Positions 1 through 64,000 of a stretch of 64,000 bases of DNA are shown one piece after another (within the stretch, counting starts at the first letter, position 1; each line of letters begins with the position of its first letter). The DNA is from Pelagibacteraceae bacterium AG-390-L03 (lineage in GTDB: Bacteria; Pseudomonadota; Alphaproteobacteria; Pelagibacterales; Pelagibacteraceae). The notes under the pieces are model-generated. The model did no database searches, was not told where the DNA came from, and saw nothing but the letters and a program-made list of their open reading frames with translations. Where the stretch lies: positions 16,303 to 80,302 of the forward strand of contig QCHA01000002.1 in the NCBI GenBank assembly GCA_003279685.1, written 5' to 3'. Both the position numbers and the translations under genes were made by a program.

Positions 1-99
1 CCATTTGGTGGATATAGACAATCTGGAAACGGTCGCGAAGGTGGAGTATGGGGTCTTGAGGAATATCTTGAAGTAAAAACTGTTACAGGCTGGAAGTAA
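1..99 (+). CDS. Aldehyde dehydrogenase, C-terminal fragment (gene starts before window)
   Basis: Frame 1 reads [32 protein letters not shown], the ALDH C-terminal signature; TAA at 97-99. Not in the ORF track. Confidence 0.9.
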
Positions 100-102
100 T
101 TA

Positions 103-480
103 ATGATTGGCTTTGTAATGGTTGGTACTAACAATCTAGATAAGGCAACTAATTTTTATGACATCTTACTTGATGCAATTGAATTAAAAAGAGTTGTCAG
201 CAATGAAAAATATATAGGCTATGCTTCAAAAGAAAAGCTTGATGAAGTTGAATTCTATGTAACTAATCCAGTGAATAAAGATAGAGCAACTTTTGGAAAT
301 GGAACACAAATATCTTTTTTAGTTAACTCAAAAGATTTAGTGAATAATTTTTATAATACTGGAATAAAACTGGGTGGAAAAGATGAGGGAGCTCCAGGAA
401 TAAGATCAGGTGATTATTATTGTTATTTGCGAGATCTTGATGGTAATAAAATTTGTGCATTTGCTAAAATACTTTATTAA
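103..480 (+). CDS. VOC/glyoxalase family protein
   Basis: 125 aa; N-terminal GTNNLDKATNFY and C-terminal YLRDLDGNKICA fit the VOC fold. Confidence 0.85.
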   Translation: MIGFVMVGTNNLDKATNFYDILLDAIELKRVVSNEKYIGYASKEKLDEVEFYVTNPVNKDRATFGNGTQISFLVNSKDLVNNFYNTGIKLGGKDEGAPGIRSGDYYCYLRDLDGNKICAFAKILY

Positions 481-1180
481 TATTTTTAAATTCCAACATA
501 TTTTCAAATGTCGACATTTCAGGTTTATATAAAACAATTTTAGGAAATTTTTTATCAAATTCTTTAAATAGATCTTTGTTAAACTCCAACAAATTTTTAA
601 TTTCCTCTTCTGTAAGCTCTCTTAAAATATATGCTAACGTGATATGGAATGTGTATCTTAAATGATTTTCAAATTTAATTTTTAATAATTTACTTAAGTC
701 ATCTCTACAGTCTCTTAGAATTTTTTCATCTTTATTAGAAAAAGGTTCTAAGATAGCGCTATAACCTCCATAAAACATTTTAAGTTTAAGATTAAATTCT
801 TTTGGAAAAATATAGTTCTGAATTCTTTTATTCAATTCAATAGCTATATCTTTATAATCCATATCATGACCTATATCTGATGGCCAATAATTGGTATTTT
901 TTGTATTTAAATTACAACAATCAAATAATGTCATATGAAAACTAGATGGAGGTAAATAGAAATAAGTTTTTTTAGGATTAAAATTTTCTATTTTTTTTTG
1001 AAAACTAATTATTTCATCTGATAAATTAGTATTCAGAGGAATATTGCAAATTATTGTGCACCCTGGAAATGGTAAAGGATTTCCTTTGTCGTCAAATTTA
1101 TTTTCTGCACCTTTTAAAGTGTAACCTTCAAGTTTACCTGATAAAAATTTTTCCTCATTATTAACTATGTTTAAATCCAT
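464..1180 (-). CDS. DUF1868-type 2H phosphoesterase superfamily protein
   Basis: KFDDKGNPLPFPGCTIIC start, two HxT motifs (SSFHMTL, FHITLAY); last gene of the ugp operon. Confidence 0.75.
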   Translation of the reverse strand: MDLNIVNNEEKFLSGKLEGYTLKGAENKFDDKGNPLPFPGCTIICNIPLNTNLSDEIISFQKKIENFNPKKTYFYLPPSSFHMTLFDCCNLNTKNTNYWPSDIGHDMDYKDIAIELNKRIQNYIFPKEFNLKLKMFYGGYSAILEPFSNKDEKILRDCRDDLSKLLKIKFENHLRYTFHITLAYILRELTEEEIKNLLEFNKDLFKEFDKKFPKIVLYKPEMSTFENMLEFKNINKVF

Positions 1181-1189
1181 TTAAAAAAG

Positions 1190-2113
1190 CTAGAACCATT
1201 TTATATTTTCTTTTTCACAAAGTTCCATTAACCTTAGTGGATAATCTGTCATAATACCATCCACACCGTACTCAATCATTTTCAACATGTCGTATTCTTT
1301 ATTTACTGTCCATACATTTATAGGCAAATCTTCTTGATGAGAAATATCTACTAATTTTTTTGTTATATCTTTTCGGTATGGTTGCCAAGCTTTTCCACCT
1401 TGAGACTTTATAATTTTTGGCAATTCATGATCTTCATAAAAAGGCAAAAAACTCATCCAAGGAGATCTATTGTATATAGTTTTTTTAATTTTCATTCCTC
1501 TCACCTGTTGATAAGTTAAATATGCCCTTGAAATTTGAGGATATTGGTTTTTAATTTCTGTCAGAGTTCTCCAGTCAAATGAAGAAACAATTATTTTGTC
1601 TTTTAAATTTGATTTGTTTATCTCATTGACAACTAATTTTACAGTATCCTCTGGAGTAGGTGTTAAATTTTCTTCATCTGGTGTAGATTTAATTTCTAAA
1701 TTTATTAGTAAGTTTTCAGATATATTTTTTGAAGATAGATCTAATAATTCAGAAAGTTTTGGTATTCTTTGATTTTCTAAAGTTTTTTGGTTAATAAATC
1801 GTCTTCCATATCTAGATAATTTATTGATTGAACCTACATCAAATTTTAAAAGTTCTTCATAAGTTAAATCAAATATTTTTATATTTTCATCCTCTATCCA
1901 ATTTCCATTATTATCTTTTGTAAAACTTGGATCCAATCTAAAATCATGAGTAATAACTGGTATAAGATCCTTAGAAATTAATATGTCTGTTTCGTATGAA
2001 TTAATATTATTTTCAAATAAATATTTAAAACTTTCTAAAGTATTTTCAGGAAGGTCTCCTCTAGCTCCTCGGTGTCCGTAAATTTTTATATGATTTGGTT
2101 TACTTAAAATCAA
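1190..2113 (-). CDS. ugpQ: Glycerophosphodiester phosphodiesterase (GDPD)
   Basis: YGHRGARGDLPENT, ETDI, HD, NLEIKS, VWTVN, GVDGIMTDYP motifs. Confidence 0.92.
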   Translation of the reverse strand: MILSKPNHIKIYGHRGARGDLPENTLESFKYLFENNINSYETDILISKDLIPVITHDFRLDPSFTKDNNGNWIEDENIKIFDLTYEELLKFDVGSINKLSRYGRRFINQKTLENQRIPKLSELLDLSSKNISENLLINLEIKSTPDEENLTPTPEDTVKLVVNEINKSNLKDKIIVSSFDWRTLTEIKNQYPQISRAYLTYQQVRGMKIKKTIYNRSPWMSFLPFYEDHELPKIIKSQGGKAWQPYRKDITKKLVDISHQEDLPINVWTVNKEYDMLKMIEYGVDGIMTDYPLRLMELCEKENIKWF

Positions 2114-2115
2114 AT

Positions 2116-3168
2116 TTAATTAACTCTTTTGCCAGTACTTTTATCAAAAATATAATATTTATTATTCTCAATATTTAGACTTATATTGAGGCCTTTTTCA
2201 ATAGTTTGATTTCCTGGACACCTGTAACAAAAGTCTTTTTTATCTTTCAATTGACCATAAACAAGATTATCCGAACCAAGCTGTTCCACTAAGTCTACTT
2301 TTAAATTAATTAAACCATTTTCAGTTTGACTTAAATGCTCAGGTCGTATTCCTAATATGATATCTCCATTAAAGTCACTTTGTATATCTTTAATTTCAAA
2401 ACCCTCTGCAGATAATGTTTTGTTTTTTATATTACCGTCTAAAAAATTCATTTGTGGTGAACCAATAAAACCAGCAACAAATAAAGATTTGGGATTATCA
2501 TATATCTCGATAGGGGTTCCTAATTGTTCAATGATTCCGTTGTTAATAACTGCTAATCTATCAGCAAGTGTCATGGCCTCAACTTGATCATGCGTAACAA
2601 ATATACTTGTTACCCCTACTTTCTGTTGAAGTTTTTTAATTTCAAGTCTCATTTGGATTCTTAATTTTGCATCAAGGTTTGAAAGTGGTTCATCAAATAA
2701 GAATATTTTGGGATTTCTTACAATTGCTCTTCCCATTGCAACTCTTTGTCTTTGACCACCTGACAACATCGAGGGCTTTCTCTGTAAAAAATCTGAAATT
2801 TGTAACAGCTTAGCTGCATCATTTACTTTTTGCTCGATTGTTTCTTTATCAATTCCTCTATTTTTTAAACCATAAGCTAAATTATTATAAACGTTCATAT
2901 GTGGATATAACGCATAATTTTGAAATACCATCGCAACATCTCTTTCTGATGGATCAACTTGATTAATTAATTTTCCATCAAGGCTGACATCTCCCTCAGT
3001 TATATCTTCTAGACCAGCTACCATTCTCAATAAAGTTGATTTTCCACATCCACTAGGTCCAACAAAAACCATAAATTCTCCTTCATCAATACTTAATGAT
3101 GTTTCATGGACGGCTTTAGTTCCGTTAGGATAAATTTTTGTTACATTTTTTAAATCTAGAAAACTCAT
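2116..3168 (-). CDS. ugpC: CUT1 ABC transporter ATP-binding subunit
   Basis: Walker A GPSGCGKS, VFQNYALYPHM, LSGGQRQR, DEPLSNLDAKLR. Confidence 0.9.
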   Translation of the reverse strand: MSFLDLKNVTKIYPNGTKAVHETSLSIDEGEFMVFVGPSGCGKSTLLRMVAGLEDITEGDVSLDGKLINQVDPSERDVAMVFQNYALYPHMNVYNNLAYGLKNRGIDKETIEQKVNDAAKLLQISDFLQRKPSMLSGGQRQRVAMGRAIVRNPKIFLFDEPLSNLDAKLRIQMRLEIKKLQQKVGVTSIFVTHDQVEAMTLADRLAVINNGIIEQLGTPIEIYDNPKSLFVAGFIGSPQMNFLDGNIKNKTLSAEGFEIKDIQSDFNGDIILGIRPEHLSQTENGLINLKVDLVEQLGSDNLVYGQLKDKKDFCYRCPGNQTIEKGLNISLNIENNKYYIFDKSTGKRVN

Positions 3169-4020
3169 TTATTTCTCCGTTTGAATTAAACCTTTTATGA
3201 ACCATTTTTGCAAAATTACTACCACTAAAACCGGAGGTAACATTGATAAAATAATATACGCAAATCTCTCAGCTGTTCTTGGAAGAGCCACACCTTCGTA
3301 GCTTTCAGTAAATATAATTTTCATTCCCATTACAACCGTCCAATATTTTTCACTTGTAGTCATGATTAGAGGCCATAAATATTGACTATATCCATAAACA
3401 AACATAAATATAAACATAGCTGCAATCATAGTTTTGGACAATGGAACCAAGAAATCTATAAAAAATCTCCAACTATTTGCACCATCAAGTTTGGCTGACT
3501 CAAGCAATTCATCTGGAATAGTCCTATAAAATTGTCTAAAGAAAAAGGTTGCAGTTGCAGATGCAACTAAGGGAAGAATTAGGCCTGTGTAAGAATTTGT
3601 TAAACCTAAATCTGATACAATTTTATAAGTAGGAAAAATTCTTACTTCCAAAGGTACTAGCAAAGTAATAAAAATTAACCAAAAAATAGGTACTGCTAAT
3701 TTAAATCTATAATACACAAGGGCATATGCTGACATTGCAGAAATAGTTACCTTAAGGGTTGCTATTCCTAATGCCATTATAAAGCTATTGATAAACATCT
3801 TTGCTGCAGTAACTTCTTCTGACCAGCCACCTTTTTCATTTAAAACTTCATTATAGTTTCTTGAAAAATATTCACCTATATTAAATTTCATACCCTCAGT
3901 TAATATAGTCACTGTATCATGAGTGGAACTTGCAAAAGATATCCAGATAGGTACAACCATTAACAATACACCTAATATAAGAATTATATGAGCTAATATC
4001 TGAAGTGGTTTAATTTTCAT
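3169..4020 (-). CDS. ugpE: Glycerol-3-phosphate-type ABC permease, UgpE-like copy 2
   Basis: Six hydrophobic segments, EAA loop IPDELLESAKLDGA, QYLWPL motif. Confidence 0.82.
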   Translation of the reverse strand: MKIKPLQILAHIILILGVLLMVVPIWISFASSTHDTVTILTEGMKFNIGEYFSRNYNEVLNEKGGWSEEVTAAKMFINSFIMALGIATLKVTISAMSAYALVYYRFKLAVPIFWLIFITLLVPLEVRIFPTYKIVSDLGLTNSYTGLILPLVASATATFFFRQFYRTIPDELLESAKLDGANSWRFFIDFLVPLSKTMIAAMFIFMFVYGYSQYLWPLIMTTSEKYWTVVMGMKIIFTESYEGVALPRTAERFAYIILSMLPPVLVVVILQKWFIKGLIQTEK

Positions 4021-4838
4021 TTATCTTGAAAAACTCCTTTAATAAAATGTTTTTGTAAAATGATTATAATTAAAACTGGTGGAACCATAGACATCATTAC
4101 AAAAGCAAAACGATGAACAATTGATCCTGACATCATTTTTAACCCCATAACCACTGTCCAATATTGCTCAGAAGAAGTTACCAATAATGGCCATAAATAC
4201 TGGTTGTAACCAAAGACAAACATAAATATTAACATGGCAACAATCATTGTTTTTGATAGTGGTACTAAAAAATCAATAAAAAATCTCCAAGTGCTTGCAC
4301 CATCAAGTTTGGCTGATTCGAGTAATTCATCTGGAACAGTTTTATAAAATTGCCTAAAAAATAAAGTTGCTATAGCTGAGGCAGAAATTGGAACTATTAA
4401 TCCAAAATAAGAATTTACTAGATTAAGTTCAGCCATGACTGAGTAAGTAGGAAAAATTCTTAACTCTAAAGGTACTAATATAGTAATAAATATTATCCAA
4501 AATAACAATGTGGCGTATTTTATTCTATAATAAACTAAAGCATACGCAGCCATCAGAGAAGTAACCACTGATAACAATGCTACTCCTGTAGCCATAATAA
4601 AACTGTTAAGAAACATTTTTAAAGCAGTTATCTCTTTAAAAAAACCTCCCTTATACAATAAAACCCTTAAGTAGTTTTCTTGAAAACTATCACCTAAAAA
4701 AAACTGAAGACCGTTCGTGTTAATAAATGAACTTGTATAAGTTGAGCTAGCAAAAATCATCCATACGGGAACAACCATGATAGATATTCCTATAAATAAA
4801 ATTATATGTGAAAAAGTTGATGTAAAAAATCTACTCAT
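4017..4838 (-). CDS. ugpE: Glycerol-3-phosphate-type ABC permease, UgpE-like copy 1
   Basis: EAA loop VPDELLESAKLDGA, NQYLWPL; collinear paralog of the adjacent gene. Confidence 0.8.
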   Translation of the reverse strand: MSRFFTSTFSHIILFIGISIMVVPVWMIFASSTYTSSFINTNGLQFFLGDSFQENYLRVLLYKGGFFKEITALKMFLNSFIMATGVALLSVVTSLMAAYALVYYRIKYATLLFWIIFITILVPLELRIFPTYSVMAELNLVNSYFGLIVPISASAIATLFFRQFYKTVPDELLESAKLDGASTWRFFIDFLVPLSKTMIVAMLIFMFVFGYNQYLWPLLVTSSEQYWTVVMGLKMMSGSIVHRFAFVMMSMVPPVLIIIILQKHFIKGVFQDK

Positions 4839-5716
4839 TAATTATAATGTATTTTCCCTTCAATGTATCTAAATTGAAAAATAGTAATTACTAAAACAAT
4901 TAACATCATCATGATTGATTGAGCTCCAGCGCTTCCTAAATCTAGTCCTCTAAATCCATCCATGTAAGCTTTATAAACAAGGGTTCTTGTTTCTCCAGAT
5001 GGTGCACCAATTGTTGTTGTATCAATAATTCCAAATGTATCAAAAAAAGCATAAGTAATATTAATTATAATTAAAAAAAATGTTGTAGGCATCAATAGTG
5101 GAAATGTAATTGTCCAGAATCTTCTAAAACTACTTTTACAATCAATCATAGATGCCTCTATTACAGATACTTGAATAGCCTGAAGTCCCGCTAAGAAAAA
5201 AATGAAATTAGCACTAATTTGCTTCCAGGAACCAGCTATGATTACATAAATATATGCATCAAAAACACTCTCATACCAATTGAAACCCCACATATCATTA
5301 AATAAATGATATAGAAGTCCAAATCTTTCACTAAAAAAATAATTAGCCATAACACCCACAACAGCTGGTGCAATAGCATATGGCCAAATTAAAAGAGTTT
5401 TATATGCACTCTTTCCATGCATTATATTGTTAGCCTGAACAGCAAGTAATAATCCTATTGCTCCTGTTATTAACGTGATTACAAAACTATAAATAATAGT
5501 AAATTTAAAAGCTGTTTTGTATGCTGGGTCGTCAAAAATAAAAAGAAAGTTATCAATTCCTGCAAATTGAACACTTATTCCAAATGCATCTTGCATTGTA
5601 AATGCATCTCTAAAAGTTTGTAATATTGGCCAATATAAAAAAATTAATAATATACCTAGCTGTGGGGCTAAGAATAAATATTGAGTATAATTAGATTTAA
5701 ATTGAACCTTTTTCAT
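4838..5716 (-). CDS. ugpA: Glycerol-3-phosphate-type ABC permease UgpA-like
   Basis: YLFLAPQL, WPYAIAPAV, NFIFFLAGLQAI, FFDTFGII motifs. Confidence 0.85.
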   Translation of the reverse strand: MKKVQFKSNYTQYLFLAPQLGILLIFLYWPILQTFRDAFTMQDAFGISVQFAGIDNFLFIFDDPAYKTAFKFTIIYSFVITLITGAIGLLLAVQANNIMHGKSAYKTLLIWPYAIAPAVVGVMANYFFSERFGLLYHLFNDMWGFNWYESVFDAYIYVIIAGSWKQISANFIFFLAGLQAIQVSVIEASMIDCKSSFRRFWTITFPLLMPTTFFLIIINITYAFFDTFGIIDTTTIGAPSGETRTLVYKAYMDGFRGLDLGSAGAQSIMMMLIVLVITIFQFRYIEGKIHYN

Positions 5717-5729
5717 AAATATTAAAATA

Positions 5730-5759
5730 ATAAGGAGGGTGTTTTAATACCCTCCTTAT
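5730..5759 (-). terminator. Stem-loop between substrate-binding gene and first permease (attenuating or mRNA-stabilising hairpin)
   Basis: Perfect 11-bp inverted repeat ataaggagggt/accctccttat with 8-nt loop in the ugpB-ugpA spacer. Confidence 0.7.
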
Positions 5760-5774
5760 CAATAGTCTTTTTAT

Positions 5775-7082
5775 TTATAAAGTTTTAGCAAATTGTTTTA
5801 ACAATTTAGCTGCACCCTTATCCATGTTCTTCAATCCTTTTTCGATTGATATTTTACCGTTTAACATTGGCTCAACATTTTCATAAATTACTTCACGAAT
5901 TTGTGGCCAGTTACCAGCTCTATATCCACCAGGAATAGTTGAACCTTCTAAGCTTAGTTGTTCACCAACAGCTTTGTGGTAAGGAGAAGTTCTATAAAAG
6001 TTAATAGTCTCAGCTAACTCTATACCACCTTTAGTCACTGCAGAATAACCAGTCATATTATGATAATATAGATCCATTTCTGGAGAACCCATAAATTCAA
6101 TGAATTTAGCAAGTCCTTTATATTCTTCTTCAGTATGACCATTTAAGATCCAGTTAGCAGCACCACCGATAAATGTTGGATACTCTTTTCCTTTTGTAAC
6201 TGAATCCCAATAAGGAATATGATTTACTGAAAAGTTAGGCACAACACCTTTCATTCCACCAAATGATGCAGCAGAACCAAACCAAAAAGCAGCTTCACCA
6301 GCTATAAAAGGAGCTTGGTTATCTCCCCATGCTCTTCCTTTGTAACCATATAAACCACTTTCATACCATTCTTTAACTTTTTTCCAGTGCATTACGAATG
6401 CATCTGTTTCAGCAAATAAAGTTTTTGTTGGAACAGCATCGTAACCATTGTTTCCATCAGTCATTAACAAATTATGTCTTGAAAAGAAATTTTCTGTCCA
6501 AATCCAAGGAAAGTGACTTTGAACTAAAGGAATGTATCCAGCAGCTTTAATTTTTGGAGCCATAGCCTCAAATTCTTCATAAGTTTTTGGAACTGACTCA
6601 ATTCCTACTTTTTTCAATATGTCCATGTTTGCATACATCAAACAAGTTGAACTATTAAATGGAACACCAATCATTTTTCCATCAGAGTCAGCATAGAAAT
6701 TTTTAATACCTGGAATGTAGTTATCTGCGTCTACACTAATTCCATATTTCTCGGCCATTTCTTCAAAACCAATTACAACACCGTTTTTTACTTGTGCTAC
6801 CATAATTGCAGCTCCAGCATCATAAACTTGTGAATAGTGTGGTTGATCCCCAGCTCTAAAAGCCGCAATTGTTGCGGCCATATTATCCTCATAACTTCCT
6901 TTACCTGTCGGAATGACAGTATAATCGTTTTGAGATGCATTAAATCTATTTGCAATTTCTATAATCACATCACCTAGAAAACCACTGTTTCCATACCACC
7001 AGTGAATCTCTGTTTTAGAGTAACTGTTAGATGTGAAAGAAAATGTAAATAGTATTGTTAAAATACTTAGTATCTTTTTCAT
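5775..7082 (-). CDS. ugpB: Extracellular solute-binding protein, UgpB-like
   Basis: Signal peptide, EIHWW, GKGSYED, PFNSST, IGGAANW; heads the ugp operon; GGAGGG RBS upstream. Confidence 0.8.
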   Translation of the reverse strand: MKKILSILTILFTFSFTSNSYSKTEIHWWYGNSGFLGDVIIEIANRFNASQNDYTVIPTGKGSYEDNMAATIAAFRAGDQPHYSQVYDAGAAIMVAQVKNGVVIGFEEMAEKYGISVDADNYIPGIKNFYADSDGKMIGVPFNSSTCLMYANMDILKKVGIESVPKTYEEFEAMAPKIKAAGYIPLVQSHFPWIWTENFFSRHNLLMTDGNNGYDAVPTKTLFAETDAFVMHWKKVKEWYESGLYGYKGRAWGDNQAPFIAGEAAFWFGSAASFGGMKGVVPNFSVNHIPYWDSVTKGKEYPTFIGGAANWILNGHTEEEYKGLAKFIEFMGSPEMDLYYHNMTGYSAVTKGGIELAETINFYRTSPYHKAVGEQLSLEGSTIPGGYRAGNWPQIREVIYENVEPMLNGKISIEKGLKNMDKGAAKLLKQFAKTL

Positions 7083-7222
7083 TATTTCCCTCCGTTAATT
7101 AAATTTAATTAAAATATAAATTTATAAATGAAACATATAAAAATTATTAAAGTATTGTTACAAATAAATTAATTTTTTTTTAGATGATATTTAATAAAAT
7201 TAAAAAATTTTCTACTTCAGGT

Positions 7223-8356
7223 TTAAATTTGTTTTAAGTAGTTTAATCTTCCAATAATTTCATCTCGATCCATATAATAACCCTGTAGATGTCTATGGCC
7301 TGAGTTCGGATCAAATTCAGTTCGACCATGAAGAAGTCTTCTATTGTTAAATGAAAATATATCACCTGGTTCTAGTCTAAAATTGATTTGAAAATTAGCG
7401 TCATGTAATAAATTACCAAATCTATGATGCGCTCTATAAACTGAATCCATTATATCAGGATGACAGTCAAGTGCATCTAAAGTTGCGATACTGTATCGAA
7501 TATCATTATAATCTCCATCTTTGGTAAGTGAAATTGCGGAACCATAAACACTTCTAACTGCTTCTTGAGTATAGTCTTTGTCCCTAAATTTTAGTGGAGT
7601 ATTTACCAAAACATCAAAAGTTTCTTTTTCATTTTTTTTTAAATATTCTGCAACAGCAAAAGCATCTACAGCTGATGAGTCTCCACCCTTTGCAGAATTA
7701 ACTAAACAATGTAAGAATTGATATCCTGGAGGATTTTCAAACCAAGGAAGATCCATGTGATTTCTCAAAGCATGGGCTGTATAGGCCGAATTATTAGGTT
7801 TTGGAATGTTAATTACTTCAAATGGAGTTTTAAAAAAAGTTTCTCTAGTATGGCTTATTTTATTTAAAACTTTAAAGGCTGAGTCTTTTTCAGTTGGTGC
7901 ATTTTTTACAATTGCTATCCCAGTATAATGCAAAAGCTCTAACCATTTTATTAATCCCTCTTCAGAATTTATAATTTCATCATGGTTGATATGGATTGAT
8001 TCTAAATTATTTTGTAGTGAACTATCCCAAAGTTTATAAGGGGAAACATATTTACTTTTATTTTTGATTGTATAACAATTTTTTCTTAACCAAGATGGAT
8101 CATATGAACTTTTATGATCTCCTTCGCTCCATTCTATTTCTAAGCTTCCATTAATGTTAACATTATAAGTTTTTGGGCTAATATCTGTTGAAACGCTCAA
8201 AATGTTAAACATTCTGTGACGAGAATCTTTGTCATGAGCAGATGGACAATTATCTCTTAACCATAAATAATTAAATTTACTTTCTTCACCATCATCCCAA
8301 ATAACTTTCAAATAGTTAGAATTTTTCTCTAATCTTGAAATTGAACTCATGATCAA
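7223..8356 (-). CDS. Gamma-butyrobetaine hydroxylase-like Fe(II)/2OG dioxygenase (N-terminal DUF971 plus TauD domain)
   Basis: WLRDNC and WLRKNC Zn-domain motifs, HMD iron ligands, FNNRRLLHGRTEF, RHLQGYY. Confidence 0.85.
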   Translation of the reverse strand: MIMSSISRLEKNSNYLKVIWDDGEESKFNYLWLRDNCPSAHDKDSRHRMFNILSVSTDISPKTYNVNINGSLEIEWSEGDHKSSYDPSWLRKNCYTIKNKSKYVSPYKLWDSSLQNNLESIHINHDEIINSEEGLIKWLELLHYTGIAIVKNAPTEKDSAFKVLNKISHTRETFFKTPFEVINIPKPNNSAYTAHALRNHMDLPWFENPPGYQFLHCLVNSAKGGDSSAVDAFAVAEYLKKNEKETFDVLVNTPLKFRDKDYTQEAVRSVYGSAISLTKDGDYNDIRYSIATLDALDCHPDIMDSVYRAHHRFGNLLHDANFQINFRLEPGDIFSFNNRRLLHGRTEFDPNSGHRHLQGYYMDRDEIIGRLNYLKQI

Positions 8357-8480
8357 TCATTATATATAAAGAGTAAAAATTCAATTCAATTTATAGTTGC
8401 AAATAAAATTCAGCTCTTGTGTTTTGTCTTCATTCATTATTAAATCTTAATAATAAAACTTAACCTAAGGAGATAATTTA

Positions 8481-9497
8481 ATGAAGTTTTTGAAAAAATT
8501 AGTTCTTTCAGCTTTTTTTGCATCATCTTTATTAGCAACAAGTGCTAATGCTGGTGACTGTAAAGCTAGATTGGGAGATTTTGACTGGAGTAGTGCAAAT
8601 ATTCATACTGCAATCACAACTTTTATTCTTGAAAAAGGATATGGGTGTGAAGTTTCAGTAACCAAAGGAAGTACTACACCTATTATGGCTGCTCATTATG
8701 ATAAGCAGTTAGATGTTATTACTGAAGTTTGGTATGACAATATTATTGCAAACTACGAGCCGCATGAAAAAGCTGGTACGATCAAAAATATTGGTGTGAA
8801 TACTCCAGACTCTCAGCAAGCTTTCTACGTAGATAAAACTACAGCAGATAAATATAATTTAAAATCTGTAATGGATATGAAAGATCCAAAAATAGCTGCA
8901 CTATTTAGCGATCCAGAAGATCCATCAAAAGGAAGAATGACTAGCTGTATTTCAGGTTGGACTTGTTATACTGTAAACTTGGTTAAACAAATAGAGTATG
9001 GTTTAGATAAATACTATACTAACTTTGATCCGGGTTCAGGTGGAGCATTAGATGCTGCTATTGCAGGAGCTTTTGCTAAGAAAAAACCAATTTTTACATA
9101 CTACTGGGCACCAACAGGTTTAATGGGTAAAGTTGATCTTGTAAGATTGACAGAACCAAAATTTGATTCTGATTGTTGGAACAAAATGTCTGCTGTTGTT
9201 GAAGACATTAAAGCTAACGGACCAGATGCTTACAAAAAATCTTGTGCTTGTGAATATAGAGATATGGCTCTAACAAAATCTGTTTTAACTGATTGGGCAA
9301 AAGCTAATCCAGCTGAAACGGCTTTCTTAGAAAAGTATACTATTCCTACAGCAGTAGTTAATAAAATGTTAGCCTTCTACGAAGATGAGTCAGATGGTGA
9401 TATGGAATTAACTGCTAAAGAGTTTTTAAAAACTGAAGCAATGTGGAAAAGTTGGGTACCTGCAGACGTAGCATCAAAAGTTACAGCTGCTTTATAA
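8481..9497 (+). CDS. proX: Glycine betaine/proline-family ABC substrate-binding protein
   Basis: Signal peptide, DWSSA, EVW, CISGWTC, YYWAPT; AAGGAG RBS. Actual ligand unknown. Confidence 0.8.
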   Translation: MKFLKKLVLSAFFASSLLATSANAGDCKARLGDFDWSSANIHTAITTFILEKGYGCEVSVTKGSTTPIMAAHYDKQLDVITEVWYDNIIANYEPHEKAGTIKNIGVNTPDSQQAFYVDKTTADKYNLKSVMDMKDPKIAALFSDPEDPSKGRMTSCISGWTCYTVNLVKQIEYGLDKYYTNFDPGSGGALDAAIAGAFAKKKPIFTYYWAPTGLMGKVDLVRLTEPKFDSDCWNKMSAVVEDIKANGPDAYKKSCACEYRDMALTKSVLTDWAKANPAETAFLEKYTIPTAVVNKMLAFYEDESDGDMELTAKEFLKTEAMWKSWVPADVASKVTAAL

Positions 9498-9518
9498 TCC
9501 AATTATAATAATCAATTT

Positions 9519-9544
9519 GAAAGAGCCCTTTAATGGGCTCTTTC
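9519..9544 (+). terminator. GC-rich stem-loop after the substrate-binding gene
   Basis: 10-bp stem gaaagagccc/gggctctttc, 6-nt loop, followed by ttt. Confidence 0.7.
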
Positions 9545-9563
9545 TTTAAAAAAATAATCATAT

Positions 9564-10583
9564 ATGTTCAAAAATAAAAAAGATCTATTTAACCTTGGCC
9601 TTTTAGGAATTTTTGTATGGTTATTAATAGCAAGTTACAGCTCATCAAAAAGAAAACCTGAATCCGTTGGTGAATTATTAAAAGATTTTTCTTGGTTAAG
9701 TGATTGGCCAAAATGGTTAGATTTACCTTTAATGAAATGGATCAATAAATGGTTCAAAGCTTTAAATGAAAATTTTGGTTTTATTTTTGAAGCAATAAAT
9801 AATTTTTTACTAGCAATGTTAATGGGGCTAAAAAACTTTTTAGTTCAAGCTCCTTGGCCTGCAGTTATTATTGGTGTTGTTGTATTAACTTATTTTGCAA
9901 GTGGAAAAAAAATTAAAACTACTGTTGCGGTAGGTTTCTGCACATTTTTTATAGGATTTTTACATCCAAGATTTTGGGACAAAGCCATTGAAACTACATC
10001 AATAATGTTAATAAGTATTTTCCTATGTCTTGTAATAGGAGTTCCAATTGGAATTGCAATGTCTAGAGCAAATAAAGTAAGAGAAAAAATTCTTCCGATT
10101 CTTGACTTGATGCAGACAATTCCTGCTTTTGTATATTTAATTCCAGGTATTATGCTATTTGGCTTAGGTGCAGTACCTGCAATTATTGCGACGTTTATTT
10201 ATGCTGTTCCCCCACTGATAAGATTAACTGACCTTGGTATTCGATTGGTAGATACTGAAGTTATTGAGGCAGCTGATGCTTTTGGAGCAAGCAAAAAACA
10301 AAAATTATGGGGTGTTCAAATCCCATTAGCTCTTCCTAATATAATGCAGGGAATTAACCAATGTACAATGATGGCTTTATCAATGGTGGTTATTGCATCA
10401 ATGATTGGCACAAGAGGTTTGGGAGATGAAGTTCTTCTTGGTCTTCAACAACTAAACGTTGGTCGAGCAGCAGAAGCCGGAATTGCAATTGTATTATTAG
10501 CAATCGTTTTAGATAGAATTACCCAGTCTTATGGTGAAACTCTTCAAGAGAGAAATGCTCCGGCTAAAAAGGCTAAAAAATAA
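9564..10583 (+). CDS. proW: Betaine/proline ABC permease
   Basis: LDLMQTIPAFVYLIP, EAADAFGAS, GINQCTMMALSMVVIASMIG. Confidence 0.9.
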   Translation: MFKNKKDLFNLGLLGIFVWLLIASYSSSKRKPESVGELLKDFSWLSDWPKWLDLPLMKWINKWFKALNENFGFIFEAINNFLLAMLMGLKNFLVQAPWPAVIIGVVVLTYFASGKKIKTTVAVGFCTFFIGFLHPRFWDKAIETTSIMLISIFLCLVIGVPIGIAMSRANKVREKILPILDLMQTIPAFVYLIPGIMLFGLGAVPAIIATFIYAVPPLIRLTDLGIRLVDTEVIEAADAFGASKKQKLWGVQIPLALPNIMQGINQCTMMALSMVVIASMIGTRGLGDEVLLGLQQLNVGRAAEAGIAIVLLAIVLDRITQSYGETLQERNAPAKKAKK

Positions 10584-11608
10584 TGTCAAAAATTGAAATA
10601 AATAATATTTATAAAATTTTTGGTAACGATCCAGACTCTGTGATGGATATGGTTAAAAATGGTTCTACAAAAGATGAAGTGCTTGAACAAACAGGACACA
10701 CAGTTGGTCTTGATAATGTTTCTTTAAACATTGAAGAAGGAGAAACTTTTGTTTGTATGGGTTTATCAGGTTCTGGAAAATCAACACTGATAAGACATTT
10801 AAACAGACTGATTGATCCAACAGCTGGGGAGATTCTAATTGATGGCGAAAATGTTATGAATTTTAATCCAGAGCAATTAATAGATTTTAGAAGACACAAG
10901 ATGAGTATGGTCTTTCAAAGATTTGGTTTGTTTCCACATAAAACTGTAATGCAAAATGTTGGCTATGGTTTAGAAATGCAAGGAAAATCAGAAGAAGAAA
11001 GAGACAAGATCGCTATGGAAAAAATTGAAGCTGTTGGTCTTAATGGATTTGAAAACCAATTTCCAAATCAATTATCAGGAGGTATGCAACAACGTGTTGG
11101 TTTAGCAAGAGCACTTGCCACAAATTCTGACATCATGTTAATGGATGAAGCGTTTAGTGCATTAGATCCACTTATTAGAAGTGATATGCAAAAACAATTA
11201 ATTGATCTTCAATCAGAATTAAAAAAAACAATTGTATTTATTACTCATGATCTAGATGAGTCATTAAGACTTGGAGATCATATTGGAATATTAAATGCAG
11301 GAAAATTAGTACAGGTTGGTACACCTGTTGATATCATCATGAATCCTGCTGACGATTATGTAAAAGCATTTGTTAAGGACGTCAACAGAGCAAAAGTTAT
11401 CAAAGCTAAAATCATTATGACAAAAGCTAATGAAACAAACGGTATTGATAAATCAAATCTAGTTAAAGTGAATGAAGATCAATTTATAGAAGAATTTTTA
11501 CCGCAAATAGTTTGTACCAATGCTAATTGTGAAGTAGTTGATAAAAGTGGAAACGTAACAGGTTATATAACTAATAAAGAATTACAGTCATCATTAACAA
11601 AATCATAA
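10583..11608 (+). CDS. proV: Betaine/proline ABC ATP-binding subunit
   Basis: GLSGSGKS, LSGGMQQRVGLARAL, DEAFSALDPLIR. Confidence 0.92.
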   Translation: MSKIEINNIYKIFGNDPDSVMDMVKNGSTKDEVLEQTGHTVGLDNVSLNIEEGETFVCMGLSGSGKSTLIRHLNRLIDPTAGEILIDGENVMNFNPEQLIDFRRHKMSMVFQRFGLFPHKTVMQNVGYGLEMQGKSEEERDKIAMEKIEAVGLNGFENQFPNQLSGGMQQRVGLARALATNSDIMLMDEAFSALDPLIRSDMQKQLIDLQSELKKTIVFITHDLDESLRLGDHIGILNAGKLVQVGTPVDIIMNPADDYVKAFVKDVNRAKVIKAKIIMTKANETNGIDKSNLVKVNEDQFIEEFLPQIVCTNANCEVVDKSGNVTGYITNKELQSSLTKS

Positions 11609-11611
11609 TTA

Positions 11612-12400
11612 ATGGTTAATCAATCATTAAAAAATAAAAAAATAATCATATCAGCAGGAGCTTCTGGAATTGGTTTAGCAACAGTAAAAATATGTCTTTC
11701 TAGAGGAGCTACCGTTTATCTTTGTGATATAGATAGTAAATCACTTAATAAATTGAATAAACACCCATTAAGAAACAAAAGATTATTTTCTTATCTTTGT
11801 GATGCATCAAATGAGTATCAGGTTTTAGATTTTTTTGAAAAAGTTAAAAAGAAAACAAAAAAAATTGATGCATTAATTAATAATGTAGGTATTGCAGGAC
11901 CCACTGGATTGCTTGAAAAATTAAAATCTAAAGATTGGGAAAATACCTTGCATGTAGATGTAAATAGCCACTTCTATTTTACAAAAAAAGCTATCCCATT
12001 AATTAAAAAATCTAAAAATGGATCAATAATCAATATTTCATCTACTGCTGGCATACTTGGTTTTCCACTTCGATCCCCTTATGCTGCAAGTAAATGGGCA
12101 ATAATTGGAGTTACAAAAACATTAGCCATGGAGCTTGGTAAATTTAATATTAGAGTAAATGCAGTATGTCCTGGAACAATTAAGGGAGATAGAATGAAAA
12201 GAGTAATAAGAGATAAAGCAAAATTTACCAAAGTTTCAACAAAAACTATTGAAAAAGATTTTGTGTCTATGAGTTCAATGAAACAATGGGTTTTAGAAGA
12301 AGATATTGGGAAGATGTGTTCTTTTCTAATCTCAGATGACTCAAGTAAAGTATCTGGACAGGTAATTTCTGTTGATGGTCACACAGAAAGAAACGATTAA
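11612..12400 (+). CDS. Classical short-chain dehydrogenase/reductase
   Basis: SAGASGIG, NNVGIAG, NISS, YAASK, VNAVCPG. Confidence 0.9.
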   Translation: MVNQSLKNKKIIISAGASGIGLATVKICLSRGATVYLCDIDSKSLNKLNKHPLRNKRLFSYLCDASNEYQVLDFFEKVKKKTKKIDALINNVGIAGPTGLLEKLKSKDWENTLHVDVNSHFYFTKKAIPLIKKSKNGSIINISSTAGILGFPLRSPYAASKWAIIGVTKTLAMELGKFNIRVNAVCPGTIKGDRMKRVIRDKAKFTKVSTKTIEKDFVSMSSMKQWVLEEDIGKMCSFLISDDSSKVSGQVISVDGHTERND

Positions 12401-12401
12401 T

Positions 12402-13343
12402 TTATCTTAATTTTTTTTCGTATTTTTTTCTAAGCTTTTGAAGCTCTACTAAATATTCATCTCTAATGTTTGAAATTTTGGTAACTGATTTTCCTTTTGA
12501 TTGTTTTTTAGTTCCTTTAATCAATCTATCAATTAACCTATTAGACAACCTTGGAGCCTTAAGTTTTGTCCATGGAAGTTTTAAAGCTGGTCCAAATTGT
12601 TCCAACATATGTCTCATACCAGCTTTTCCTCCTGCTAAATGAAAAGTTAAAAAGGTTCCCATTAATGACCATCTTAAACCTGGTCCATCTTCAATTGCTC
12701 TATCTAAATCCTCTGTAGTTGCATGCCCTTCATTAATAATATGCAGCCCTTCTCTCCATAAAGCTTCTTGCAATCTATCTGATAAATAGCCGGGTAACTC
12801 ATGTTTAACCATTATTGGATTCATTGAAATTGAATTGTAAAACTTTTTAGCTTTATTTAAATATTTTTTAGATGTCTTTTTTCCTGGAACAATCTCAACG
12901 GCAGGCAATAAATAAACTGGGTTAAAAGGATGACCAATCATTGTTCTTTCAGGATTTTTGCATTTAGAATAAATTTTTGTCGGCAATAGTCCTGATGAGC
13001 TTGATGCAATAATTGAATTTTGTTTAGCATATTTTCCAATAGCACTCATCAATTTAGTTTTTAAAGCATAATTTTCACTCGCACATTCTTGGATAAAATC
13101 TGCATCTTTTAATACCTCATCAATAGAAGTGAAATACTTAAAATTTTTAAGATTAAGTTTTTTTTTATTAAAAAGTTTTTTTACAGATGGCCAAGTTCTC
13201 TTAATCTCAGCTATCAAATTTTTTTTTAATTTAATATCTTTATCGTAAGCATGAACAATTTTGTTGTGTGCTAAACATCGAATAATCCAGCCTGTTCCAA
13301 TTACTCCAGTTCCAATAACTGCTATTTTTTTGATTTGAGACAT
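12402..13343 (-). CDS. cdhA: L-carnitine dehydrogenase (3-hydroxyacyl-CoA dehydrogenase family), not fused to a thioesterase
   Basis: GTGVIGTGW, GHPFNPVYLLP, DRLQEALWRE, GPGLRW, HLAGGKAGMRHMLEQFGPALKLPWTKL. Confidence 0.85.
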   Translation of the reverse strand: MSQIKKIAVIGTGVIGTGWIIRCLAHNKIVHAYDKDIKLKKNLIAEIKRTWPSVKKLFNKKKLNLKNFKYFTSIDEVLKDADFIQECASENYALKTKLMSAIGKYAKQNSIIASSSSGLLPTKIYSKCKNPERTMIGHPFNPVYLLPAVEIVPGKKTSKKYLNKAKKFYNSISMNPIMVKHELPGYLSDRLQEALWREGLHIINEGHATTEDLDRAIEDGPGLRWSLMGTFLTFHLAGGKAGMRHMLEQFGPALKLPWTKLKAPRLSNRLIDRLIKGTKKQSKGKSVTKISNIRDEYLVELQKLRKKYEKKLR

Positions 13344-14230
13344 TACTTGTGTTTAACAAGTTTTAACTTTTCTCTTGTTTCAGATGGAGTCATTGGTGTG
13401 TAGCCAATCTCATCAATTATTCTTATAGCTTTTTCAACTAATTGTGCATTAGTAGCAAGTTTCCCTTTTGATAAATATAAATTATCCTCTAGTCCAACTC
13501 TTGGATTTCCTCCCATCAAAGCTGTTTGAGCAACAAATGGCATTTCATTTTTTGAAATTGCAAAACCAGACCATACACCTTCTTTTGGCATTATATCTTT
13601 CATTGCTTGCATTGCTAAAGTAGTTGCCGGTGCACCCCATGGTATTCCTAAACACATTTGAAACATAGGTGGATCACTTAATAATCCTTCTTTATATAGC
13701 TGAGCTCCAAACCACATATTTCCCAGATCAAATGCTTCTATTTCGGGTTTGACACCAATTTCTTTTAATTTTTTTGCAGCTTTTCTTAAATCATTTGGTG
13801 TATTAACAGTAATAGTTGAACCGTCACCAAAATTTAAAGTTCCAGCATCGAGCGTACAAATCTCAGGAAGAAATTGCTCTGCATTTGCAATTCTTTCCAT
13901 GACATTTGCCATATCAGTCATAGGTCCAAAATCTAAAGGGTTGTCACCTTGACCTATATCAAGATCTCCACCCATGCCTGTGGTTAAATTAATTATTACA
14001 TCAGTGTCACTTGAACGAACTCTATCCACAACTTCTTTGTATAATTCTAATCTTCTACTTGGAGTGCCATCTTCTTCTCTAACATGAATATGAGCTATAG
14101 CAGCTCCAGCTTTTGCAGCCTCAATTGAAGCTGTTGCGATTTGTTCAGGAGTTTTTGGTAAATCTGGGTGTTTACTAGCAGTATCACCTGAACCAGTTAC
14201 AGCGCATGATATAAATACTTTATTGTTCAT
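13343..14230 (-). CDS. cdhC: Beta-keto acid cleavage enzyme (BKACE/DUF849), probable 3-dehydrocarnitine cleavage enzyme
   Basis: CAVTG, AHIHVRE, NLTTGMGG, RVGLEDNL; directly upstream of carnitine dehydrogenase. Confidence 0.85.
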   Translation of the reverse strand: MNNKVFISCAVTGSGDTASKHPDLPKTPEQIATASIEAAKAGAAIAHIHVREEDGTPSRRLELYKEVVDRVRSSDTDVIINLTTGMGGDLDIGQGDNPLDFGPMTDMANVMERIANAEQFLPEICTLDAGTLNFGDGSTITVNTPNDLRKAAKKLKEIGVKPEIEAFDLGNMWFGAQLYKEGLLSDPPMFQMCLGIPWGAPATTLAMQAMKDIMPKEGVWSGFAISKNEMPFVAQTALMGGNPRVGLEDNLYLSKGKLATNAQLVEKAIRIIDEIGYTPMTPSETREKLKLVKHK

Positions 14231-14266
14231 TTTAATAATGAAAAAATATACTCTAGATTAATAAAA

Positions 14267-14992
14267 ATGAAAATAAATGAATTAAAACAAGATTTAGCAG
14301 CAGCATTTAGATGGACAGCTAGACTTAATATGAACGAAGGAATAGCTAATCATTTTAGTGTTTGTCTTCCTAATTCAAATGATTTTTATGTTAATGGTTC
14401 TGGATTACACTTTAGCTCAATTAAAGCTAGTGACATGGTTTTAGTAGAACAAGACAAAATTGACGAGATTAAAAAAAAGCCTGAAGTAGTTGACCCAACA
14501 GCATTACATATTCACGGAACAATCCATAAAAAAGTTCCTCATGCTAGGTGCATACTTCATGTTCACTCAAAATATGCTACAGCATTATCAGCCTTAAAAA
14601 ACCCTGTATTACAACCAATAGATCAAAATACTATGAGGTTTTATAACCGTGTTTCAATTTATAATGATTTTGGAGGACTAGGTTTTGAAGAAGAGTCAAA
14701 TAAAATGGCGTCAGCTATTGGAAATAATCGTTCTATGCTTCTTGCGAACCACGGAATATTAACTTTAGGTCAAACTGTTGCTGAAGCATTTGATGAATTA
14801 TACTATTTTGAAAAAGCCTGTGAAACATATTTAACAGCACTTTCTACTAACAAAGAATTAAATATAGTAAGCTCAGAGGTCGCTGAAAAAACAGCACAAG
14901 AATGGGAAAATTATCCTGTAAATATGGGTGAACAACATTTAAATGAAATAAAAAAGATACTTGATAAAGAGGATATGAGTTACAGAGATTAA
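14267..14992 (+). CDS. Class II aldolase/adducin family metalloprotein
   Basis: EGIANHFSV, HIHGTIH, HVHS, LLANHG zinc-ligand pattern. Confidence 0.88.
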   Translation: MKINELKQDLAAAFRWTARLNMNEGIANHFSVCLPNSNDFYVNGSGLHFSSIKASDMVLVEQDKIDEIKKKPEVVDPTALHIHGTIHKKVPHARCILHVHSKYATALSALKNPVLQPIDQNTMRFYNRVSIYNDFGGLGFEEESNKMASAIGNNRSMLLANHGILTLGQTVAEAFDELYYFEKACETYLTALSTNKELNIVSSEVAEKTAQEWENYPVNMGEQHLNEIKKILDKEDMSYRD

Positions 14993-14993
14993 T

Positions 14994-15464
14994 ATGAGAA
15001 AACTAATAATTATTTTTATAATTTTTACCACACCTTTATTTGCAGCAAAAGTTGAGCGATTAGGTTTTTATAATATACAAGAGCTTCTTGAAGACGACAA
15101 TTTAACCTACAAAATTATTAAAAGTTGTGTTTCTTTAAATTCTGCAATAACAGAAATAACAAGAGAAGATCATCCAGAATTATCAAAGAGTTTTTTTGCA
15201 ACAGCTAATTACTTGTATCCATTTGGCATTCTCACTTTAGCAAAAATAAAAAAAATGAATTATCAAGATGTAGAAAAAGAATACCAAAACAGTGTGGGCA
15301 CTCAGGTATCTGATTATATGGATTTTATGAAAGAAAATGGAGTTGCCAATCAAAGCTTTATAAAGGGAACTTTTATTGGAGATGATCTAAATTTTTGTAA
15401 TGAAATTAGATCAGCAATTGAAATAACCATTGCAGAGACTAAAAAATTAAAATCAAAAGACTAA
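14994..15464 (+). CDS. Hypothetical exported protein
   Basis: 156 aa, N-terminal signal-like segment (PLFA/A), two Cys; no family recognised. Confidence 0.6.
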   Translation: MRKLIIIFIIFTTPLFAAKVERLGFYNIQELLEDDNLTYKIIKSCVSLNSAITEITREDHPELSKSFFATANYLYPFGILTLAKIKKMNYQDVEKEYQNSVGTQVSDYMDFMKENGVANQSFIKGTFIGDDLNFCNEIRSAIEITIAETKKLKSKD

Positions 15465-15470
15465 ATTAAA

Positions 15471-15785
15471 TTATTCAGATTTTTTTTTAAATTTTGGAAT
15501 TTTAGATTTTTTTTTCTCTTTTTTCTTAAATTTGGGAATTTTAGATTTTTTAGAGTCTTTTTTACCTTTAGTTTCCTCTACAGCATATTCTTCTAAAGCA
15601 GGCATAATTTCTTTACAATTTTCTAAAGTACAAAAATATGTTGCGCCTGTTTTATTGTTATATAGATAAGCTCCACAATTATTTTGTTTTTTTAAAGTAC
15701 AATTGGCCGGCTCTAAAATATAATCTGCGAAAACTCTTGAGGGGACTAGAAGGATAAAAATAAAAATAAAAATAAATTTTTTCAT
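15471..15785 (-). CDS. Hypothetical exported protein with four Cys and a duplicated Lys-rich tail
   Basis: Signal peptide (VFA/D), four Cys, KKSKIPKFKKK present twice at the C-terminus. Confidence 0.6.
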   Translation of the reverse strand: MKKFIFIFIFILLVPSRVFADYILEPANCTLKKQNNCGAYLYNNKTGATYFCTLENCKEIMPALEEYAVEETKGKKDSKKSKIPKFKKKEKKKSKIPKFKKKSE

Positions 15786-16003
15786 ATAAAAATTATTTTG
15801 TGTTAAAAAATAATTTTATTCAACTCTTAATAGAATATTTTTTTAACATATACTTAATCTAATTTAGATCATTTTTTGCATATAAAACAAACGAAAATTT
15901 AACCTATAAAAATTATATATAAAAATTAGCAATATTTAAATCGTAGAAAAAATTTTTCTTACATGAGAAAGTAACATTATTAATATTAATAAAGGAGGGG
16001 TAC

Positions 16004-17206
16004 ATGAAAATAACTAAAATGATCTATGTTATTATGTTTTCTTCACTTCTTGGAATATTTAGCACAGCAAATTCAGGTGAATTGTGCACAGAGTGTCTAA
16101 AAAAAGTTCCACAAGAAATGAGAGACTATGTTTATAACATGGACTTTATGGATAAAGACCAACCTTTAGGACCTGCGGTAATGAAAGGATGGAAAAGTCC
16201 TAGAAAACCACCGTGGACTATTGGTTACGCTAGTACGTATGCTGGAAACACTTGGAGAAAAGGTGCAATGGAAAGATTAATGGAAGTTGTATATCCTAAG
16301 TGGAAAGCACTAGGAATGGTTGATGAGATTGTAATTACTCAATCAAACTTAGATGACTCATTACAAATTCAGCAAATGAGACAAATGATAGATGGGGGTA
16401 AAGTTGATGCAATTATTATATGTTGCTCTAATATAACTGCTCTTAACACTACTATTAAGTATGGTTGGGAAAAAGGTATACCTACATTATCATTTACAGG
16501 CTTTACAACATCTCCGTATTCAATCAACACATCTGTTAATTACAGATTAGTTGGTTACTATGTAGGTGCATGGATGGCTGAGCTTATTGGAGAAAAAGGT
16601 AATGTTATAGTTATCGAAGGAATACCAGGTTATTCTGCTTCAGACCAACAAAACAAAGGGGTACTAGCTGCGTTGTCAGAATTCCCTGATGTAAACGTTG
16701 TTGGACAACTAGCACATAACTGGACTTCGCAAGTTGCTCAAAAAGAACTGTCACAATGGTTATCAACAAATACAAAAAAAGTTGATGGTATTGCTGTTCA
16801 ATCTTCAGGAGAAACTGGAACTTTGCAGGCCCTACTTCAGTCTGGACTTGATCCAATTCCACCAATTGCATTAGGAGGAGAACTTGGTGCATTATGTTAT
16901 TGGAGACAAAACCCAGGATATATTGATGAAGCAATATATGCATGGCCTCCGGGAGATGAAGTTGAGCTAGGTATGGATGTAATGATTAGAACTTTGCAAG
17001 GTCAAAGTCCTATGATTCAGTCTATATTAGTTGGTCCAGCTACGAAAAATTTCGATGAAATCAGTGAAATCTTAAATGAAGATTGTGATCGAAATTCTAC
17101 TGGTTGGGATAATCCTGGAATGGACAAATGGGCTCCTAAAGAATACGTAGAAGCATTCTTTGAGAATCCAAGCGATCCTACAAAATACGATCCAAAATCT
17201 CACTAA
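16004..17206 (+). CDS. Ribose/sugar-type (Peripla_BP_4-like) ABC substrate-binding protein
   Basis: Signal peptide, AAGGAGGGG RBS, WTIGYASTYAGNTWR, GKVDAIII, GNVIVIEGIPG. Confidence 0.8.
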   Translation: MKITKMIYVIMFSSLLGIFSTANSGELCTECLKKVPQEMRDYVYNMDFMDKDQPLGPAVMKGWKSPRKPPWTIGYASTYAGNTWRKGAMERLMEVVYPKWKALGMVDEIVITQSNLDDSLQIQQMRQMIDGGKVDAIIICCSNITALNTTIKYGWEKGIPTLSFTGFTTSPYSINTSVNYRLVGYYVGAWMAELIGEKGNVIVIEGIPGYSASDQQNKGVLAALSEFPDVNVVGQLAHNWTSQVAQKELSQWLSTNTKKVDGIAVQSSGETGTLQALLQSGLDPIPPIALGGELGALCYWRQNPGYIDEAIYAWPPGDEVELGMDVMIRTLQGQSPMIQSILVGPATKNFDEISEILNEDCDRNSTGWDNPGMDKWAPKEYVEAFFENPSDPTKYDPKSH

Positions 17207-17221
17207 TACTTATAACTAAGT

Positions 17222-18967
17222 ATGAGTGCTGAAAAAAATATAGAAGACAACACCTCTAAAGAGGTGTTGTCTGAGAAGTCAAAAACTGTCCAAGGTGATA
17301 TTTATGTCCAAGATGTTCACAAATATTTTGGTGTGACCAAAGCCTTGAACGGAGTAAATTTCAATGCAAATTTTGGTGAAATTCATGCAATTGTTGGAGG
17401 AAATGGCTGTGGCAAAAGCACATTGGCAAAAACAATGTCTGGAGTTTTGCCAGTAGATAAAGGTAAAGTTTCAATACTTGGTCAAACTCCTACTTCCCCT
17501 GTAATGGCGAGAAACATGGGAATTGCAACAGTTTTTCAAGAAGTAATGATAGCTGAAGAGTCATCAGTAGTAGACAACTTATTTGTTGGCTCAGATGATT
17601 TTTGGTACAAAAATTTAACCCAAAGAGAAAAAGTGCTTAAAGCTCAAGAAATTATGGAAGATCTTGTTGGTGAATACGTTGATCCATATACGCAGGCATT
17701 TAATTTATCACTTCCCATAAAAGCATGGATAACAATTGCTAGAGCTTTCTTGAGAGATAATACAAAAGTATTAATTCTAGATGAGTCATCAGCTGCTCTT
17801 GATTTTGATTCCACTGAAAGATTATTTAAAAAAATGAGAGAGTTACGTGACAAAGGAGTTGCAATTTTCATTGTTACTCACCGAATTGCTGAGCTAGTAC
17901 GAATAAGTGATAAAGCAACTGTTATGAGAGATGGTAAAGATGTAGGGGTGTTAGAAAAAAAAGATCTTAATGAAAAAAATTTAATAGGCTTAATGACTGG
18001 TAGAGAAGAAACAGGAGAAAAATCCACTTCAATAGCTATGCAAACTAAAACAGATAAAGTTGTAATGAGAGCAGAAAATTTAATTGTTTGGCCAGACAGC
18101 AAACCTATCAATTTTGAAGTCAAAAAAGGAGAAATTGTAGGCATAACAGGTCTTGATGGTAATGGACAAGATGACTTTGTTAAGATTTTAGCAGGTGTAC
18201 AAGAATCTCATGGTGGGACTATTGAAATTTTAGACTCAAATGAAAAATTTTTAAAATATAATTCTTTAGAAAGTGCAAAAGAAAATGGAATATCATTTGT
18301 TTCTGGTGATCGAAAAAAAGAAGGAATACTTCCTAACTTAAGTATTTATGAAAATTTAGTTGTACCTCTTTACAAAAAAACTAGCAGAGCAGGATTTTTA
18401 GGTTTTATTAACTGGATGGAACTGAATGGAATTTATGATTGGGAAGTAGAAAGATTAAATATTAAAACTGGCCCAAGTGATAATCTAATTGGTTCACTAA
18501 GTGGAGGAAATCAACAAAAAGTAATGATAGCAAGATCATTTGCACAGCATCCAAAAGTTCTTATTTTAAATGATCCAGCAAGAGGCATAGATATAAGCAC
18601 TAAAAGAGACCTGTATGTTCATTTAAGAAAATATGTTGAAGAAGGTAACACAGTTGTTTTTTTATCAAGTGAACTAGAAGAATTTATTGGGCTATGTCCA
18701 AAAGTTATAGTTTTTAGAAATGGGACAATATTTGATATTTTTGAAAATGATAAAATTAATGCTGATACTTTACTTGAAGGAATGTTTGGTCAAACCGCTG
18801 GGGTTGGTGAAACAACTATTTCAGCTAAACCTAATGTTTCAGCAATAATAAAAAATAAAGCTGAAAATAAAACCGAACCTGAAGGAAGAAAGATTGTAAA
18901 AATAGTAAATTTTGATGATGAAAATAACAATAAGAATAATAATAAAATAAAAGTTAAAACTTTTTGA
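17222..18967 (+). CDS. CUT2 sugar ABC ATP-binding protein (two ABC domains) with a low-complexity C-terminal tail
   Basis: GGNGCGKS, LILDESS, LSGGNQQK, LNDPARGID; about 55 extra C-terminal residues. Confidence 0.88.
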   Translation: MSAEKNIEDNTSKEVLSEKSKTVQGDIYVQDVHKYFGVTKALNGVNFNANFGEIHAIVGGNGCGKSTLAKTMSGVLPVDKGKVSILGQTPTSPVMARNMGIATVFQEVMIAEESSVVDNLFVGSDDFWYKNLTQREKVLKAQEIMEDLVGEYVDPYTQAFNLSLPIKAWITIARAFLRDNTKVLILDESSAALDFDSTERLFKKMRELRDKGVAIFIVTHRIAELVRISDKATVMRDGKDVGVLEKKDLNEKNLIGLMTGREETGEKSTSIAMQTKTDKVVMRAENLIVWPDSKPINFEVKKGEIVGITGLDGNGQDDFVKILAGVQESHGGTIEILDSNEKFLKYNSLESAKENGISFVSGDRKKEGILPNLSIYENLVVPLYKKTSRAGFLGFINWMELNGIYDWEVERLNIKTGPSDNLIGSLSGGNQQKVMIARSFAQHPKVLILNDPARGIDISTKRDLYVHLRKYVEEGNTVVFLSSELEEFIGLCPKVIVFRNGTIFDIFENDKINADTLLEGMFGQTAGVGETTISAKPNVSAIIKNKAENKTEPEGRKIVKIVNFDDENNNKNNNKIKVKTF

Positions 18968-19476
18968 TGAAAACAGAGAATAAACATAAATATTATAATG
19001 ATGAAGATGAAATAAATTTTGAAAAATTAAATAATTTTAGAAAATTTAATTCTAACCTTAAAAATAATATTCAATCAAATAATCATATTATTAAGTATGC
19101 TAATTCTGATAAAAATTATTTTAATAATATTTTAAAGATTGATCAAAAAGCCACTAAATATAATGAAAATGATAAGGAAAAAGAGATAAACTATTATAGC
19201 CTATCAGACTTTCAAAAATTTGATCAACTAGATAGTTTTTCTGAACATAATAATACAGAAAAAATACAAAAAAAAATTAATCTCAAATCAAACTATTCAT
19301 CTAAAGACCATGAAGAGTTTAATAAAATAATTCCAAAAAGAAATTCAGATCAAGAAAAAAATAACGAACTAAACGAAAAAATTAGAGTAATTGATTACAG
19401 TAAAATAAATGAGAATGAAAAAAAACTTAAAAATAAATTTGGGATTGATAAAATAAAAGTAGTTTATTTTGATTAA
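18964..19476 (+). CDS. Orphan N/K/E-rich protein with four ~33-aa-periodic repeats
   Basis: Start overlaps the ATPase stop (ATGA); Y-x3-D-x3-F-x2-[IL] at aa 11, 45, 78, 111; fills the gap inside a tight operon. Confidence 0.7.
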   Translation: MMKTENKHKYYNDEDEINFEKLNNFRKFNSNLKNNIQSNNHIIKYANSDKNYFNNILKIDQKATKYNENDKEKEINYYSLSDFQKFDQLDSFSEHNNTEKIQKKINLKSNYSSKDHEEFNKIIPKRNSDQEKNNELNEKIRVIDYSKINENEKKLKNKFGIDKIKVVYFD

Positions 19477-19481
19477 AAAAA

Positions 19482-21806
19482 ATGGAAATAATTGAAAAGT
19501 TAAAAACTTATAGATCTAGTGTAGATACTTCTTCAAATAAGTATCTAATGGTGCCCATTTTTATTTTTTTTGCTTTATTAATTTTTGCTTTAATTAGAAG
19601 TCCAATACTTATCTCACAATCAGGCATAGGAAGTGCGATAATGCTTACTGCTCCTTTAATTTTAACCACTTACGCTCTAACATTTATAGCTATGGCCGGA
19701 AGAGGTGGGGTTGATTTGTCTATTGGTCCTTTCATGGGTTTTATAAATGTAAGTAGTATTCAACTATATGCTGCTGGATATTTACAAACTCCAATTGGCT
19801 GGTTTGTTTATGCAATAGCAATGGGATTAATTTGGCAGCTTTTCTATGCTTTAATAGTTTGTTTTGTAAGAGTTTCACCAATAATTGTATCTCTAGCTGG
19901 ATATTTAGCATTTGCTGGAATAAATATCGTAATTTTACCAAGACCAGGTGGAATAGCTCCGGACTGGCTGCTTCCATGGGGAGAAGGATTTACAATTCTA
20001 AACCCTATATTTCTTCTAATGATATTGGCGACAATATTATTTTATATAATTACTCATACGGCTTTTTGGGGTCATCTAAAATTAATGGGTTCAGATGAAC
20101 GTGCAGCTTTTACAAGTGGTGTAAAAATTCACCTTGTAAGAATAGTTGCTCATATGATAGCAGGAATTTTTGCAGCTCTTTCTGCAATATGTTTTACGGC
20201 TCTTGTTGGATCTGGAGACCCACTACAAGGAACTAAATACACATTACTAGGTATTACTGCATTAGTTCTAGGTGGCGCAAGTTTGGCTGGTGGGCGTGGA
20301 GGTGCGTTTGGAGCAATTTTAGGTGCATTAAACTTATACCTTATAAATTATATCTTGGTTACTTTTAGATTTGAAAGACTTCAAAGTTTTGTTTCGGACT
20401 TATCTTATGGAGCAGTTTTGGTTATAGCATTATTAGTTAGTCTTATTCTTCCTTATGTCACAAGAGTAACAAAGGGTTTATCGGTAATGGTTTTTTTCAT
20501 TTTAATGGCATTTGCAGGATTATTTGTGGTATTACATCAAGTGTATGATCAACCAATTATTATAGAGAAAGTAGTTGAAACTGATGAAAAATCTCAAAAT
20601 GATGTAAGAGGATCAAAAGTAAGAAAAGTAGATTCAACAGGAAATATTATAGTTGAGGACTCTGAAGCTGGGGCAACAACAGGAACTGGTACTGCTAAAG
20701 GTGGCTCGTTGGCAGGTCATGGCGTAGTTCAACTCACTGAAACACCAGGAACTATAGTGTTTTATGTAATTTTAGGAATAGCATTCGTTGCTTTGTTGCT
20801 TTACCTATTGTCAGCCCATAGAAATCCATCCACGATTTCTTTTGTAATTATCGTAGTCATAATGGCAGCTGGTTTAATTTTTGACCCCGACGATAAAGAA
20901 AAAGACATATTAAAAGATACAGAAAAAATAACTTTAAACTCTAAACAAGTAAGTAGTATTGAAACTTCTGCTCCTCAATACTTTAGCTTGGAAAAAATAA
21001 ACTACTTCCCAAATGTTCTTGAGAGTTCTCTTATTTCTGGAACTACTTATAGTATTATTTATTTTGCTGGAATTGTTTTGTTGGCATCTCTAATTGTAAT
21101 ATCAATGCTTCCTCAATTTAGTCCACGTACTAAATCTACAGCGCTTTTATTTTTTCTAGCAGCTATATCTTTAATTGTTTTAAAAGGTGTTTCATATAAT
21201 AATTTAGTTGAAAGCACTGATAGTAGCTTTTTTGGCATTCAGGGATATGGGGTAATACTAGTTGTTTTACTTTTATTTGTTATAACGGCTCCATTTGTTC
21301 ATTCAAAAATAAAAAACTTAACTAATGTATATATATTTGGATTTGGTATTCTTGCAATAATTTGTACTTATTTTATTGGTGGTAATACTTTTGTTCTAAA
21401 TGATCCATCTTTTTATCAACCTAAAATAATAAGTGAATTAAATATCGGAGATCTTTCTCAAATTAAATACGAAGGGACAAAAAGATTTTTTTATGAAACT
21501 GCAACTTCAGGATATTCTCAATTTGCCTTTAGTATTCTAGCGGTATTTTTAGTCCAATATTTTTTATTCCTTAATATGGGTGAGAAAGCAAATTATAAAA
21601 GATTTGCTCCATATATTTACATAGTAACTATTGCTGTAGCACTTTGGGCTTCAATATTTTATTCTGTAGGATATTCATTATATAAAATTCTTGCAGTATT
21701 AGTAATTGGAATACCTATTACACCTTTGGTTTGGCAATTTATGTCTATCTATAAAGAAAAAAATGCACGTGATAAACAATTAAGTCAATGGGAGGAAATA
21801 AAGTAG
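19482..21806 (+). CDS. CUT2 ABC permease with a ~430-aa multi-TM C-terminal extension
   Basis: GGVDLSIG, HLKLMGSDERAAFTSG, VLGGASLAGGRG in the first ~340 aa, then several additional hydrophobic hairpins. Confidence 0.8.
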   Translation: MEIIEKLKTYRSSVDTSSNKYLMVPIFIFFALLIFALIRSPILISQSGIGSAIMLTAPLILTTYALTFIAMAGRGGVDLSIGPFMGFINVSSIQLYAAGYLQTPIGWFVYAIAMGLIWQLFYALIVCFVRVSPIIVSLAGYLAFAGINIVILPRPGGIAPDWLLPWGEGFTILNPIFLLMILATILFYIITHTAFWGHLKLMGSDERAAFTSGVKIHLVRIVAHMIAGIFAALSAICFTALVGSGDPLQGTKYTLLGITALVLGGASLAGGRGGAFGAILGALNLYLINYILVTFRFERLQSFVSDLSYGAVLVIALLVSLILPYVTRVTKGLSVMVFFILMAFAGLFVVLHQVYDQPIIIEKVVETDEKSQNDVRGSKVRKVDSTGNIIVEDSEAGATTGTGTAKGGSLAGHGVVQLTETPGTIVFYVILGIAFVALLLYLLSAHRNPSTISFVIIVVIMAAGLIFDPDDKEKDILKDTEKITLNSKQVSSIETSAPQYFSLEKINYFPNVLESSLISGTTYSIIYFAGIVLLASLIVISMLPQFSPRTKSTALLFFLAAISLIVLKGVSYNNLVESTDSSFFGIQGYGVILVVLLLFVITAPFVHSKIKNLTNVYIFGFGILAIICTYFIGGNTFVLNDPSFYQPKIISELNIGDLSQIKYEGTKRFFYETATSGYSQFAFSILAVFLVQYFLFLNMGEKANYKRFAPYIYIVTIAVALWASIFYSVGYSLYKILAVLVIGIPITPLVWQFMSIYKEKNARDKQLSQWEEIK

Positions 21807-23207
21807 ATGAAAAAATCAGCATTTCTTTTTTTTAAAGGACTAGGATTATTATTTGCAATTCTTTGTGGAATAGGAACTGCTTTTCTTGGTTGGTATGATG
21901 GCGCAGATTGGATGAATATTGCTACCTACTCTATTGCTGTAACTGGATTAATATTGTGGGGATGGTACCATTTTTCTGTAAGATGGATTAATGAAGATTT
22001 AAAACAAAATATCTTCACTAAATTTCCTAAAGAAGAAATTATAAAAGACGAAGAAGATGAAGAAAATTTTTTCTTCAAAAATATTAGAGAAAATAAATGG
22101 AAAACAATTGCTTTCCTTGGGGTAATTCTAATCTTTATTTTTGTATCTTTTGTAGCAGATGATTTCTTTTCAGGAAGAACCCTAGTTTCATTTTTGATCT
22201 TTTTAGTATTTGTGATTTTTATGGGTATTATCAGCAGATACATAAAAGGTTCAAAAAGTGTTTTTGTAGGGATCTCTGTGTTGATTGGATTGTTTATTAT
22301 TGGATCTCTAACCATACCTGGTTTCTTAACAACCATGAACATGAAATCAATGTTGGTTTTCGCATCATTTTTAGGACTAGCTACTATTGGTCAGACTTTT
22401 GTTGCACTTTTAGGGGGTTTAGATCTTTCAATTCCATTTGTTATTGGCTCTATGAATGTTGGTTTAATGTCGTTAATTTCAAAAGGAGTTCCACCCTGGT
22501 TAGCATGCATAGTAATATTATTGCTAGGAGCTTTAATTGGATTTGTTAATGGAACTCTGAGTTTTAGGCTTCAGGGACAAGCATTAATTTTAACCTTAGG
22601 TGTCGGATTTTTTGTTAAAGGAGGAGTTCAAATTTTAGTCTCTATGGGAACTTTCTCAGCAGGTACAGTTTTTGGTGTAGTACCAGATTGGATGCAAAAT
22701 TTGGCCTCTATGGGAGGAAAAACTATTGGTCTTCCAATACCTCCTGTGATCATTATTTGGATAGTTGCAAGTATATTAGTTATTGTTGCACTTAGATTAA
22801 CAAAATGGGGAAGGCATTTATATGCTTTAGGTGGAAGTAGATTGTCATCATCAAGACTTTCTATTTCTGAAAGAGGATACTGGGTTGGTGCTTATGTTAT
22901 TAGTGGATTTTTCTCAGCTTTAACTGGAATTCTACTTCTTGGTTGGAGTGGTGGAGGATATGTAGGTGCTGGAGATATTTATTTATTCACAACTATAGCT
23001 GCAGTGGTTATTGGTGGAACTTCATTATTAGGAGGTTCTGGAGGTTATGGGTTAAGTGTTATTGGAGTATTTATATTACAAATAATAACAACTGTATTAA
23101 TTGGATGGGGTTTAAGTTGGGAAGCACAACAATTTATTTTAGGATTACTTATTATTCCAATGGTTGCCCTATACGCAAGATCCCCACATATAAGAAGCCA
23201 GATATAA
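21807..23207 (+). CDS. CUT2 ABC permease with a ~150-aa N-terminal TM extension
   Basis: GGLDLSIP, WGRHLYALGGS, VVIGGTSLLGGSG; extra N-terminal helices and acidic linker. Confidence 0.82.
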   Translation: MKKSAFLFFKGLGLLFAILCGIGTAFLGWYDGADWMNIATYSIAVTGLILWGWYHFSVRWINEDLKQNIFTKFPKEEIIKDEEDEENFFFKNIRENKWKTIAFLGVILIFIFVSFVADDFFSGRTLVSFLIFLVFVIFMGIISRYIKGSKSVFVGISVLIGLFIIGSLTIPGFLTTMNMKSMLVFASFLGLATIGQTFVALLGGLDLSIPFVIGSMNVGLMSLISKGVPPWLACIVILLLGALIGFVNGTLSFRLQGQALILTLGVGFFVKGGVQILVSMGTFSAGTVFGVVPDWMQNLASMGGKTIGLPIPPVIIIWIVASILVIVALRLTKWGRHLYALGGSRLSSSRLSISERGYWVGAYVISGFFSALTGILLLGWSGGGYVGAGDIYLFTTIAAVVIGGTSLLGGSGGYGLSVIGVFILQIITTVLIGWGLSWEAQQFILGLLIIPMVALYARSPHIRSQI

Positions 23208-23219
23208 AGGAGAAGATTT

Positions 23220-23939
23220 ATGATAGAATTAAATTGCGATATGGGTGAAAGTTTTGGGATCTATAAAGCGGGTAATGATGAAGAGATAATGCCATTAATA
23301 GATATAGCAAATGTTGCCTGTGGGTTTCATGCTTCTGATCCTAATCATATGAGAAAAACTGTGGCACTTGCAAAAAAACATGGGGTAAAAGTTGGTGCTC
23401 ACCCTTCTTTTTCTGATCTGCAGGGATTTGGAAGAAGAGAAATAAAAATGCCAAGACAAGATATAAAAAATATGGTTATGTATCAGGTAGGTGCTTTAAA
23501 ATCATTTTTAGATGAACAAGATATGCCTTTGAACCATATCAAACCTCATGGATCATTATATGTTATGGCTGCGAAAGATGAAAATATGGCTAACGCAATT
23601 GCAGATGCTGTTGAAACTTTTAATGTGAGTATTTTTGGAATGGCAAATACTTGTCATGAAAAGGTTTATAAAGATGAAAGAGGTTTAAATTTTATAGCAG
23701 AATTTTATGCTGACCTAGATTATGATAAAGAAGGAAACCTAGTTGTAGCTAAAGGAAAAAATGCTAACTACGATAGTAAAATTGCAGCCAAACGTGTCAT
23801 GCGTGCATTAAAAGAAAAAAAAGTTACCAATACTATTGGTAAAGATATAAATGTTGGTTGTGATACAATTTGCGTTCATTCAGATACACCTAATGCAGTT
23901 GAAATAATTACAGGTATTAAATCAGCTCTTAGTAAATGA
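23220..23939 (+). CDS. pxpA: LamB/YcsF family protein (5-oxoprolinase subunit A-like)
   Basis: LNCDMGESFG, ANVACGFHASDP, GAHPS, HIKPHGSLY, TICVHSDTP. Confidence 0.92.
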   Translation: MIELNCDMGESFGIYKAGNDEEIMPLIDIANVACGFHASDPNHMRKTVALAKKHGVKVGAHPSFSDLQGFGRREIKMPRQDIKNMVMYQVGALKSFLDEQDMPLNHIKPHGSLYVMAAKDENMANAIADAVETFNVSIFGMANTCHEKVYKDERGLNFIAEFYADLDYDKEGNLVVAKGKNANYDSKIAAKRVMRALKEKKVTNTIGKDINVGCDTICVHSDTPNAVEIITGIKSALSK

Positions 23940-26389
23940 AAAGAATTTTAATAGCTAACAGAGGTGAAATAGCTTGTAGAATTATTAAAAGCTGTAAAAA
24001 ACTAGGTATACAGTCAATTGCTGTATATTCAGATATAGACAAAAACAGCAAACACGTTAGAGAAGCTGACGAGTCAATCCACATAGGGGGGTCAAAAGCA
24101 CAAGAAAGTTACCTTTTCGCAGAAAAAATCATTGAGGTTGCTAAAAAACTAAATGCTGATGCTATTCATCCAGGATATGGATTTATGGCCGAAAATGCTG
24201 AATTTGCCCAGAATGTAATAGACTCAGGGATAATTTGGATAGGCCCAAAACCAAGCACTATCATATCAATGGGTAATAAAGATGTAGCAAGAGATTTGGC
24301 TATAAAAAATAACCTTCCTATTTGCCCAGGGTTAAAAGATGAAGATTTAAAAAAAGATGATCTAGAAAATAAATGTAATGAAATTGGTTATCCAATTTTA
24401 ATAAAGGCAAGTGCTGGTGGTGGTGGAATTGGAATGCGAATAGCAAACAATTATGAGGAATTAATTCAATCAATTGAAAAAACTAAAAATTTAGCAAAAA
24501 AAGCATTTGGTAATAGCGATATTTTTTTAGAAAAATTTATTTCAAATGCAAGGCATATAGAAATTCAAGTTTTTGGTCTTGGTGAAAGAAAAGCTTTGCA
24601 TTTCTACGAAAGAGATTGCTCAATACAAAGACGCTTTCAAAAAATTATAGAAGAAAGTCCCGCTCCTGAGATTAAAGACTCAATAATTAATGAGATGGCA
24701 GAAAGTGCAGTAAATTTTGTTACAAATCAAAAATATGAAGGAGCTGGTACAATAGAATTTATATACGACATTGATAATAAAAAATTTTATTTTTTAGAAA
24801 TGAATACTAGAATTCAAGTAGAGCACCCTGTTACAGAGATGATCACAAATTCTGATTTAGTTTCAATGCAAATCCAATTTGCATTAAACCTAGATCTACA
24901 ATCTATAGAACAAAATAAAATTAATAAATCAGGACATGCTATTGAATGTAGATTATATGCTGAAGACCCAGCTAAAAACTTTCTTCCTTCTCCAGGTAAA
25001 ATTACTAAATTAAATCTTCCTAATACTGGTTTTGTAGATATTAGACTTGATATAGGTGTAGATGAAGGAGATGAGATATCTTTTTATTATGATCCAATGA
25101 TTGCAAAAATTATTTCAAAAAGTGAAAATAGAATAGAAAGTATAAATAATATGATTCATTATTTAAGTGAATTAAAAATAGAAGGAATTAATACAAATAA
25201 ATCTTTTTTAATTTCAGTTTTAAAAAATGAGTCTTTTGAAAAAGCAACTTATAATACTAAATTTATAGAAAATAATTTATCTTTATTTACAAAAGAATCA
25301 GAAACTTTAAAAAAAAATATAAGTAAAACTATTAATGAAGAAAATATTGTTCAAAAATATACTGATAAAGATGTTGAGGCTTTTAAAAAAATCACAGCAC
25401 AATCTCCTAATAAAAAACACTCAGACCACTACACTGAAAATGATTTCAAAGCATTTAAGAATATTTTAAATAAAAAAAATGATAATCAAAAAAAAGGTTC
25501 TATTAAAAATATAATAGGAAAAGTATATGAAGAACCATTATTTAAACCAGGAGGTGACAAATATATGGTCATTGAATTTGGTAATCTTATGGATCTAGAA
25601 ATTAACTTTACAGCACAAAACTTAGCTAAAGCTATTCTTGATAATAAAATCAAAGGTATTTATGAAACTGCTCCATGTTTTGCTTCGATGCTTATTCATT
25701 ATAATCCTGATGAAATAAAATTTAATGATTTAAAAAATGAGATGAAGTCACTTATTAAGTCATTAGGTCCAACTGATGATATTGAGATTAATAGTAGAAT
25801 TTTCTCATTTCCCACTGTTTATTTAGATAAATGGACAAAAGAATGTATTGAAGATTATTCAAGCAAAATTGTAGAAAAAACTCCTGATCCTGATTTTATT
25901 GTAGAGCTAAATAAACTTGAAAATACTGAACAATTTGTAAGGGTTCATTCTGGAACTGAATATTGGGTTTCGGCACTAGGTTTTTGGCCAGGTCTTCCAT
26001 TTATGATGCCTTTAGACCCTAGATGTAAATTAACTGCACCAAAATATAATCCACCAAGAACCTGGACCCCAAAAGGTGCCGTAGGAATGGGTGGATCTTC
26101 AACTTCAATATATCCTGATAGATTGCCTGGTGGTTATCAAATTTTTGGAATAATACCTGTTCCTATTTGGGATACTCAGAAAAGTTTTTCTGTATTTGAA
26201 GAAAGTATCTGTCTTTTTAAACCTGGTGACAGAGTAAAATTTGTACCCACAAGCTACGAAGAATTTGATCATGTTTCGAATAAGGTAAAGGACAAATCCT
26301 ATGATTATAATATTATTGACTATCAAAAATTTTCAGTAAAAAATTATAAAAATTGGTTAACAACAATTGATAAAACAAAAAGATTTTAA
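23936..26389 (+). CDS. Biotin carboxylase fused to a carboxyltransferase C/D (PxpB/AHS1-like) domain
   Basis: ANRGEIACR, HPGYGF, GGGGIGM, ERDCSIQRR, EMNTRIQVEHPVTE, YYDPMIAK; ~70-aa linker; then GFWPGLPF, PKYNPPRTWTP, PGGYQIFG. Confidence 0.88.
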   Translation: MKRILIANRGEIACRIIKSCKKLGIQSIAVYSDIDKNSKHVREADESIHIGGSKAQESYLFAEKIIEVAKKLNADAIHPGYGFMAENAEFAQNVIDSGIIWIGPKPSTIISMGNKDVARDLAIKNNLPICPGLKDEDLKKDDLENKCNEIGYPILIKASAGGGGIGMRIANNYEELIQSIEKTKNLAKKAFGNSDIFLEKFISNARHIEIQVFGLGERKALHFYERDCSIQRRFQKIIEESPAPEIKDSIINEMAESAVNFVTNQKYEGAGTIEFIYDIDNKKFYFLEMNTRIQVEHPVTEMITNSDLVSMQIQFALNLDLQSIEQNKINKSGHAIECRLYAEDPAKNFLPSPGKITKLNLPNTGFVDIRLDIGVDEGDEISFYYDPMIAKIISKSENRIESINNMIHYLSELKIEGINTNKSFLISVLKNESFEKATYNTKFIENNLSLFTKESETLKKNISKTINEENIVQKYTDKDVEAFKKITAQSPNKKHSDHYTENDFKAFKNILNKKNDNQKKGSIKNIIGKVYEEPLFKPGGDKYMVIEFGNLMDLEINFTAQNLAKAILDNKIKGIYETAPCFASMLIHYNPDEIKFNDLKNEMKSLIKSLGPTDDIEINSRIFSFPTVYLDKWTKECIEDYSSKIVEKTPDPDFIVELNKLENTEQFVRVHSGTEYWVSALGFWPGLPFMMPLDPRCKLTAPKYNPPRTWTPKGAVGMGGSSTSIYPDRLPGGYQIFGIIPVPIWDTQKSFSVFEESICLFKPGDRVKFVPTSYEEFDHVSNKVKDKSYDYNIIDYQKFSVKNYKNWLTTIDKTKRF

Positions 26390-26394
26390 CTTTT

Positions 26395-27519
26395 ATGGTT
26401 CAGGTAATTAAAAAAGGTTTAGAAACATCAGTCCAAGATTATCCTGGAAGAATTGGAACTTTAAATCAAGGATTTCCAGCCTCAGGTCCAATGGATAGTT
26501 GGTCTTTTAGACTTGCAAATATATTGGTTGGAAATAAGCCTGGTGACGCAGCACTAGAGTGTCAATTTATGGGACCAACTCTTAAATTTATTGATGATAG
26601 AACAATAGCTATTACAGGTGCAGACATGTCTCCAAAAATAGATGGTAAAAGTGTTCCTTTATGGGAGAGTATTGAAGTTAAAGCAAATCAAGTTTTAGAA
26701 TTAGAATTTGCCACAATAGGTGCAAGATCATATATTGCTTTTGCTGGAGGAATTAATAGTGAACCTTGGCTTGGATCGAAATCTACATTTCATAAAGCTG
26801 GGGTAGGCGGAATTGATGGTAAAGCTATTGAAAATAATCAAATTCTGCCACTAGGAAACAATAAAAAAATTCAGTTTAGAAAAATAAAAAAAAGTTCAAT
26901 ACCCGAAATCTCTAAAGATAAAAATTGGTCTATAGAAGTTGTTTTAGGTCCCAACGATGATTGGATAGATGACAAAGGTCATGAGATTTTTTTTAATTCT
27001 AAATGGAAACTTCAAGCAAAAAGTGATCGGACAGGGTATAGATTAGATGGACCTAAACTATCTTTCACTGATAAGGCTACAAACAAAAGCCTTGAAAATG
27101 GTTCGGAACCTTCAAATATTATTGACCAGGGCTATCCTGCAGGAGCAATTAATCTTGCAGGTCAAACCCCAATTATTCTTGTTAATGATGGACCAAGCAT
27201 GGGTGGTTTTATTAACCCGTATACTGTGCCATCAGCAACTTTTTGGAAATTAGGACAAGCTAAACCAGGAGATATTCTCAATTTTATAGAAGTTTCAGTT
27301 GAAAAAGCTCAAACATTAAGAGCTGAACAGTCAATCATTTGTAGCGAAGAAAGCCTTATATCTTTTAATAAGAATGAAACTATCAAAAATGAAAAAAACA
27401 AACAATTAGACCCAATAAAGATAATAGATTTTGATAAAAATAAGACGGAGGAGAAAAAAAGAGTAAAATTGATGGAAAAAAAAGGCATGAAAAATATGAA
27501 AATTCGGTTTTTTAATTAA
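26395..27519 (+). CDS. pxpC: Carboxyltransferase A/B (PxpC/AHS2-like) subunit with a charged C-terminal tail
   Basis: VQDYPGR, SGPMD, GARSYIAFAGG, SDRTGYRL, GQTPIIL, GGF..PYTV. Confidence 0.85.
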   Translation: MVQVIKKGLETSVQDYPGRIGTLNQGFPASGPMDSWSFRLANILVGNKPGDAALECQFMGPTLKFIDDRTIAITGADMSPKIDGKSVPLWESIEVKANQVLELEFATIGARSYIAFAGGINSEPWLGSKSTFHKAGVGGIDGKAIENNQILPLGNNKKIQFRKIKKSSIPEISKDKNWSIEVVLGPNDDWIDDKGHEIFFNSKWKLQAKSDRTGYRLDGPKLSFTDKATNKSLENGSEPSNIIDQGYPAGAINLAGQTPIILVNDGPSMGGFINPYTVPSATFWKLGQAKPGDILNFIEVSVEKAQTLRAEQSIICSEESLISFNKNETIKNEKNKQLDPIKIIDFDKNKTEEKKRVKLMEKKGMKNMKIRFFN

Positions 27520-27549
27520 TTATTAAATATGAAAGGAATATTTTAGATA

Positions 27550-27768
27550 ATGACAACTGAGGTAAAAACAACAGTTCCGGGTAATATATGGAAAGTACTA
27601 GTTAAAGTAGGAGATATTGTTAAACAAAATGATGACCTTTTCATTATGGAGGTAATGAAAACAGAGGTACATCACAACTCGCCTATTGATGGAAAAGTTA
27701 TACAAGTAAATATTCAAAATGACCAAGAAGCAGTTGAGCCTGGTACAGTTGCGATTATCATTGAATAA
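27550..27768 (+). CDS. Stand-alone biotin carboxyl carrier protein
   Basis: 72 aa; PG.IWKVLVKVGD and EVMKT (biotinyl-Lys in MK), SPIDG. Confidence 0.85.
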   Translation: MTTEVKTTVPGNIWKVLVKVGDIVKQNDDLFIMEVMKTEVHHNSPIDGKVIQVNIQNDQEAVEPGTVAIIIE

Positions 27769-27771
27769 CAT

Positions 27772-27981
27772 ATGAAATCTAAAAAAAAATTTATTACTAA
27801 ATATTTAGATACTATAATTGAACTATCAAATGAAACTGGGATTTCAAAAAAAGAAGTAAGAACAATCCTAGATATAACATTATCTAATCAAAATCCTGAG
27901 TTTGTTAATTTTGAACTAATAAAAACTGAAATAAAAACATTCATTACAATTAATATTTTTTCGCTAGTGTGTAAATTATAG
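27772..27981 (+). CDS. Small hypothetical protein
   Basis: 69 aa, ATG 3 nt after the BCCP stop; no family recognised. Confidence 0.5.
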   Translation: MKSKKKFITKYLDTIIELSNETGISKKEVRTILDITLSNQNPEFVNFELIKTEIKTFITINIFSLVCKL

Positions 27982-28008
27982 AGTGATAAAAAAATATAAT
28001 TTTTTAAA

Positions 28009-28845
28009 TTAATCGTAATAAAACATTGGAGCTTTTTTCCAATCTAACCATGTAACAGGGTCATGTCCCCAAACTACTTTAGCATTATAATCTTTGGCAA
28101 CTTTTCTTAATTTTTTAACAGAGTCAGCCGCATCTGAAGCAGAAGCAACAAGTCCAGGCAGACATTTATCACACCAATGATCTCCTGTATAACATGCGTC
28201 TCCAGTAAATAACATATGTCCAGTTTTTGGTAAATTTACAAGAACCGATTGATGACCAGGAGTATGTCCAGGAGTAAATATTATTTTAATAACACCATCT
28301 CCAAAGACATCATAAAAATCTGTTTTTCTTCCCTGTAAAAATTTCCATCTTATATTTGGTTTATCAAAATCTGCTCTTACATAAGCTGGTTGTGAAAACC
28401 AGTCTGGATTGAATGCATAATCGTATTCTACTCTTTGTGTAATATGTGTTGCATTAGGAAAGTGACCAATTGCTCCTGAATGATCAAGATGTAAGTGAGT
28501 TTGAATAACATATTTAACATCCTCTGGGTTTGTGTTTACAGATTTAACTACTTCTTTGCACCACTCTGAAGCTTTCATCACAGGATCATAAGCCTCAACA
28601 ACATTTCCCCAATGTTTATGTTTGTCTAGAGCTGCCTCAATTGGCATTCCTCCATCAATAATAACATCTCCTTCAGGATGTTTAATTAAAAACCAAGGTA
28701 CAGGAATTTCATAAGCTTCTTCACCTTGATTCATCTTTATGAATTTCAATTTAGTTTTTATAGAACCAGTTTGAAACATATATAGTTTAATTCCACTATT
28801 AAACTTTGTTGTTTTTTCAAAAAAGTCATCAGAAATATTATTCAT
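28009..28845 (-). CDS. attM: AttM/AiiB-type lactonase (metallo-beta-lactamase fold)
   Basis: HLHLDH, TPGHTPGH, GDACY, GHD; also KMNQG..YEIPVP, PDWF, DFDKP and KKAP features recalled from AttM/BlcC. Confidence 0.85.
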   Translation of the reverse strand: MNNISDDFFEKTTKFNSGIKLYMFQTGSIKTKLKFIKMNQGEEAYEIPVPWFLIKHPEGDVIIDGGMPIEAALDKHKHWGNVVEAYDPVMKASEWCKEVVKSVNTNPEDVKYVIQTHLHLDHSGAIGHFPNATHITQRVEYDYAFNPDWFSQPAYVRADFDKPNIRWKFLQGRKTDFYDVFGDGVIKIIFTPGHTPGHQSVLVNLPKTGHMLFTGDACYTGDHWCDKCLPGLVASASDAADSVKKLRKVAKDYNAKVVWGHDPVTWLDWKKAPMFYYD

Positions 28846-28853
28846 ACTTTATT

Positions 28854-30020
28854 CTACCAGGCTGCCTCATATATGTTAAGAGCGTCATTTTCAGTCAGTT
28901 CTCTTGGGTTATTCACTAATAAACGAGTTTGTTTCATTGCATCTGATGCCATTTTTTTACATGCCTCTTTTGGAATATTTACCTCTCTTAATCTTTGAGG
29001 AAGTCCAATTTTTTGTGACAAACTCTCTAATCGATCAATAAATTCTTTGCATACTGCTTGGCTCCCCTTTTCAGTGTTAATATCTTGGAAAACAAATGGG
29101 GCTAATTCAGCATAATTTTTTGTTGTTTTGCTATCTACACTATTAAATCTTAAAACGTATGGAAGAACTAAAGAGTTTGACAATCCATGAGACACATGAA
29201 AAGTTCCTCCAATCGGATAGGCAAGAGCATGGACTGCTGCAACAGGAGAATTAGCAAATGCTTTCCCAGCTAACATTGCTCCAATTAACATGTTGCCTCT
29301 AGCCTCAATATTCGAACCATCAAATACAGCTTTTTCTATTGAACCCGACAAAAGTTTTAGTGCTTCGATAGCTAACATTTTTGAAATTGGATTATTATTT
29401 TTGTTTGATGAAGTATAACCCTCTATAGCATGAACCATAGCGTCAATTCCTGTAGCTGCTGTTGTGTGTGCTGGTAATCCAATTGTTAAATCTGGATCTA
29501 AAATTGCAATATCAGGTAAAATTATTGGCGAAGAAACTCCTTTCTTTTCTTCATCTCCAACTGTTATGATAGATATAGGAGTTACCTCCGAGCCTGTTCC
29601 AGCTGTAGTCGGTATTAAAATTAATGGTAATCTTGGACCTTTAGCATTAGAAACACCCCAGGCGTCTTCAATATTTTCATTTGAACCTAAAATTAAAGAA
29701 GTTAATTTAGCTACATCCATTGAAGATCCTCCCCCAAATCCAATAACACCTGTAGCATTAATTTTTTTTCCAACTTCTATAGAGTGTAGAAGTGTTTTAA
29801 TTGAAGGATCTGCTTCTACATCTTGAAAAACTTCAACTATTGATGAATATTTATTTAGTTCAGTTAGAGTTGGTTCAGTTAAATTTAAAGACATCAACCC
29901 TTTATCAGTTATAAATAAAACATTTGGTCCCAGTTTTTTTGAAATTTCTTCAACACATATTTTAGACATTCCACTTCCAAATCTAATTCCTGAAGTAGTA
30001 TTAAATGTAAAATTATTCAT
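28854..30020 (-). CDS. Iron-containing alcohol dehydrogenase (AttL/BlcB-like)
   Basis: GGGSSMDVAK, PTTAGTGSEVT, GIDAMVHAIE, AVHALAYP, HGLSN. Confidence 0.88.
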   Translation of the reverse strand: MNNFTFNTTSGIRFGSGMSKICVEEISKKLGPNVLFITDKGLMSLNLTEPTLTELNKYSSIVEVFQDVEADPSIKTLLHSIEVGKKINATGVIGFGGGSSMDVAKLTSLILGSNENIEDAWGVSNAKGPRLPLILIPTTAGTGSEVTPISIITVGDEEKKGVSSPIILPDIAILDPDLTIGLPAHTTAATGIDAMVHAIEGYTSSNKNNNPISKMLAIEALKLLSGSIEKAVFDGSNIEARGNMLIGAMLAGKAFANSPVAAVHALAYPIGGTFHVSHGLSNSLVLPYVLRFNSVDSKTTKNYAELAPFVFQDINTEKGSQAVCKEFIDRLESLSQKIGLPQRLREVNIPKEACKKMASDAMKQTRLLVNNPRELTENDALNIYEAAW

Positions 30021-30031
30021 ACCCCTAATTC

Positions 30032-32098
30032 CTAAACGTAATAAACATAAAATATTATTGAAAATATAGCTAGACCAATTAATATTAAGATCCAGCCATA
30101 GCCAGTTCCTAAATTATCTAAATAATTTTTTTCTCCCGAAACTTCATCTGGATGTTTGTGAAGATCACCAGACTGTATTGGTTTATTTGGTAAAGTTGAT
30201 AAATCCATTTTACTTGCTAAAAACCAAATCAAACCAATTCCAAAAAACCACCATATTAATTGATATCCCCATAATGAAGGTATCTTTAAAATCCAAGATT
30301 CATATCCTGCATTTGGAGCGCCAAAAAAATTATTTCCAAGAACTTGTCCTGGACCTACTCCAAAGAATAACCATATAAGTGCAATAACATATGCAAATGA
30401 TCTTAATTTTGTTCTACTCGGATGAAGGCCCATGTGTTCATTTAAAAAATCATGAAATTTTTGACGATAATCTCTATCATTATCTACTTTTGCTATTGAT
30501 GAAAACGCTGAGACTGAAAAACAAATAAATACATTGAATAATAAGCCCCAAACACCTGAATGAATAGTCAATGGCCATCTTCCCCAAGGCAATCTATTTC
30601 CTGAAATTTGCTGACCAATAGTTTCTGTTAAAATAACAATTATTATTCCAATTATTATACCAGATATAGCGGCTCCTCTTGTTATCCATGGAAACCAGAC
30701 AAGACCAAGTAGAACAATTAAAAATTGAAAAGCTATAGCAATTGAAATACCACTAAAAATAATCATAGCAGGTTTGGCAAATGTAGCTAGATAAAGTGAG
30801 GCCAGAAACATTAACATCATAATTATACGAGCTGCTCTTCGCTCCTTCTCCCAGTTCGAGTTCTTATCTACGTAAGCTTTATAAAAATCTCTAGTAACGA
30901 TGCTACCTGAAGTCATTAAAAGGGCAGCTGCTGTAGATTGAAGTGCAGCAACTAATCCAACAGCCAATAAACCAGTTAACCATAAGGCATGTTTGTCCAT
31001 TAAACCGATAATATGATAAACAATTGATGAATGATCTTTACTTGAAACTTCTGGTAAAAGCTTATTAACGAAAAGACCATTATTATTAATTTCAGCACTA
31101 GCCCCCAATAAAATTGCTCCAATTCCTTGAAAAGTTGTAAATATAAATAATAATAAACCAACAATAACTGCAGATCCCCATATTTGGTAATAAGAAAAAG
31201 CTTTAGGGTGTTTTGCTGTATAGCTTAACATTGAAAATGATGGTGACAGTACTATTCCCATAAAAGAAATTGTAAATGTAAATATCATCATCGCAGTCCA
31301 AGGACCTCCAATTGCTTCATTTTTTCCTAAACCAGCTACCCATTGTATAACACCTGGTAATGCGAAATAACCGTTATAGTCACCTCCTCCATAACCATTT
31401 GTATTTCCCCAAAAACTAATTTTTGTATTTGCTATTTTTGCTAATGATTTACCAAAAGTTTCTATATCTCCTATAAAGGAATAAGTGATTAATCCTAAAA
31501 TAATTATTGTTAAAAAATAAAGCCAAGATTGAACTACACCTACACTAAAAATAGATTTAAAACCTCCTCTTGTTACATAGAATAATACAATGATTGAAAT
31601 TACCCACATTCCTAATTCTCTAGAAACATACTCACCAGTTAATGTATTTATAAGATAACCTGTTGCTCCAAATAAAACAGCAAGTAAGGGTATTGCGAAA
31701 AAAAAAGTTACCAAAACAGAAATAATTCTAATGGTATCACTTTTATAGTAATCATAATACATTTCACCAGGAGTAATGTATCCAAATTTTCTGCTTAGCA
31801 TCCATTGTCTTTTAAAAAAAAATATACTCCCTAAAGGAACAGTTATAGCAATAAAAGCCGTACCAACATATTGAAAGCCATCATGAAAGATAAGGCTGGT
31901 TTGAGAAATTACAGTTAAGCCTGCAAACGTTGCGGCTGTTGCTGCAAAGAAAAAAACCCATGAAGAAATACTTCTATTTGCTAGATAATAATTTTCTGGA
32001 TTATCAGAATTATACCTTGATCCTCTAACGCCCCAAAAAAAACAATAGGCAGCATATAATAATATGAAGATAAATAACCAAACTGATTTTTCAGACAT
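30032..32098 (-). CDS. Sodium:solute symporter family protein (start revised to ATG 32098)
   Basis: YYLANRS, ITPGE, GG..S, AALQST, many TM helices. The ORF-track start at 32230 overlaps the upstream gene and reads as a Lys-rich artefact; MSEKSV at 32098 removes the overlap. Confidence 0.85.
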   Translation of the reverse strand: MSEKSVWLFIFILLYAAYCFFWGVRGSRYNSDNPENYYLANRSISSWVFFFAATAATFAGLTVISQTSLIFHDGFQYVGTAFIAITVPLGSIFFFKRQWMLSRKFGYITPGEMYYDYYKSDTIRIISVLVTFFFAIPLLAVLFGATGYLINTLTGEYVSRELGMWVISIIVLFYVTRGGFKSIFSVGVVQSWLYFLTIIILGLITYSFIGDIETFGKSLAKIANTKISFWGNTNGYGGGDYNGYFALPGVIQWVAGLGKNEAIGGPWTAMMIFTFTISFMGIVLSPSFSMLSYTAKHPKAFSYYQIWGSAVIVGLLLFIFTTFQGIGAILLGASAEINNNGLFVNKLLPEVSSKDHSSIVYHIIGLMDKHALWLTGLLAVGLVAALQSTAAALLMTSGSIVTRDFYKAYVDKNSNWEKERRAARIIMMLMFLASLYLATFAKPAMIIFSGISIAIAFQFLIVLLGLVWFPWITRGAAISGIIIGIIIVILTETIGQQISGNRLPWGRWPLTIHSGVWGLLFNVFICFSVSAFSSIAKVDNDRDYRQKFHDFLNEHMGLHPSRTKLRSFAYVIALIWLFFGVGPGQVLGNNFFGAPNAGYESWILKIPSLWGYQLIWWFFGIGLIWFLASKMDLSTLPNKPIQSGDLHKHPDEVSGEKNYLDNLGTGYGWILILIGLAIFSIIFYVYYV

Positions 32099-32132
32099 AT
32101 GACTTGGCCATATCGTAGATCCTTTTGTTAGA

Positions 32133-32498
32133 TTAAGTGCAGCGTCTAGGTGCTGATTCACCTTTTTCTTTTTTAATTCTTTCAGCTTCTTCTTGGGCTT
32201 CTTTAATCGTTGAGTAAGCCTTATCTTCAAATATTATAAATGGTTTAGCTCTATCAGCATTCAATTGAGCAACACACCATTCTTTGTCAGGTTTAGTGCA
32301 CATCACCATATACGCACCAGGTATAGGTCCATATTTTCTATTATTTAATGTAAAAAGGCTTTTTGCCAGTTCATTCAATTTATCTTCATCCAAATTCCCT
32401 AGAGCATTTTTTTCCAAATTATTTAATGGAGTTTTATTGTCTGAACCTAAAATACTTTTTCCACCTGTTCCTTCAGGTCTAGTAAATTGATTGCTCAT
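32133..32498 (-). CDS. Second dimethylformamidase small-subunit-like protein (partial homolog)
   Basis: YMVMCTKPDKEWCVAQLNADRAKPFIIFEDKAYSTIKEA aligns by eye with KYVTVCKKDFEDYRIGIVTGVRGDPVEILEESFSSEEA of the 34878 protein. Confidence 0.55.
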   Translation of the reverse strand: MSNQFTRPEGTGGKSILGSDNKTPLNNLEKNALGNLDEDKLNELAKSLFTLNNRKYGPIPGAYMVMCTKPDKEWCVAQLNADRAKPFIIFEDKAYSTIKEAQEEAERIKKEKGESAPRRCT

Positions 32499-34855
32499 TA
32501 TGGTAATGGTCCATCTTTTAAAAATCCTCTAATTGTATTTTCTAAAATTTTAGAGACATTATTATTGTAATTATTGTAAGACAAACTTCCACAGAAAGAA
32601 AGTGATCCAGGAGCAAACAAAGCTCCATCGTTTGGTGTTTTGTAATAAATCATATCTGCTCTAACCATAGGATTTTCTGTACCTCCGCCGTAATATCCTC
32701 TTACAGTAAAATGAATCTCTTCATTTACTTGCATCATTAAATTTGTATGGTTTTCTGATCTTGCTAATAGATAAGCATTATGAGGTGTTCCAAATTCTAA
32801 ATCATATCTATCAAGCTCAAGTCCTGCTGCACCTCCACCTACTAAGCCAAAATCTCCTATTACTTCATCTTTTCCAACACCATCAAAAATCCAAGAACAT
32901 TCAGGTCGTTCGCTATCAGGAGACCTTTTGTAATAAGAGCTAACATCAAATCCATATGCTGTAAAAGTTAATCCACATACTTTTGATGGTATTCTCCCTC
33001 GAGCTCTCCACATACCTCCATATTTTCCATCAAAGGCATTATTGTATTCTCCTGGGTTTGCAGTCCATGCTCTAGTACCAGCTTCACCTTTTCTTACTTC
33101 AATGATATTTGGATTGTCAGGGTGATACTCGCTAATCCAATAAAAACCATCTGAACCTAAGTATATCCATCTTCCACCATTAAGCTGATATTGCTCATAA
33201 GCTGCTAACATTTTTTCAGAACTATATTCAGGATGTGATCCTGTTAAAACACATTTGTATCTATTTAACAATTCTACACCTTCTAAATGTAAGTCTTCGT
33301 CTGTAACAACATCAAAATCTAAATTTTTTTCTTCTAACCAATCAGTTAAATGCAAATCTGCATTAAGTTGCCAAAGAGAAGGTGATAACCAATGTCTATA
33401 TTTTGGTCTCATATTCAAAATAGGTCTTAGTCTAGATGCAATTGCAACACCACTTCCATCTGAATGTTGAGAGTAAGTTGATAATCCATATTCTCTATGT
33501 TCATTTAAATACAAATCTGATGCTGACATAACTGGTACTTTTCCAGCTAATAATTGAGCTACAACTGAATTAGTACCAAGGTTATCATTAGAATAGGCTA
33601 TGTAACTATTTGTTGGCAAAACAAATAGAAGGTCCGAAGTAGTTTTTCCTTTAGGAGGTTTGATTACAAATGGAATAAAATCCTCTGTTTCTGCTGAATC
33701 TTCACCATTTATTCTTAATCTTGCTGCATAAACTCCACTTTTAATTTTATCTGGGACTTTATAAACAAAATCTACATCCCATCTTGCATCGTCAATATCG
33801 TCATCGTGAAAATGAATGGCACCGTACTCTTCTGGCTTATGATGAAATACCATTTCATCAGCGGTCCAATTGTATCCTGTCATAGCTCTACATGGTAAAT
33901 TTATAATAAAGCCATTAAGATGATTAGATGTCATATCAACAATTAAAGTTGATGCCATATTTTTAGTGATGTTAGCATGAAAATCCCAAGCTCCTATAAC
34001 TTCAGATCTTAGCTCAGAAGTACAACCGCTAAACCCTCTAGCGAGAGACTCTATCTCTGATTTAGATAATGCTTTTTTACTTAATCTTGGCCTATCTATC
34101 TTTCCGTTATAAGTTAAAGTTTGTTCTGGTAATTCAATGGGACTAAGTGCTTCTTTATAATGTCCACCAAAAATATGTCTTCCAGATCTATCATTTAATG
34201 TGCTTGCTGCCATTAAGAATGGAGCATCATTGGCTCTTGGTTTTAAATTACTAATAGATTCAACATAAGCTGTAGTTTCATCAGCTGGATGAAGAAGTGA
34301 CATACCAAGTCCACCGTTAGTAGGTGTAACACAAGGCTCTTGATATAGTTTTAATTTTCCTGTTTCCGCATCATACGTAGCTGCTACTAAGTACCAAACT
34401 TTTCTCATTAATTTCTTTTCACTAGAAACTGAAGTTGTTTGCCCTCCTCCGTCTCCAATCATTACTGATAAACAACTATTCTCATCTATAAATAACCCAT
34501 AGCCACTTTGAGTTTTATCATTCCATTTTGTTAAGATTCCCTGTTTACCTTTGTCTGGTGTTGTAGGGAAAATATAAGCCTGTAGAGTAAAGCTTGTTGT
34601 ATTTAATCTTTCATCTTGAGGTATTACAATATAGGAGCCTCCATGAATTTTTTGATTTTTTCCTTGATAATTTCTATTACATTCAGCACCTATCTCTTCA
34701 TCTTTATACCCTGGTCCTTCAGGATTTGTGTCTCCATGAATTAATCTAACAATTTGAACCTCATAATTTTCATTTTTCTCTGCATTAACATAAAATTTAA
34801 TCTCTTCACCTGGAAAAGATGTGTACTTATCGCTATATCCTGTAATTCTTAACAT
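32498..34855 (-). CDS. dmfA2: N,N-dimethylformamidase large (beta) subunit family protein
   Basis: ITGYSDKY start, LamG-like N-terminal part, WDFH, NSYIAYSN, GLSTY, GSHPEY, GFYW, GLELDR, VRADM. Confidence 0.88.
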   Translation of the reverse strand: MLRITGYSDKYTSFPGEEIKFYVNAEKNENYEVQIVRLIHGDTNPEGPGYKDEEIGAECNRNYQGKNQKIHGGSYIVIPQDERLNTTSFTLQAYIFPTTPDKGKQGILTKWNDKTQSGYGLFIDENSCLSVMIGDGGGQTTSVSSEKKLMRKVWYLVAATYDAETGKLKLYQEPCVTPTNGGLGMSLLHPADETTAYVESISNLKPRANDAPFLMAASTLNDRSGRHIFGGHYKEALSPIELPEQTLTYNGKIDRPRLSKKALSKSEIESLARGFSGCTSELRSEVIGAWDFHANITKNMASTLIVDMTSNHLNGFIINLPCRAMTGYNWTADEMVFHHKPEEYGAIHFHDDDIDDARWDVDFVYKVPDKIKSGVYAARLRINGEDSAETEDFIPFVIKPPKGKTTSDLLFVLPTNSYIAYSNDNLGTNSVVAQLLAGKVPVMSASDLYLNEHREYGLSTYSQHSDGSGVAIASRLRPILNMRPKYRHWLSPSLWQLNADLHLTDWLEEKNLDFDVVTDEDLHLEGVELLNRYKCVLTGSHPEYSSEKMLAAYEQYQLNGGRWIYLGSDGFYWISEYHPDNPNIIEVRKGEAGTRAWTANPGEYNNAFDGKYGGMWRARGRIPSKVCGLTFTAYGFDVSSYYKRSPDSERPECSWIFDGVGKDEVIGDFGLVGGGAAGLELDRYDLEFGTPHNAYLLARSENHTNLMMQVNEEIHFTVRGYYGGGTENPMVRADMIYYKTPNDGALFAPGSLSFCGSLSYNNYNNNVSKILENTIRGFLKDGPLP

Positions 34856-34877
34856 TTTATATGCCTTTTAATTTTGA

Positions 34878-35303
34878 TCATTGTCCATGTCTTTCTAAAA
34901 GATCTAAAATTCTTTTTAAAAAAATTGCATGTTCGACAGCTTCTTCAGAAGAAAAAGATTCTTCTAAAATTTCAACTGGATCTCCTCTTACTCCTGTAAC
35001 TATTCCAATTCTATAATCTTCAAAATCTTTTTTACATACCGTTACATATTTTTTAATTGCCATTGGTTGTCTTCGAAGTTTATCTAAAACAATTTGAAGT
35101 TCTTTACTATGTTCAACCATTGGCTGACCTTTATGAGGTTGTGGGGCTCGACCAACTGGAGTTGCTCTGTGTTCTTCTATTAATTTGTTTCTCATTTTTT
35201 CATCTCTTAATAGTGGTAATACATATTTTTCAGTAATATAATCATCAGTACTTGTGTGACCAAGATTAAGTTGAACTCCTGTTTTATCTTTTTCCATATC
35301 CAC
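34878..35303 (-). CDS. dmfA1: N,N-dimethylformamidase small (alpha) subunit-like protein
   Basis: LIEEHRATPVG, HSKELQIVLDKLRRQP, EHAIFLKRI; immediately upstream of the large subunit. Confidence 0.75.
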   Translation of the reverse strand: MDMEKDKTGVQLNLGHTSTDDYITEKYVLPLLRDEKMRNKLIEEHRATPVGRAPQPHKGQPMVEHSKELQIVLDKLRRQPMAIKKYVTVCKKDFEDYRIGIVTGVRGDPVEILEESFSSEEAVEHAIFLKRILDLLERHGQ

Positions 35304-35317
35304 TCCTAGTAACTAAA

Positions 35318-36172
35318 TTACTTATTGGTCCTTTCTTGGATTATTTTCAGAGCTTCTATTAAGTAAACTCTAAATAACTCATGATTTTCACTCATTGGAA
35401 AATGCCCTATATCAGGCATTTCAATATAAACTCCGCCTTTAATTTGTCTTGCTGTATTTTCAGTAGCTTCAGGTGGTGTTAAATAATCATAAGTTCCAGT
35501 CATCATTATTACTGGACATTTATGACCATCAATATTCTTCAATTCATTTCTTAAGTCATGATCAACGGAATAAAAATATAAATCACCTTTAAATGCCTCA
35601 GATCCCTGAGTGTAATAATGCCATGTCAACCATCTATCTTTTTCAGGTGATTGAGGTGCCATTAAATCCCACGTACCACTTCCACAAACTTGAGCTGCGT
35701 TTGCATGTGGATGTCTCCACCAATCTAAATAGAAACCTGGCGCATGATCTGCTGCCTCAACTGGAATAACGGCTCTAAATTTATTAGGATGACGAAGGGC
35801 TAATTGCAACGCTACATTTCCTCCAAAAGAAGACCCCATAAAAATAGGATTTTTTAAATCTAATGCTTCACATAATTTAATTATAAAATTACAATAATGT
35901 TCTGCAGTTAGTTTGTATTCTTCTTTCCAAAATTCTTTATTATGTGGAGGGTCTGATTTACCATGTCTAGGTAAGTCATATGCAATTACATTGTAATTTT
36001 TTATAATTTCTTCATCTTCAAGAAGTCCTCTCCATTGATGATTATGACAACCCGCAGTATGTTGACAGATTAATGGTATTCCTTTTCCATTTTGAAGATA
36101 AAAAACTTTATATTCACAATCATCTACTTCAATAGTAACATACCGCCCTACTACACTGTGATGCTTTACCAT
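35318..36172 (-). CDS. Alpha/beta hydrolase
   Basis: YDLPRHGKS, nucleophile elbow GSSFGG, GTYD, GHFP. Confidence 0.85.
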   Translation of the reverse strand: MVKHHSVVGRYVTIEVDDCEYKVFYLQNGKGIPLICQHTAGCHNHQWRGLLEDEEIIKNYNVIAYDLPRHGKSDPPHNKEFWKEEYKLTAEHYCNFIIKLCEALDLKNPIFMGSSFGGNVALQLALRHPNKFRAVIPVEAADHAPGFYLDWWRHPHANAAQVCGSGTWDLMAPQSPEKDRWLTWHYYTQGSEAFKGDLYFYSVDHDLRNELKNIDGHKCPVIMMTGTYDYLTPPEATENTARQIKGGVYIEMPDIGHFPMSENHELFRVYLIEALKIIQERTNK

Positions 36173-36205
36173 TTTTTAAATCCTTTTAATTCAATAAAAT
36201 TCATC

Positions 36206-36595
36206 TTATACGGGAACTCCTGATTTTCTTAATAGTTCAAATTGAACAGTAAAATTTCTTAAATTTTTCATTAAAATTAAATGATTGCCCTCTATTTTTA
36301 AATCTTTTCTAAAACTTGCTGACCAAATACCATGATACATAGGTTTAGGTATTGGCTGACTAAATTCTTTCCAAGTGTTTGCGGAAGCCCTTAAAGCGAA
36401 ATCATATGGGTCTAATGGGCCTGGGTTAGTATTAATATTTTTCACTTTTCCATCATGCATTTCAATAATGACTTTTGCTTTTTCCATATCAAACATAAAT
36501 GAGCATGAATAATATTTTGCCATAGCAGCAATAGTTTCATCACTATTTGTAAGATCTTCGTACTTTTTTGCCCAATTATTCAAATCACTACTCAT
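36206..36595 (-). CDS. SCP2/sterol-carrier-like domain protein
   Basis: 129 aa; IEMHDGKV, DFALRAS..TW, LKIEGN..LM fit an SCP2-like fold; weak. Confidence 0.5.
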   Translation of the reverse strand: MSSDLNNWAKKYEDLTNSDETIAAMAKYYSCSFMFDMEKAKVIIEMHDGKVKNINTNPGPLDPYDFALRASANTWKEFSQPIPKPMYHGIWSASFRKDLKIEGNHLILMKNLRNFTVQFELLRKSGVPV

Positions 36596-36609
36596 ATATC
36601 TTTAACTCT

Positions 36610-38586
36610 TTATTTAGAACTTTTAGGTCCTTTAGTTGGATCATTATCAAAATTCATATGATAATCTTTTTTCGGATTTTCATAATCGCCTAAAATATTT
36701 CTAATATTACTTATTTCACCTGGTGCCATTCCAATTTCTTTAAGTAAACTATCTAAGAAAGGTTGATGAGCTCTGTAACGTAATGCAGAACTAACTACAT
36801 TGTCTGCTAAATTACCGCTTCTTGCAGATCCACCTGTACCATCAGATGCTTCTCCACCGCCTCCTCCAGTGCTGGATGTTCCGCTAAAGCCTGGCAAACC
36901 ATTAACATCAACAATTTTAATATCTCCAATGTTAGCCATTGGTTTAACACTTTCTCTAATGATTGACTCAATCTTATCAGCAAGTTTTAAACGTAATGCA
37001 CTTCTTCTACTTGCATCACTTCTAAGATTTTCAGCAGAGTTTAATGCTTCTTTACCTGCAGCATCTATCTCATATCTTAATTTTGCAGCCATAGTTGCAT
37101 GTCTATCTTGCTCAGCTCTAGATGCAGCTGTTATTACATCTACTTTTTTAATCCCTTGTGCTTTTTCAACATATCTAGCTGAATTAGCTTTTTCTTCTGC
37201 TTCTATAGCTCTAGCTCTAGAATTTTCTTCTTCAGCTTTTGATTTTAAAACCTGTTTCGACTTATTAATCACTTCAAGATTTTTTTGATGCTCTTCAATA
37301 CTTAATCTTTTAGCTTTTTCTATATCAAGAAGTCTCACTACTCTTTCAGATTCAATTCTATGTGAGTCTATATTTTTTTGTTGTTCAATCTTGGCATTTT
37401 TAACTTGTTGTTCTGAAACAATTTGAGCTTCTTCAGCCTCCTTTTGTCTTTCAGATTGTTCTTTTATAATAGCAGCTTTTTCTTGAGCTCGTTTGATATC
37501 AACTTGTCTTTGCTTTTCAAGTCTTGCATATTCACTTTCTTTATCAAGATTTAAAATTTTAACTTCTGTTTCTAAATCTTTTTGTCTTATTTCAAACGCT
37601 GAATTTTTCTCTAATTCATTTTGCTCTTTTCTTCTTTTTTCGATTTCTTCAATAAGTCTTGTTTCTGTTAATTTTCTTTCAACCTCGATAACTTGATTTT
37701 GTGAAATTTTTGCAACTTCAATTTGTTCTTGACTTCTTATTTCAGCTTCTTCTGCTTCTCTTTCTTTCTCAGCTTTTTCTTTTATTGTCTCTGTTTTTTC
37801 TTTAGCTCTTTGAATAGCTATTTCTCTTTCTTGTTGATACTTAGAAAACTCCTCATTTTTCTTAATTTCTAATTCTTTTTGAACTGTCTCTAAATTTTTA
37901 TTTTCAATTGAAATTTTTGTATCTTGAGTAATATCATTTCTCTTTTTCTTTCTCTCTTCAATTTGCTCAGTCAATTGAGTTAAACCCTGAGAGTCAAAAG
38001 TATTAGCAGGATTAAACATTTCAATCGGTGCTTGATCAAGAGAGATGATAGAAACTGTTTCAAGTGCCAATCCAGTATGCCCTATTGATTCATTTGCAAT
38101 GTTTGCAACTTGTTTAACAAATTGACCTCTATTTTCTTGTATTTCATCTAAGGTCATTTTTGCTGCAACTTCTCCAAGGGCGTCTGCAAAACGACCAGCA
38201 ACAACCTCTTTTAAATGTTCTGGATCAAGAGTTCTGTTACCTAAAGTTTGTGCTGCAGTTGATACTGCTTTAGCCTCTGGTGGAACTTTCGTAAAAAATT
38301 CTGTAACAAGTTCTGCTCTCATTCTATCTTTTGTAATTAGAGATTTGTCACCTGCTCTCTTTATATTTAGACTAAGTGTACGCATTCCTACTTGTGTAAT
38401 ATTATGAATTATAGGTAAGACAAACGCACCACCAGATATAACAACTTTTTCCCCTAACATACCTGTACGTACAAACGAAACTTCTTTTGATGATCGTCTG
38501 TATAACCAATGTAATAAGTAAACTATAATCGCAATTGCAAGTGCGACTAAAATTATACCTGCTATTATGTCTGCTCCTTTAGTCAT
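36610..38586 (-). CDS. Flotillin (SPFH domain, long E/K/Q coiled coil, Flot C-terminal domain)
   Basis: N-terminal TM, FVRTG, LITKDRMRA, NTFDSQGLT, long coiled coil, SVKPMANIGDIKIVDV. Confidence 0.92.
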   Translation of the reverse strand: MTKGADIIAGIILVALAIAIIVYLLHWLYRRSSKEVSFVRTGMLGEKVVISGGAFVLPIIHNITQVGMRTLSLNIKRAGDKSLITKDRMRAELVTEFFTKVPPEAKAVSTAAQTLGNRTLDPEHLKEVVAGRFADALGEVAAKMTLDEIQENRGQFVKQVANIANESIGHTGLALETVSIISLDQAPIEMFNPANTFDSQGLTQLTEQIEERKKKRNDITQDTKISIENKNLETVQKELEIKKNEEFSKYQQEREIAIQRAKEKTETIKEKAEKEREAEEAEIRSQEQIEVAKISQNQVIEVERKLTETRLIEEIEKRRKEQNELEKNSAFEIRQKDLETEVKILNLDKESEYARLEKQRQVDIKRAQEKAAIIKEQSERQKEAEEAQIVSEQQVKNAKIEQQKNIDSHRIESERVVRLLDIEKAKRLSIEEHQKNLEVINKSKQVLKSKAEEENSRARAIEAEEKANSARYVEKAQGIKKVDVITAASRAEQDRHATMAAKLRYEIDAAGKEALNSAENLRSDASRRSALRLKLADKIESIIRESVKPMANIGDIKIVDVNGLPGFSGTSSTGGGGGEASDGTGGSARSGNLADNVVSSALRYRAHQPFLDSLLKEIGMAPGEISNIRNILGDYENPKKDYHMNFDNDPTKGPKSSK

Positions 38587-38600
38587 ATATTATTCCCCCC

Positions 38601-39305
38601 TTAATTCTGATTACCTTTCTTTGTATCTTCTAAAGCTGCGCTATAAATTATCATTCCAAAAATGATTTTATTTAATACGTCAGCTAAATTATAAATTATG
38701 TTTAAACTGTTAATATTTGCTCCACCAGCAAGGTGCTCTATAAAGTATCCAATATGATATATTGAAAAACCTATTGTAATTATTAGTCTATTTGCAAAAA
38801 ATGCCATCTGAACTCGCTCATTATTGCAAGATGCATTTGCTCGTCCAGCATCTCCCATATAAAGCTCTCCAATGATATAAAGCCATCCAACAATACCTAC
38901 TAAGAACCCAAGAGTTACACTCATGTAACCATAAGCCCCTAAAAGTTGTGCAATAACCCAAACTAACGTCCCAACTAGCAATCTCCAGAACATTCCACGC
39001 TTAATATCTGTAACTGACTTAAGCATCACATAGAAAGTGAGTATTGTAAGTGGAAATGTTAACAGCCAATCAATATATCTTAGCGCTGTTGGTGCTTGAC
39101 CATTCAAAACCCACAAATTTTTTGCATAGAAGTAATGAATCGATGACATTAATGCTATAACACCAACTAAATTCATTACTGTTCCCCATTTTGGAGACAG
39201 TCGTCCTCTTTCAAGAAAGAAAAATATTGCTGCACCTATCATCGCTACGGATATTAACCAAAAAGATCCGCCTACTACGTCTTGTGGAAGCAATAATTTG
39301 TTCAT
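38601..39305 (-). CDS. Proteorhodopsin-family paralog with DTT motif (flotillin-associated rhodopsin)
   Basis: Seven TMs, SFW, HY, RYIDWLLTFPLTILT (D79/T83/T90), NLADVLNK (K213); adjacent to flotillin. Confidence 0.92.
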   Translation of the reverse strand: MNKLLLPQDVVGGSFWLISVAMIGAAIFFFLERGRLSPKWGTVMNLVGVIALMSSIHYFYAKNLWVLNGQAPTALRYIDWLLTFPLTILTFYVMLKSVTDIKRGMFWRLLVGTLVWVIAQLLGAYGYMSVTLGFLVGIVGWLYIIGELYMGDAGRANASCNNERVQMAFFANRLIITIGFSIYHIGYFIEHLAGGANINSLNIIYNLADVLNKIIFGMIIYSAALEDTKKGNQN

Positions 39306-39540
39306 AAGCTAAAATTTTACCCTCTCAAACTACATTTAAAGATAAAATGACACGCAAAGCAAATTAAAAGTGTTTATATTTTAAATATATAATTTTTATA
39401 TGTAGATGAAAACTTTTAGTTAAATTATGAAAAATTGAAAAAAAATTTCAAATTCAATCACTGGTAGAATTTTACAGAAAATTTTTAGTTAAATCTTATT
39501 CATTCGATCATAACTTAATTATAGAATATATTGCTTACTT

Positions 39541-40179
39541 ATGCTTTCGAAAGTCATAACTATTTCTCAGCAAAAAGGGGGTACTGGAAAAACTACCCTT
39601 GCTGTTCATCTAGCTATGGCTTTTATAAAATATCATAATTTAAAAGTTGCAATTATTGATACTGATCCTCAAGGAAGTTTGGGTAAATGGTTCATGATAC
39701 GAACAGAAAAGAAAGTTTCAAATGAAAATCTAACTTTCAAAACTGCAAGTTTATGGGGAGCACAATATGAATCAAAAACATTAAAAAATGATCATGATAT
39801 CGTTATCATTGATACCCCACCAAAAATTGAGTCAGATGCAAGACCTTCTATTGAAGCAGCAGATTTAGTTTTAATACCTATGGCTGCTTCACATGTTGAT
39901 TTTTGGGCAACAGGAGCAATAGTTGAAATAGCCAAAAAAGCAAACAAGAAAATTTTAGCACAAATTAATAGATCAAGTCAAAGATCCAAGCTTATAGATA
40001 AAACAAAAAATTTTATAAAAAGTCTAGATCTTGAGTCGACTCAAACAATTATAGGAAATAGACAAATTTATACATCTTCAATGGGCGAAGGTAAAACTGC
40101 AGTAGAAAAACAAAGAAAAGGTAATGCTGTAGATGAGATTAAAAAACTTTCAGAACAAATTTTAAATCAATTAAATTAA
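39541..40179 (+). CDS. parA: Short orphan ParA/MinD-family ATPase
   Basis: Deviant Walker A KGGTGKTT, IDTDPQGS, IIDTPP; 212 aa; no parB nearby. Confidence 0.85.
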   Translation: MLSKVITISQQKGGTGKTTLAVHLAMAFIKYHNLKVAIIDTDPQGSLGKWFMIRTEKKVSNENLTFKTASLWGAQYESKTLKNDHDIVIIDTPPKIESDARPSIEAADLVLIPMAASHVDFWATGAIVEIAKKANKKILAQINRSSQRSKLIDKTKNFIKSLDLESTQTIIGNRQIYTSSMGEGKTAVEKQRKGNAVDEIKKLSEQILNQLN

Positions 40180-40180
40180 T

Positions 40181-40648
40181 ATGTCTCTACTTCTAAATAC
40201 CACTAAAATTGTTAATGAATGGACCGATTACAACAATCATATGAATTTATCCTTTTATATATTGGTTTTTGATAAGGCTGCAGAAAAAATTTTATCAAAA
40301 TTTAATATGGGTGAAGAAGCAGCAATAAAAACAAAAAGAAGCACAATGGTTGTAGAGACACACACTACATATAATAACGAAGTTAAAGAAGAGGATGATG
40401 TAGATGTTTATCTTTCATATTGTGATCATGATAAAAAAAGATTGCACTATAAATTGGAAATGTACGAAAAAAGTAAAAATGTTCTCTCTGCAACAACTGA
40501 GGTTTTAGCTTTATATATTAACTTAGATTTGAGAAAAGTAGCAGAATTTGAAAAAGAAAAAATACTGATAATGAACAATTTTATTGATGAAAATAAATCA
40601 AAATTTAAATTTGATAACTTGAAATTTTTAAATAAACTTAAAAAATAA
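40181..40648 (+). CDS. Hotdog-fold thioesterase (CdhB/betainyl-CoA thioesterase-like)
   Basis: EWTDYNNHMN, VFD, VETH..Y..EV, DKKRLH. Confidence 0.75.
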   Translation: MSLLLNTTKIVNEWTDYNNHMNLSFYILVFDKAAEKILSKFNMGEEAAIKTKRSTMVVETHTTYNNEVKEEDDVDVYLSYCDHDKKRLHYKLEMYEKSKNVLSATTEVLALYINLDLRKVAEFEKEKILIMNNFIDENKSKFKFDNLKFLNKLKK

Positions 40649-40658
40649 CCTTAATTAA

Positions 40659-41498
40659 ATGAATACAGAAATAAAATTACTATCAGGTGCACTTGGTGCA
40701 GAAATTAAAGGAGTTGATTTAACTGATATTTCAGATGAAAATTTCAAAAAAATTAATGATTTGCTTTTAGAGCACAAAGTAATTTTTTTTAGAGACCAAC
40801 CAATTACTAAAGATCAGCAGGTAGGTCTTGCAGAAAAATTTGGTCCTTTAGAAACGCATGCTTATGTTAAAGGCTTAGAAAATTATCCAGAAATTGTAAG
40901 AATCATAAAGGGTAAAGAAGAAAAAAACCAATGGGGTGAGAATTGGCATAGCGATGTAAGTTATAATGCTAAACCAACTAAAGCAGTAATTTTAAGATCA
41001 TTAAAAATACCTCCTGTTGGTGGAGATACTTGTTTTTCTAATATGGAATTAGCATGGGAAACATTAGATCCCAAAATTCAAGATAAAATTAAAAATAAAA
41101 AAGCTATCCATAGTTCACTTGGAGCAGAATTTTTTATTGATAATTACAAGTATATGGAAGGTAATGAAAAAAGAAATTACGACTCATACTCTAACGAACA
41201 TCCAATTGTTAGAACTCATCCAGAAACAGGTAAGAAAATCCTTTATGTGAATTGGACATATACAAAACAAATTATTGGTATGGATAAAGAAGAAAGCGAT
41301 CAAATATTAAAAGAAATATTTGAACATCAATCAAGATTAGATTTAACATGTAGATTTAACTGGACTAAAGATACTGTTGCTATCTGGGACAATAGAAGTG
41401 TTATTCATTACGCAATAGCAGATTTTTTTCCTGGAAGAGGTTTAGGTTATGAAAGAATAATGGATCGTATTGCAATTGAAGGTGACCACCCTCAATAA
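40659..41498 (+). CDS. TauD/TfdA-family Fe(II)/2OG dioxygenase
   Basis: GAEIKGVDL, WHSD, GGDT, HPIVRTHPETG, WDNRSVIH. Confidence 0.9.
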   Translation: MNTEIKLLSGALGAEIKGVDLTDISDENFKKINDLLLEHKVIFFRDQPITKDQQVGLAEKFGPLETHAYVKGLENYPEIVRIIKGKEEKNQWGENWHSDVSYNAKPTKAVILRSLKIPPVGGDTCFSNMELAWETLDPKIQDKIKNKKAIHSSLGAEFFIDNYKYMEGNEKRNYDSYSNEHPIVRTHPETGKKILYVNWTYTKQIIGMDKEESDQILKEIFEHQSRLDLTCRFNWTKDTVAIWDNRSVIHYAIADFFPGRGLGYERIMDRIAIEGDHPQ

Positions 41499-41503
41499 TC
41501 TTA

Positions 41504-42040
41504 ATGCAAGTTGTAGATAAAATAATATCAAATTTTGTAAATAATAAATCTCTTTATATTGGTGAAAAAGTCACCATGTCGGAACACATGATACAAACTG
41601 CAATGCTAGCTGAAAAAGCAAAATGTAATGATAATTTAATTTGTTCATGTTTATTGCACGATTATGGTCATTTTATTTTAGAAGAACCAGATGAGTTGGT
41701 TAAACTAAATGTAGACGGTCACCATGAAAATATAGGTTATGAATATTTAAAAAGTTTTTTTAAAAAAGAGATATTAGAACCAATAAAATACCATGTTTTA
41801 GCAAAAAGATATTTGGCAAAAGATAAAAAGTACTTTGATCTTTTGTCAGATGCTTCTAAAACAAGCTTAAAACTTCAAGGTGGTGTATTAAATCAAGAGG
41901 AGAGTAATAAATTTGAAGCTCAAGAATATTTTAAACCTTCAATACTTCTTAGAAAGTTTGATGAGGCAGCGAAAAGAATTGACCTTAAAATGAAATCTAT
42001 TCATGACTATCAAAAGTTGCTAACTTCTAAACTTATATGA
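41504..42040 (+). CDS. HD-domain protein, PhnZ/TmpB-like phosphonate C-P oxygenase family
   Basis: EHMIQTA, LLHDYGH, HENIG, YHVLAKRYL, S..SL.LQGG, LRKFDEAAK. Confidence 0.8.
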   Translation: MQVVDKIISNFVNNKSLYIGEKVTMSEHMIQTAMLAEKAKCNDNLICSCLLHDYGHFILEEPDELVKLNVDGHHENIGYEYLKSFFKKEILEPIKYHVLAKRYLAKDKKYFDLLSDASKTSLKLQGGVLNQEESNKFEAQEYFKPSILLRKFDEAAKRIDLKMKSIHDYQKLLTSKLI

Positions 42041-43617
42041 AATTTGATTATCTAATTATTGGAGCTGGTTCAGCTGGATGTGTTCTTGCAAATCGACTAT
42101 CTAAAGATAGTCAAAATAACGTTGCTGTTTTTGAGGCTGGAAAACCAAGTGATATTTGGAAAGTTAATATGCCCCTTGCAATTCTTTATACAATGCATGA
42201 TCCAAAATATAATTATAAATATTATTCAGAGCCAGAACCTCATTTAAATAATAGAAATCTTTTTTGTCCAAGAGGAAAAATGATTGGGGGTTGCTCCGCT
42301 CATAATGGAATGGTTTATGTAAGAGGAAATCCAAATGATTATGAAAGATGGGCTTCTTTTGGTTTGAAAGACTGGTCTTATGATAAAGTTTTACCCTATT
42401 TTAAAAAAATTGAAACTTGGTCAGAAGGGGAAAATGATTACAGAGGTGGAAATGGAATTTTACCGGTAAACCAATCAAAAAATAAAAATCCTTTATTTAA
42501 AGCTTTTATAAATTCAGCCGGGGAAGCAGGTTATAAAATTAATGATGATATGAATGGTAAAGATCAAGAAGGTTTTGGTATGTACGATGTAACCATTCAC
42601 AAAGGAGAGCGTGCAAGTGTCTCTAAATATTATTTAAATCCTGCAAAAAAAAGAAAAAATTTAAGTGTTTTTACTGATGCTTTTGTTGAGAAGATTATTT
42701 TCGATGGAAAAAAAGCAATTGGTATTGAAGTAAAAATTAAAAATAAAGTTGAAAAAATTTATGCAAATAAAGAAGTTATCCTTAGTGGTGGTGCAATAAA
42801 TTCTCCACAATTACTAATGCTTTCAGGAGTTGGACCAAGTGAACATCTTAAAGATAAAGGAATTGATGTCGTTCATAACCTTGAAGGTGTTGGAAGAAAT
42901 TTACAAGATCACTTAGAAACATATGTTCAACAAGAGTGTAAAACTTCAGACACTCTATATTCTTATGTAAATAAGCTAAATATGATGAGAATAGGTATCC
43001 AGTGGTTTTTATCTAGAACCGGTCCCTGCTCTACTTCTTTTTTAGAAGCTGGTGGTTTTTGTAAATCTTCACCAGAAAGAGAATATCCAAATATACAATT
43101 TCATTTTTTCCCAGCTTTTGTAATTGATCATGGATTAGTTGATCCTGACCGTCATGGTTATCAACTTCATGCTAGCCCTAATCATCCAAAAAGTAGAGGT
43201 CATGTCACTTTAAATAGTTCTAACCCTTATGATTATCCAAAAATTCAATTTAATTATTTAGAACATGAGGATGATCTTAAGCAAACAATAGAATGTATTC
43301 ATGTAGCAAGAAATATTTTGGGTCAAAATTCATTAAAACCTTTTGCTGGAAAAGAAATTGGGCCTGGAGAAAATGTTCATACAAATGAACTATTTGAAGA
43401 ATATATAAGATCCAAAGCTGAAACAGCTTATCACCCATCATGCACTCTTAAAATGGGAGTGGATAATATGGCTGTAGTAGATGAAAAACTGAAAGTACAC
43501 GGTCTAGAAAATATTAGAGTAGTCGATGCATCTGTGATGCCTGAGATTACAAGTGGAAACCTAAACGCTCCAACATTAATGATAGCTGAAAGAGCTTCAG
43601 AATTTATTTTAGATTAA
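42037..43617 (+). CDS. betA: Choline dehydrogenase (GMC oxidoreductase)
   Basis: GAGSAG, CPRGKMIGG, VGRNLQDHLE, TAYHPSCT, GNLNAPT. Confidence 0.85.
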   Translation: MKFDYLIIGAGSAGCVLANRLSKDSQNNVAVFEAGKPSDIWKVNMPLAILYTMHDPKYNYKYYSEPEPHLNNRNLFCPRGKMIGGCSAHNGMVYVRGNPNDYERWASFGLKDWSYDKVLPYFKKIETWSEGENDYRGGNGILPVNQSKNKNPLFKAFINSAGEAGYKINDDMNGKDQEGFGMYDVTIHKGERASVSKYYLNPAKKRKNLSVFTDAFVEKIIFDGKKAIGIEVKIKNKVEKIYANKEVILSGGAINSPQLLMLSGVGPSEHLKDKGIDVVHNLEGVGRNLQDHLETYVQQECKTSDTLYSYVNKLNMMRIGIQWFLSRTGPCSTSFLEAGGFCKSSPEREYPNIQFHFFPAFVIDHGLVDPDRHGYQLHASPNHPKSRGHVTLNSSNPYDYPKIQFNYLEHEDDLKQTIECIHVARNILGQNSLKPFAGKEIGPGENVHTNELFEEYIRSKAETAYHPSCTLKMGVDNMAVVDEKLKVHGLENIRVVDASVMPEITSGNLNAPTLMIAERASEFILD

Positions 43618-44587
43618 CACAGATTAAGCAGATTATTTCAAACATAATTGCTGCAGCAACCATAGATGTAATTTGATTTGGATTATCTTTTGTTGGCATT
43701 AAGCAAGCAACATCACCACCAATAACGTTTTTTCCTTTTAAACATTGAATGAGTTTTCTTGCCTCATCCATATTAAAACCTCTATATGCTGACTCTATAT
43801 TTGCAACCCCTGGTGCAACGGTGGGGTCTAAACAATCTAAATCAAAAGTTATGTAAATAGGATTATCTCCTATTCTATCTAAAATCTTTTTTACACATTT
43901 TTCATGTCCCCACTCTCTATACTCATCCATAGTAATTACTTGGTAACCATTATCATAACTTGCCTGTAACCAATCTAACGTTCTTGGATTTCCTCTAATT
44001 CCAATTTGAGTACTTGTATGAGGATCTACATTTCCTTGTTTAACTAAATATGATGCCCAATGTGCTGCTGATTTTTTTGCACCTAAAAAATGATCTAATT
44101 TTTCAAAACAATCTGTATGTGCATCAAAATGAAGAAATGTAATTTTTTTTCCTTTAGTTAATTTAGAATTTTTTTTTGCTAAACTTTGAACAATTCCTCC
44201 CGTGATAGAATGGTCTCCACCAATTGATACAACTGGCTTTTCTGCTTGTTCAATTTGATCATAAAAAGCAGAAATTCTCTCAATACATTTTTCATTGTTA
44301 TTTGCTTCAGGAAAAGGAACATCACCTAAATCATGAATTTTTTTCATTTTCCAAGGGTCAATTCCGTAATCTAAATGTGATCTTTTAAGCATTGCTGAAA
44401 TATTTCTTACAGCTCGAGGACCTAAATGCTGATCTCTTTCGGTAGTACCATTTCCTGTGCTATGTGGAACACCCACTAAGGCAATATCACAGTTTTTTGG
44501 ATCAGGATCATTTTTGCATCTAAATAAAGTGGGAATACCCCACCAATAAAGAGTATCCATCATTATTTGATCTTCTTCTGAAATCAT
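43604..44587 (-). CDS. Ureohydrolase (arginase/agmatinase) family protein, divergent
   Basis: GGDHS, DAHTD, DLDCLDP metal motifs. Confidence 0.88.
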   Translation of the reverse strand: MISEEDQIMMDTLYWWGIPTLFRCKNDPDPKNCDIALVGVPHSTGNGTTERDQHLGPRAVRNISAMLKRSHLDYGIDPWKMKKIHDLGDVPFPEANNNEKCIERISAFYDQIEQAEKPVVSIGGDHSITGGIVQSLAKKNSKLTKGKKITFLHFDAHTDCFEKLDHFLGAKKSAAHWASYLVKQGNVDPHTSTQIGIRGNPRTLDWLQASYDNGYQVITMDEYREWGHEKCVKKILDRIGDNPIYITFDLDCLDPTVAPGVANIESAYRGFNMDEARKLIQCLKGKNVIGGDVACLMPTKDNPNQITSMVAAAIMFEIICLICVNLK

Positions 44588-44640
44588 AATTTAATATTGC
44601 ACAATTAATAAAAATATAAAGAAGAAAAGTTCTATGTTAT

Positions 44641-45600
44641 ATGGGGCGAATGCCTAGACAAAATAATAATCCAAAAGGAATATTATACATCTTGTTAGCC
44701 ATGATGGTTTTTTCAGTACAGGACGGAATTATGAAACATATTTATAATTTTGTTTCACTTTATGAAGTTTACTTAGTTAGAACTGTAATAAGTTTTGTAC
44801 TTATTCTAACATTTTTAATACTCACAAAAAAACCCATAGTATTTAAAAGTAAATATCCAGTTTTAACTTTTTTTCGTGTAATACTTTTTTTCTTTGGCTT
44901 TAGTTCTTTTTATATTTCTTTAACAGTACTACCACTTGGCACTGCTACAGCTTTATTTTTTGTTACTCCATTTTTAATTACAATATTTGCTCATTTTTTT
45001 TTGAAAGAAGAAATAGGAATGAGAAGATGGTCTGCTGTAGTTGTTGGATTTATTGGAGTTTATATAACTTTAAATCCTGATTTCAGTAATTTTAACTATT
45101 TAAGCTTACTGCCTATTTTATGTGCATTTTGTTATTCATTATCGATGATAATAATAAAAAAAACATCTGATAAAGATAGCGTTTATACACAAACATTTAC
45201 ATTTTACATTGGTGCAATAATTTTAAGTATAATTTTTTATTTCATTATTGGAGATGGTCAATACAACACTTCAGATCATCCAGCTTCTCAATTTATATTT
45301 AGGGAATGGTTTGTTGATTTTAATAGTAGTATTCTTCTAATGAGTATAACTGGAGTTACAGCTACCGTGGCTTTTCTTTTATTATTTACAGCTTATAGCA
45401 TAGCTTCTCCATCTGTAATTTCACCTTTTGAATATTCAATATTATTTTGGTCACCATTATTAGGATGGTTATATTTTGATGAAATACCAACATTAAGTAC
45501 CGTGATAGGAATTTTAATAATTGTATCAAGTGGTATTTATATTTTCATACGTGAAAAAGCTCAAGATCAATCTATAGCTACAGAAAAACCTCTTAGGTAA
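44641..45600 (+). CDS. DMT/EamA family transporter
   Basis: About 10 TM helices, LSIFFLKE-type motif (AHFFLKEEIG), PFEYS. Confidence 0.85.
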   Translation: MGRMPRQNNNPKGILYILLAMMVFSVQDGIMKHIYNFVSLYEVYLVRTVISFVLILTFLILTKKPIVFKSKYPVLTFFRVILFFFGFSSFYISLTVLPLGTATALFFVTPFLITIFAHFFLKEEIGMRRWSAVVVGFIGVYITLNPDFSNFNYLSLLPILCAFCYSLSMIIIKKTSDKDSVYTQTFTFYIGAIILSIIFYFIIGDGQYNTSDHPASQFIFREWFVDFNSSILLMSITGVTATVAFLLLFTAYSIASPSVISPFEYSILFWSPLLGWLYFDEIPTLSTVIGILIIVSSGIYIFIREKAQDQSIATEKPLR

Positions 45601-46569
45601 ATGACAAAAAACATAGTTCCTACTATTAATATTTCATCTATAGTAAAAAATGGTTTTGACAATTCAAAATCAATTATAGCTATTAATAAAATTAGAAATG
45701 CTTGTATTAATATTGGTTTTTTTCAAATTACAGGTCATGGTATAAGTCAAAAAGATATTAAAAATATTTGTAAAATTGGAAATAAATTTTTTAATTCATC
45801 TGAAAAAAATAAAAAAAAATTAGCTCCAAAAAAGTGGAATAAAAAAAATAAGAATACATACAGAGGCTATTTTCCAAATAGCGTTAATGGTAAAGAAGGA
45901 TTGGATTTAGGTGATCTCAAAATAACGCCTCATAATTTAAAAAAATACAGATCTCCTTTTATAGAGTATCTGGACTTAAATAAATCTTTTGATAAATCTT
46001 CTATTAAAAGTCTGTCAAATTATTTTGATGATATTTTTTCTTTAGGTGAAATATTGTTTAAAGGAATAATTAAGCTTTATAACAAAGATGATAGTATCAG
46101 TAATAGAGCTTTCTCAAGACTTAAAACTTTAAGTACATTAAGATTTAACTACTATCCTAATCAAACTAAACCAGTTGAAATTTCAAAACAAGATGGTGTA
46201 GCTCTTGGATGTGAAACGCATGTTGATAGTGGAGTTTTTACTGTTCTTTACCAAGATAAAAAAGGTGGTCTTCAAGTACAAAATAGAAAAAATAAAAAAT
46301 GGTATGATGTGCCATTTAATAAAAAAGCTTTAGTGGTAAATACAGGAAGAACATTAGAGCTTTTAAGTAAAGGAAAGTTTAAAGCAACAAATCATAGAGT
46401 GTTATGGAACAAAAGTAAGAGATTATCTGTTCCCTTTTTTTTTGAACCCTCTTACGACTTTAAAATGAATAAATGTTTCCTAAATTCAAAAGAAAATTCA
46501 AAATCAGGGCAGATATATGAAAAATTTTTAAATCGATCTTTGATGAAATTTGTCGAATATCAACGGTAA
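45601..46569 (+). CDS. Isopenicillin-N-synthase-like Fe(II)/2OG oxygenase
   Basis: GFFQITGHG, RGYF, LRFNYYP, HVD, GLQV, HRV, RLSVPFF. Confidence 0.88.
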   Translation: MTKNIVPTINISSIVKNGFDNSKSIIAINKIRNACINIGFFQITGHGISQKDIKNICKIGNKFFNSSEKNKKKLAPKKWNKKNKNTYRGYFPNSVNGKEGLDLGDLKITPHNLKKYRSPFIEYLDLNKSFDKSSIKSLSNYFDDIFSLGEILFKGIIKLYNKDDSISNRAFSRLKTLSTLRFNYYPNQTKPVEISKQDGVALGCETHVDSGVFTVLYQDKKGGLQVQNRKNKKWYDVPFNKKALVVNTGRTLELLSKGKFKATNHRVLWNKSKRLSVPFFFEPSYDFKMNKCFLNSKENSKSGQIYEKFLNRSLMKFVEYQR

Positions 46570-46627
46570 TTCACATTAAGCCATTGAATATTTGTAATTA
46601 CATTTTATAAACAATAAACAATTTTAA

Positions 46628-47779
46628 ATGTCTAAAGTATTTGATTTATTCATAATAGGTGGTGGTATAAACGGAGCAGGTATTGCAAGAGATGCTGCAG
46701 GCAGAGGTTTTTCTGTTTGTTTAGCTGACAAAGGTGAGATTGGAGGAGCAACTTCTTCTTGGTCTACAAAATTAATTCATGGTGGCCTTCGTTATTTAGA
46801 AAATTATGAATTTAAATTAGTAAGAGAGTCTCTTAAAGAAAGAGAAATTGTTTACAGAATTGCAAAAAACATTTCAAAACCAATTCCATTTATTATTCCT
46901 CATACTGATAAAATTAGACCAGCATGGTTAATTAAATTTGGTTTGCTTTTGTATGATAATTTAGGCGGGAAAACTAGTATTCCAAAATCAAAAACATTAG
47001 ATCTAAATAAAAAATTTCCAAATATTCTTAAGGAGAAATACAAAACTGGTTTTCAATATTACGATATTCAAATTGATGATAAAAAATTAACAAAATTAAA
47101 TGCTCAAGATGCAAAAAAAAATAAAGCTAAAATACTAGAATACAACAAAGTTAAAAAAGCTGAAATTATTAATAATGAATGGGTCATTAGTCTTCAAAAC
47201 AGAAAAAAAATAAAATCAAAAGTTCTAATCAATGCATCTGGACCATGGATAAATGAAACTTTGCATAAAAATATAAAAATAAAATCTAAAAATAAAATAA
47301 GATTAGTTAAAGGAAGTCACATTATTACTAAGAAATTATATAAAGAAGATGTTGCATTTACATTTCAAAATACAGATAAAAGAATAATATTTGTAATTCC
47401 CTACAAAAAAAATTTTTCATTAATTGGAACAACTGAAGTGGAAGTTAAATCGCCTGAAAATACTGTAATATCAAAACAAGAAACTCAATATTTAATTCGA
47501 TCTGTAAATAATTATTTAAAAAAACAAATTAGCAAAAAGGATATAGTTGATACTTATTCTGGCATAAGGCCATTGATAGAAGATTTTAAAGAGGCCTCAA
47601 AAGTTACAAGAGATTATGTTTTTGATTTAAAAATTGTAAAAAAATTACCTCTTTTAAACATTTATGGAGGAAAACTTACTACATACAGAAAGTTGTCTGA
47701 AAAAGTCCTCATAGACCTTAAAAAGTTTTTACCCAAAACAAAAGTGGGACCCTGGACTTCAAAGAAAAAACTGATTTAA
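46628..47779 (+). CDS. glpD: FAD-dependent glycerol-3-phosphate dehydrogenase, C-terminally short
   Basis: GGGINGAG, TSSWSTKLIHGGLRYLE, KGSHI, GIRPL, GGKLTTYR. Confidence 0.88.
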   Translation: MSKVFDLFIIGGGINGAGIARDAAGRGFSVCLADKGEIGGATSSWSTKLIHGGLRYLENYEFKLVRESLKEREIVYRIAKNISKPIPFIIPHTDKIRPAWLIKFGLLLYDNLGGKTSIPKSKTLDLNKKFPNILKEKYKTGFQYYDIQIDDKKLTKLNAQDAKKNKAKILEYNKVKKAEIINNEWVISLQNRKKIKSKVLINASGPWINETLHKNIKIKSKNKIRLVKGSHIITKKLYKEDVAFTFQNTDKRIIFVIPYKKNFSLIGTTEVEVKSPENTVISKQETQYLIRSVNNYLKKQISKKDIVDTYSGIRPLIEDFKEASKVTRDYVFDLKIVKKLPLLNIYGGKLTTYRKLSEKVLIDLKKFLPKTKVGPWTSKKKLI

Positions 47780-47785
47780 AATATT

Positions 47786-48250
47786 TTACCTAGAATTAAT
47801 ATATTTTCTATTAAATGCAGTTACTATATCAGCAAGTCTTGGATTTACCTTTTCAATTTCAGAAATAGACTCAATCACCATCATATCTGCTTGCGCAGGA
47901 TCCATCATATTTTCTGACTCCATTAATCTGATTGAAAAAATTAATGACCCTTCATTAAGTAGTACGCCTGCTGAGTTTGCATTTTCTTCAATTCTCTCTT
48001 GCATAAAAATTTGTCTATCAATAAGTGACTTGTAATCTTCATAGATATTATCAACTTTTTGCTCTACTTTTGTAAGTATTTCCTTTTGAGCTATTGCCTT
48101 ACTTTCAGCTGTATTTTTAAGATAGAAACCTAAAAAAATTATAAAAGCAGAAGCAATTATACATAAAAGAGTTATTGAATAATTTTTTATATTTTCTGAT
48201 GAATTTGCCATTATTAAAAATAATATAAATTGTGATAATTTTGAATACAA
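47786..48250 (-). CDS. Hypothetical membrane-anchored coiled-coil protein
   Basis: One TM helix followed by an E/K/Q-rich helix; true start may be the second Met (MANSS). Confidence 0.55.
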   Translation of the reverse strand: MYSKLSQFILFLIMANSSENIKNYSITLLCIIASAFIIFLGFYLKNTAESKAIAQKEILTKVEQKVDNIYEDYKSLIDRQIFMQERIEENANSAGVLLNEGSLIFSIRLMESENMMDPAQADMMVIESISEIEKVNPRLADIVTAFNRKYINSR

Positions 48251-48305
48251 GCTTATATTATTTTTTTGTAACAGGACTGCTTTAAATATGATAAGCTAAT
48301 CAAAT

Positions 48306-48366
48306 AAAGCGATACATAACTCGTCGTTAAAATCAAAGATTTACGAAAGTGGGATCGGTCGTCTTT
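48306..48366 (+). promoter_or_regulatory. Candidate structured 5' leader RNA
   Basis: About 42% GC over 48309-48363 in an AT-rich spacer; nested complementary segments; ends ~15 nt before AGGAGG. No known Rfam family recognised. Confidence 0.3.
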
Positions 48367-48390
48367 AAATTAACTTTTAAAGGAGGCTTT

Positions 48391-49560
48391 ATGAAATTTG
48401 GTTATTTTTGTAATACCACAAACTGGACACACAAACCTTATCACGAACTATTAGATGAAACTAGAGAGATTACTGAATATTGTGATCAGAACAAATGGAA
48501 TTCTATTTGGTATACGGAACATCATTTTAACCATGAAGGAATGGAATCTTGTACAAACCCATTAATGATGGGTACAGATGCTGCTGCAAGAACTAAACAA
48601 ATTAGAATTGGTCAGGCATGTAATGTAATTACATTTCATAATCCTATACAGATGGCCGAAGATGTGGCTCTTTTAGATCAATTATCTAAAGGTAGAGTTG
48701 AAGTCGGTATTGGTAGAGGAATTTATGGAAGAGAAGCTGTAAATTTAAATATTGAAGCTGATATGAAAGATCAGGCTAAAAACTTTAGACTATTTGAAGA
48801 AACTTTAACTATTTTAAAGAAAGCCTGGAAAGAAAAATTTTTTGATCATAAGGGTGAATTTTACACTTATCCATCACCTGATTATGTTTGGCAGCATGAT
48901 ATGAGCAAACCAAGTGAAGAATTTATGGATATGGAAACTAATGTAATGAAAAAAATTAGCGTTCTACCTCAGCCATATCAAAAACCTTACCCGCCAATTC
49001 ATCAAGTTGTAGATGGTATCAGGTCTATTGAATGGGCTGCGCAACAAGGCTTAAATATTATTATGTGGATACCAACAGTTAAAGCATTAAAAATTAAATT
49101 TGAAGCTTTCAAGAATGCAAAATCTGAAGCTGAAAAAAGAAATGTGCCAATGGGTGAAGGAATTTCGCTTGTAAGAGATATGTTTGTTGCAGATACTATG
49201 GAAGAAGCCAAAGAAAAAGCTGGTGAGCATATGGTAAATTACATGAGATGGGTTTGTCACTGGAGGGGTCTAGGAAATCATATGGATCCAGGTGAAGAAC
49301 TTCCAGAAACTAAAGGTAAATTAGATTTATTAAATTATGAATTTTTACACAAAAGAAATATGTTATTTGGAACTCCAGAATATGTTGCTGATAAAATTCA
49401 TGAATTAAAATCCGAACTAAACTTACAAAACTTACAAGTTTGGTCAAATTTTCCTGGAGTGAAACATGAAGATTGTATGAAAAGTATTAAACTTTTTACT
49501 GAAAAAGTTATGCCTCACTTCCAAGATGATATAGAGACTGAAGTCAAAAAAGTTTCGTGA
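48391..49560 (+). CDS. Luciferase-like (LLM) flavin-dependent monooxygenase (start revised to ATG 48391)
   Basis: AGGAGG at 48381-48386 before MKFG; WYTEHHF, EDVALLDQLSKGRVEVGIGRG, GTPEYV. Confidence 0.9.
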   Translation: MKFGYFCNTTNWTHKPYHELLDETREITEYCDQNKWNSIWYTEHHFNHEGMESCTNPLMMGTDAAARTKQIRIGQACNVITFHNPIQMAEDVALLDQLSKGRVEVGIGRGIYGREAVNLNIEADMKDQAKNFRLFEETLTILKKAWKEKFFDHKGEFYTYPSPDYVWQHDMSKPSEEFMDMETNVMKKISVLPQPYQKPYPPIHQVVDGIRSIEWAAQQGLNIIMWIPTVKALKIKFEAFKNAKSEAEKRNVPMGEGISLVRDMFVADTMEEAKEKAGEHMVNYMRWVCHWRGLGNHMDPGEELPETKGKLDLLNYEFLHKRNMLFGTPEYVADKIHELKSELNLQNLQVWSNFPGVKHEDCMKSIKLFTEKVMPHFQDDIETEVKKVS

Positions 49561-51257
49561 TCAAATCACATAAGAAAATATCTGGTGGCCAGGCTGCCAT
49601 TCAATCTTTAAAAAAAGAAAAAGTTGAACATGTTTTTGGTCTTATCGGTTCTGCTACAATGGAGATGTTTGATGCTCTTTACCATGAAAAAAAAATAAAA
49701 TTTATTGGAGTAAGAGATGAAAGAACAGGCACTCATATGGCTGACGGGTATGCAAGAGCCTCGAACAAACCAGGTGTTATAATAGCTGGACAAAATGGAC
49801 CTGGAGCTACAAACTTAGTAACTGGTGTTGCTCAAGCAAAAGCTGCTTTTTCACCTGTAATTTCAATTGCTGGCTCTTATTCCACAAAAGATAAAATGGA
49901 AGATGCATTTCAGGGTCTTGATCAGCAATCTTTATTTACTCCAATTACAAAGAAAACCTGGACTGTTAAAAATTCAAAAATGATACCTAATGTTATGAGT
50001 GATGCTTTTAGCCTTGCAATGAAACCTAGAAGAGGTCCAGTTTGTGTTAATCTACCAAGAAATATTTTAGCAGCAACAAATACTTATAAAATCAATACTA
50101 ATAAGCCCTCTTTTGAAAGCGAGAGCAGTCTTAAAGGTAAAAAAGAAAAAATAAAAAAAGCTGCAAAAATTATAAATCAAGCAAGTCAATTTGTAATAAT
50201 TGCTGGTGGTGGGATTAAATATACCACTAAATATAAAGAAGTAATCAAACTTGCTGAATTGTTAAATGTACCAATTGTTACTGCAGCTGGCCATGGCGAT
50301 GCCATTCCATTTAATCATAGACTGAATGCAGGACAGATGGGACCCCGTGGAAATCCTGTTGCATCAAGACTTGTTAAAGAAGCAGATGTCATTTTAGCAA
50401 TTGGGACTAGATTAGGTTTTAACTCTACTTTTTACTCTTACGAAAACATAAATAAAAAGGCAAAAATTATTCAAATTGAAATTGAAAAAAAAATGCTTGG
50501 AAAATATTTTCCAATAGTTGTTGGAATTAATGCTGATGCAGCCACTGCCACCAATCAAATATATAATGAAATTAAAAAACAGAAAATTAAATTAGATATA
50601 AAAAATTGGACAAACTCATATTTAAAAGAAAGAAAAGATTATTTAAGTAACAGAGATAGAGATAATCTTGGAAAAAACTTCCCTATTCAACCAAAAGGGT
50701 TATTTAAACAATTAAGAAAAGCTCTACCAAAAGATACTGCTATTACTTTAGATGCAGGAACACTTTGTTTGCAGGCAACAGATGTTTTAGAATATTATAA
50801 TCCACCTTCATTATTTACACCTTTAGACTTTGGATTGGTGGGTTTTTCATTTGCATGCGGTCTTGGTGTTAAAATCGCAAAACCTAAAAAAACTGTTGTC
50901 AGCTTGATGGGAGATGGTGGTTTTGGCATGACTATATCTGAATTAAGCACTGCTGTTGAATATGGAATAAACACAACAACTATTGTAATGAATAATCAAA
51001 GTTGGGGGGCAGAAAAAGCTTACCAAAAAGATTTTTTTGGAAAAAGATATTTGGGTGCAGATATTACTAGCCCTTCATTTGATAAAGTTGCAGAATTATA
51101 TGGTGCAAAAGGGTTTAAGGTTAAAAAAATTTCTGAAGTAAATGAGGCTGTTAGAGCAGCTATTAAATCTAATAAACCTGCAGTAGTTGATGTTGATGTG
51201 GATCCTAGTGCATTATATAGTTTTAGAAGAGATAGTTTTAAACATAGGCAAAAATAA
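49557..51257 (+). CDS. Thiamine-diphosphate-dependent enzyme, Xsc/acetolactate-synthase-like
   Basis: FGLIGS, RDE, NGPG, GDGG...NN ThDP motif, WGAEK. Confidence 0.85.
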   Translation: MIKSHKKISGGQAAIQSLKKEKVEHVFGLIGSATMEMFDALYHEKKIKFIGVRDERTGTHMADGYARASNKPGVIIAGQNGPGATNLVTGVAQAKAAFSPVISIAGSYSTKDKMEDAFQGLDQQSLFTPITKKTWTVKNSKMIPNVMSDAFSLAMKPRRGPVCVNLPRNILAATNTYKINTNKPSFESESSLKGKKEKIKKAAKIINQASQFVIIAGGGIKYTTKYKEVIKLAELLNVPIVTAAGHGDAIPFNHRLNAGQMGPRGNPVASRLVKEADVILAIGTRLGFNSTFYSYENINKKAKIIQIEIEKKMLGKYFPIVVGINADAATATNQIYNEIKKQKIKLDIKNWTNSYLKERKDYLSNRDRDNLGKNFPIQPKGLFKQLRKALPKDTAITLDAGTLCLQATDVLEYYNPPSLFTPLDFGLVGFSFACGLGVKIAKPKKTVVSLMGDGGFGMTISELSTAVEYGINTTTIVMNNQSWGAEKAYQKDFFGKRYLGADITSPSFDKVAELYGAKGFKVKKISEVNEAVRAAIKSNKPAVVDVDVDPSALYSFRRDSFKHRQK

Positions 51258-51887
51258 ATGTCACAAAAAGATATTGGTAATAAAATTCCAATTTATAAAT
51301 TAAAAGCAGGTAAGGAAGTTGAAGATTATTATGACGAATGGACTGTTGAAAATAAATATGACAAGGATATGGTTGATTGGAAATATTCTGGACCTCAAGA
51401 AACTGTAGACCTTTTTAACAAACATGTTCCCAACAAAGATATAAAAATTTTAGATGCAGGTTGTGGGACTGGTTTAGTAGGTATTGAGCTAAAAAAACAT
51501 GGTTTTAAAAACTTTGATGGAGCTGATTTTTCACAAAAAATGCTGGACTTGGTACCAGAGAATATTTATCAAAACTTATTCAAAATCGATCTAAATAAAA
51601 AAGTTGATATAAAAGATAATACTTATGATGGGATAACCTGCGTTGGTACTTTTACATTTGGTCACGTTAACCCCCCTGCTTTAGATGAAATGGTAAGAAT
51701 TTGTAAAACAGGATCATTTATTTGTTTTACAATTAATCTAGGTATTTACGAAGAATATGGATTTGACAAAAAGATCAAAGAATTAGAAGATAAGAATTCT
51801 TGGAAAATAATTGAATTCTTTAAATCAAATTATATTGCAAGCAAAGGAGTAAATGCTTGGTTAGTGTTAGCTCAAGTAACAAAATAA
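51258..51887 (+). CDS. Class I SAM-dependent methyltransferase
   Basis: YDEW, ILDAGCGTGLVG, GADFSQKML, VGTFTFGH. Confidence 0.88.
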   Translation: MSQKDIGNKIPIYKLKAGKEVEDYYDEWTVENKYDKDMVDWKYSGPQETVDLFNKHVPNKDIKILDAGCGTGLVGIELKKHGFKNFDGADFSQKMLDLVPENIYQNLFKIDLNKKVDIKDNTYDGITCVGTFTFGHVNPPALDEMVRICKTGSFICFTINLGIYEEYGFDKKIKELEDKNSWKIIEFFKSNYIASKGVNAWLVLAQVTK

Positions 51888-51893
51888 AAAATT

Positions 51894-52481
51894 ATGGATA
51901 TTAATTTAAGAAAATTTACAAAATTTGTTGATAAAACTTTCATTGAAGGTGGTAAAAAGGCTAATGAACCAGTTTTGTTAGTTTCGGTTGCTGCTGTATT
52001 TAAAAATCCTTGGCATGGACAAGGTTTTGTTGAAGATTTAAGACCTATAATTTTAGATTTAGCACCTAAGCTCGGTGATTTATTAGTGCCCGAACTAATT
52101 AAAGAAATTGGATCTCCAGAAAAAATATTAGCATATGGTAAAGCTGGGGTAGTTGGTTTAAATGGAGAGATAGAACATGCTTCAGCTTTTATACATACAT
52201 TAAGATTTGGTAATAAATTTAGAGATGCTGTTGGTGGAACTTCTTATTTAAGTTTTACAAATACTAGAGGACCAGCTGGATCTAAAATTTCAATTCCAAT
52301 GATGCATAAAACGGACTCAGGATTGCGACCGTATTATTTAACACACGAATTTACGATACATGATGCTCCATTCGATGATGAAATTGTTATAGCAATTGGA
52401 GGAGCTTCAAGTGGAAGAGCTCATGCAAGAACTGGTGATAGATATCAAGATATGAAAGAAATGGGTATTGAGCCTAAGTAA
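51894..52481 (+). CDS. Amino-acid-synthesis family (DUF1185) protein
   Basis: AAVFKNPW, YGKAGVVG.NGEIEHASA, PMMHK, DAP..DE. Confidence 0.85.
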   Translation: MDINLRKFTKFVDKTFIEGGKKANEPVLLVSVAAVFKNPWHGQGFVEDLRPIILDLAPKLGDLLVPELIKEIGSPEKILAYGKAGVVGLNGEIEHASAFIHTLRFGNKFRDAVGGTSYLSFTNTRGPAGSKISIPMMHKTDSGLRPYYLTHEFTIHDAPFDDEIVIAIGGASSGRAHARTGDRYQDMKEMGIEPK

Positions 52482-52484
52482 TAT

Positions 52485-53270
52485 TTGATGACAACCGGGA
52501 ATACTGCATCAGGTACTTTTTATATCTTCAATAAAAAAGAGCAATCAATCCCAATAGTTTTTATTCATGGTGTTGGTTTAACTTATGAAATCTGGCAACC
52601 ACAATTAAATTTTTTTAAAAATTACTCTAATCTTTCATATGATATTCTTGGTCATGGAAGGTCATCTTTAACAAAACAAAATATAAGTTTTGATGATTTT
52701 TCAGAACAGCTTATAGAATTAATTGATGAACTTAAAATTAAAAAAATTCATTTAGTTGGTTTTTCAATTGGATCTTTAATAGCTAGAAATTTTGCAACTA
52801 GATATGGTGACCGATTACAATCATTGATTCTTTTAGGTTCAATATACAAACGATCTGAACAACAACAAAAAATAGTTAATGAAAGATTTGATCAAGCTAA
52901 AAAAGAATTAAAACTCTCAAGACAAGCGTTGAAAAGATGGTTTACAGACAAATATTTAGAAAATAACCCTGATACTTATGAAAAAATTAGTTCAATTTTA
53001 TCTGCAAATAATATGGCTAATTTTTTAAAAGTTTATGAGTTATTTGTTAGACATAAAAATGATGAAGACTTTGAAAAAATCTATTGCAAAACCTTAGTAA
53101 TGACTGGAGAACATGATATTGGGTCTACAATTGAAATGTCACAACAGTTAAACAACATAATTAAAAATAGTGAACTAAAGATCATCAAAGATGGTAAACA
53201 TCTTTGTGGTATTGAGTGTGCAGATGATGTAAATTTAGCAATCAAAAAATTTGTAGACAAAAATGACTAA
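52485..53270 (+). CDS. Alpha/beta hydrolase (TgnD-like context)
   Basis: IHGVG, YDILGHG, GFSIG, TGEHDIGST, H at GKH. Confidence 0.85.
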   Translation: MMTTGNTASGTFYIFNKKEQSIPIVFIHGVGLTYEIWQPQLNFFKNYSNLSYDILGHGRSSLTKQNISFDDFSEQLIELIDELKIKKIHLVGFSIGSLIARNFATRYGDRLQSLILLGSIYKRSEQQQKIVNERFDQAKKELKLSRQALKRWFTDKYLENNPDTYEKISSILSANNMANFLKVYELFVRHKNDEDFEKIYCKTLVMTGEHDIGSTIEMSQQLNNIIKNSELKIIKDGKHLCGIECADDVNLAIKKFVDKND

Positions 53271-54744
53271 GCTAAAACAGTATAAAATGTTCATTAATGG
53301 GGAGTGGGTTGACTCGGAAAGTAAAAGAACTTTTGAAACTTTAAACCCAGAAAACAATGAACCTTGGGCAATTGTTCCAGAAGCAAGTGCTAAAGATGTA
53401 AACAACGCAGTTAATGCGGCACAAAAAGCATTCGAAGGTGAGTGGCCTAAATTACTTCCAAGAGAAAGAGCTAAATTCTTAAGAGCTATTGGAGATCAAT
53501 TGAGACAAAACGCAGAGATGTTAGGTGAAATAGAAACGATTGATACTGGAAAACTTTTTAGAGAAACAAAAAAACAAGCAATCTATATTGCTGAGTATTA
53601 TGATTATTATGCAGGTCTTGCTGATAAAGTTGAAGGAACAGTTCTTCCAATTGATAAACCAAATGTTCAAGCGATAACTACAAGAATTCCAATTGGTGTT
53701 ATTGCTGCAATCATTCCTTGGAATTCACAAATGTTTTTAACAGCAACAAAATTAGCTCCTGCCCTTGCTATGGGGAATACAGTTGTAATTAAATCTTCAG
53801 AATTAGCACCCGCTGTAATGTTTGAATTTGCAAAACTTATTGAAAAAACTGGTATTCCTAAAGGAGTAGTAAATGTTATCACTGGCTTTGGTGATCCGTG
53901 TGGAAAAACTCTAACAACACATAACTTAGTTGAAAAAATTGCTTTTACTGGTGGACCTGAAACAGCAAGACATATAATTAGAAATTCAGCAGATAATTTA
54001 TCAGAAGTAAGTTTAGAACTAGGTGGAAAAAGTCCTGTTGCTGTATTTGATGATGCAGAACAAGAAAATGCAATAAATGGTATTGTTGCTGGAATTTTTG
54101 GTGCAAGCGGTCAAAGTTGTATAGCTGGTTCAAGACTTTATATTCAAAAAGGCATTTATGATGAATTTTTAGACAAACTCTCAAAACGTGCATCAAAAAT
54201 TAAAATTGGTGCTCCTATGGACTCTGAAACTGAGATGGGACCATTAAGTAGTTTTAAACAATTAGAAACAATTGAAAAAAATATAAAAGCGACAATTGAC
54301 CAAGGTGGAAAAATAAAGTGTGGTGGTAAACGACACTCTTTTTCTAACAAAGGATACTATTTTCCAGCGACAATTGTAGAATGCGACAACCATAATTTAC
54401 CTGTTGCAGAAAATGAATTATTTGGACCAGTTCTATCTGTTATGAAATTTGACACTGAAGAAGAAGTAATAAATAAGATGAATGATAATCAGTATGGATT
54501 ATCGTCTGGAGTTTATACCAGCAATCTTTCAAGAGGAATGAGAGTTTCTAAAGCAATAAGAGCAGGGATAACTTTTGTAAATACTTATAGATTAATTTCT
54601 CCATCTGCTCCATTTGGAGGTATTAAAGATAGTGGTTATGGTAAAGAAGCAGGAATCGAGTCAATAAAAGATTATACAAGAGTTAAAACAACTTGGTTCT
54701 ATACTTCTGATGAACCTTCACTAGACCCTTTTTCAATCAGGTAA
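53263..54744 (+). CDS. Aldehyde dehydrogenase (TgnC-like)
   Basis: PWNSQ, FTGGPETARH, LELGGKSP, GQSCIAG, ELFGPV, C-terminal DPFSIR. Confidence 0.9.
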   Translation: MTKLKQYKMFINGEWVDSESKRTFETLNPENNEPWAIVPEASAKDVNNAVNAAQKAFEGEWPKLLPRERAKFLRAIGDQLRQNAEMLGEIETIDTGKLFRETKKQAIYIAEYYDYYAGLADKVEGTVLPIDKPNVQAITTRIPIGVIAAIIPWNSQMFLTATKLAPALAMGNTVVIKSSELAPAVMFEFAKLIEKTGIPKGVVNVITGFGDPCGKTLTTHNLVEKIAFTGGPETARHIIRNSADNLSEVSLELGGKSPVAVFDDAEQENAINGIVAGIFGASGQSCIAGSRLYIQKGIYDEFLDKLSKRASKIKIGAPMDSETEMGPLSSFKQLETIEKNIKATIDQGGKIKCGGKRHSFSNKGYYFPATIVECDNHNLPVAENELFGPVLSVMKFDTEEEVINKMNDNQYGLSSGVYTSNLSRGMRVSKAIRAGITFVNTYRLISPSAPFGGIKDSGYGKEAGIESIKDYTRVKTTWFYTSDEPSLDPFSIR

Positions 54745-54748
54745 TATT

Positions 54749-55606
54749 TTGTCCCCAAAACACACTGTATTAATTGTTTTGGTGATGTTTTTTCTTGGTA
54801 GCGCTTATCCACTTGGTAAATTTGGATTAAATGCTTCAATGAATCCAATTTTCTTTGGTGCATTAAGAATGGGCTTTGTTTTTTTATGTTTATTACCATT
54901 TTGCAAAATAATTATTCCTAAAAAGAAATATATATTACCTTTAATAGGATTTTCTCTTTGTATGGGTGCGGGTGTAAATATGTTTTTATACTTATCTATC
55001 AATGCAGTGACTTTATTGGCTCCTATTACAATTGGAGCACAACTATCTATACCGTTTGCAATACTAATAAGTTCTTTATTTTTAAAAGAAAGTATTAGTT
55101 TAAAAAAATGGATTTTTATTTTTTCATCATTTTTAGGAATACTATTTATAGCTTTTGATCCAAATATTTTCGATGAAATTGTTGGTACTTTTTTGGTTTT
55201 TGGAATGGCCTTTTTTTATGGACTATCTCAAGTTTTTTCAAGATACATAAAAGACCTAGATGTAAAGTTTACAAACGCTTTTATGGGGCTTATAGGTTTT
55301 TTAGTCTTGATTATTTTTTCTCAAATATTTGAAGGAAACATCGTTAAACAAATGGAGAAAGTTGAAACAAATGGTTGGCTTGCGGTTATGTATGCTGGAA
55401 TGATCATTTCAATTTTAGGACACATGATGATGTTTTATCTTTATAAATTTTATCCAATAGGAATGGTCATGCCTTTTTATTCACTATTTCCTGTTTTTGG
55501 ACTGATATTAACTTTCTTTATATTTGGCGAAGTACCCTCTTTAATAACAGTATTTGGCGGTATAGTTGTAATAACATCAATATATTTACTTCAAAAAACT
55601 AAGTAA
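54749..55606 (+). CDS. DMT/EamA family transporter (TTG start)
   Basis: About 10 TMs, duplicated EamA pattern, FLKES. Confidence 0.82.
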   Translation: MSPKHTVLIVLVMFFLGSAYPLGKFGLNASMNPIFFGALRMGFVFLCLLPFCKIIIPKKKYILPLIGFSLCMGAGVNMFLYLSINAVTLLAPITIGAQLSIPFAILISSLFLKESISLKKWIFIFSSFLGILFIAFDPNIFDEIVGTFLVFGMAFFYGLSQVFSRYIKDLDVKFTNAFMGLIGFLVLIIFSQIFEGNIVKQMEKVETNGWLAVMYAGMIISILGHMMMFYLYKFYPIGMVMPFYSLFPVFGLILTFFIFGEVPSLITVFGGIVVITSIYLLQKTK

Positions 55607-55624
55607 TTTTTCATTGAATTGTTG

Positions 55625-55667
55625 AGATAATCATCATTTAATTATCTTTTTATAAATTGTTAACAAT
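55625..55667. promoter_or_regulatory. Two palindromes upstream of livK (possible operators)
   Basis: agataat-N9-attatct (55625-55647) and the perfect 12-bp palindrome attgttaacaat (55656-55667) just before the RBS. Confidence 0.3.
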
Positions 55668-55681
55668 AAAAGAGGAAGATA

Positions 55682-56872
55682 ATGAAAAAACTATTTATTG
55701 CTGCATTTATGCTTGTTTCAAGTTTTGGAACAAATGTAATGGCAGACGGACATGCGATTAAAATGGGGATTATCTTAGGATTTACTGGTCCTATTGAATC
55801 TCTAACACCAGCTATGAGAGACTCAGCTAAATTAGCTTTTGAAGAAGCTTCAGCGTCTGGATCTTTATTGGGTGGAAAAAAAATATCAGTTTTAGAAGCA
55901 GACTCAACTTGTGTTGACTCAGCAGCAGCAACTGCAGCAGCTGAAGGATTAATATCACAAGGTGTAGCGGCTATAATGGGTGCTGACTGTTCAGGTGTTA
56001 CGGGTGCAATTGCATCTAACGTTGCTGTACCTAATGGTGTAGTGATGATTTCACCATCAGCAACTTCTCCAGGATTAACAACTCTAGATGATAATGGATA
56101 TTTCTTTAGAACAGCTCCATCAGATGCTAGAGGTGGTCAAATCTTAGCTGATATTACTAAAGATAGAAAAGTTAAAAGTGTAGCAATTACTTACACTAAC
56201 AATGACTATGGTAAAGGCTTAGCTGATGTTTATAAAGCAGCAGTTGAAAGTCATGGTATTAAAGTAACTACTGTAACTGCTCACGAAGATGGTAAAGCAG
56301 ATTACTCATCTGAAGTTGCAACTCTTGCTTCAGCGGGTGGTGATGCTGTAGCTGTAATTGGCTACCTAGACCAAGGTGGAAAAGGAATTATTCAAGCTTC
56401 TTTAGACTCTGGAGCATTTGATACATTCGTTTTATCTGATGGTATGATAGGTCAATCTCTAGTTGATGCATTTGGAAAAGATTTAAGTAAATCTTTTGGT
56501 TCAATGCCTGGTTCAACTGGAAAAGGTGCTGGTGTATTTGCTGATGTAGCAAAAGCTGGAGGAATTGATTCTTCTGGACCATACACAGGCGAGTCATACG
56601 ACGCAGCAGCTTTGATAGTATTAGCAATGCAAGCAGGTAATTCTGCTGACAGAGCATCAATTGCAAAAAATGTAATGGGTGTTGCTAACGCTCCTGGAAC
56701 TAAAATTTATCCAGGTGAGCTTAAAAAAGGATTGGATTTACTAGCTAAAGGTAAAAAGATAAATTACGAAGGTGCAACTGGAGTAACTTTTACTAGTGTT
56801 GGTGAAGCTGAAGGTTCTTTCTTAGAGCAAGAAATCAAAGGTGGAAAATTCAAAACTAAAAAACAAAGATAA
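55682..56872 (+). CDS. livK: LivK/LivJ-type ABC substrate-binding protein
   Basis: Signal peptide, ILGFTGP, ISPSATSP, FFRTAPSD, NNDYGKG, YDAA. Confidence 0.88.
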   Translation: MKKLFIAAFMLVSSFGTNVMADGHAIKMGIILGFTGPIESLTPAMRDSAKLAFEEASASGSLLGGKKISVLEADSTCVDSAAATAAAEGLISQGVAAIMGADCSGVTGAIASNVAVPNGVVMISPSATSPGLTTLDDNGYFFRTAPSDARGGQILADITKDRKVKSVAITYTNNDYGKGLADVYKAAVESHGIKVTTVTAHEDGKADYSSEVATLASAGGDAVAVIGYLDQGGKGIIQASLDSGAFDTFVLSDGMIGQSLVDAFGKDLSKSFGSMPGSTGKGAGVFADVAKAGGIDSSGPYTGESYDAAALIVLAMQAGNSADRASIAKNVMGVANAPGTKIYPGELKKGLDLLAKGKKINYEGATGVTFTSVGEAEGSFLEQEIKGGKFKTKKQR

Positions 56873-56885
56873 TTATTATCTAATT

Positions 56886-56919
56886 AAAAACCCCAGTAAT
56901 GAAAATTACTGGGGTTTTT
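56886..56919. terminator. Bidirectional intrinsic terminator
   Basis: Perfect 15-bp stem aaaaaccccagtaat/attactggggttttt with GAAA loop, A-tract and T-tract on either side, between convergent genes. Confidence 0.9.
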
Positions 56920-56995
56920 TTATATCTAAATACTAATTAAAATTCTTAAAATATCAAAAAAATGTACTAAAATATTAGACAGAGAATTGTGATAA

Positions 56996-57064
56996 TTAAA
57001 ACATATACTTGTCAGCCATGTACATAGCCCAAGCAATTGCAGCACCTAATATAATATATTTCAT
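56996..57064 (-). CDS. Unannotated 22-aa hydrophobic peptide MKYIILGAAIAWAMYMADKYMF
   Basis: ATG 7 nt after the livM stop, before the terminator; GC-richer than flanking spacer; single TM-like helix. Confidence 0.55.
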   Translation of the reverse strand: MKYIILGAAIAWAMYMADKYMF

Positions 57065-57071
57065 ATAGTAA

Positions 57072-58442
57072 TTACTTTATTTCTATTTTTTCAGGAAGTA
57101 TACCTTTAGGTCGATATCTCATTATCAACAACAACCCAAGGCCCATCATTAAATATCTAAAGTAAGGAACACTCTCAATTAAATGAACTTTTAATGCATG
57201 GGTGTCTGCCATTCCAGCTGTAAAAAAATTTATCAAAAATAGTGCTATAGGTGCGGCCTCAATCCATAAAAACCAAACTGCAAAACCTCCAAGTATAGCT
57301 CCAAAATTATTACCACTTCCACCAACAATTACCATCACCCAAATAAGAAATGTATATCTCATAGGTCTATAACTTCCTGGTGTAAATAAACCATCTTGAG
57401 TAACTAACATTGCCCCAGCAATTCCAACAATTGCAGAACCCAAAATAAATATCAACAGGTGTTGTTTAACAACATTTTTACCCATTGCATTTGCTGCTTC
57501 TTCGTTGTCTCTAATAGCTCTCATCATTCTGCCCCATGGAGAATAAAGCGCTTTTTGAGTTAAAATTAAAAGTATAATAACAACAATCAAAAATAATCCT
57601 GAATAACAAAGTTTAACAAATACAGTTGAGCCTTCTATTACCATTTGATTTAATGCTGCCTGACGATCCGCAAGATTAGAAATTAATGCTAATTTTCCTG
57701 AATTGAATTTTTCTACTAAATTAATAAACCATTCAGTTGTTTGAAGGTCAACTTCATATGGTGCTGGTCTTTTTAAGCCTATTACGTTTTTAACACCTCT
57801 TGTTAACCAGTCTTCATGCTTAATTATTGCAATTACAATTTCAGAAATAAGTAAAGTTGCAATTGCTAAATAATCAGCTCTTAAACCTAAGGCAACTTTT
57901 CCAACTATAAAAGCTAGCCCACCTGCAAAAAATGCTCCAACAATCCAAGAAAAGATAATTGGTAATCCAAAGCCACCTAAGAATCCTGTTTTAGCTGGAT
58001 TAACCCCTTCTATCGCTTCAATTCCAGGTTCAGCTGTTATTCTAATGATTACAATTCCAGCAACTATAATTGCAGCTATTCCATAAGTTCTAAATTTTGA
58101 TTTTTCAAAATTTTTTAAAATAAATCTAATAGCAAATACCATTGCAATAATTAGCCATAGACACATTAAGATATCAAAACCACCTGCACGCCATGCTTCC
58201 TGTACAGGATCAACTGAGATTAAAACTGCCGCTAACCCTCCAAGCGCTGTATAACCCATAATTCCAAAGTTAATTAGTCCTGCATAACCCCACTGAATAT
58301 TTGCCCCCATAGTCATTACTGCAGAAATCAAACAAAGATTAAATATTGATAATGCTACATTCCAAGATTGAAAAATTCCTACAAGAATTATCAAAGCCAT
58401 CATGATGCTATAAGCAGCTATTACATTTAAATTCTTTCTCAC
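57072..58442 (-). CDS. livM: Branched-chain amino acid-type ABC permease LivM-like (large periplasmic insert)
   Basis: GYAGLINFG, LRADYLAIATL, SPWGRMMRAIRDNE, GGSGN. Confidence 0.9.
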   Translation of the reverse strand: MRKNLNVIAAYSIMMALIILVGIFQSWNVALSIFNLCLISAVMTMGANIQWGYAGLINFGIMGYTALGGLAAVLISVDPVQEAWRAGGFDILMCLWLIIAMVFAIRFILKNFEKSKFRTYGIAAIIVAGIVIIRITAEPGIEAIEGVNPAKTGFLGGFGLPIIFSWIVGAFFAGGLAFIVGKVALGLRADYLAIATLLISEIVIAIIKHEDWLTRGVKNVIGLKRPAPYEVDLQTTEWFINLVEKFNSGKLALISNLADRQAALNQMVIEGSTVFVKLCYSGLFLIVVIILLILTQKALYSPWGRMMRAIRDNEEAANAMGKNVVKQHLLIFILGSAIVGIAGAMLVTQDGLFTPGSYRPMRYTFLIWVMVIVGGSGNNFGAILGGFAVWFLWIEAAPIALFLINFFTAGMADTHALKVHLIESVPYFRYLMMGLGLLLIMRYRPKGILPEKIEIK

Positions 58443-59449
58443 AATACTTTTCCTTTAAATATTCCTGAAGGTCTGTAAAGCAGTACTATGACCAATATTG
58501 AAAATGAAACTGCAAATTTATAATCTGTAGATAAAAGTTGAACTAAACTTTCAGGCTCCATACTTTCTGGCAAAATGTACATAAAGAATTTTTTATAAGC
58601 ATAAGTTAAAAATATTTCTGAAAATGCAATAACATATCCTCCTAAAAAGGCACCAAATGGATTTCCTATACCTCCAACAATTGCTGCCGCAAATATAGGG
58701 AGCATATTGTTAAAATAAGTGAAAGGTTTAAAACTTTTATCCAGACCATATAAGGCGCCTCCAATAGTTGCTAAAATCCCTGCTATTATCCATGTAATCA
58801 TCACTATTTTTTTTGGATCAATTCCTGAAAGTAAAGCTAAATCCTCATTATCAGAGTAAGCTTTCATACTTTTTCCTGTTTTAGTCTTATTTAAAAACCA
58901 AAACAAAAGAGAAACTAGAACAATTGTAACAAATATTGTTAGTACTTGCGTAGACTTCAATGCAAGTCCTTCATTAAGGCCTGTCATTTCTTTAAATTCA
59001 CGTGCTTTGATAATAAATTTTTCACCATCAAAAAATCTTTGATCAGAAGGACCAATAATTATTCTTACCACAGCCTGAGTGACAAACATTACACCAATAC
59101 TAACCATTGCTAGTTGAACGGGTGGGCTCTTATTAACTCTGTAATATTTAAATACAAATTTATCTATAAACAGCATGTAAATAATCATAAATAAAATTGC
59201 AAATGGAATAGCTATTAACGCTGTTGGCAAAACCCCAAGTGAAATTCCAATTGATTGAAAATACCAAGTAAATAAAATTGTAACCATTGTCCCAAAAGAC
59301 ATCATGTCTCCAGTTGCAAAATTAGCAAATCTCAAAATTCCATAAATTAATGTAACAAAAATTGCACCTAATGCTAACTGAGAACCATATGTTAAAGCAG
59401 GAATAAAAATATAATTTAATAAAAGAATTATAGCATTTAAAAAATCCAT
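58439..59449 (-). CDS. livH: Branched-chain amino acid-type ABC permease LivH-like
   Basis: YGILRFANFATGD, GKSMKAYSDN, GGIGNP, RPSGIF. Confidence 0.9.
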   Translation of the reverse strand: MDFLNAIILLLNYIFIPALTYGSQLALGAIFVTLIYGILRFANFATGDMMSFGTMVTILFTWYFQSIGISLGVLPTALIAIPFAILFMIIYMLFIDKFVFKYYRVNKSPPVQLAMVSIGVMFVTQAVVRIIIGPSDQRFFDGEKFIIKAREFKEMTGLNEGLALKSTQVLTIFVTIVLVSLLFWFLNKTKTGKSMKAYSDNEDLALLSGIDPKKIVMITWIIAGILATIGGALYGLDKSFKPFTYFNNMLPIFAAAIVGGIGNPFGAFLGGYVIAFSEIFLTYAYKKFFMYILPESMEPESLVQLLSTDYKFAVSFSILVIVLLYRPSGIFKGKVL

Positions 59450-59451
59450 AA

Positions 59452-60159
59452 TTATCCCCCTAGAAAAGAGCTTCTTACTCTTGGATCATTTAATAATTCA
59501 TTTCCAGTTCCTGAATATCTATTTTCTCCAGTTACTAAAACGTATCCTCTGTCAGAAATATTAAGTGCTTGTTTTGCATTTTGCTCAACCATTAAAATGG
59601 CAACATTAGTTCTTTTAACTTTTATTATATGATCAAATAATTCATCCATAACAATTGGTGAAACACCTGCAGTTGGCTCATCCAACATTAGAACTGTTGG
59701 TTTAATCATTAGTGCTCGACCAAGAGCTACCTGTTGTCTTTGTCCACCTGATAGTTCACCAACTAATTGATTTCTTTTTTCTTTAAGAATAGGAAATAAA
59801 TTATAAATTTCATCTATTGTGTCTTTAATTTCATCATTGATAAGAAAAGCTCCCATTTCTAGATTTTCTTCAACAGTCATTCCGGCAAAAACATTTTTAG
59901 TTTGTGGTACAAAAGATATTCCTTCTTTAACTCTATCTTGAGGAGATAATTTAGAGATATCTTTACCGTCAATTTTTACTGATCCAGATTTTAAATTCAA
60001 AAGACCCAACATCGCTTTCATGGCTGTTGATTTACCAGCTCCATTTGGTCCAAGAATTGAGACTATTTCACCTTTGTTAACATTTACTGTGCAAGAATTA
60101 ATTATATTAGGACCACTACCATAGCCCCCTGTCATTGCGTTTCCTTCAAAATATGCCAT
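59452..60159 (-). CDS. livF: LivF-like ABC ATP-binding protein
   Basis: GPNGAGKS, LSGGQRQ, LDEPTAG, VEQNA. Confidence 0.92.
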   Translation of the reverse strand: MAYFEGNAMTGGYGSGPNIINSCTVNVNKGEIVSILGPNGAGKSTAMKAMLGLLNLKSGSVKIDGKDISKLSPQDRVKEGISFVPQTKNVFAGMTVEENLEMGAFLINDEIKDTIDEIYNLFPILKEKRNQLVGELSGGQRQQVALGRALMIKPTVLMLDEPTAGVSPIVMDELFDHIIKVKRTNVAILMVEQNAKQALNISDRGYVLVTGENRYSGTGNELLNDPRVRSSFLGG

Positions 60160-60947
60160 TAATTTGAGTCCTTAAGTTTAGATCCCCTACCTAAATAACT
60201 TTCTATAACTTTTTCATCTTTTTTAACTTCATCTACTGATCCTTCAAATAAAACTGAACCTTCAGCCATTACAATAACTGGGTCGCATAATCTTCCTATA
60301 AAATCCATATCGTGTTCGATCATACAAAAAGTATATCCTTTTTCTTTATTGAGTTTTTCGATTGCTGTCCCAAGATCTTTTAGTAAAGTTCTATTCACAC
60401 CAGCACCCACTTCATCTAATAATACTAATTTAGCGTCTACCATCATTGTTCTACCTAATTCCAATAATTTCTTTTGTCCGCCTGATAAATTTCCAGCCAA
60501 TTCATTTGATAAATGACTAAGATTTAAAAAATCAACAACTTCTTTTGCTTTTTCTTTTACAATAGCTTCTTCTTCAGAAACTAGTTTTGGTTTTAATAGT
60601 GCGGTCATCAGTTTCTCACCTGATTGGTTTCCTGGAACCATCATTAAATTTTCCAATACTGATAAATTTGAAAATTCATGAGCAATTTGGAAAGTTCTAA
60701 GTAAACCTTTTGAAAATAATTCGTAAGATGGAACATCTGTAATATTTTCTTCATCAAAAGTTACTGCTCCACTTGTTGATTTTAAATTACCTGCAATTAA
60801 ATTAAATAAAGTAGTTTTACCAGATCCATTAGGTCCAATAATGCCAGTTATAGTTCCTCTTTTAACATTTAAAGAACAATCAGATACAGCTGCTAAACCA
60901 CCAAAATATTTTGATAAATTATTTATTTCTAAAATATTTTCTGACAT
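60159..60947 (-). CDS. livG: LivG-like ABC ATP-binding protein
   Basis: GPNGSGKT, RTFQ, LSGGQKK, LDEVGAG, IEHDM. Confidence 0.92.
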   Translation of the reverse strand: MSENILEINNLSKYFGGLAAVSDCSLNVKRGTITGIIGPNGSGKTTLFNLIAGNLKSTSGAVTFDEENITDVPSYELFSKGLLRTFQIAHEFSNLSVLENLMMVPGNQSGEKLMTALLKPKLVSEEEAIVKEKAKEVVDFLNLSHLSNELAGNLSGGQKKLLELGRTMMVDAKLVLLDEVGAGVNRTLLKDLGTAIEKLNKEKGYTFCMIEHDMDFIGRLCDPVIVMAEGSVLFEGSVDEVKKDEKVIESYLGRGSKLKDSN

Positions 60948-60952
60948 TGGAA

Positions 60953-61720
60953 TTATTTATTAAGTCGTTTATGGATACTATTTAAAGTTTTTTCTAATGA
61001 CTTATAAAAACCAGCTTTAGTCAATTCTTTAACACCTTGTTCATTAAGACCCTTAGGCGTTTGAGACTCTTTAACTAAATACTTCAAATCCTCTTTAGAG
61101 TTTACAACAGCATCTTGAGATAAAGCTAAGAATAGTGATGTAATATATTTTTGAGCATTATCTCTTTTCACACCACGTTTTACAAGCCAATCTGTCATAA
61201 CTCTAAGCAACTCATAAAAAGGTGCCATCATTCCAGAAGTAGACCAAAAATTAATTGAAGATTTCTCATTTTTAATTTCTACAGTTGTTCCTATTTGATT
61301 AAAGAATTTTTTTATTTTTGGGTTAGGTGGACAAATAGGTACTGGTCCTTTTTTTAATGATATTGGAGGTAATGGTATTGCTCTTACAATATTTGCTTTT
61401 ACTTTAATCGATTTTTTTAATTGCGATAACGTAATCGTTGAAATGAAACTTATAATAGTATGACTAGATTTAAATTTTAAATCTTTAATGATTTTTTCAC
61501 CCACTGTTGGTGTAACTGATAAAAATATCCAGTCACATTTATCAATTATTTCTTGATTATTTTTAGAAATATTAATCTTTTTAAATTTTCTTTTTAAAGT
61601 TTTTGCAGTTTTCTTATTTCTTTCAGAGATTATAATTTTTTTGAATTTAATTTTAGATTTACAGATTCCTGTAATTACTGAAGATGCAATTTTTCCTGTA
61701 CCAATAAATCCTAAATTCAT
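60953..61720 (-). CDS. Pyrroline-5-carboxylate reductase-like NAD(P)-binding protein, divergent
   Basis: GFIGTGKIA Rossmann motif; RAIPLP and QTPKGLNE occupy the positions of ProC RVMPN and SPGGTT. Confidence 0.7.
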   Translation of the reverse strand: MNLGFIGTGKIASSVITGICKSKIKFKKIIISERNKKTAKTLKRKFKKINISKNNQEIIDKCDWIFLSVTPTVGEKIIKDLKFKSSHTIISFISTITLSQLKKSIKVKANIVRAIPLPPISLKKGPVPICPPNPKIKKFFNQIGTTVEIKNEKSSINFWSTSGMMAPFYELLRVMTDWLVKRGVKRDNAQKYITSLFLALSQDAVVNSKEDLKYLVKESQTPKGLNEQGVKELTKAGFYKSLEKTLNSIHKRLNK

Positions 61721-61753
61721 AAATTTTGATTACTTTATATTGATTATATTGAA

Positions 61754-62665
61754 TTAATTAACAAAAAAAGAGCCTCTAATTCTCAGCAATTCTCTATTTA
61801 ATTCCTTATTTTCTTCAAAAGGTTTTCTACCGTGTAACCAGAAGTAATTATTTGCAATAATAGAATTTCCAACTGGAAGCTTAGTAATAACTTTATTGTT
61901 ACTCTCCTCTAAACTGTCTGATAATTTTTGTAAAAAATTTCCTTGTTCCATATTTTTTGGCTCTGGAAATTGATCTATATAAGAAATATGAGGTCTTCCC
62001 TCTTCATCTGATGAAAAAACAGGGTGCTCAACCTTATAATCTATGTTTTTGCTTTTGGGTGATCCCCACATAAAATTTTGTTTACCAACTGGGTCACTAA
62101 ATAAATCATCACAGTGCTCCCAATCGTCTAAGTGCAACATTGCGGTCTCACCACCTTTTACATTCTCTTCATTTATTTTTGTCATTATTAACCAATCTGT
62201 AATTTCTTTTACATAGGTTCCATCTGTATGAAGATCCATATTTCTATAAGCTTTTCTTAAATAAGAATCGCTTTTGTCTTCATGCTTGACTTCAAATCTT
62301 GCATAATATTTTCCAGCCATTGAGTCATGATTGGGTACACCAATTAAATGAGCAATTGCAGTAGAAAGTTTTACTAAAAATTTATCATTAATTTTAGAAG
62401 TAATATTTTTAGGGCCAATTATAAAACATCCTGTATCCCTATCTCTTAATATTTTATTCATTAGTTCACTTAATTTATTATTAGTTAAATCATCTAAACT
62501 TTTTGCAATAGTAAATCTGGTAAATGGTTTTAGTTCTAATGCGGTTAGATCAAATTTGTTAAAAGGGAAGATTAGTTTTTTTATGATTTCATCATCTAAA
62601 CTAATATTAATTATTCGTTTTGATTTTTCATGCTCATGTATTTCAAGACCAGCTATATTTTGCAT
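61754..62665 (-). CDS. glaH: Glutarate 2-hydroxylase (CsiD/GlaH), Fe(II)/2OG dioxygenase
   Basis: KPFTRF, DSYLRKAY, LHTDGTYVKE, LHLDDW, YIDQF, NNYFWLHGR. Confidence 0.9.
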   Translation of the reverse strand: MQNIAGLEIHEHEKSKRIINISLDDEIIKKLIFPFNKFDLTALELKPFTRFTIAKSLDDLTNNKLSELMNKILRDRDTGCFIIGPKNITSKINDKFLVKLSTAIAHLIGVPNHDSMAGKYYARFEVKHEDKSDSYLRKAYRNMDLHTDGTYVKEITDWLIMTKINEENVKGGETAMLHLDDWEHCDDLFSDPVGKQNFMWGSPKSKNIDYKVEHPVFSSDEEGRPHISYIDQFPEPKNMEQGNFLQKLSDSLEESNNKVITKLPVGNSIIANNYFWLHGRKPFEENKELNRELLRIRGSFFVN

Positions 62666-62705
62666 AATAAATTCTAGGTTAACTTTATTAATAAATCAAT
62701 TTTAT

Positions 62706-63029
62706 TTAAAAATAATTGCTTAAAATTGCCATACTGACAGCAGAAAAAATAGTTGGATACACATAGTTTTTTTTTGAAATAAAAAAAACAATTAAAGATA
62801 AAATTACAACAGCTAATCTACTTAAATAACTAGCATCAATTAAAACTCCTACAGGAAAAATAATTGTTCTAGCAATTAGAGCAGCTAATGTTGCATAAGC
62901 TAAACAATTAAACCATTTAAATAATTTTGATGTTTCTTTAATTCCTTCAGAACTTACTGCACCTAAAAATCTTGATAAAAAAGTTGCAAGTGATGTTACA
63001 AGGATTGCATAAACAATATTAGCTGACAT
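62706..63029 (-). CDS. azlD: AzlD family membrane protein
   Basis: 107 aa, ATFLSRF motif, overlaps azlC. Confidence 0.75.
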   Translation of the reverse strand: MSANIVYAILVTSLATFLSRFLGAVSSEGIKETSKLFKWFNCLAYATLAALIARTIIFPVGVLIDASYLSRLAVVILSLIVFFISKKNYVYPTIFSAVSMAILSNYF

Positions 63030-63723
63030 TTAATTCTCCAATCAAATATGCGATTGAACCACCCACCAATCCACCTAATAAAATTGACCACTCTGGTGTT
63101 AAAAAATAAAAAATTGGTCCTAATACTAATCCAAGTATAACTGATAAGGAAACCTGTAAAGTTTTAGAAGCCCCAACCATCATACATAAAAAATAAATAG
63201 GATTTAAAATTGCTAATCCCATCATCAAATCTTTATTTAGATATTCTGAAGAAAAAAAACCAATAAAAGTTCCAATTACCGCAATACTCCAGGTTGCAGT
63301 ACCAATACCAATCCAATAATCAATACGTTGTTCTTTAGGTATTGATTTGTAATTACTTTTCATGATTAACCAAGCAGAAACAGCAATAAAATGACATGAA
63401 AAATAATATTTCCACTTTGGCTGACTTTCATGCATCATCAAAGGGAATAACGATACGGCCATTGGATAAAGTCGGGCATTAACAAACCAAACAGCTAAAA
63501 AAATATTTAGCAAAGAAGCACCAACTAACAATGACTCTGCCATTACCAAAGAACCTGGCAAGGCATAAGTTAACATTGTAGAAAAAACACTCTCTTGAAT
63601 ATTAAATCCTAAATTTTTAAGTAAAGCTCCAATAGCAATAAAACAGCATCCTAATGCAATAGCGGGACTATCATGTTTTAATATGGATTTATAACCTTTA
63701 AGAAAAAATTCTTTATTTATCAT
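63019..63723 (-). CDS. azlC: AzlC family amino-acid exporter permease
   Basis: YALPGS, VNARLYPM, W.IAVIGTFIG. Confidence 0.82.
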   Translation of the reverse strand: MINKEFFLKGYKSILKHDSPAIALGCCFIAIGALLKNLGFNIQESVFSTMLTYALPGSLVMAESLLVGASLLNIFLAVWFVNARLYPMAVSLFPLMMHESQPKWKYYFSCHFIAVSAWLIMKSNYKSIPKEQRIDYWIGIGTATWSIAVIGTFIGFFSSEYLNKDLMMGLAILNPIYFLCMMVGASKTLQVSLSVILGLVLGPIFYFLTPEWSILLGGLVGGSIAYLIGELNVS

Positions 63724-64000
63724 CAGCCGCCAAGAAATAGTCTACCTACGTCTGGATTTTCCAATAAATCATTTCCTTTTCCAGCAATGGCAGTTTGTCC
63801 TGACACTAAAACATAACCAATGTCAGCAAACTCCAGACCTTTCTTTGCATTTTGCTCAACAAGTATTATTGTTTTTTTTTCATTTTGTTGAAGATCTCTT
63901 AAAATTTCAAAAACCATATCTATATATCTTGGCTCTAATCCAATTGAAGGTTCATCTACCAATAACACTGATGGTTTCATAACAAGAGCTCTAGATATTT
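63723..64000 (-). CDS. livF: LivF-like ABC ATP-binding protein, C-terminal part (gene starts beyond window)
   Basis: Frame stays open to the window edge: ISRALVMKPSVLLVDEPSIGL...VEQNA...LFLGG. Confidence 0.88.
   Translation of the reverse strand, partial: ISRALVMKPSVLLVDEPSIGLEPRYIDMVFEILRDLQQNEKKTIILVEQNAKKGLEFADIGYVLVSGQTAIAGKGNDLLENPDVGRLFLGG

Follow-up and report, generated by a model that had tools for sequence, protein, structure and literature searches.

A SAR11 operon encoding a multi-subunit urea-carboxylase relative, a PxpA-type amide hydrolase and a dedicated importer

Gene content and organization of the locus

The window is a 64,000-nucleotide stretch of contig QCHA01000002.1 from Pelagibacteraceae bacterium AG-390-L03. 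An operon of eleven genes combines a CUT2-type ABC importer with, downstream of it, a five-component enzyme comprising a PxpA-type hydrolase, biotin carboxylase (BC), the two halves of a carboxyltransferase (CT) and a biotin carboxyl carrier protein (BCCP); positions 23220-27768 cover the enzymatic part. Neighbouring genes overlap by up to 4 nt or are separated by up to 30 nt. The features are as follows.

16004..17206, + strand: periplasmic substrate-binding protein, first gene of the operon (Peripla_BP_4, CUT2 type; Pfam 132.4 bits)
17222..18967, + strand: ABC transporter ATPase with two ABC_tran domains and a C-terminal extension
18964..19476, + strand: orf170, with four Y-x3-D-x3-F-x2-[IL] repeats and a C-terminal tag; matches no known family
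19482..23207, + strand: two oversized BPD_transp_2 permeases, 774 and 466 aa
23220..23939, + strand: PxpA / LamB-YcsF hydrolase paralogue, 239 aa (LamB_YcsF 307.6 bits; NCBIfam PxpA subfamily NF003814 282 bits, cut-off 226)
23936-26389, + strand: BC-CT(C/D) fusion, 817 aa
23936..25273, + strand: BC domain of the fusion, aa 1-446 (Biotin_carb_N, CPSase_L_D2 and Biotin_carb_C at aa 2-445)
25274..25525, + strand: fusion linker, aa 447-530, K/N/E-rich and of low complexity
25526..26389, + strand: CT subdomains C/D of the fusion, aa 531-817 (CT_C_D at aa 536-749)
26395..27519, + strand: CT(A/B) protein, 374 aa (CT_A_B 288.5 bits)
27550..27768, + strand: stand-alone BCCP, 72 aa (Biotin_lipoyl)
27772..27981, + strand: orf69, a small conserved ORF starting 3 nt after the BCCP gene

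The four plus-strand ORFs of 23220-27768 sit precisely where the original prediction had placed them, and the three motifs that it named are all present in the encoded proteins: the GGGGIGM loop in BC (aa 161-167, 24416-24436), PKYNPPRTWTP in CT(C/D) (aa 702-712, 26039-26071) and EVMKT in BCCP, which contains the biotinyl Lys37 (27658-27660). Every BC catalytic motif can be read in the 817-aa protein, and both enzymatic domains of the fusion are under purifying selection (dN/dS of 0.07-0.17 for BC and 0.02-0.12 for CT(C/D)). The genes, their domains and the operon structure are established, and the catalytic motifs are intact. Of the two small proteins, orf170 is conserved in four other SAR11 loci (45-56% identity) and orf69 in SAR11 loci L021-L025 (48-97% identity), family searches with the orf69 sequence giving no match. 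A promoter and terminator scan was uninformative in the AT-rich operon DNA, returning fewer promoter-like sites than shuffled sequence did, and an Rfam search of 15300-28200 gave no match, guanidine riboswitch included.

The operon BC is 45% identical to AccC of the same genome. The GGGGIGM loop was found in 31 of 40 BCs from related clusters, AccC having GGGGKGM instead, and 26 of 31 cluster BCCPs contained EVMKT or EVMKM. The module is predicted to be catalytically active and biotin-dependent; its biotinyl-lysine and BC motifs are intact, and a BioY gene is located after the cluster in 10 loci.

The BC-CT(C/D) fusion and its junction with CT(A/B)

The 84-aa linker between BC and CT(C/D) contains two conserved motifs, YTDKDVEAFKKI (25358-25393) and YTENDFKAFKNI (25430-25465). 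It had been proposed to stand in the place of CT(A/B); its counterpart is instead the low-complexity N-terminal extension of an unfused 420-aa CT(C/D) protein in the sister clade. An AlphaFold2 model of the 817-aa fusion (17-sequence alignment) was too poor for use, with a mean pLDDT of 41.6, and the same low-confidence model placed at most short helices over both linker motifs.

The 5-nt gap at 26390-26394 comes after the TAA stop codon of the fusion ORF. The break between 26389 and 26395 was examined as a possible assembly artefact. A TAA stop followed by a 2-8 nt spacer recurs in five further independent SAR11 single-cell or metagenome assemblies with diverged flanks, and CT(C/D) and CT(A/B) are likewise distinct genes in unfused relatives. 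Because the stop is conserved in six independent assemblies and the genes are separate in the unfused relatives, the break is genuine. In view of conservation and dN/dS, an assembly artefact and a pseudogene were both rejected.

A search for BC-CT(C/D) fusions, as had been suggested, recovered only one other fused protein (79% identical, SAR11-like) from the best 150 representatives at 50% identity. The remaining long matches among these representatives were urea carboxylases or their fragments.

Distribution and phylogeny of the module

Related loci were found with a five-sequence alignment as the query, and 80 loci were fetched. The same genes occur unfused in dozens of Alpha- and Gammaproteobacteria, including Inquilinus, Enhydrobacter aerosaccus, Acidisoma and Colwellia, whose CT(C/D) proteins are 58-70% identical to that of the operon, and more distantly in Actinobacteria, Thermomicrobia and archaea. 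The usual order is a sugar-type ABC importer, PxpA, BC, CT(C/D), CT(A/B) and BCCP, often with BioY next. On a megaplasmid of Thermomicrobium roseum, for example, TRD_RS12635-12665 are annotated as a binding protein, sugar ABC ATPase, permease, BCCP, CT(C/D), CT(A/B), PxpA and BioY. A LysR regulator was located near the cluster in 8 loci, a GST-like gene adjoins ten orthologous clusters, a gamma-glutamyltranspeptidase gene adjoins one, and some contain a Gfo/Idh/MocA oxidoreductase. The five-gene module, defined by co-located PxpA, BC, long-type CT(C/D), CT(A/B) and small BCCP, is widespread over bacterial and archaeal phyla, where it is annotated only generically. The literature searched contained no biochemistry for any member.

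In the CT(C/D) tree, the operon protein falls within a supported clade of 40 sequences (SH-aLRT 96); 34 of these are accompanied, inside the fetched stretch, by a gene for BC, BCCP or both. The BC tree concurs, with the operon BC grouping with cluster BCs and apart from AccC; both trees separate this clade from urea carboxylase, and it is distinct from canonical PxpB. Of the 80 loci, about 60 have a PxpA homologue inside the fetched stretch; within the operon's clade the figure is 30 of 36. The pairing with PxpA in place of allophanate hydrolase, which had been singled out, is the rule in this family across phyla and so is not unusual.

These results bear on the proposal that the enzyme is a domain-permuted urea carboxylase. 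BC, CT(C/D), CT(A/B) and BCCP is the normal gene order in a widespread multi-subunit family, and the permutation was rejected on gene order and tree evidence. Canonical operons have the order pxpB-pxpC, hence C/D ahead of A/B. Since the fused SAR11 forms nest within unfused ones in both the CT(C/D) and BC trees, the fusion is a derived join of neighbouring genes; the apparent domain permutation in SAR11 amounts to the fusion of two adjacent genes. It also serves as evidence that BC and CT(C/D) act in one complex, and the SAR11 form, with three chains, would be simpler to reconstitute.

Downstream of the cluster, genes for an AttM lactonase and an iron-containing alcohol dehydrogenase (Fe-ADH) co-occur with it in both sampled same-genus genomes that carry the cluster. 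In the sister clade, unrelated genes, a ParA-like one included, separate Fe-ADH from the cluster. There is a weak hint of a functional link between the cluster and these two genes.

Relationship to urea and guanidine carboxylases

Both CT halves resemble urea carboxylase more closely than they do the PxpBC proteins. CT(A/B) scored 217 bits against residues 479-815 of Kluyveromyces lactis urea carboxylase (KlUC, 3VA7) and 133 bits against E. coli YbgK/PxpC, while CT(C/D) scored 99 bits against KlUC and 64 bits against PxpB. Fan et al. are said to have placed Asp1584, Lys1605 and Tyr1628 in the CT active site of KlUC in 2012. The equivalents of K1605 and Y1628 are retained in CT(C/D), canonical PxpB having Arg at the Lys position, but the 'GLGD' insert with Asp1584, a feature of a KlUC-like subset among UC-like sequences, is missing across the whole clade.

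These similarities raise the possibility of a split urea or guanidine carboxylase whose product is hydrolysed by PxpA or an unlinked enzyme. Such an enzyme would account for the UC-type GGGGIGM loop and EVMKT, the conserved catalytic Lys and Tyr, and the finding that three of the four proteins score best, among NCBIfam models, with urea carboxylase TIGR02712. Urea carboxylase (EC 6.3.4.6) is, however, taken as one polypeptide of some 1200 aa, BC-CT(A/B)-CT(C/D)-BCCP, reaching the TIGR02712 cut-off of 1303.85, and the three chains of the operon score 725, 304 and 45 bits. The absence of the Asp1584 insert and the separate position of the clade in both the CT(C/D) and BC trees also argue against it.

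The pathway partners are absent as well. Allophanate hydrolase (AtzF), noted as missing from the window, is missing from the whole 93%-complete genome, where the sole amidase-signature gene is GatA (604.9 bits, cut-off 481). Nor was a linked CgdAB pair found, in agreement with its reported absence from the window: the genome's single DUF1989 domain belongs to a 756-aa ORF located on a different contig, and the C-terminal region of that ORF appears GcvT-like when read by eye. Guanidine carboxylase is recognized by adjacent CgdAB, often with a guanidine-I riboswitch; the operon has neither these nor a urea-type ABC transporter. A split urea or guanidine carboxylase is thus very unlikely. The domains and the genome search do support a biotin-dependent enzyme of the urea carboxylase family that has a PxpA-type partner and lacks allophanate hydrolase and CgdAB.

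Relationship to PxpABC

A separate canonical pxpABC set is present in the genome at C1:28000-30413. Operon proteins are only 28-32% identical to the products of these pxpCB and pxpA genes, with PxpA at 32% and the CT halves at 28-30% to PxpB and PxpC. Equivalog scores were 85.9 bits for PxpB (TIGR00370, cut-off 145.55) and 174.8 bits for PxpC (NF045499, cut-off 500). PxpABC assignment calls for three genes without dedicated biotin components, all three reaching their equivalog cut-offs; this operon contains BC and BCCP, and its PxpA satisfies the subfamily model only.

Nevertheless, the module could share its substrate, 5-oxoproline, with canonical PxpABC and rely on a dedicated BC and BCCP for ATP-coupled activation. 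That the operon PxpA reaches the PxpA subfamily cut-off is consistent with this, as are the binding of BCCP-biotin by mycobacterial PxpB/C homologues and the gamma-glutamyltranspeptidase and GST-like genes beside orthologous clusters. Against it, canonical pxpABC is already encoded, and streamlined SAR11 genomes seldom retain redundant functions; the PxpB and PxpC scores lie well under their cut-offs; and uptake of an anionic amino-acid derivative by a dedicated sugar-type ABC importer would be unusual. Paralogues also differ in substrate: the P. putida PxpABC paralogues, genetically proven lactam hydrolases, act on butyrolactam (PP_2920-2) and 5-oxoproline (PP_4575-7). A biotin-dependent 5-oxoprolinase is therefore considered rather unlikely.

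The mycobacterial pair MSMEG_0435-0436 (Rv0263c-0264c), of PxpC/PxpB type, binds the BCCP-biotin of long-chain acyl-CoA carboxylase (PDB 9YX5, 3MML), has no detectable carboxylase activity and seems to act by sequestering BCCP; a regulatory role has been proposed for the pair. By analogy with this sequestration, or with kinase inhibition by KipI/KipA, the CT-like proteins here might be regulators. Here, however, one operon supplies the CT pair with a BC, BCCP, hydrolase and importer of its own, CT(C/D) is joined covalently to BC, and purifying selection on the catalytic residues is strong. A regulatory role is extremely improbable.

The importer and associated sequence tags

The substrate-binding protein matches sugar binders only weakly, its nearest solved relatives being the CUT2 binders 4rsm/4rs3 (72 bits), and 15 loci have an orthologous binding protein ahead of the cluster. 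The sugar/polyol type of the binding protein and transporter, and the Gfo/Idh/MocA oxidoreductase within some orthologous operons, would suit a true carboxylase that turns an imported sugar-like compound into a stable carboxylated product, with PxpA catalyzing a separate deacetylase- or lactamase-type step. We know of no precedent for C-carboxylation by a UC-type CT fold. PxpA also accompanies the CT pair across phyla, which indicates consecutive steps on one substrate, and this explanation is judged improbable.

A lineage-specific bipartite C-terminal tag is common to the ABC ATPase (ending its extension, ...IVKIVNFDD...KIKVKTF), orf170 (IRVIDYSK...KIKVVYFD) and one carboxylase subunit. In the fused clade the tagged subunit is CT(A/B), in a tail of about 55 aa (IKIIDFDK...MKIRFFN), and in the unfused sister clade it is BC. 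The Y-x3-D-x3-F-x2-[IL] repeats are confined to orf170 and the BC-CT(C/D) linker. One conjecture, which we consider unlikely, is that importer and enzyme form one physical machine in SAR11, with tags and repeats tethering a biotin-dependent 'lactam amidolyase' to the transporter; a stable amide would then undergo N-carboxylation and hydrolysis while being taken up. If correct, two novelties would follow: an enzyme class in which biotin drives amide hydrolysis, and a type of metabolon that joins transporter and enzyme.

Proposed function and significance

A subset of SAR11 bears a genuine operon for a multi-subunit urea-carboxylase relative, a PxpA-type amide hydrolase and a dedicated importer. 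We favor, by a little over even chances, a role as an ATP-, bicarbonate- and biotin-dependent amide or lactam 'amidolyase', in which N-carboxylation of an imported substrate is followed by PxpA hydrolysis; both chemistry and substrate class are deduced. This role is favored by the intact motifs, by the lactam specificities of the P. putida paralogues and by the BCCP-biotin binding of the mycobacterial homologues. Against it count the accepted view that PxpBC acts by phosphorylation, the absence of carboxylase activity in the mycobacterial pair and the fact that, to our knowledge, the sole known reactions of a UC-type CT are the N-carboxylation of urea and guanidine. Amide or lactam opening, as suggested earlier, stands as the best inference; the proposed permutation is not supported.

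In the proposed mechanism, biotin on the free 72-aa BCCP would be carboxylated by the BC domain at the expense of ATP and bicarbonate. CT(C/D), held to BC by the fusion, and CT(A/B) would together make up the carboxyltransferase, handing CO2 to a nitrogen in the amide or lactam group of a small compound brought into the cell. The activated N-carboxy amide would be cut by the PxpA/LamB-type metal hydrolase, and the resulting carbamate would spontaneously shed CO2. The net reaction would convert a stable amide or lactam, ATP and H2O into an open amino acid, ADP and Pi, with bicarbonate recycled. Among the candidate substrates are 2-pyrrolidinone, a lactam resembling 5-oxoproline and other small, polar cyclic amides. 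With a sugar/polyol-type binding protein, and Gfo/Idh/MocA in some clusters, a simple lactam is a less obvious fit, which counts against an amidolyase.

If the module does open amides via transient N-carboxylation, this would be a new reaction type for biotin enzymology and might bear on the ATP coupling of PxpABC-type 5-oxoprolinases. SAR11 bacteria have small genomes and keep few transporters. A dedicated importer coupled to an enzyme in such transporter-poor genomes, as on this accessory island, points to use of a specific, unnamed dissolved organic nitrogen or carbon compound in the ocean.

Comparison with known systems

Urea carboxylase (KlUC, PDB 3VA7, 5I8I), the closest solved relative for both CT halves, shares all four modules, BC, CT A/B, CT C/D and BCCP. 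The UC-type glycine loop, an AMKT-like biotin motif and the K1605/Y1628 equivalents are kept in the SAR11 module. It differs in consisting of three polypeptides (BC-C/D, then A/B, then BCCP) rather than a single chain, in lacking the D1584 insert, in having PxpA in place of allophanate hydrolase and in forming a separate clade.

PxpABC (E. coli YbgJKL, B. subtilis YcsF/KipI/KipA) comprises the same three protein families but has no dedicated BC or BCCP, and in the accepted view PxpBC phosphorylates, without carboxylation. Relative to PxpB and PxpC, the operon CT halves are of the 'long' UC-like type, with Lys where PxpB has Arg. MSMEG_0435-0436 likewise has no dedicated BC or BCCP and matches the operon proteins distantly (97.6 and 47 bits).

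In Aspergillus nidulans, lamA (urea-carboxylase-like) and lamB (LamB/YcsF) are reportedly both needed for 2-pyrrolidinone use. The pair is said to combine, as here, a UC-family biotin enzyme with a LamB/PxpA-type protein, LamA being a single chain unlike the SAR11 module.

The unfused five-gene cluster with a CUT2 ABC importer matches the SAR11 operon in its partners and in the type of transporter. In these clusters, BC and CT(C/D) are separate, and there is no Y-D-F linker, orf170 or orf69; the C-terminal tags are missing in the one unfused orthologue examined (L026). Many of them have BioY, LysR, GST-like or Gfo/Idh genes, which the window lacks.

Operon structure and gene content

The SAR11 genome holding the window (1.35 Mb, ~30% G+C) encodes an operon of eleven close-packed genes on the + strand (16004-27981), whose neighbours overlap by up to 4 nt or lie at most 30 nt apart.

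Features of the urea carboxylase (UC)-like operon
16004-17206, +, Peripla_BP_4 binding protein (family match)
between the binding protein and the 170-aa ORF, +, double-domain ABC ATPase (family match)
18964-19476, +, 170-aa ORF (orf170), no family match
19482-23207, +, two oversized permeases (774 and 466 aa)
23220-23939, +, PxpA/LamB-YcsF protein
23936-26389, +, 817-aa fusion: complete biotin carboxylase (BC, aa 1-446), 84-aa low-complexity linker, CT_C_D carboxyltransferase domain
26395-27519, +, CT_A_B carboxyltransferase protein
27550-27768, +, biotin carrier protein (BCCP), 72 aa
downstream of BCCP, within an operon ending at 27981, +, conserved 69-aa ORF (orf69)

Each of the three motifs reported in the original prediction (GGGGIGM, PKYNPPRTWTP, and EVMKT) was found in the translations. 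The BC part of the fusion also contains the IKA lysine, RHIE, QKIIEE, GAGTIEF, LEMNTRIQVEH, and ECRLYAE, which are catalytic motifs in E. coli AccC. Orthologues of the two long permeases in other Proteobacteria measure only 330-340 aa. No riboswitch was detected in the operon.

Unfused relatives and gene order

When 185,579 species genomes were scanned using the CT(C/D) part as query, 80 loci were returned, and these were annotated by BLASTP against the proteins of the window. Many Alpha- and Gammaproteobacteria, including Inquilinus, Enhydrobacter, Acidisoma, Colwellia, Arenicellales, and Pseudohongiellaceae, encode an unfused core in the order PxpA, BC (~453 aa), CT(C/D) (~289 aa), CT(A/B) (~322 aa), and BCCP (72 aa), their CT(C/D) being 58-70% identical to that of the window. 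A binding protein, ATPase, and permease of the window's ABC type usually lie upstream. More distant versions of the module were present in Actinobacteria, Chloroflexi-like lineages, and archaea; the Thermomicrobium roseum megaplasmid carries, under generic names, a binding protein, sugar ABC ATPase, permease, BCCP, CT(C/D), CT(A/B), PxpA, and BioY. Since C/D precedes A/B in the unfused clusters, the order first read as a domain-permuted urea carboxylase is the ordinary gene order of a split family.

Neighbours among the related loci included a LysR regulator (near 8), BioY (10), a GST-like gene (10), and a Gfo/Idh/MocA oxidoreductase (4). In other SAR11 and sister-group loci, the GST-like gene follows BCCP and orf69 (L022, 10481-12054; L023, 10462-11064; L033, 10069-10683), joined in L022 (10481-12054) by a Gfo/Idh/MocA oxidoreductase; the window and locus L021 have neither. 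Two loci from Arenicellales and Pseudohongiellaceae (L029, L030) are rearranged, with binding protein-CT(C/D)-CT(A/B)-BCCP-BioY followed ~2 kb on by ATPase-permease-PxpA-BC. Seven loci from alphaproteobacterial metagenome genomes (L069, L071-L075, and L077) contain tandemly duplicated CT(C/D)-CT(A/B) pairs, at most two in succession, and lack BC, BCCP, and PxpA genes within 8 kb; their CT(C/D) form the sister clade to the window's group.

Origin and integrity of the fusion

A tree was built from 157 CT(C/D) sequences; with canonical short PxpB as outgroup, the UC-like proteins formed a clade of their own. The clade holding the window was supported and comprised 40 sequences, and for 34 of these the fetched stretch included a BC and/or BCCP gene. 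The six fused SAR11 sequences (SH-aLRT 99) were nested among unfused ones, and their sister group comprised single-cell genomes of marine alphaproteobacteria in which BC (500 aa) and CT(C/D) (420 aa) are separate. The BC tree had the same topology and placed the cluster BCs apart from both the genome's AccC and the BC domains of urea carboxylases. From these phylogenies, the BC-CT(C/D) fusion in SAR11 is judged to be derived. The CT(C/D) of the sister group bears an extra N-terminal 130 aa, low-complexity and with Y-D-F-like motifs; the SAR11 linker is therefore that extension joined to BC, and not, as originally proposed, a motif-bearing segment in the place of CT(A/B). The 150 best representatives at 50% identity included only one other fused form, which was SAR11-like; fused proteins of 811-817 aa were nonetheless common in marine metagenomes. 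The window enzyme is a fused variant, specific to its lineage, of a UC-like and PxpA module that is widespread but uncharacterised.

The fusion ends in TAA, and CT(A/B) starts 5 nt downstream. That the break between 26389 and 26395 is an assembly artefact was ruled out, as five further independent SAR11 assemblies keep the same stop, followed by a spacer of 2-8 nt, amid diverged flanking sequence; C/D and A/B are likewise separate genes in all unfused relatives. Among SAR11 copies, dN/dS was 0.02-0.17 for the BC and CT(C/D) parts and 0.14-0.83 for the linker, which is relaxed but nonetheless keeps two Y[ST][DE]KD.KAF.NI motifs. An artefact or a decaying fusion was rejected on the conserved stop together with dN/dS, which point to working genes.

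Shared tails and repeat motifs

A bipartite tail, [IV][KR][IV][IV][DN][FY].., a K/N/E-rich spacer of 12-25 residues, and K[IV][KRV].[YFT]F[DN], ends the ABC ATPase (18880-18967), orf170 (19380-19476), and CT(A/B) (27355-27519). The strict pattern matched 2 of the genome's 2174 ORFs and no others. In the sister group (L033, L047) the tail is instead on the ATPase and the unfused BC; it was not found in the one distant orthologue examined (L026). Four copies of Y-x3-D-x3-F-x2-[ILV] are present in orf170 (18964-19476) and two in the linker between BC and CT(C/D) (25358-25465); elsewhere in the genome no ORF contains more than one, which suggests an operon-specific shared docking or scaffold motif.

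Distribution and downstream genes

The module is accessory: the fusion was carried by 3 of 37 same-genus species genomes, and in an even sample of 300 alphaproteobacterial genomes 5 had an orthologue of at least 58% identity. Two - strand genes at 28009-30020 converge on the operon, one for an AttM-family lactonase (400.9 bits against a cut-off of 390) and one for an Fe-alcohol dehydrogenase, a synteny held in SAR11 loci L022-L025. Among the sampled same-genus genomes, the lactonase was present only in the two that have the carboxylase cluster. Lactonase and cluster may constitute a lactone/lactam island or merely share a flexible region.

Proposed function

By analogy with urea carboxylase, BC would load CO2 onto BCCP-biotin, the C/D and A/B pair would pass it to an amide-type nitrogen, and PxpA would hydrolyse the carboxylated intermediate, followed by decarboxylation. 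The occurrence of PxpA in the place of allophanate hydrolase across phyla suggests an activated amide or lactam as this intermediate. The route is probably biotin N-carboxylation followed by PxpA hydrolysis of an amide or lactam. The original interpretation of a biotin-dependent UC-like enzyme with PxpA stands to this extent, an amide or lactam being the best inference, without the permutation.

Published work lends support on three counts: in P. putida, PxpABC paralogues are genetically needed for different lactams (butyrolactam versus 5-oxoproline); in mycobacteria, homologues of PxpC/PxpB clamp the biotin carried by a BCCP domain; and for caprolactamase, authors have discussed a route by way of carboxyphosphate or a carboxy-lactim. 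A literature search yielded no publication dealing with the biotin-linked module itself. The importer encoded in the operon belongs to the sugar/polyol type; with the Gfo/Idh/MocA gene of some relatives, this makes a polar, possibly hydroxylated cyclic amide as likely a candidate substrate as plain 2-pyrrolidinone.

Comparison with urea carboxylase and PxpABC

Canonical pxpC-pxpB and a divergent pxpA lie elsewhere in the genome (contig C1, 28000-30413), apart from the biotin-linked set and 28-32% identical to the window genes, near what, by eye from translations, we take to be glycine-cleavage genes. The window proteins reached none of the NCBIfam equivalog cut-offs for urea carboxylase, PxpB, or PxpC; only the cut-off of the PxpA subfamily model was passed. 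The reported lack of AtzF in the window extends to the genome, which has no allophanate hydrolase (GatA is its sole amidase-signature gene); as regards CgdAB, the genome has a single DUF1989 domain, unlinked to any carboxylase, in a 756-aa ORF (contig C7, 45052-47319) whose C-terminal part, judged by eye, is presumably a GcvT-type aminomethyltransferase.

The GGGGIGM loop, present in 31 of 40 cluster BCs, resembles UC-like loops, whereas the genome's own AccC has GGGGKGM. Roles for Asp1584, Lys1605, and Tyr1628 of K. lactis UC (KlUC) reportedly come from Fan et al. 2012. The 'GLGD' insert that contains Asp1584 occurs, among UC-like sequences, only in those of the KlUC-like subset and is missing from the entire window clade. 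In the alignment on KlUC, equivalents of Lys1605 and Tyr1628 are present in the window, whereas in canonical PxpB the Lys is replaced by Arg. Both halves of the carboxyltransferase scored higher against KlUC than against the E. coli Pxp proteins: 217 versus 133 bits (PxpC) for CT(A/B), and 99 versus 64 bits (PxpB) for CT(C/D).

Follow-up and report, generated by a model that had tools for sequence, protein, structure and literature searches.

Introduction

In Agrobacterium, the blcABC (attKLM) operon encodes a stepwise route in which AttM converts gamma-butyrolactone (GBL) to 4-hydroxybutyrate (GHB), AttL converts GHB to succinic semialdehyde (SSA) and AttK converts SSA to succinate, according to the passages on this operon in PMC5924552, which cite Chai et al. 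2007 (PMC1855881). The same passages describe BlcC/AttM as also cleaving many N-acyl homoserine lactones (AHLs) and name GBL, GHB and SSA, and not AHLs, as inducers of the operon. The classical gene order, found in strain C58 and in Pantoea, is an IclR-type regulator, the semialdehyde dehydrogenase (SSADH), the alcohol dehydrogenase (ADH) and AttM.

Flotillin-associated rhodopsin (FAR) clusters form a second, separately described system, present in Pelagibacterales, HIMB59 and Pseudothioglobus (Haro-Moreno et al. 2023, PMC10308929). The main text of that study relates the cluster to membrane microdomains and light and never mentions a lactonase. According to its table, the Pseudothioglobus FAR clusters are without the lactonase, so that a blc-like module is not present in every FAR island. 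The cluster, already published, is a conserved feature of some of the ocean's most abundant bacteria and is expressed at the deep chlorophyll maximum, and the structure of a FAR rhodopsin has been reported in a preprint.

The window analysed here, a stretch of 64,000 nucleotides, comes from contig 2 of SAG AG-390-L03, a reference of the same study (PMC10308929), and contains a gene pair that a sequence-only reading had described as attL-attM (blcBC)-like.

The FAR island around the pair

The features of the island are listed below by their position in the window.

16004..27768, plus strand: convergent operon of the same island, with an ABC importer, PxpA, a split biotin carboxylase/carboxyltransferase and BCCP (Pfam/NCBIfam)
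28009..28845, minus strand: AttM/BlcC-family metallo-beta-lactamase-fold lactonase, 278 aa, without signal peptide (NF045700; cds46 in Table S2 of PMC10308929)
28846..28853, minus strand: spacer of 8 nt from the ADH stop (TAG) to the lactonase ATG, read from the sequence
28854..30020, minus strand: iron-type alcohol dehydrogenase (Fe-ADH), AttL/BlcB-like cousin, 388 aa (Pfam PF00465 and PF25137; cds47 in the same table)
30032..32230, minus strand: sodium:solute symporter (Pfam SSF); longest ORF start at 32230, published start at 32098
32133..32498, minus strand: protein of 121 aa without family match, conserved together with the DMFase-like gene
32498..34855, minus strand: N,N-dimethylformamidase (DMFase) large-subunit-like protein (Pfam DMFA2_C, 1.3e-90)
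34878..35303, minus strand: protein of 141 aa without family match, a conserved companion of the DMFase-like gene
35318..36172, minus strand: alpha/beta hydrolase, more conserved than any other protein of the island
36206..36595, minus strand: SCP2-like protein, 129 aa (InterPro SCP2 superfamily in Table S2 of PMC10308929)
36610..38586, minus strand: flotillin (Pfam Flot and Band_7; PMC10308929)
38601..39305, minus strand: FArhodopsin, first gene of the operon (Pfam Bac_rhodopsin; PMC10308929)

The ADH and lactonase genes do not stand alone; as its last two genes, they close the 10-gene rhodopsin-flotillin operon of this FAR island at the 3′ side. The sequence-only reading correctly placed both ORFs and the 8-nt gap between them, with the Fe-ADH directly upstream; its picture of lactone or signal scavenging by a non-signalling bacterium fits less well, since the pair is the tail of the FAR operon and no independent scavenging operon, and the part that agrees, the failure to find LuxI in the genome, comes from a search run without a positive control. 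The symporter gene lies directly upstream of the ADH gene (11-nt gap), and at the other end the rhodopsin and flotillin genes are separated by 14 nt on the same strand, with coordinates that agree with Table S2 (PMC10308929). Promoter and terminator scans of positions 27400-40200 performed no better than on shuffled sequence, so the operon structure rests on the small gaps and on the published transcript data (PMC10308929). An Rfam search of the two long spacers bordering the island returned nothing credible.

The alpha/beta hydrolase is 80% identical to its Martelella homolog and 86% to that of HIMB59, and PDB and Atlas searches yielded neither a close solved structure nor a functional lead for it. 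The SCP2-like protein is 65% identical to its Martelella homolog. As a side observation, and as a lead only, Atlas cluster names agree with the SCP2 assignment. The convergent operon (16004..27768) is syntenic in SAR11 loci, and its SBP and one permease share 51-53% identity with their counterparts in the Martelella cluster.

The lactonase

By its sequence, the lactonase belongs fully to the AttM family. It matches Pfam Lactamase_B and, over the whole protein, passes the NCBIfam NF045700 'AttM family' equivalog (400.9 bits against a cut-off of 390), as do its homologs from Martelella (415 bits) and HIMB59 (427 bits), while on the AiiA model it scores 155 bits against a cut-off of 375. The earlier description of an HxHxDH lactonase resembling AttM along its length is borne out by 57% identity to C58 AttM/BlcC, aligned over residues 19-276. 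The metal motif HLHLDH occupies residues 117-122, and alignment with AttM, AiiA and AiiB shows that the binuclear-metal and catalytic residues H117, H119, D121, H122, H194, D216, Y219 and H261 are all kept. Clade-specific substitutions adjoin D216 and Y219 in the SAR11 protein and could alter its specificity.

Proteins annotated as AttM are 55-65% identical to the SAR11 lactonase and everything else is at most 34%; among plasmid matches, the AttM family stands at 49% identity or more and is followed by a gap, then by AiiA (34%) and AiiB (25%). The best PDB match is 9kho, an 'N-acylhomoserine lactonase' (E=4.5e-97). A tree rooted by AiiA, AiiB and a Variovorax protein was discarded because its branches reached 8-9 substitutions per site, and was rebuilt with these outgroups left out; SAR11, HIMB59, Rhizobiales-FAR and classical blc lactonases then form four supported clades of one family. 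The SAR11 lactonase thus groups with characterised AttM, and AiiA, AiiB, from which identity separates it, and AhlS stand apart.

The alcohol dehydrogenase and its pairing with the lactonase

The ADH contains the Pfam domains Fe-ADH (PF00465, 133 bits) and ADH_Fe_C (PF25137, 181 bits), both above their gathering scores, together with a GGGS motif at residues 96-99 and the metal ligands D193, H197, H264 and H278, all of them conserved in 72-74 of the 74 relatives aligned. Its identity is 48% to C58 AttL and 56% to the FAR ADH of Martelella. The SAR11 and HIMB59 ADHs, flagged as lineage-specific in PMC10308929, are 66-67% identical to each other here, the HIMB59 copy being the nearest one among the other lineages. 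A protein homology search with the ADH retrieved only near-identical SAR11 variants (89-99% identity).

In a quick tree, AttL and the SAR11 ADH share one clade (SH-aLRT 99), apart from 35 other Fe-ADH representatives, rather than falling among unrelated Fe-ADH subfamilies; within it, AttL belongs to a subclade neighbouring that of the SAR11 ADH, which makes the latter a cousin, and not a strict ortholog, of AttL/BlcB. The attL-attM likeness therefore holds for homology, gene order and the lactonase, and falls short of orthology for the ADH. No NCBIfam equivalog is reached by the ADH, nor by AttL itself. On NF058672 (4-hydroxybutyrate dehydrogenase, Cupriavidus type), the ADH scores 228 bits against a threshold of 500, and AttL also scores 228, which leaves the AttL type outside the reach of this model. 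In other Alphaproteobacteria, the contexts of the ADH subclade are varied, and most members have no neighbouring SSADH or lactonase. A general link between the clade and SSADH was considered and rejected, since, in an even draw of 400 Alphaproteobacteria, an AttK-like SSADH was found within about 9 kb of none of the 15 non-FAR clade members; the name 4-hydroxybutyrate dehydrogenase cannot therefore be extended to the entire clade.

The adjacency of the ADH and lactonase genes is not due to chance. The distance from ADH stop to lactonase start is 3-13 nt in 51 SAR11 loci of other genomes, and dN/dS values of 0.04-0.065, alike for both genes, indicate strong purifying selection. In SAR11 the pair is an accessory trait and a rare one, confined to a minority of genomes: 6 of 300 sampled Pelagibacterales species genomes carry it. 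As had been noted from the sequence, no SSADH is encoded in the operon; none was found within 10 kb of any SAR11 locus either, and no BlcR-like match was found in the window or in the SAR11 loci. Judged by this gene content, the pair is a variant of the blc module without regulator and without SSADH, a modest result if taken alone.

Layouts in other lineages

The closest 80 relatives in species genomes fall into three FAR-type layouts. In SAR11 (51 loci), the ADH adjoins the lactonase; in HIMB59, it lies at the far edge of the island, 24.6 kb from the lactonase; and in Rhizobiales/Rhodobacterales, where lactonase and ADH are 11 kb apart, the cluster holds an IclR regulator, the lactonase, the ADH and a bona fide SSADH, which amounts to a full blc-like gene set. 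The order symporter-ADH-SSADH with a divergent IclR gene and the lactonase recurs in Martelella, Zhengella, Nitratireductor, Rhodobiaceae and other genomes. The SSADH of this layout shares 58-61% identity with AttK, and in Martelella it scores above the TIGR01780 cut-off (696 against 646 bits). Its IclR regulator is 39-43% identical to BlcR; strict orthology with BlcR was not upheld, as closer relatives have other contexts, and BlcR-type regulators occur among only 134 plasmid matches. Across the three lineages, it is not the ADH that accompanies the lactonase most constantly but the alpha/beta hydrolase and the SCP2-like protein. A 141-aa and a 649-aa protein of Martelella, considered as a DMFase pair, were rejected, the larger one being a symporter.

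Proposed function and alternative explanations

We lean, by a little, towards a reading in which the pair, as the last two cistrons of the FAR operon, carries out a blc-type lactone/4-hydroxy-acid catabolic step. The cytoplasmic binuclear-metal lactonase would open the ring of a small gamma-lactone to give a 4-hydroxy acid, which the NAD(P)-dependent Fe-ADH would oxidize to the semialdehyde; the symporter encoded just upstream could also import the hydroxy acid directly. The most likely substrates of the lactonase are GBL-like compounds, with homoserine lactones as possible ones. Since the island has no semialdehyde dehydrogenase, the last oxidation would fall to an aldehyde dehydrogenase (ALDH) of the core genome, and would lead to succinate if the substrate is GBL or GHB. 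A core ALDH whose best family is SSADH occurs in five of five island-carrying and five of five island-free genomes; it scores below the family cut-off in SAR11 (490 against 646 bits) and is a candidate for this step. What the lactonase acts on, which way the ADH runs and which enzyme performs the last oxidation are all inferred. Because the constant neighbours of the lactonase are the alpha/beta hydrolase and the SCP2-like protein, its true substrate may be a larger or more lipophilic lactone.

The same neighbours lend weight to an alternative that we regard as unlikely, though it fares best among the rivals: the lactone may be an internal intermediate of a longer pathway spanning the whole island (alpha/beta hydrolase, SCP2-like protein, DMFase-like amidase, PxpA/carboxylase), with the ADH acting on a different alcohol of that pathway, so that the likeness to attLM would reflect shared ancestry and not shared substrate. 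Hydrolase, SCP2-like protein and lactonase travel together in three lineages, the hydrolase (80-86% identity) being more conserved than the lactonase, whereas the place of the ADH shifts from adjacent in SAR11 to 24.6 kb away in HIMB59 and 11 kb in Rhizobiales, and members of its clade occur elsewhere in varied contexts. The succession of ADH and true SSADH in Rhizobiales, however, would be hard to explain unless SSA or a close analogue were made, and the lactonase is still 55-65% identical to the GBL-active AttM.

That the substrates are the AHLs of other bacteria, with quorum quenching or signal scavenging as the function and the ADH either incidental or acting on the ring-opened product, seems to us improbable. 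SAR11 bacteria are free-living and occur at low density, conditions under which AHLs are scarce. The lactonase is a cytoplasmic enzyme and belongs to a catabolic operon with transporters and a dehydrogenase, and the Rhizobiales versions follow a GBL logic in pairing the lactonase with SSADH and an IclR regulator at 39-43% identity to BlcR. Cleavage of many AHLs by BlcC/AttM, as given in the operon passages of PMC5924552, does favour signals as substrates, but the same passages give GBL, GHB and SSA, and not AHLs, as inducers of the Agrobacterium operon. The NCBI family name, 'quorum-quenching N-acyl homoserine lactonase', points the same way as AHL cleavage, the co-conserved SCP2-like lipid-binding protein would suit acylated substrates, and a search for LuxI in the genome, run without a positive control, found none.

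A reductive role for the ADH, in aldehyde detoxification or from SSA to GHB, is very improbable; the pair would then not serve to feed the TCA cycle by catabolism. In favour of this reading, Fe-ADHs frequently act as reductases in vivo, the PDB matches of this one include FucO and YqhD, and the SAR11 island lacks SSADH, but such a route would end in lactone formation, a direction that no hydrolase usefully catalyses, and the SSADH partner in the Rhizobiales clusters points to oxidation.

The place of the pair as the last two genes of the operon suggests that the FAR island serves, at least partly, as a unit for the catabolism of lactones and hydroxy acids. More tentatively, and with doubts that outweigh our confidence, the metabolic core of the FAR island might be a blc-type regulon in expanded form, taking up and oxidizing gamma-lactones and 4-hydroxy acids (GBL/GHB-like compounds or homoserine-lactone derivatives), in which the retinal-less rhodopsin and the flotillin would organize the uptake machinery or do the sensing for it and would not harvest light.

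Significance

An AttM-family lactonase and an AttL-like ADH within the FAR cluster direct attention to concrete compounds, namely GBL, GHB, succinic semialdehyde and homoserine lactones, and the Rhizobiales versions also hold a matching SSADH and an IclR regulator of BlcR-like type. Culturable FAR hosts exist in Pelagibacter sp. Uisw_094, whose sequence NZ_CP159823.1 contains the island, and Martelella sp. AD-3. Should the expanded regulon be real, a deep-photic subpopulation of SAR11 and HIMB59 would specialize in a class of dissolved lactones for which there is no measurement as a marine substrate.

Comparison with known systems

AiiA of Bacillus and AiiB of the Ti plasmid share with the SAR11 lactonase the metallo-beta-lactamase fold, the HxHxDH~H~D~H metal site and the catalytic Tyr, but are only 34% and 25% identical to it, and neither of these AHL lactonases has a dehydrogenase context. 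The attL-attM genes of C58, on pAtC58, are closer: an Fe-ADH lies directly upstream of a same-family lactonase on the same strand, as in SAR11, and the predicted chemistry, from lactone to 4-hydroxy acid to semialdehyde, would be the same. C58 blcABC differs in having an SSADH (AttK/BlcA) and the IclR repressor BlcR (AttJ), both lacking from the SAR11 island, and in its AttL, the SAR11 ADH belonging to a sister subclade; the SAR11 pair, in turn, ends a 10-gene operon headed by a retinal-less rhodopsin and a flotillin, unlike C58 blcABC.

The FAR-type clusters of Rhizobiales/Rhodobacterales add to the SAR11 arrangement a divergent IclR gene and an SSADH right after the ADH, both of which SAR11 is without, and are themselves without the DMFase-like and carboxylase modules of the SAR11 island. 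On plasmid NZ_CP014276.1 of Martelella sp. AD-3, the shared set comprises the SCP2-like protein (65%), the alpha/beta hydrolase (80%), the lactonase (65%), the ABC importer (51-53%) and the Fe-ADH (56%), together with the rhodopsin, the flotillin and the sodium:solute symporter.

The lactonase-dehydrogenase pair and its operon

An iron-containing alcohol dehydrogenase (ADH) and a lactonase end a run of ten same-strand genes, separated by intergenic gaps of 8-33 nt, in the flotillin-associated rhodopsin (FAR) island of a 1.35 Mb Pelagibacterales single-cell assembly. The window corresponds to contig C2:16303-80302 of this assembly, and Table S2 of Haro-Moreno et al. 2023 (PMC10308929) gives coordinates and protein sequences identical to those of the window (SAG AG-390-L03; ADH, cds47; lactonase, cds46).

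Genes of the run, in order of transcription, and the facing operon
Gene 1: 38601-39305, (-), FArhodopsin
Gene 2: 36610-38586, (-), flotillin
Gene 3: SCP2-like protein, 129 aa
Gene 4: 35318-36172, (-), alpha/beta hydrolase
Gene 5: 141-aa protein
Gene 6: N,N-dimethylformamidase (DMFase)-like large subunit
Gene 7: 121-aa protein
Gene 8: sodium:solute symporter (SSS)
Gene 9: 28854-30020, (-), iron-ADH, 388 aa, both Pfam iron-ADH domains
Gene 10: 28009-28845, (-), lactonase, 278 aa, Pfam Lactamase_B
Convergent operon: 16004-27768, (+), ABC importer, PxpA and split biotin carboxylase

The sequence-only reading had described an ADH 8 nt upstream of an HxHxDH lactonase resembling AttM along its length, with no semialdehyde dehydrogenase in the operon, and all three points are borne out, the last across the ten genes. 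In the lactonase, HLHLDH spans residues 117-122 and H194, D216 and H261 supply the remaining metal ligands, the metal ligands aligning with those of AttM, AiiA and AiiB; the tyrosine of N-acyl homoserine lactone (AHL) lactonases (Y219) is also in place. It is 57% identical to AttM of Agrobacterium fabrum C58 over 259 residues and passes NCBIfam NF045700, 'AttM family quorum-quenching N-acyl homoserine lactonase' (400.9 bits; cut-off 390), while scoring far under the cut-offs of the AiiA, AhlS and 4-pyridoxolactonase models; its closest solved structure is 9kho, an 'N-acylhomoserine lactonase'. The ADH, with a GGGS motif and Asp/His/His/His metal ligands, is 48% identical to C58 AttL/BlcB over its full length, and no NCBIfam equivalog cut-off is reached by it or by AttL itself. 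Against other SAR11 copies, dN/dS is 0.04-0.065 for both genes.

No BlcR-like gene was found in the window, and a family search of the genome for LuxI, run with no positive control, gave no match. Where the convergent operons meet, between the BCCP and lactonase genes, lies a 69-aa ORF (27772-27981, (+)) with no family match.

PMC10308929 shows transcription of the island at 60 m and its enrichment in the lower photic zone, and reads it in terms of membrane microdomains and light; the main text of that paper does not mention a lactonase, nor does the later FArhodopsin literature searched. Both genes of the pair had been deposited and listed in a table before, but the literature searched does not take up their blc-like character or what it means for the FAR island.

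Distribution and island layouts

One genome per prokaryote species was scanned with an AttM alignment, the best 80 loci were retained and the window proteins were mapped by tblastn. FAR-type genes occur at nearly all of these 80 loci, and those with sufficient flank fall into three layouts. The SAR11 layout (52 loci) runs flotillin, SCP2-like protein, hydrolase, 141-aa protein, DMFase, 121-aa protein, SSS, ADH and lactonase, the lactonase starting 3-13 nt past the ADH stop in 51 of the 52. The HIMB59 layout runs rhodopsin, flotillin, SCP2-like protein, hydrolase, SSS, 141-aa protein, DMFase, 121-aa protein and lactonase, with no ADH adjacent to the lactonase. HIMB59-type genomes nevertheless hold an ADH (e.g. 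L124:6867-8018, genome G704), 24.6 kb off beside a mipZ-like gene at the island's far edge; at 66-67% identity it is nearer to the SAR11 ADH than any other known relative. Table S2 of PMC10308929 tags these two Fe-ADHs as 'SAR11 only' (SAR11-cds10) and 'HIMB59 only' (HIMB59-cds01); given their identity, the ADH is an island gene common to both lineages.

The third layout, of Rhizobiales/Rhodobacterales type, is found in Martelella, Zhengella, Nitratireductor, Rhodobiaceae, Roseovarius and MAGs. It runs divergent IclR regulator (39-43% identical to BlcR), SCP2-like protein, hydrolase (~80%), lactonase, ABC importer, rhodopsin, flotillin, small protein, SSS and ADH (56-60%). A succinic semialdehyde dehydrogenase (SSADH), 58-61% identical to AttK, directly follows the ADH in five of seven such genomes checked (Martelella, G001-G003 and G005) and was not found there in G004 or G578; that of Martelella passes TIGR01780. 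The alpha/beta hydrolase is the best conserved of all island proteins, at 80% identity between SAR11 (30% GC) and Martelella and 86% between SAR11 and HIMB59 (35318-36172; L014:30938-31786; L125:6031-6876), and has no close relative among solved structures.

Among 300 sampled Pelagibacterales species genomes the lactonase was detected in six, all of one genus, a count that includes and partly depends on the unpublished genome G106. The complete genome of a named strain, Candidatus Pelagibacter sp. Uisw_094 (NZ_CP159823.1), carries the entire island (lactonase 86%, ADH 90% identical); since PMC10308929 found the FAR cluster in no isolate, this strain offers an experimental host. A MAG contig labelled Flavobacteriales bacterium SAT77 (PAKE01000017.1) bears a SAR11-type island at 64-97% protein identity, and its label is probably a binning error.

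Phylogeny of the two enzymes

A careful-method lactonase tree (25 rows, very long outgroups left out) contains four groups: SAR11-FAR (support 100/100), HIMB59-FAR (94/94), Rhizobiales-FAR (89/97) and classical blc AttM (99/96). As the tree does not resolve their order, the characterised enzyme ranks as one of four equal branches in this family. A further genomic setting for the family is that of a long-branch AttM-like lactonase on Rhizobium bangladeshense plasmid p6 (49% identical), which ends a sugar-type ABC transporter operon with neither ADH nor SSADH alongside.

In a quick-method ADH tree (74 rows), the SAR11 ADHs, two unnamed representatives, a pair of Rhizobiales plasmid ADHs (one located two genes from gabD) and the Rhizobiales-FAR ADHs form one clade (SH-aLRT 97). 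AttL sits in a neighbouring subclade, and both subclades lie within a wider clade (support 99) from which 35 other Fe-ADH representatives are excluded; the ADH therefore does not group with an unrelated subfamily, but it is no strict ortholog of AttL either. As a control, 400 evenly drawn alphaproteobacterial genomes yielded 17 whose ADH reaches 49% identity or more; two of these are FAR clusters, and none of the 15 non-FAR loci had an AttK-like SSADH or lactonase within ~9 kb, and the two annotated contexts are unrelated (GST with a SulP transporter; thioesterase with a LysR regulator). This control weakens any function label for the whole ADH clade.

Proposed function

The best-supported mechanism is a three-step route in which the cytoplasmic AttM-family lactonase would open a gamma-lactone ring, the Fe-ADH would oxidise the resulting 4-hydroxy acid, which might also enter directly via the adjacent symporter, and a core aldehyde dehydrogenase (ALDH) would be the candidate for finishing the oxidation. 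This proposal draws on the activities established for AttM, AttL and AttK (described in PMC5924552, citing Chai et al. 2007), on homology and on the repeated association of lactonase, ADH, SSADH and IclR in FAR-type clusters. None of the seven ALDHs of the source genome passes the SSADH model; the best candidate (C10:1472-2875, on another contig) is 40% identical to AttK, with SSADH as its top family (490 bits; cut-off 646). It belongs to the SAR11 core, occurring at 76-96% identity in five island-bearing genomes and in five that lack the island. Its counterpart in the complete genome G130 is ~28 kb away from the island.

The substrate may be a lactone of greater lipophilicity or complexity, AHLs included, given the lactonase's constant companions, the very highly conserved alpha/beta hydrolase and the SCP2-like protein, and the Gly and Cys substitutions, specific to the SAR11 clade, on either side of D216 and Y219. 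Around this metal-bridging aspartate and catalytic tyrosine, SAR11 enzymes have G215, C218, G221, C225 and C228, where all remaining AttM-family members have I, A, L/M, E/N and A; the divergent SAR11 copy L067 is without most of these changes. The substitutions could reflect a reshaped pocket, or clustered cysteines that serve as a redox or metal site. The earlier interpretation, in which an attL-attM-like pair scavenges small lactones or quorum signals, is supported in part.

Comparison with known systems

The HIMB59 lactonase (HIMB59-cds26 in Table S2 of PMC10308929; loci L070 and L086), 313 aa in total, has an annotated charged N-terminal extension of ~45-55 aa that is absent from the SAR11 and Rhizobiales enzymes. 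With IclR, lactonase, ADH and SSADH, the Rhizobiales-type clusters contain each of the four components that make up the blc system of Agrobacterium. The classical arrangement, seen in C58 and Pantoea ananatis, is IclR, SSADH, ADH, AttM.

Follow-up and report, generated by a model that had tools for sequence, protein, structure and literature searches.

A Pelagibacterales flotillin-associated rhodopsin with a remodelled retinal pocket, most likely a light-blind partner of flotillin

The rhodopsin gene at positions 38601..39305 (minus strand) of the DNA stretch analysed here is a Pelagibacterales flotillin-associated rhodopsin (FArhodopsin, FAR) of the DTT-T type and, with near certainty, the very copy that has been used as the published reference. 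Its 234-aa product is a seven-helix, opsin-fold protein of the inner membrane which evolves under strong purifying selection, shares one transcript with flotillin and most likely acts as a light-blind partner of the latter. We put the probability that it neither binds retinal nor pumps protons at roughly 0.85.

Results

Identity, fold and phylogenetic position

The stretch, hereafter the window, comprises 64,000 nt of contig C2 of SAG AG-390-L03 (C2:16303-80302). Once this offset was added for comparison with Table S2 of Haro-Moreno et al. (2023; mSystems, PMC10308929), the rhodopsin gene (C2:54903-55607) was found to match AG-390-L03-C2-cds55 (SAR11-cds02) in both protein sequence and coordinates. 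The flotillin gene at C2:52912-54888 is likewise identical in sequence and coordinates to cds54 of the same table, and the neighbours correspond too. The gene is thus the published type example and not new. For FAR, that study described a DTT motif, a threonine at the tuning site and a 23-aa N-terminal deletion, and for the surrounding cluster a 1977-bp flotillin gene, ten co-directional genes and long bordering spacers; the locus fits the description in all these features, with spacers of 235 nt (39306-39540) and 218 nt (15786-16003).

Membership in the FArhodopsin clade had already been proposed in the initial annotation, and this part of it stands, whereas the adjacent flotillin gene, the defining feature of the family, had been overlooked. 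Phylogenetic placement, which had been named as a check, agrees with the assignment: in a maximum-likelihood tree of 68 rhodopsins (52 FAR-like proteins and 16 proteorhodopsins, PRs), the protein groups with the FARs and not with the PRs (SH-aLRT 99). Within the FARs, it falls into a Pelagibacteraceae subclade (support 96), beside the DNI-type (HIMB59-like) FARs, and the PR encoded by the same genome clusters with PRs of same-genus relatives. The protein matches the Pfam family Bac_rhodopsin (PF01036) with 95.8 bits (E 3.5e-27; cut-off 24.6), and its best sequence match in the PDB, over the full length, is 9r21, ‘flotillin-associated rhodopsin’ (PsFAR; E 5e-87), with proteorhodopsins ranking far below. 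The AF2 model consists of seven helices (mean pLDDT 92.2, pTM 0.88), and the top fold matches retrieved with Foldseek are 9r23 and 9r21, the retinal-free cryo-EM structures of PsFAR (TM 0.95).

Compared with PRs, the FARs display specific signature positions, namely, G13, V49, A71, V117, A124, S129, G146, Y149, N157, I178, F188, N199 and L211. Two of these, G146 and Y149, are located on helix E, which has been suggested as a possible flotillin interface (Kovalev et al., 2025; 10.1101/2025.04.29.651185), an overlap too weak to build on. Basal to the FAR clade is P0067 (locus L075, 161-856), a rhodopsin with PR-like residues (S54, DTE-L, V84, G120, W180 and P184); no flotillin gene was found beside it on its 3-kb contig, where a MAPEG gene is located nearby. 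P0067 may represent a retinal-binding intermediate between PR and FAR.

Key residues and the N-terminus

All residues highlighted in the initial annotation, that is, H57, R76, D79, T83, F84, T87, T90, W116, Q120, F180, H184, D209 and K213, were found at the claimed positions in the translated reading frame. The mapping of PR residues onto those of FAR was borne out by a MAFFT alignment with bacteriorhodopsin (BR; sequence checked at 19 key landmark positions), GPR, PsPR, PsFAR and the PR of the same genome. In BR numbering, S54 corresponds to A53, F84 to T90, T87 to L93, T90 to D96, W116 to M118, Q120 to G122, F180 to W182 and H184 to P186. The helix C codons D79..T90 (39036..39071, minus strand) include the DTT motif (D79, T83 and T90), where pumps have DTE, as well as F84 and the tuning site T87; the carboxylate proton donor (GPR E108, BR D96) is missing, with T90 in its place. 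Helix D codons W116..Q120 (38946..38960, minus strand) specify bulky residues at the M and G positions of PR, in the beta-ionone region, and helix F codons F180..H184 (38754..38768, minus strand) cover the counterparts of BR W182 and P186, where the changes are limited to the SAR11 FAR subclade. In helix G (codons D209..K213; 38667..38681, minus strand), both the counterion Asp and the Schiff-base Lys are kept.

The claim that the protein lacks a signal peptide proved correct. An in-frame TAG is located two codons 5' of the ATG at 39305, so that the N-terminus is not extendable, and helix A of the AF2 model starts from residue 10. The N-terminus is ~23 aa shorter than that of the SAR11 PR and carries no leader, in contrast to the 23-aa signal peptide of the genome's own PR. 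This difference is not diagnostic of lost function, because a signal peptide is also lacking in PsPR, which is a working pump, and in PRs of 230 aa. The latter were encountered in the second family of the order (L006-L015), where the proteins begin at helix A, whereas PRs of the same genus carry the 23-aa peptide; hence, the signal peptide is variable among working SAR11 PRs.

Remodelling of the retinal pocket

The canonical retinal pocket (V/T at BR90, M118, G122, W182 and P186) is absent, its positions being occupied by F84, W116, Q120, F180 and H184. F84 aligns to H84 of PsFAR, so that an aromatic residue is present at the polyene-channel position in both, and Q120 aligns to E120. Of the 48 SAR11 genome copies, 38 show the exact pattern with F84, W116, Q120, F180 and H184, the others differing at positions 87 or 79 only, and across the protein-cluster and genome sets the SAR11 FAR subclade is fixed for F84, T87/S87/Q87, T90, W116, A119, Q120, F180 and H184. 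W116, Q120, F180 and H184 are restricted to this subclade: W180 and P184 are still present in FARs of the HIMB59 and Pseudothioglobus types, and all other FARs sampled retain W and P at these two positions. A crude estimate, obtained by summing standard residue volumes over 25 pocket-lining positions and thus distinct from a cavity volume on the AF2 model, assigns to the SAR11 FAR about 204 A^3 more side-chain volume than to the genome's own PR; the same crude sum over 25 positions yields +49 A^3 for the retinal-free PsFAR relative to PsPR.

Published experiments bear directly on the consequences of such changes. PsFAR is retinal-free by cryo-EM, with H84 positioned in the polyene channel and E120 in the beta-ionone region, and binding of retinal is regained in the H84V/E120G double mutant alone (Kovalev et al., 2025; 10.1101/2025.04.29.651185). 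SAR11 DTT-T rhodopsins expressed in Escherichia coli produced no pigment and no pH change, even with a grafted PR signal peptide, and a working PR lost its pumping activity once its DTE-Q had been changed to DTT-T (Olson et al., 2018; ISME J, PMC5864233), although these authors conceded that misfolding in E. coli could be the cause of the negative result. The proteins concerned are nearly identical to the one analysed here, and the experiments are largely those that the initial annotation had proposed; its suggestion was not refuted by them. Together with the PsFAR structures and the placement in the FAR clade, they support its view that the protein is not a standard proton pump and possibly binds no retinal.

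The AG-390-L03 genome (1.35 Mb, 93% complete) encodes a second rhodopsin, at C1:98898-99545, which is 255 aa long and has a signal peptide and the DTE-Q signature; the DTE motif with Q identifies this PR on contig C1 as the blue-absorbing pump type. The window contains no blh or crt genes, as had been stated: the only Blh (PF15461) and CrtB (PF00494) matches of the genome are located on contig C1. With blh and crtB present there, the genome is still able to make retinal.

Flotillin and the neighbouring genes

FAR is followed, after a 14-nt spacer (38587..38600, minus strand) which is crossed by RNA contigs and for which no terminator was predicted, by the sole flotillin gene of the genome (36610..38586, minus strand; 658 aa, 1977 bp, Flot and Band_7 domains). 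The C-run of this spacer often differs in length by 1 nt, at 38595, in environmental RNA contigs. Flotillin is encoded directly downstream of the rhodopsin, on the same strand, in 59/59 related loci of GTDB species genomes. Next come a 129-aa SCP2-like protein (36206..36595, minus strand), annotated as SCP2 by InterPro in Table S2 (PMC10308929) with a weak Pfam SCP2 match of 16 bits, under the cut-off of 21.3, and a 284-aa alpha/beta hydrolase (35318..36172, minus strand). The order FAR, flotillin, SCP2-like protein and alpha/beta hydrolase recurs in 53-54 of the 59 loci, that is, in every one with enough downstream sequence, and these four genes appear to form the core of the cluster. The remainder of the ten co-directional genes (28009..35303, minus strand) encodes a 141-aa protein, a DMFase-like enzyme, a 121-aa protein, an SSF symporter, an Fe-ADH and a metallo-beta-lactamase-fold protein. 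The convergent half of the published cluster (16004..27519, plus strand), which includes genes for an ABC importer, PxpA and biotin carboxylase/carboxyltransferase, is preceded by the 218-nt spacer (15786-16003).

The two small, cytoplasmic proteins of the core are considerably better conserved than FAR and flotillin. Distant Alpha- and Gammaproteobacteria (loci L064-L072) share 77-87% identity with SAR11 in the SCP2-like protein and the hydrolase, compared with 60-70% in FAR and 54-64% in flotillin. When MAGs of Rhizobiaceae, Hyphomicrobiales, Rhodobiaceae, Chromatiales and Poriferihabitaceae are compared with SAR11, the corresponding values are 80-84% for the SCP2-like protein, 86-87% for the hydrolase, 60-63% for FAR and 54-57% for flotillin. 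As judged from these identities, the constraint on the SCP2-like protein and the hydrolase is exceptionally strong. Searches of the PDB and NCBIfam for the function of the two proteins yielded no specific match: for the hydrolase they returned only generic alpha/beta-fold enzymes, far under the cut-offs, and no sequence relative of the SCP2-like protein was found in the PDB.

On the other side of FAR, beyond the 235-nt upstream spacer (39306..39540; the ‘long spacer’ of the published cluster), there is a divergent, orphan gene for a ParA-family ATPase (39541..40179, plus strand; SAR11-cds01 of the published cluster), which scores 185.7 bits, above the NCBIfam ParA_partition cut-off, and has no adjoining ParB. 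It is located divergently upstream of FAR in 47 SAR11 loci. ParA-like ATPases place other membrane or cytoplasmic cargo, and it is conceivable that this one helps to position the flotillin domain.

Distribution and carriers

An intact FAR open reading frame is present in about 50 Pelagibacteraceae species genomes, and FAR was absent from all 60 related species representatives, in agreement with the published accessory status of the cluster. In a search for the boundaries of the island, the flanking ParA-like and aldolase genes were sought in 20 FAR-less relatives. The ParA-like gene was found in none of the 20 and the aldolase gene was patchy, which indicates that the flexible region extends beyond the cluster and leaves no clean empty site.

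Haro-Moreno et al. (2023; PMC10308929) found no cultivated FAR carrier. We identified the FAR-flotillin cluster in the closed genome of a cultured Arctic strain, Candidatus Pelagibacter sp. Uisw_094 (NZ_CP159823.1, 356978-365679), where FAR is 94% and flotillin 90% identical to the proteins analysed here and the SCP2-like, hydrolase and ParA-like genes are present as well. The literature searched on Uisw strains contained no mention of a rhodopsin or flotillin.

FAR-flotillin modules of the DTL type, with H84/E120, were also observed in large genomes (L068-L072), for example, on a 5.25-Mb Rhodobiaceae chromosome and a 1.9-Mb Rhizobiaceae contig, and FAR-flotillin is therefore not confined to streamlined plankton. 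Two further loci are atypical: in RIS_SAG_27, the FAR frame is broken after about 170 residues, by a frameshift or an assembly error, and a 1.8-kb contig binned as Flavobacteriaceae carries a SAR11-type FAR of 94% identity, most likely through a binning error.

FAR abundance is highest in the lower photic zone (Haro-Moreno et al., 2023; PMC10308929), and DTT-T genes at Station ALOHA reach their maximum at 200-1000 m (Olson et al., 2018; PMC5864233).

Selection and transcription

Against 37 SAR11 orthologues, the median pairwise dN/dS of FAR is 0.03, and that of flotillin is 0.07; the 90%-identity protein cluster nearest to FAR counts 2081 member sequences. Both genes are covered by contigs of four marine metatranscriptome runs, such contigs being a weak measure of transcription, and the junction between them is spanned by RNA contigs from two studies (38315-38810 and 38432-38723). 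In the upstream spacer, positions 39406-39536 have no RNA coverage, and at 39311-39326 several contigs stop, after which adapter sequence follows. These ends precede the FAR start codon by 6-21 nt and, together with the zero depth beyond, suggest a very short 5' leader. The coverage fits a single transcript that runs from shortly upstream of FAR into flotillin, in line with the cotranscription of the two genes reported previously (Haro-Moreno et al., 2023; PMC10308929). Given its low dN/dS and this coverage, the FAR reading frame is not a product of chance. A promoter and terminator scan of 35900-39650 returned 16 promoter-like sites against 16.6 expected; with such sites no commoner than chance, the scan is uninformative in this AT-rich DNA.

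Discussion

How the pocket might be kept free of retinal

FAR most likely neither binds retinal nor pumps protons. Thr stands in for the donor Glu, the polyene and beta-ionone space is filled by F84, W116 and Q120, and H184 replaces the helix-F proline. The retained residues, K213, D79, D209, R76 and S54, most likely persist as an internal hydrogen-bonded network which holds the fold cofactor-free, as in PsFAR.

The strictly conserved Schiff-base lysine and both counterions would also fit chromophore binding. FAR might bind retinal only in its native setting, within the flotillin microdomain and among SAR11 lipids, where it would sense dim light or pump weakly, in which case the negative results in E. 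coli would be artefacts. Such an explanation draws on the conservation of K213, D79, D209, R76 and H57, on the retinal that the genome can make with the blh and crtB of contig C1, on the abundance peak in the lower photic zone (PMC10308929) and on the misfolding admitted as possible by Olson et al. (PMC5864233). It has to contend, however, with the Thr in place of the donor Glu and the loss of pumping upon conversion of DTE-Q to DTT-T (PMC5864233), with the bulk which F84, W116 and Q120 add exactly at the blocking site of PsFAR, and with the fact that PsFAR is colourless despite normal folding and pentamer formation (10.1101/2025.04.29.651185). Moreover, the lysine is wholly missing from freshwater FARs, and the DTT-T genes at Station ALOHA are at their maximum at 200-1000 m (PMC5864233). 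We consider retinal binding in the native setting to be improbable. Somewhat better placed, but still unlikely, is the possibility that the remodelled pocket (F84, W116, Q120, F180 and H184) accommodates a different ligand of hydrophobic or amphipathic nature, for example, an isoprenoid other than retinal, a fatty acid or a lipid, in which case FAR would be a chemical sensor, a lipid-handling module or a ligand-sensing organizer of the flotillin microdomain instead of an inert scaffold, and its ligand would be supplied or processed by the SCP2-like protein and the alpha/beta hydrolase. The position of these two genes after FAR and flotillin in 53-54 of 59 loci, together with their 77-87% identity where FAR shows 60-70%, is in keeping with this idea, as are the SAR11-specific polar residues Q120 and H184 inside the former pocket and PDB entry 8cnk, by its title a retinal-free proteo-opsin with decanoate. 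By contrast, the cavities of PsFAR are small, fragmented and water-filled, with no ligand reported (10.1101/2025.04.29.651185), and the SCP2 match lies under the Pfam cut-off (16 versus 21.3 bits).

A decaying, functionless duplicate of proteorhodopsin could account for the lost proton donor, the remodelled pocket, the absent signal peptide and the absence of FAR from all 60 related species representatives, but scarcely for a dN/dS of about 0.03, below the 0.07 of flotillin, for reading frames intact in about 50 Pelagibacteraceae species genomes, for a nearest 90%-identity cluster with 2081 members or for transcription in the ocean, and streamlined SAR11 genomes do not retain dead genes; we regard its likelihood as negligible. 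A pseudogene is ruled out by the dN/dS of about 0.03 and the expression in the ocean.

Proposed role and implications

The reading that we favour, a light-blind partner of flotillin, can be extended to a specific role: FAR would work in the dark as the pentameric partner of the flotillin scaffold and organize a membrane microdomain for the proteins of the cluster, a proposal to which we give about even odds. As a pentameric membrane client or nucleator of the scaffold, FAR would act independently of light, and the microdomain formed with flotillin would serve the SCP2-like lipid-binding protein, the alpha/beta hydrolase, the SSF symporter and other cluster enzymes. It is gene linkage and cotranscription that point to such a scaffold role; Kovalev et al. 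(10.1101/2025.04.29.651185) found no structural adaptation indicative of a flotillin interface.

FArhodopsins occur in large numbers in SAR11, a group that outnumbers all other bacteria of the ocean, and provide a natural case of an opsin which keeps the fold and the lysine and has, in all likelihood, given up retinal. The gene described here is a rediscovered reference gene, and our analysis adds nothing on the function of the family. What it contributes are two small additions, namely, a cultured carrier, Uisw_094 (CP159823), and the recognition of two exceptionally conserved neighbour genes. Conservation of the SCP2-like protein and the hydrolase far exceeds that of FAR, which directs experiments to lipid handling.

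Comparison with known systems

Among the closest described relatives are the deep-water SAR11 DTT-T rhodopsins (Olson et al., 2018; PMC5864233), which share with FAR their SAR11 origin, the DTT motif, a threonine as the tuning residue and an N-terminus without signal peptide. They are different alleles, however, and their linkage to flotillin went unnoticed in that study; one of them, the copy of SCGC AAA288-N07, is 95% identical to the protein described here and also has flotillin downstream. PsFAR from Pseudothioglobus (PDB 9R21/9R23), a normally folded, colourless pentamer (Kovalev et al., 2025; 10.1101/2025.04.29.651185), belongs to the same clade and shares the fold (TM 0.95) at 56-57% identity. 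Both proteins possess S54, R76, D79, T83, D209 and K213, an aromatic residue at position 84 and a long side chain at position 120, but PsFAR combines H84/E120/M90/F57 with the retained M116, W180 and P184, whereas the SAR11 FAR has F84/Q120/T90/H57 in addition to W116, F180 and H184. The gene clusters differ as well, the SCP2-like and hydrolase genes not being among those listed in Table S2 (PMC10308929) as shared with the Pseudothioglobus cluster.

Blue-absorbing PRs, represented by the PR on contig C1, Med12 BPR (4JQ6) and HOT75 BPR (4KLY), are of the same family and fold as FAR and are 41-43% identical to it, with the H, R, D, T, D and K residues conserved between the two. They bind retinal and pump protons, and they differ from FAR in their DTE motif, their V/M/G/W/P pocket and the absence of an adjoining flotillin; the PRs of the SAR11 Ia type also have the signal peptide that FAR lacks. 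Finally, the lysine-less rhodopsins, that is, the freshwater FARs and Rh-noK, maintain the opsin fold without a retinal function, as is probable for FAR, but have lost the Schiff-base lysine, which the FAR described here retains as K213.

What the first reader, a model, noticed from the sequence alone, without database searches (positions are those of the whole stretch)
48391..55606. Seven-gene operon resembling trigonelline ring cleavage, plus a ThDP enzyme and methyltransferase
Seen: LLM monooxygenase, Xsc-like ThDP enzyme, SAM methyltransferase, DUF1185, alpha/beta hydrolase, ALDH (GGPETARH, DPFSIR) and EamA, with gaps of 6 nt or less or overlaps. Established (recalled): Acinetobacter tgn genes use an LLM oxygenase, flavin reductase, ALDH and hydrolase, with a small accessory protein, to open N-methylnicotinate. 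No flavin reductase here. Inference: variant pathway for a pyridinium betaine (trigonelline, homarine or similar), with the ThDP enzyme cleaving a downstream carbonyl.
Basis: partly seen in the sequence, partly recalled or inferred. Interest (0 to 1): 0.6.

Follow-up and report, generated by a model that had tools for sequence, protein, structure and literature searches.

The report
SAR11 trigonelline-like ring-opening operon
This is a real operon, common in the ocean bacterium SAR11, that shares three of its four core enzymes with the known trigonelline breakdown pathway but has a different ring-opening oxygenase. In this strain it also carries two optional extra enzymes, so it probably consumes trigonelline or a similar small N-methylated ring compound that has not been identified.

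Summary
Seven co-directional genes at 48391-55606 have junctions of -8 to +6 nt, and every family call was confirmed.

The unit is probably larger:
- a conserved riboswitch-like leader (about 48308-48390);
- a LivJ-type binding-protein gene (55682-56872);
- one strong terminator (56886-56919).

Comparison with 150 other SAR11-genus genomes shows a four-gene core: LLM, DUF1185, alpha/beta hydrolase and ALDH. The core is in 69 of 151 genomes. The ThDP enzyme is optional (33 of 151). The methyltransferase lies inside the operon in only 5 of 151.

ALDH (50-52%), DUF1185 (55-57%) and, weakly, the hydrolase (23-25%) are reciprocal best hits of the tgn-type cluster next to nifAB on S. meliloti pSymA. 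The LLM is not a TgnB orthologue. No PF01613 flavin reductase was found in the genome.

The ThDP enzyme is not Xsc, because a true Xsc lies elsewhere in the genome. It belongs to an unstudied sister clade whose other members sit in MttB/DMGDH quaternary-amine clusters. Homarine now has its own published pathway (hom).

This scan has already reported the same operon several times on other SAR11 genomes. I class it as a new variant of a known kind.

The parts
48308..48390 (+). Conserved structured 5' leader (riboswitch candidate). It has an invariant core (ACAUAACUC ... GGGAUC), a variable hairpin, and two mutually exclusive pairings of the UCUUU segment: one with an upstream arm, the other with the Shine-Dalgarno region.
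   Evidence: An alignment of 11 SAR11-order loci shows near-invariant blocks inside otherwise unalignable spacers. RNAalifold finds compensatory changes in 7 of 20 pairs. The closing helix can form in all 11 sequences with different letters and competes with the SD-sequestering hairpin. No Rfam family matches.
48391..49560 (+). Luciferase-like flavin monooxygenase (LLM), 389 aa. It is the proposed ring-opening oxygenase, from a branch separate from TgnB.
   Evidence: PF00296 at 3.4e-43, below every NCBIfam cut-off. It is the only LLM in the genome. Only 161 clusters at 50% identity reach E<1e-30, and the nearest ones are unnamed. The AlphaFold model has pLDDT 90, and its nearest folds are RslO1, LuxA/B, Atu2307 and 3,6-diketocamphane monooxygenase.
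49557..51257 (+). ThDP-dependent enzyme, 566 aa, from an uncharacterised sister clade of Xsc. It is an optional gene of the operon.
   Evidence: It has all three TPP domains. It scores 400-415 bits on the Xsc models (cut-offs 620-676) and 395 bits on ALS (cut-off 538). A true Xsc lies elsewhere in the genome. It is 29% identical to the genome's own Xsc and 28% to its ALS-like gene, yet shares QNGPG and WGAEK with Xsc. It is present in 33 of 151 genus genomes and directly follows the LLM wherever both were located.
51258..51887 (+). Class I SAM-dependent methyltransferase, 209 aa. It is rarely found inside this operon.
   Evidence: Methyltransf_25/11. The nearest solved structure is human METTL27. 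Homologues occur in 88 of 151 genus genomes, but only 5 lie inside this operon (89% identity or more). Those outside the operon are 56-71% identical; in the four such loci inspected the gene lies beside a Rieske oxygenase.
51894..52481 (+). PF06684 (DUF1185, 'AA_synth') protein, 195 aa, a TgnF homologue.
   Evidence: PF06684 at 7.4e-64, and the only copy in the genome. It is 55-57% identical to the tgn-type cluster protein and 93-98% conserved among the SAR11-genus loci examined.
52485..53270 (+). Alpha/beta-fold hydrolase, 261 aa, a distant TgnD-like candidate.
   Evidence: Abhydrolase_1 and PcaD-like below cut-off, with a GFSIG motif. It is a reciprocal best hit of the tgn-cluster hydrolase in 3 of 3 genomes, but at only 24-25%. 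The G847 hydrolase bridges the two at 33% and 36%.
53263..54744 (+). NAD(P)-dependent aldehyde dehydrogenase, 493 aa, the orthologue of the tgn-cluster ALDH that lies next to the LLM (TgnC position).
   Evidence: PF00171 at 2.5e-160. It is the best hit in 3 of 3 tgn-bearing genomes at 51-52% (550-562 bits, next best 373), and the reverse best hit scores 509 bits against 308. It is only 35% identical to the second ALDH on pSymA. Glu252 and Cys286 are present.
54749..55606 (+). EamA/DMT-family membrane transporter, 285 aa.
   Evidence: EamA with two repeats. It is conserved behind the ALDH in G413, G404, G405 and G416, but not in all genomes.
55682..56872 (+). LivJ-type periplasmic binding protein (Peripla_BP_6). 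It is probably the last gene of the transcript, and its membership is uncertain.
   Evidence: Pfam. The nearest solved structures are Leu/Ile/Val-binding proteins. It lies 75 nt after EamA with no terminator in between. It is conserved in this position in G413, G404, G405 and G418. A convergent livHMGF-type ABC operon follows.
56886..56919 (.). Strong hairpin terminator shared with the convergent liv operon.
   Evidence: A 15-pair stem followed by a T run. It is much the longest stem among the terminator-like sites between 48391 and 57300.

Best explanation
This is a substrate-inducible catabolic operon for a small N-methylated aromatic N-heterocyclic carboxylate. Trigonelline itself, or a close relative, is the leading candidate.

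Proposed steps (all inferred):
1. The substrate enters through the EamA carrier and/or the Liv-type binding protein and ABC system.
2. The substrate binds the leader RNA. This frees the ribosome-binding site and turns translation on.
3. The LLM takes reduced flavin from a general reductase encoded elsewhere. It attacks the iminium-like ring carbon with flavin peroxide and opens the ring to an N-formyl aldehyde or lactol, as TgnAB does.
4. The TgnC-like ALDH oxidises that aldehyde.
5. The TgnD-like hydrolase, helped by the DUF1185 protein, removes formate and methylamine and releases a C4 semialdehyde for central metabolism. From its fold, DUF1185 may handle an enamine or imine.

Two further enzymes are strain-specific additions. 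The Xsc-sister ThDP enzyme probably converts a carbonyl product or a second, related substrate. The methyltransferase may N-methylate an unmethylated precursor so that it becomes a substrate.

What is shown: gene content, operon structure, orthology of three proteins, non-orthology of the LLM, and the optional status of the ThDP enzyme and methyltransferase.
For: - Operon structure: tight junctions, a ribosome-binding site, one terminator and a conserved leader.
- Core: LLM-DUF1185-hydrolase-ALDH is kept in all SAR11 loci examined and in a second family of the order.
- Orthology: ALDH, DUF1185 and the hydrolase are reciprocal best hits of the tgn-type cluster DUF1185-hydrolase-PF01613 reductase-LLM-ALDH on pSymA and a Leisingera plasmid.
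- The pSymA cluster lies 3-14 kb downstream of nifB. From memory of Boivin et al. 1991, that is where the trc trigonelline genes map.
- An unrelated alphaproteobacterium (G847) combines two SAR11-type LLMs with the same three partner proteins.
- Literature: TgnAB opens the trigonelline ring (PMC13236597), and TgnF (DUF1185) assists TgnE (PMC7913881).
- The LLM model falls with LuxA and type II Baeyer-Villiger enzymes, which attack carbonyl-type carbons, and not with SsuD or MsuD.
- Relatives of the accessory genes live in methylated-amine clusters: the ThDP enzyme with MttB/DMGDH, and the methyltransferase with a Rieske oxygenase plus a DMGDH-like or EgtB-like gene.
Against: - The LLM is only 23-31% identical to TgnB-type LLM and is not its orthologue.
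- Hydrolase orthology rests on 23-25% identity.
- There is no flavin reductase in the operon and no PF01613 match in the genome.
- No TgnE-type second ALDH is in the cluster.
- No role for a ThDP enzyme or a methyltransferase follows from the known trigonelline chemistry.
- Paralogues of this LLM family sit in unrelated contexts: esterase/GST, acyl-CoA genes and amino-acid ABC systems.
- I never obtained the Acinetobacter Tgn proteins themselves, so the comparison is with rhizobial and roseobacter clusters of the same architecture.
- There are no expression or growth data.
Confidence: 0.5

Rival explanations
1. Baeyer-Villiger-type route for a cyclic ketone, lactone or other non-nitrogen ring. 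The LLM inserts oxygen, the alpha/beta hydrolase acts as a lactonase or esterase, and the ALDH oxidises the resulting aldehyde.
For: - The nearest full-length solved relatives include 3,6-diketocamphane monooxygenase, a type II BVMO.
- The hydrolase's best NCBIfam match is 3-oxoadipate enol-lactonase, below cut-off.
- A 30%-identical LLM in G160 sits beside an esterase and a GST.
Against: - Three of the four core proteins are reciprocal best hits of the tgn-type cluster.
- The relatives of the accessory genes live in methylated-amine clusters.
- DUF1185 has no known place in lactone routes.
Confidence: 0.12
2. The LLM and ThDP enzyme act as an independent pair on a sulfonate or another X-acetaldehyde precursor. 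The LLM releases an aldehyde, and the Xsc-like enzyme turns it into acetyl phosphate plus a leaving group.
For: - The two genes overlap by 4 nt.
- The ThDP enzyme shares the QNGPG and WGAEK motifs with Xsc.
- Its nearest outside relatives follow an aminotransferase and demethylases, as Xsc follows Tpa.
Against: - About half of the SAR11 operons keep a 75-82% identical LLM with no ThDP gene.
- The genome has a genuine Xsc elsewhere, and this enzyme is only 29% identical to it.
- The LLM fold groups with LuxA and BVMO enzymes rather than SsuD, MsuD or SfnG.
- No pta or sulfite-exporter family appeared among the genes scanned from 42037 to 62665.
Confidence: 0.1
3. A Rut-like route for a non-aromatic or amide N-heterocycle (a pyrimidine, lactam or cyclic ureide). 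The LLM would act like RutA, the hydrolase like RutD, and DUF1185 like the RidA-type RutC.
For: - The same enzyme logic applies: LLM, alpha/beta hydrolase, and a chorismate-mutase-fold protein (PMC7913881, citing Bakolitsa 2010).
- The hydrolase matches RutD at 3e-21.
- In G847 an isochorismatase-family (RutB/PncA-type) gene sits next to one LLM copy.
Against: - RutA scores 20 bits against a cut-off of 498, and RutD 76 bits against 238.
- The ALDH and DUF1185 are clear orthologues of the tgn-type proteins.
Confidence: 0.1
4. The substrate is homarine (N-methylpicolinate).
For: Homarine is abundant in seawater and is an isomer of trigonelline. A ring-opened 2-carboxy product would give a 2-oxo acid that a ThDP enzyme could decarboxylate (inference).
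Against: A different operon (homABCDER: a FAD protein, HomB, a peptidase and an ALDH-like enzyme) was shown genetically to carry homarine catabolism. It is reported in all 120 Pelagibacter genomes that carry it, in a form without homE, and its product is N-methylglutamate (PMC13236597).
Confidence: 0.05

Closest known systems
Trigonelline catabolic cluster tgn (TgnA-F; Acinetobacter baylyi ADP1, Perchat et al. 2018). It is represented here by clusters of the same architecture on S. meliloti pSymA (L021/L023) and a Leisingera plasmid (L022).
   Same: - LLM oxygenase, alpha/beta hydrolase, ALDH and DUF1185 occur in one operon.
- ALDH (50-53%) and DUF1185 (55-57%) are clear reciprocal best hits.
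- The hydrolase is a weak reciprocal best hit (23-25%).
- DUF1185 is directly followed by the hydrolase in both.
   Different: - The LLM comes from another branch: 389 aa against 346 aa, and 23-31% identity.
- There is no TgnA-type PF01613 reductase in the operon or the genome.
- There is no second (TgnE-type) ALDH in the cluster.
- Control appears to be by an RNA leader; no regulator gene lies next to the operon, whereas the Leisingera cluster has an adjacent GntR gene.
- Extra ThDP enzyme, methyltransferase, EamA carrier and Liv-type binding protein are present.
- The substrate has not been shown.
Sulfoacetaldehyde acetyltransferase Xsc (TIGR03457 / PRK07525)
   Same: ThDP enzyme with three domains that shares the QNGPG and WGAEK motifs and the catalytic Glu.
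   Different: It scores 400-415 bits against cut-offs of 620-676 and is 29% identical to the genome's own Xsc. It is equally distant from ALS. There is no taurine or sulfonate gene context.
Homarine operon homABCDER (Ferrer-Gonzalez et al. 2026, PMC13236597)
   Same: A SAR11-borne operon for an N-methylpyridinium carboxylate that includes an ALDH-like enzyme.
   Different: As described in the paper, its enzyme families differ: FAD-binding HomA, HomB and peptidase HomC. It has no LLM, DUF1185, alpha/beta hydrolase or ThDP enzyme. I did not compare the sequences.
Rut pyrimidine pathway (RutA-G)
   Same: An LLM opens an N-heterocycle, followed by an alpha/beta hydrolase and a protein with a chorismate-mutase-like fold.
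   Different: No Rut model reaches its cut-off, and the partner proteins are orthologues of Tgn proteins instead.
LuxA / type II Baeyer-Villiger LLMs (bacterial luciferase, 3,6-diketocamphane monooxygenase, RslO1)
   Same: These are the nearest folds to the LLM model (TM about 0.74-0.87). They are two-component, FMNH2-dependent enzymes with a TIM-barrel fold.
   Different: Sequence identity is 18-22%, and the LLM carries an extra insertion at about residues 150-200. The substrates are unrelated.

Membership tests
tgn trigonelline cluster | TgnB-type LLM oxygenase (orthologue) | tested here: not met
   Identity to the tgn-type LLM is 23-25% overall. Only about 160 N-terminal residues align, at 29-31%, and in G441 another LLM scores higher.
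tgn trigonelline cluster | TgnA-type flavin reductase (PF01613) beside the oxygenase | tested here: not met
   There is none in the operon. No PF01613 match was found in the 93%-complete genome, and tblastn with the pSymA reductase finds nothing.
tgn trigonelline cluster | ALDH in the TgnC position (next to the LLM) | tested here: met
   It is a reciprocal best hit at 50-52%, scoring 550-562 bits against 373 for the next paralogue in 3 of 3 genomes.
tgn trigonelline cluster | TgnD alpha/beta hydrolase | tested here: inconclusive
   It is a reciprocal best hit in 3 of 3 genomes, but at 23-25% (77-79 bits against 57-64). The G847 protein bridges the two at 33% and 36%.
tgn trigonelline cluster | TgnF (PF06684/DUF1185) | tested here: met
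   It is the only PF06684 gene in the genome, at 55-57% identity.
tgn trigonelline cluster | TgnE succinate-semialdehyde dehydrogenase in the cluster | tested here: not met
   The second pSymA ALDH finds its best match on another contig (C10, 39%).
tgn trigonelline cluster | Activity on trigonelline | not testable with these tools
   This needs enzyme assays or growth or uptake tests.
Xsc (sulfoacetaldehyde acetyltransferase) | Score above the NCBIfam equivalog cut-off (TIGR03457, 676.4 bits) | tested here: not met
   It scores 399.8 bits, whereas the genome's true Xsc scores 963.9 bits.
Acetolactate synthase large subunit | Score above the TIGR00118 cut-off (538 bits) | tested here: not met
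   It scores 395.4 bits.
Rut pathway | RutA and RutD equivalog scores | tested here: not met
   RutA scores 20.3 bits against 498.3, and RutD 75.8 bits against 238.5.
homABCDER homarine operon | HomA (FAD-binding), HomB, HomC (peptidase) and HomD gene set | not tested
   The Hom sequences and HMMs were not available, because no supplement is held. The families described in the paper differ from those found here.
Riboswitch (any Rfam family) | Match to a curated covariance model | tested here: not met
   The only match is a chance K10_TLS hit at E=1.7.

The most novel reading that the evidence does not exclude
The operon degrades an abundant marine N-heterocycle that has not been identified and is not trigonelline. 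It is sensed directly by an undescribed riboswitch class. Three further points would be new: the SAR11-type LLM would be a new ring-opening oxygenase lineage working without a dedicated reductase; the Xsc-sister ThDP enzyme would be a new lyase that makes an acyl phosphate from an aldehyde product; and the methyltransferase would prime unmethylated precursors by N-methylation.
Probability: 0.25. Interest if true: 0.75.

Novelty: new variant of a known kind. Interest (0 to 1): 0.55.

Why it matters
SAR11 is the most abundant heterotroph in the surface ocean, and about half of the sampled genomes of this genus carry the operon. Knowing its substrate would therefore add a measurable flux to the marine carbon and nitrogen budget. 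I found no paper linking SAR11 to trigonelline breakdown. The operon also offers three tractable biochemical unknowns: an LLM branch with no characterised member, a sister clade of Xsc, and an orphan riboswitch candidate whose ligand should be the substrate.

Tried and rejected
- The Perchat 2018 paper is not held, so Tgn facts come from two citing papers and from memory.
- I could not obtain the Acinetobacter Tgn proteins. The single genome-contig scan returned only Rhizobiaceae and relatives.
I used the genome search at class level instead.
- The nearest LLM clusters carry no informative names.
- No supplement of the hom paper is held, so I could not search for hom genes in this genome.
- The BbmA/CsmA literature search gave nothing useful.
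- An apparent LLM-ThDP fusion in G559 (698-aa open frame) is caused by one extra A in a poly-A run next to a contig end. I rejected it as evidence of fusion.
- The promoter consensus scan gave fewer sites than shuffled sequence and is uninformative in this 30% GC DNA.
- The contexts of the LLM paralogues in G709, G695 and G160 are heterogeneous and did not point to a substrate.

Full report
**What is there**

The window comes from a 1.35-Mb genome with about 30% GC, 93% complete, whose LLM homologues are labelled Candidatus Pelagibacter (SAR11). Seven + strand ORFs fill 48391-55606. Their junctions are a 4-nt overlap, 0, 6, 3, an 8-nt overlap and 4 nt.

Pfam confirms the families:
- luciferase-like monooxygenase (LLM);
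- a three-domain ThDP enzyme;
- a class I SAM methyltransferase;
- PF06684 (formerly DUF1185);
- an alpha/beta hydrolase;
- an aldehyde dehydrogenase (ALDH);
- an EamA carrier.

The LLM starts at the ATG at 48391, behind AAAGGAGG, and its homologues are 389 aa long.

A LivJ-type binding-protein gene follows after 75 nt. The first strong terminator lies at 56886-56919 and is shared with a convergent livHMGF-type operon. The transcription unit therefore probably has eight genes.

**Core and accessory genes**

I compared the operon with ten other loci from the same genus and two from a second family of the order.
- LLM, DUF1185, hydrolase and ALDH are always present in that order.
- The ThDP gene is present in some loci and absent from others.
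- The methyltransferase is absent from all twelve.

In an even sample of 151 genomes of the genus:
- The LLM is in 69 (15 of the 27 high-quality ones), in two main identity bands: 85% or more, and 75-80%.
- The ThDP gene is in 33. These all belong to the upper band, and wherever both genes were located it directly follows the LLM.
- A methyltransferase homologue is in 88, but only five (89% identity or more, including this genome) lie inside the operon. In the 25 other loci fetched (65-71% identity) none of the operon genes lies within the 1.5-kb flanks; in the four inspected, the gene lies beside a Rieske-type oxygenase, with a DMGDH-like or EgtB-like gene on the other side in three of them.
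- This genome has only the in-operon copy, and its Rieske homologue lies on another contig.

So 'seven-gene operon' describes this strain. The conserved unit is four genes plus variable transport genes.

**Relation to the trigonelline genes**

The literature held here says two things. TgnA and TgnB are a flavin-supplying and an oxygen-activating pair that open the trigonelline ring (PMC13236597). The DUF1185 protein TgnF stimulates the semialdehyde dehydrogenase TgnE (PMC7913881).

A protein search of plasmids with the DUF1185 protein found clusters on S. meliloti pSymA and a Leisingera plasmid. Their order is DUF1185, hydrolase, PF01613 flavin reductase, LLM (346 aa), ALDH, ABC transporter. 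The pSymA copy lies 3-14 kb downstream of nifB, and a second ALDH follows its transporter genes. This fits my recollection of where the trc trigonelline genes map. That point, and the identification of the cluster with tgn, rest on memory and on architecture. I did not compare with the Acinetobacter proteins.

Identity of the window proteins to these clusters:

| Protein | Identity |
|---|---|
| DUF1185 | 55-57% |
| ALDH | 50-53% |
| Hydrolase | 23-25% |
| LLM | 23-25% |

The reciprocal tests gave these results.
- From pSymA into this genome, the best hits of DUF1185, the hydrolase and the first ALDH are the operon genes. The reductase finds nothing, and the second ALDH matches elsewhere.
- From the window into three tgn-bearing genomes, the ALDH picks the cluster ALDH in all three (550-562 bits, next best 373).
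- The hydrolase picks the cluster hydrolase in all three, but narrowly (77-79 bits against 57-64).
- The LLM aligns only over its first 160 residues and is not consistently closest to the tgn LLM.

A locus in another alphaproteobacterial family (G847) combines two SAR11-type LLMs (44%) with an ALDH, a DUF1185 protein and a hydrolase.
- The ALDH is 61% identical to the pSymA ALDH and 52% to the SAR11 one.
- The DUF1185 protein is 59% identical to both.
- The hydrolase is 33% identical to the SAR11 hydrolase and 36% to the pSymA one.

This locus bridges the two hydrolases. It also shows that pairing this LLM branch with the Tgn-like trio is not peculiar to SAR11.

**The LLM**

- It is the only LLM in the genome.
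- It reaches no NCBIfam cut-off.
- Across 1.8 billion representatives, only 161 clusters at 50% identity reach E<1e-30. The nearest non-SAR11 full-length ones are 43% identical or less and unnamed.
- It is rare outside SAR11: 1 of 400 genomes sampled from the phylum and 5 of about 400 from the class.
- A confident model (pLDDT 90) is closest to RslO1, bacterial luciferases, Atu2307 and the type II Baeyer-Villiger enzyme 3,6-diketocamphane monooxygenase. SsuD, MsuD and SfnG rank lower.

The tgn-type LLM has the same best NCBIfam family (MupA/Atu3671). Enzymes of this group use flavin peroxide as a nucleophile on carbonyl-type carbons. Attack on the iminium-like carbon next to N+ of a pyridinium is therefore chemically reasonable, but this is inference.

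No PF01613 reductase was found in the genome, and two PF03358 homologues exist elsewhere.

**The ThDP enzyme**

- It scores 400-415 bits on the Xsc models and 395 bits on ALS, all below cut-off.
- The genome has a true Xsc on another contig (964 bits).
- It is 29% identical to that Xsc and 28% to the ALS-like paralogue.
- It shares the QNGPG and WGAEK motifs with Xsc, which ALS lacks.

Its nearest relative outside the order (40% identity, G036) lies in a cluster with the order LysR, MttB, class III aminotransferase, two DMGDH-like genes, ThDP enzyme, FAD protein. Among 37 metagenome loci of that branch, those long enough to show neighbours nearly all keep this block or part of it: in 26 of them one or more of MttB, DMGDH and the FAD protein lies beside the ThDP gene.

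The clade is thus tied to the breakdown of methylated amines, and its reaction is unknown. A sulfonate role here is unlikely but not excluded.

**Regulation**

The 140-nt spacer before the LLM contains near-invariant blocks that persist even in the second family of the order. A hairpin shows compensatory changes. A segment (UCUUU) can pair either with an upstream arm or with the Shine-Dalgarno region. No Rfam family matches. This looks like a translational ON switch, and its ligand would be expected to be the substrate.

**Reading**

The simplest account is a trigonelline-type pathway in which the TgnAB oxygenase has been replaced by another LLM lineage, with ThDP and methyltransferase add-ons in some strains.

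Homarine is less likely, since a different, genetically proven operon is reported in SAR11. Rival readings remain open: a Baeyer-Villiger or lactone route, a sulfonate or Xsc-like pair, and a Rut-like route for another heterocycle.

I found no paper linking SAR11 to trigonelline catabolism.

**Earlier scan findings**

This scan has already reported the same operon on other SAR11 genomes with the same reading, including the leader and an HTCC7211 version with the methyltransferase. I re-tested these points here. I added counts of the variants across 151 genomes, the usual home of the methyltransferase, the MttB context of the ThDP clade, the G847 bridge locus, and the fold placement of the LLM.

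Noticed in passing
window 48308-48390: Conserved riboswitch-like leader before the LLM, with no Rfam match. It seems to switch between a closing helix and a hairpin that hides the ribosome-binding site.
   Followed up: partly
L130:1-3627 and L146, L147 (other SAR11 genomes): The usual location of the methyltransferase homologue (56-71% identity) is directly beside a Rieske (Ring_hydroxyl_A) oxygenase, with a DMGDH-like, EgtB-like or APS-kinase-like gene on its other side. This suggests a role in betaine or N-methyl metabolism.
   Followed up: partly
L117:935-12800 and L148-L176: A conserved marine cluster with the order LysR, MttB, class III aminotransferase, two DMGDH-like genes, Xsc-sister ThDP enzyme, FAD_binding_2 protein. 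It is probably catabolism of an unidentified quaternary amine that ends in a ThDP-dependent step.
   Followed up: partly
L196:224-16853 (G847): A locus with two SAR11-type LLM paralogues (54% identical to each other), an isochorismatase-family hydrolase, an aldo/keto reductase, TetR, an ABC transporter, a TgnC-like ALDH, DUF1185, a hydrolase and a distant ThDP enzyme. It is a richer relative of the SAR11 operon.
   Followed up: partly
window 46628-47779: A GlpD-like FAD dehydrogenase of only 383 aa. It matches positions 4-392 of a 508-position glycerol-3-phosphate dehydrogenase model, so the C-terminal part is missing. The short form is conserved at 95% in G406.
   Followed up: no
window 47786-48250 (- strand): A 154-aa ORF with an N-terminal hydrophobic segment between the GlpD-like gene and the leader. 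It has no Pfam match and no homologue in the ten related loci checked. It may not be a real gene.
   Followed up: partly
window 44641-46569: An EamA carrier plus a 2OG-Fe(II) oxygenase lie just upstream of the ThDP-containing form of the operon in five genomes (this window, G404, G405, G406, G424). They were not seen next to the ThDP-less form.
   Followed up: partly
L185:1399-1520 (G559); G550 and L018 (G428): Damaged or mis-assembled copies. One extra A in a poly-A run merges the LLM and ThDP frames in G559. The ThDP gene of G550 has an internal TAA. The G428 ThDP gene matches in two separated pieces.
   Followed up: partly
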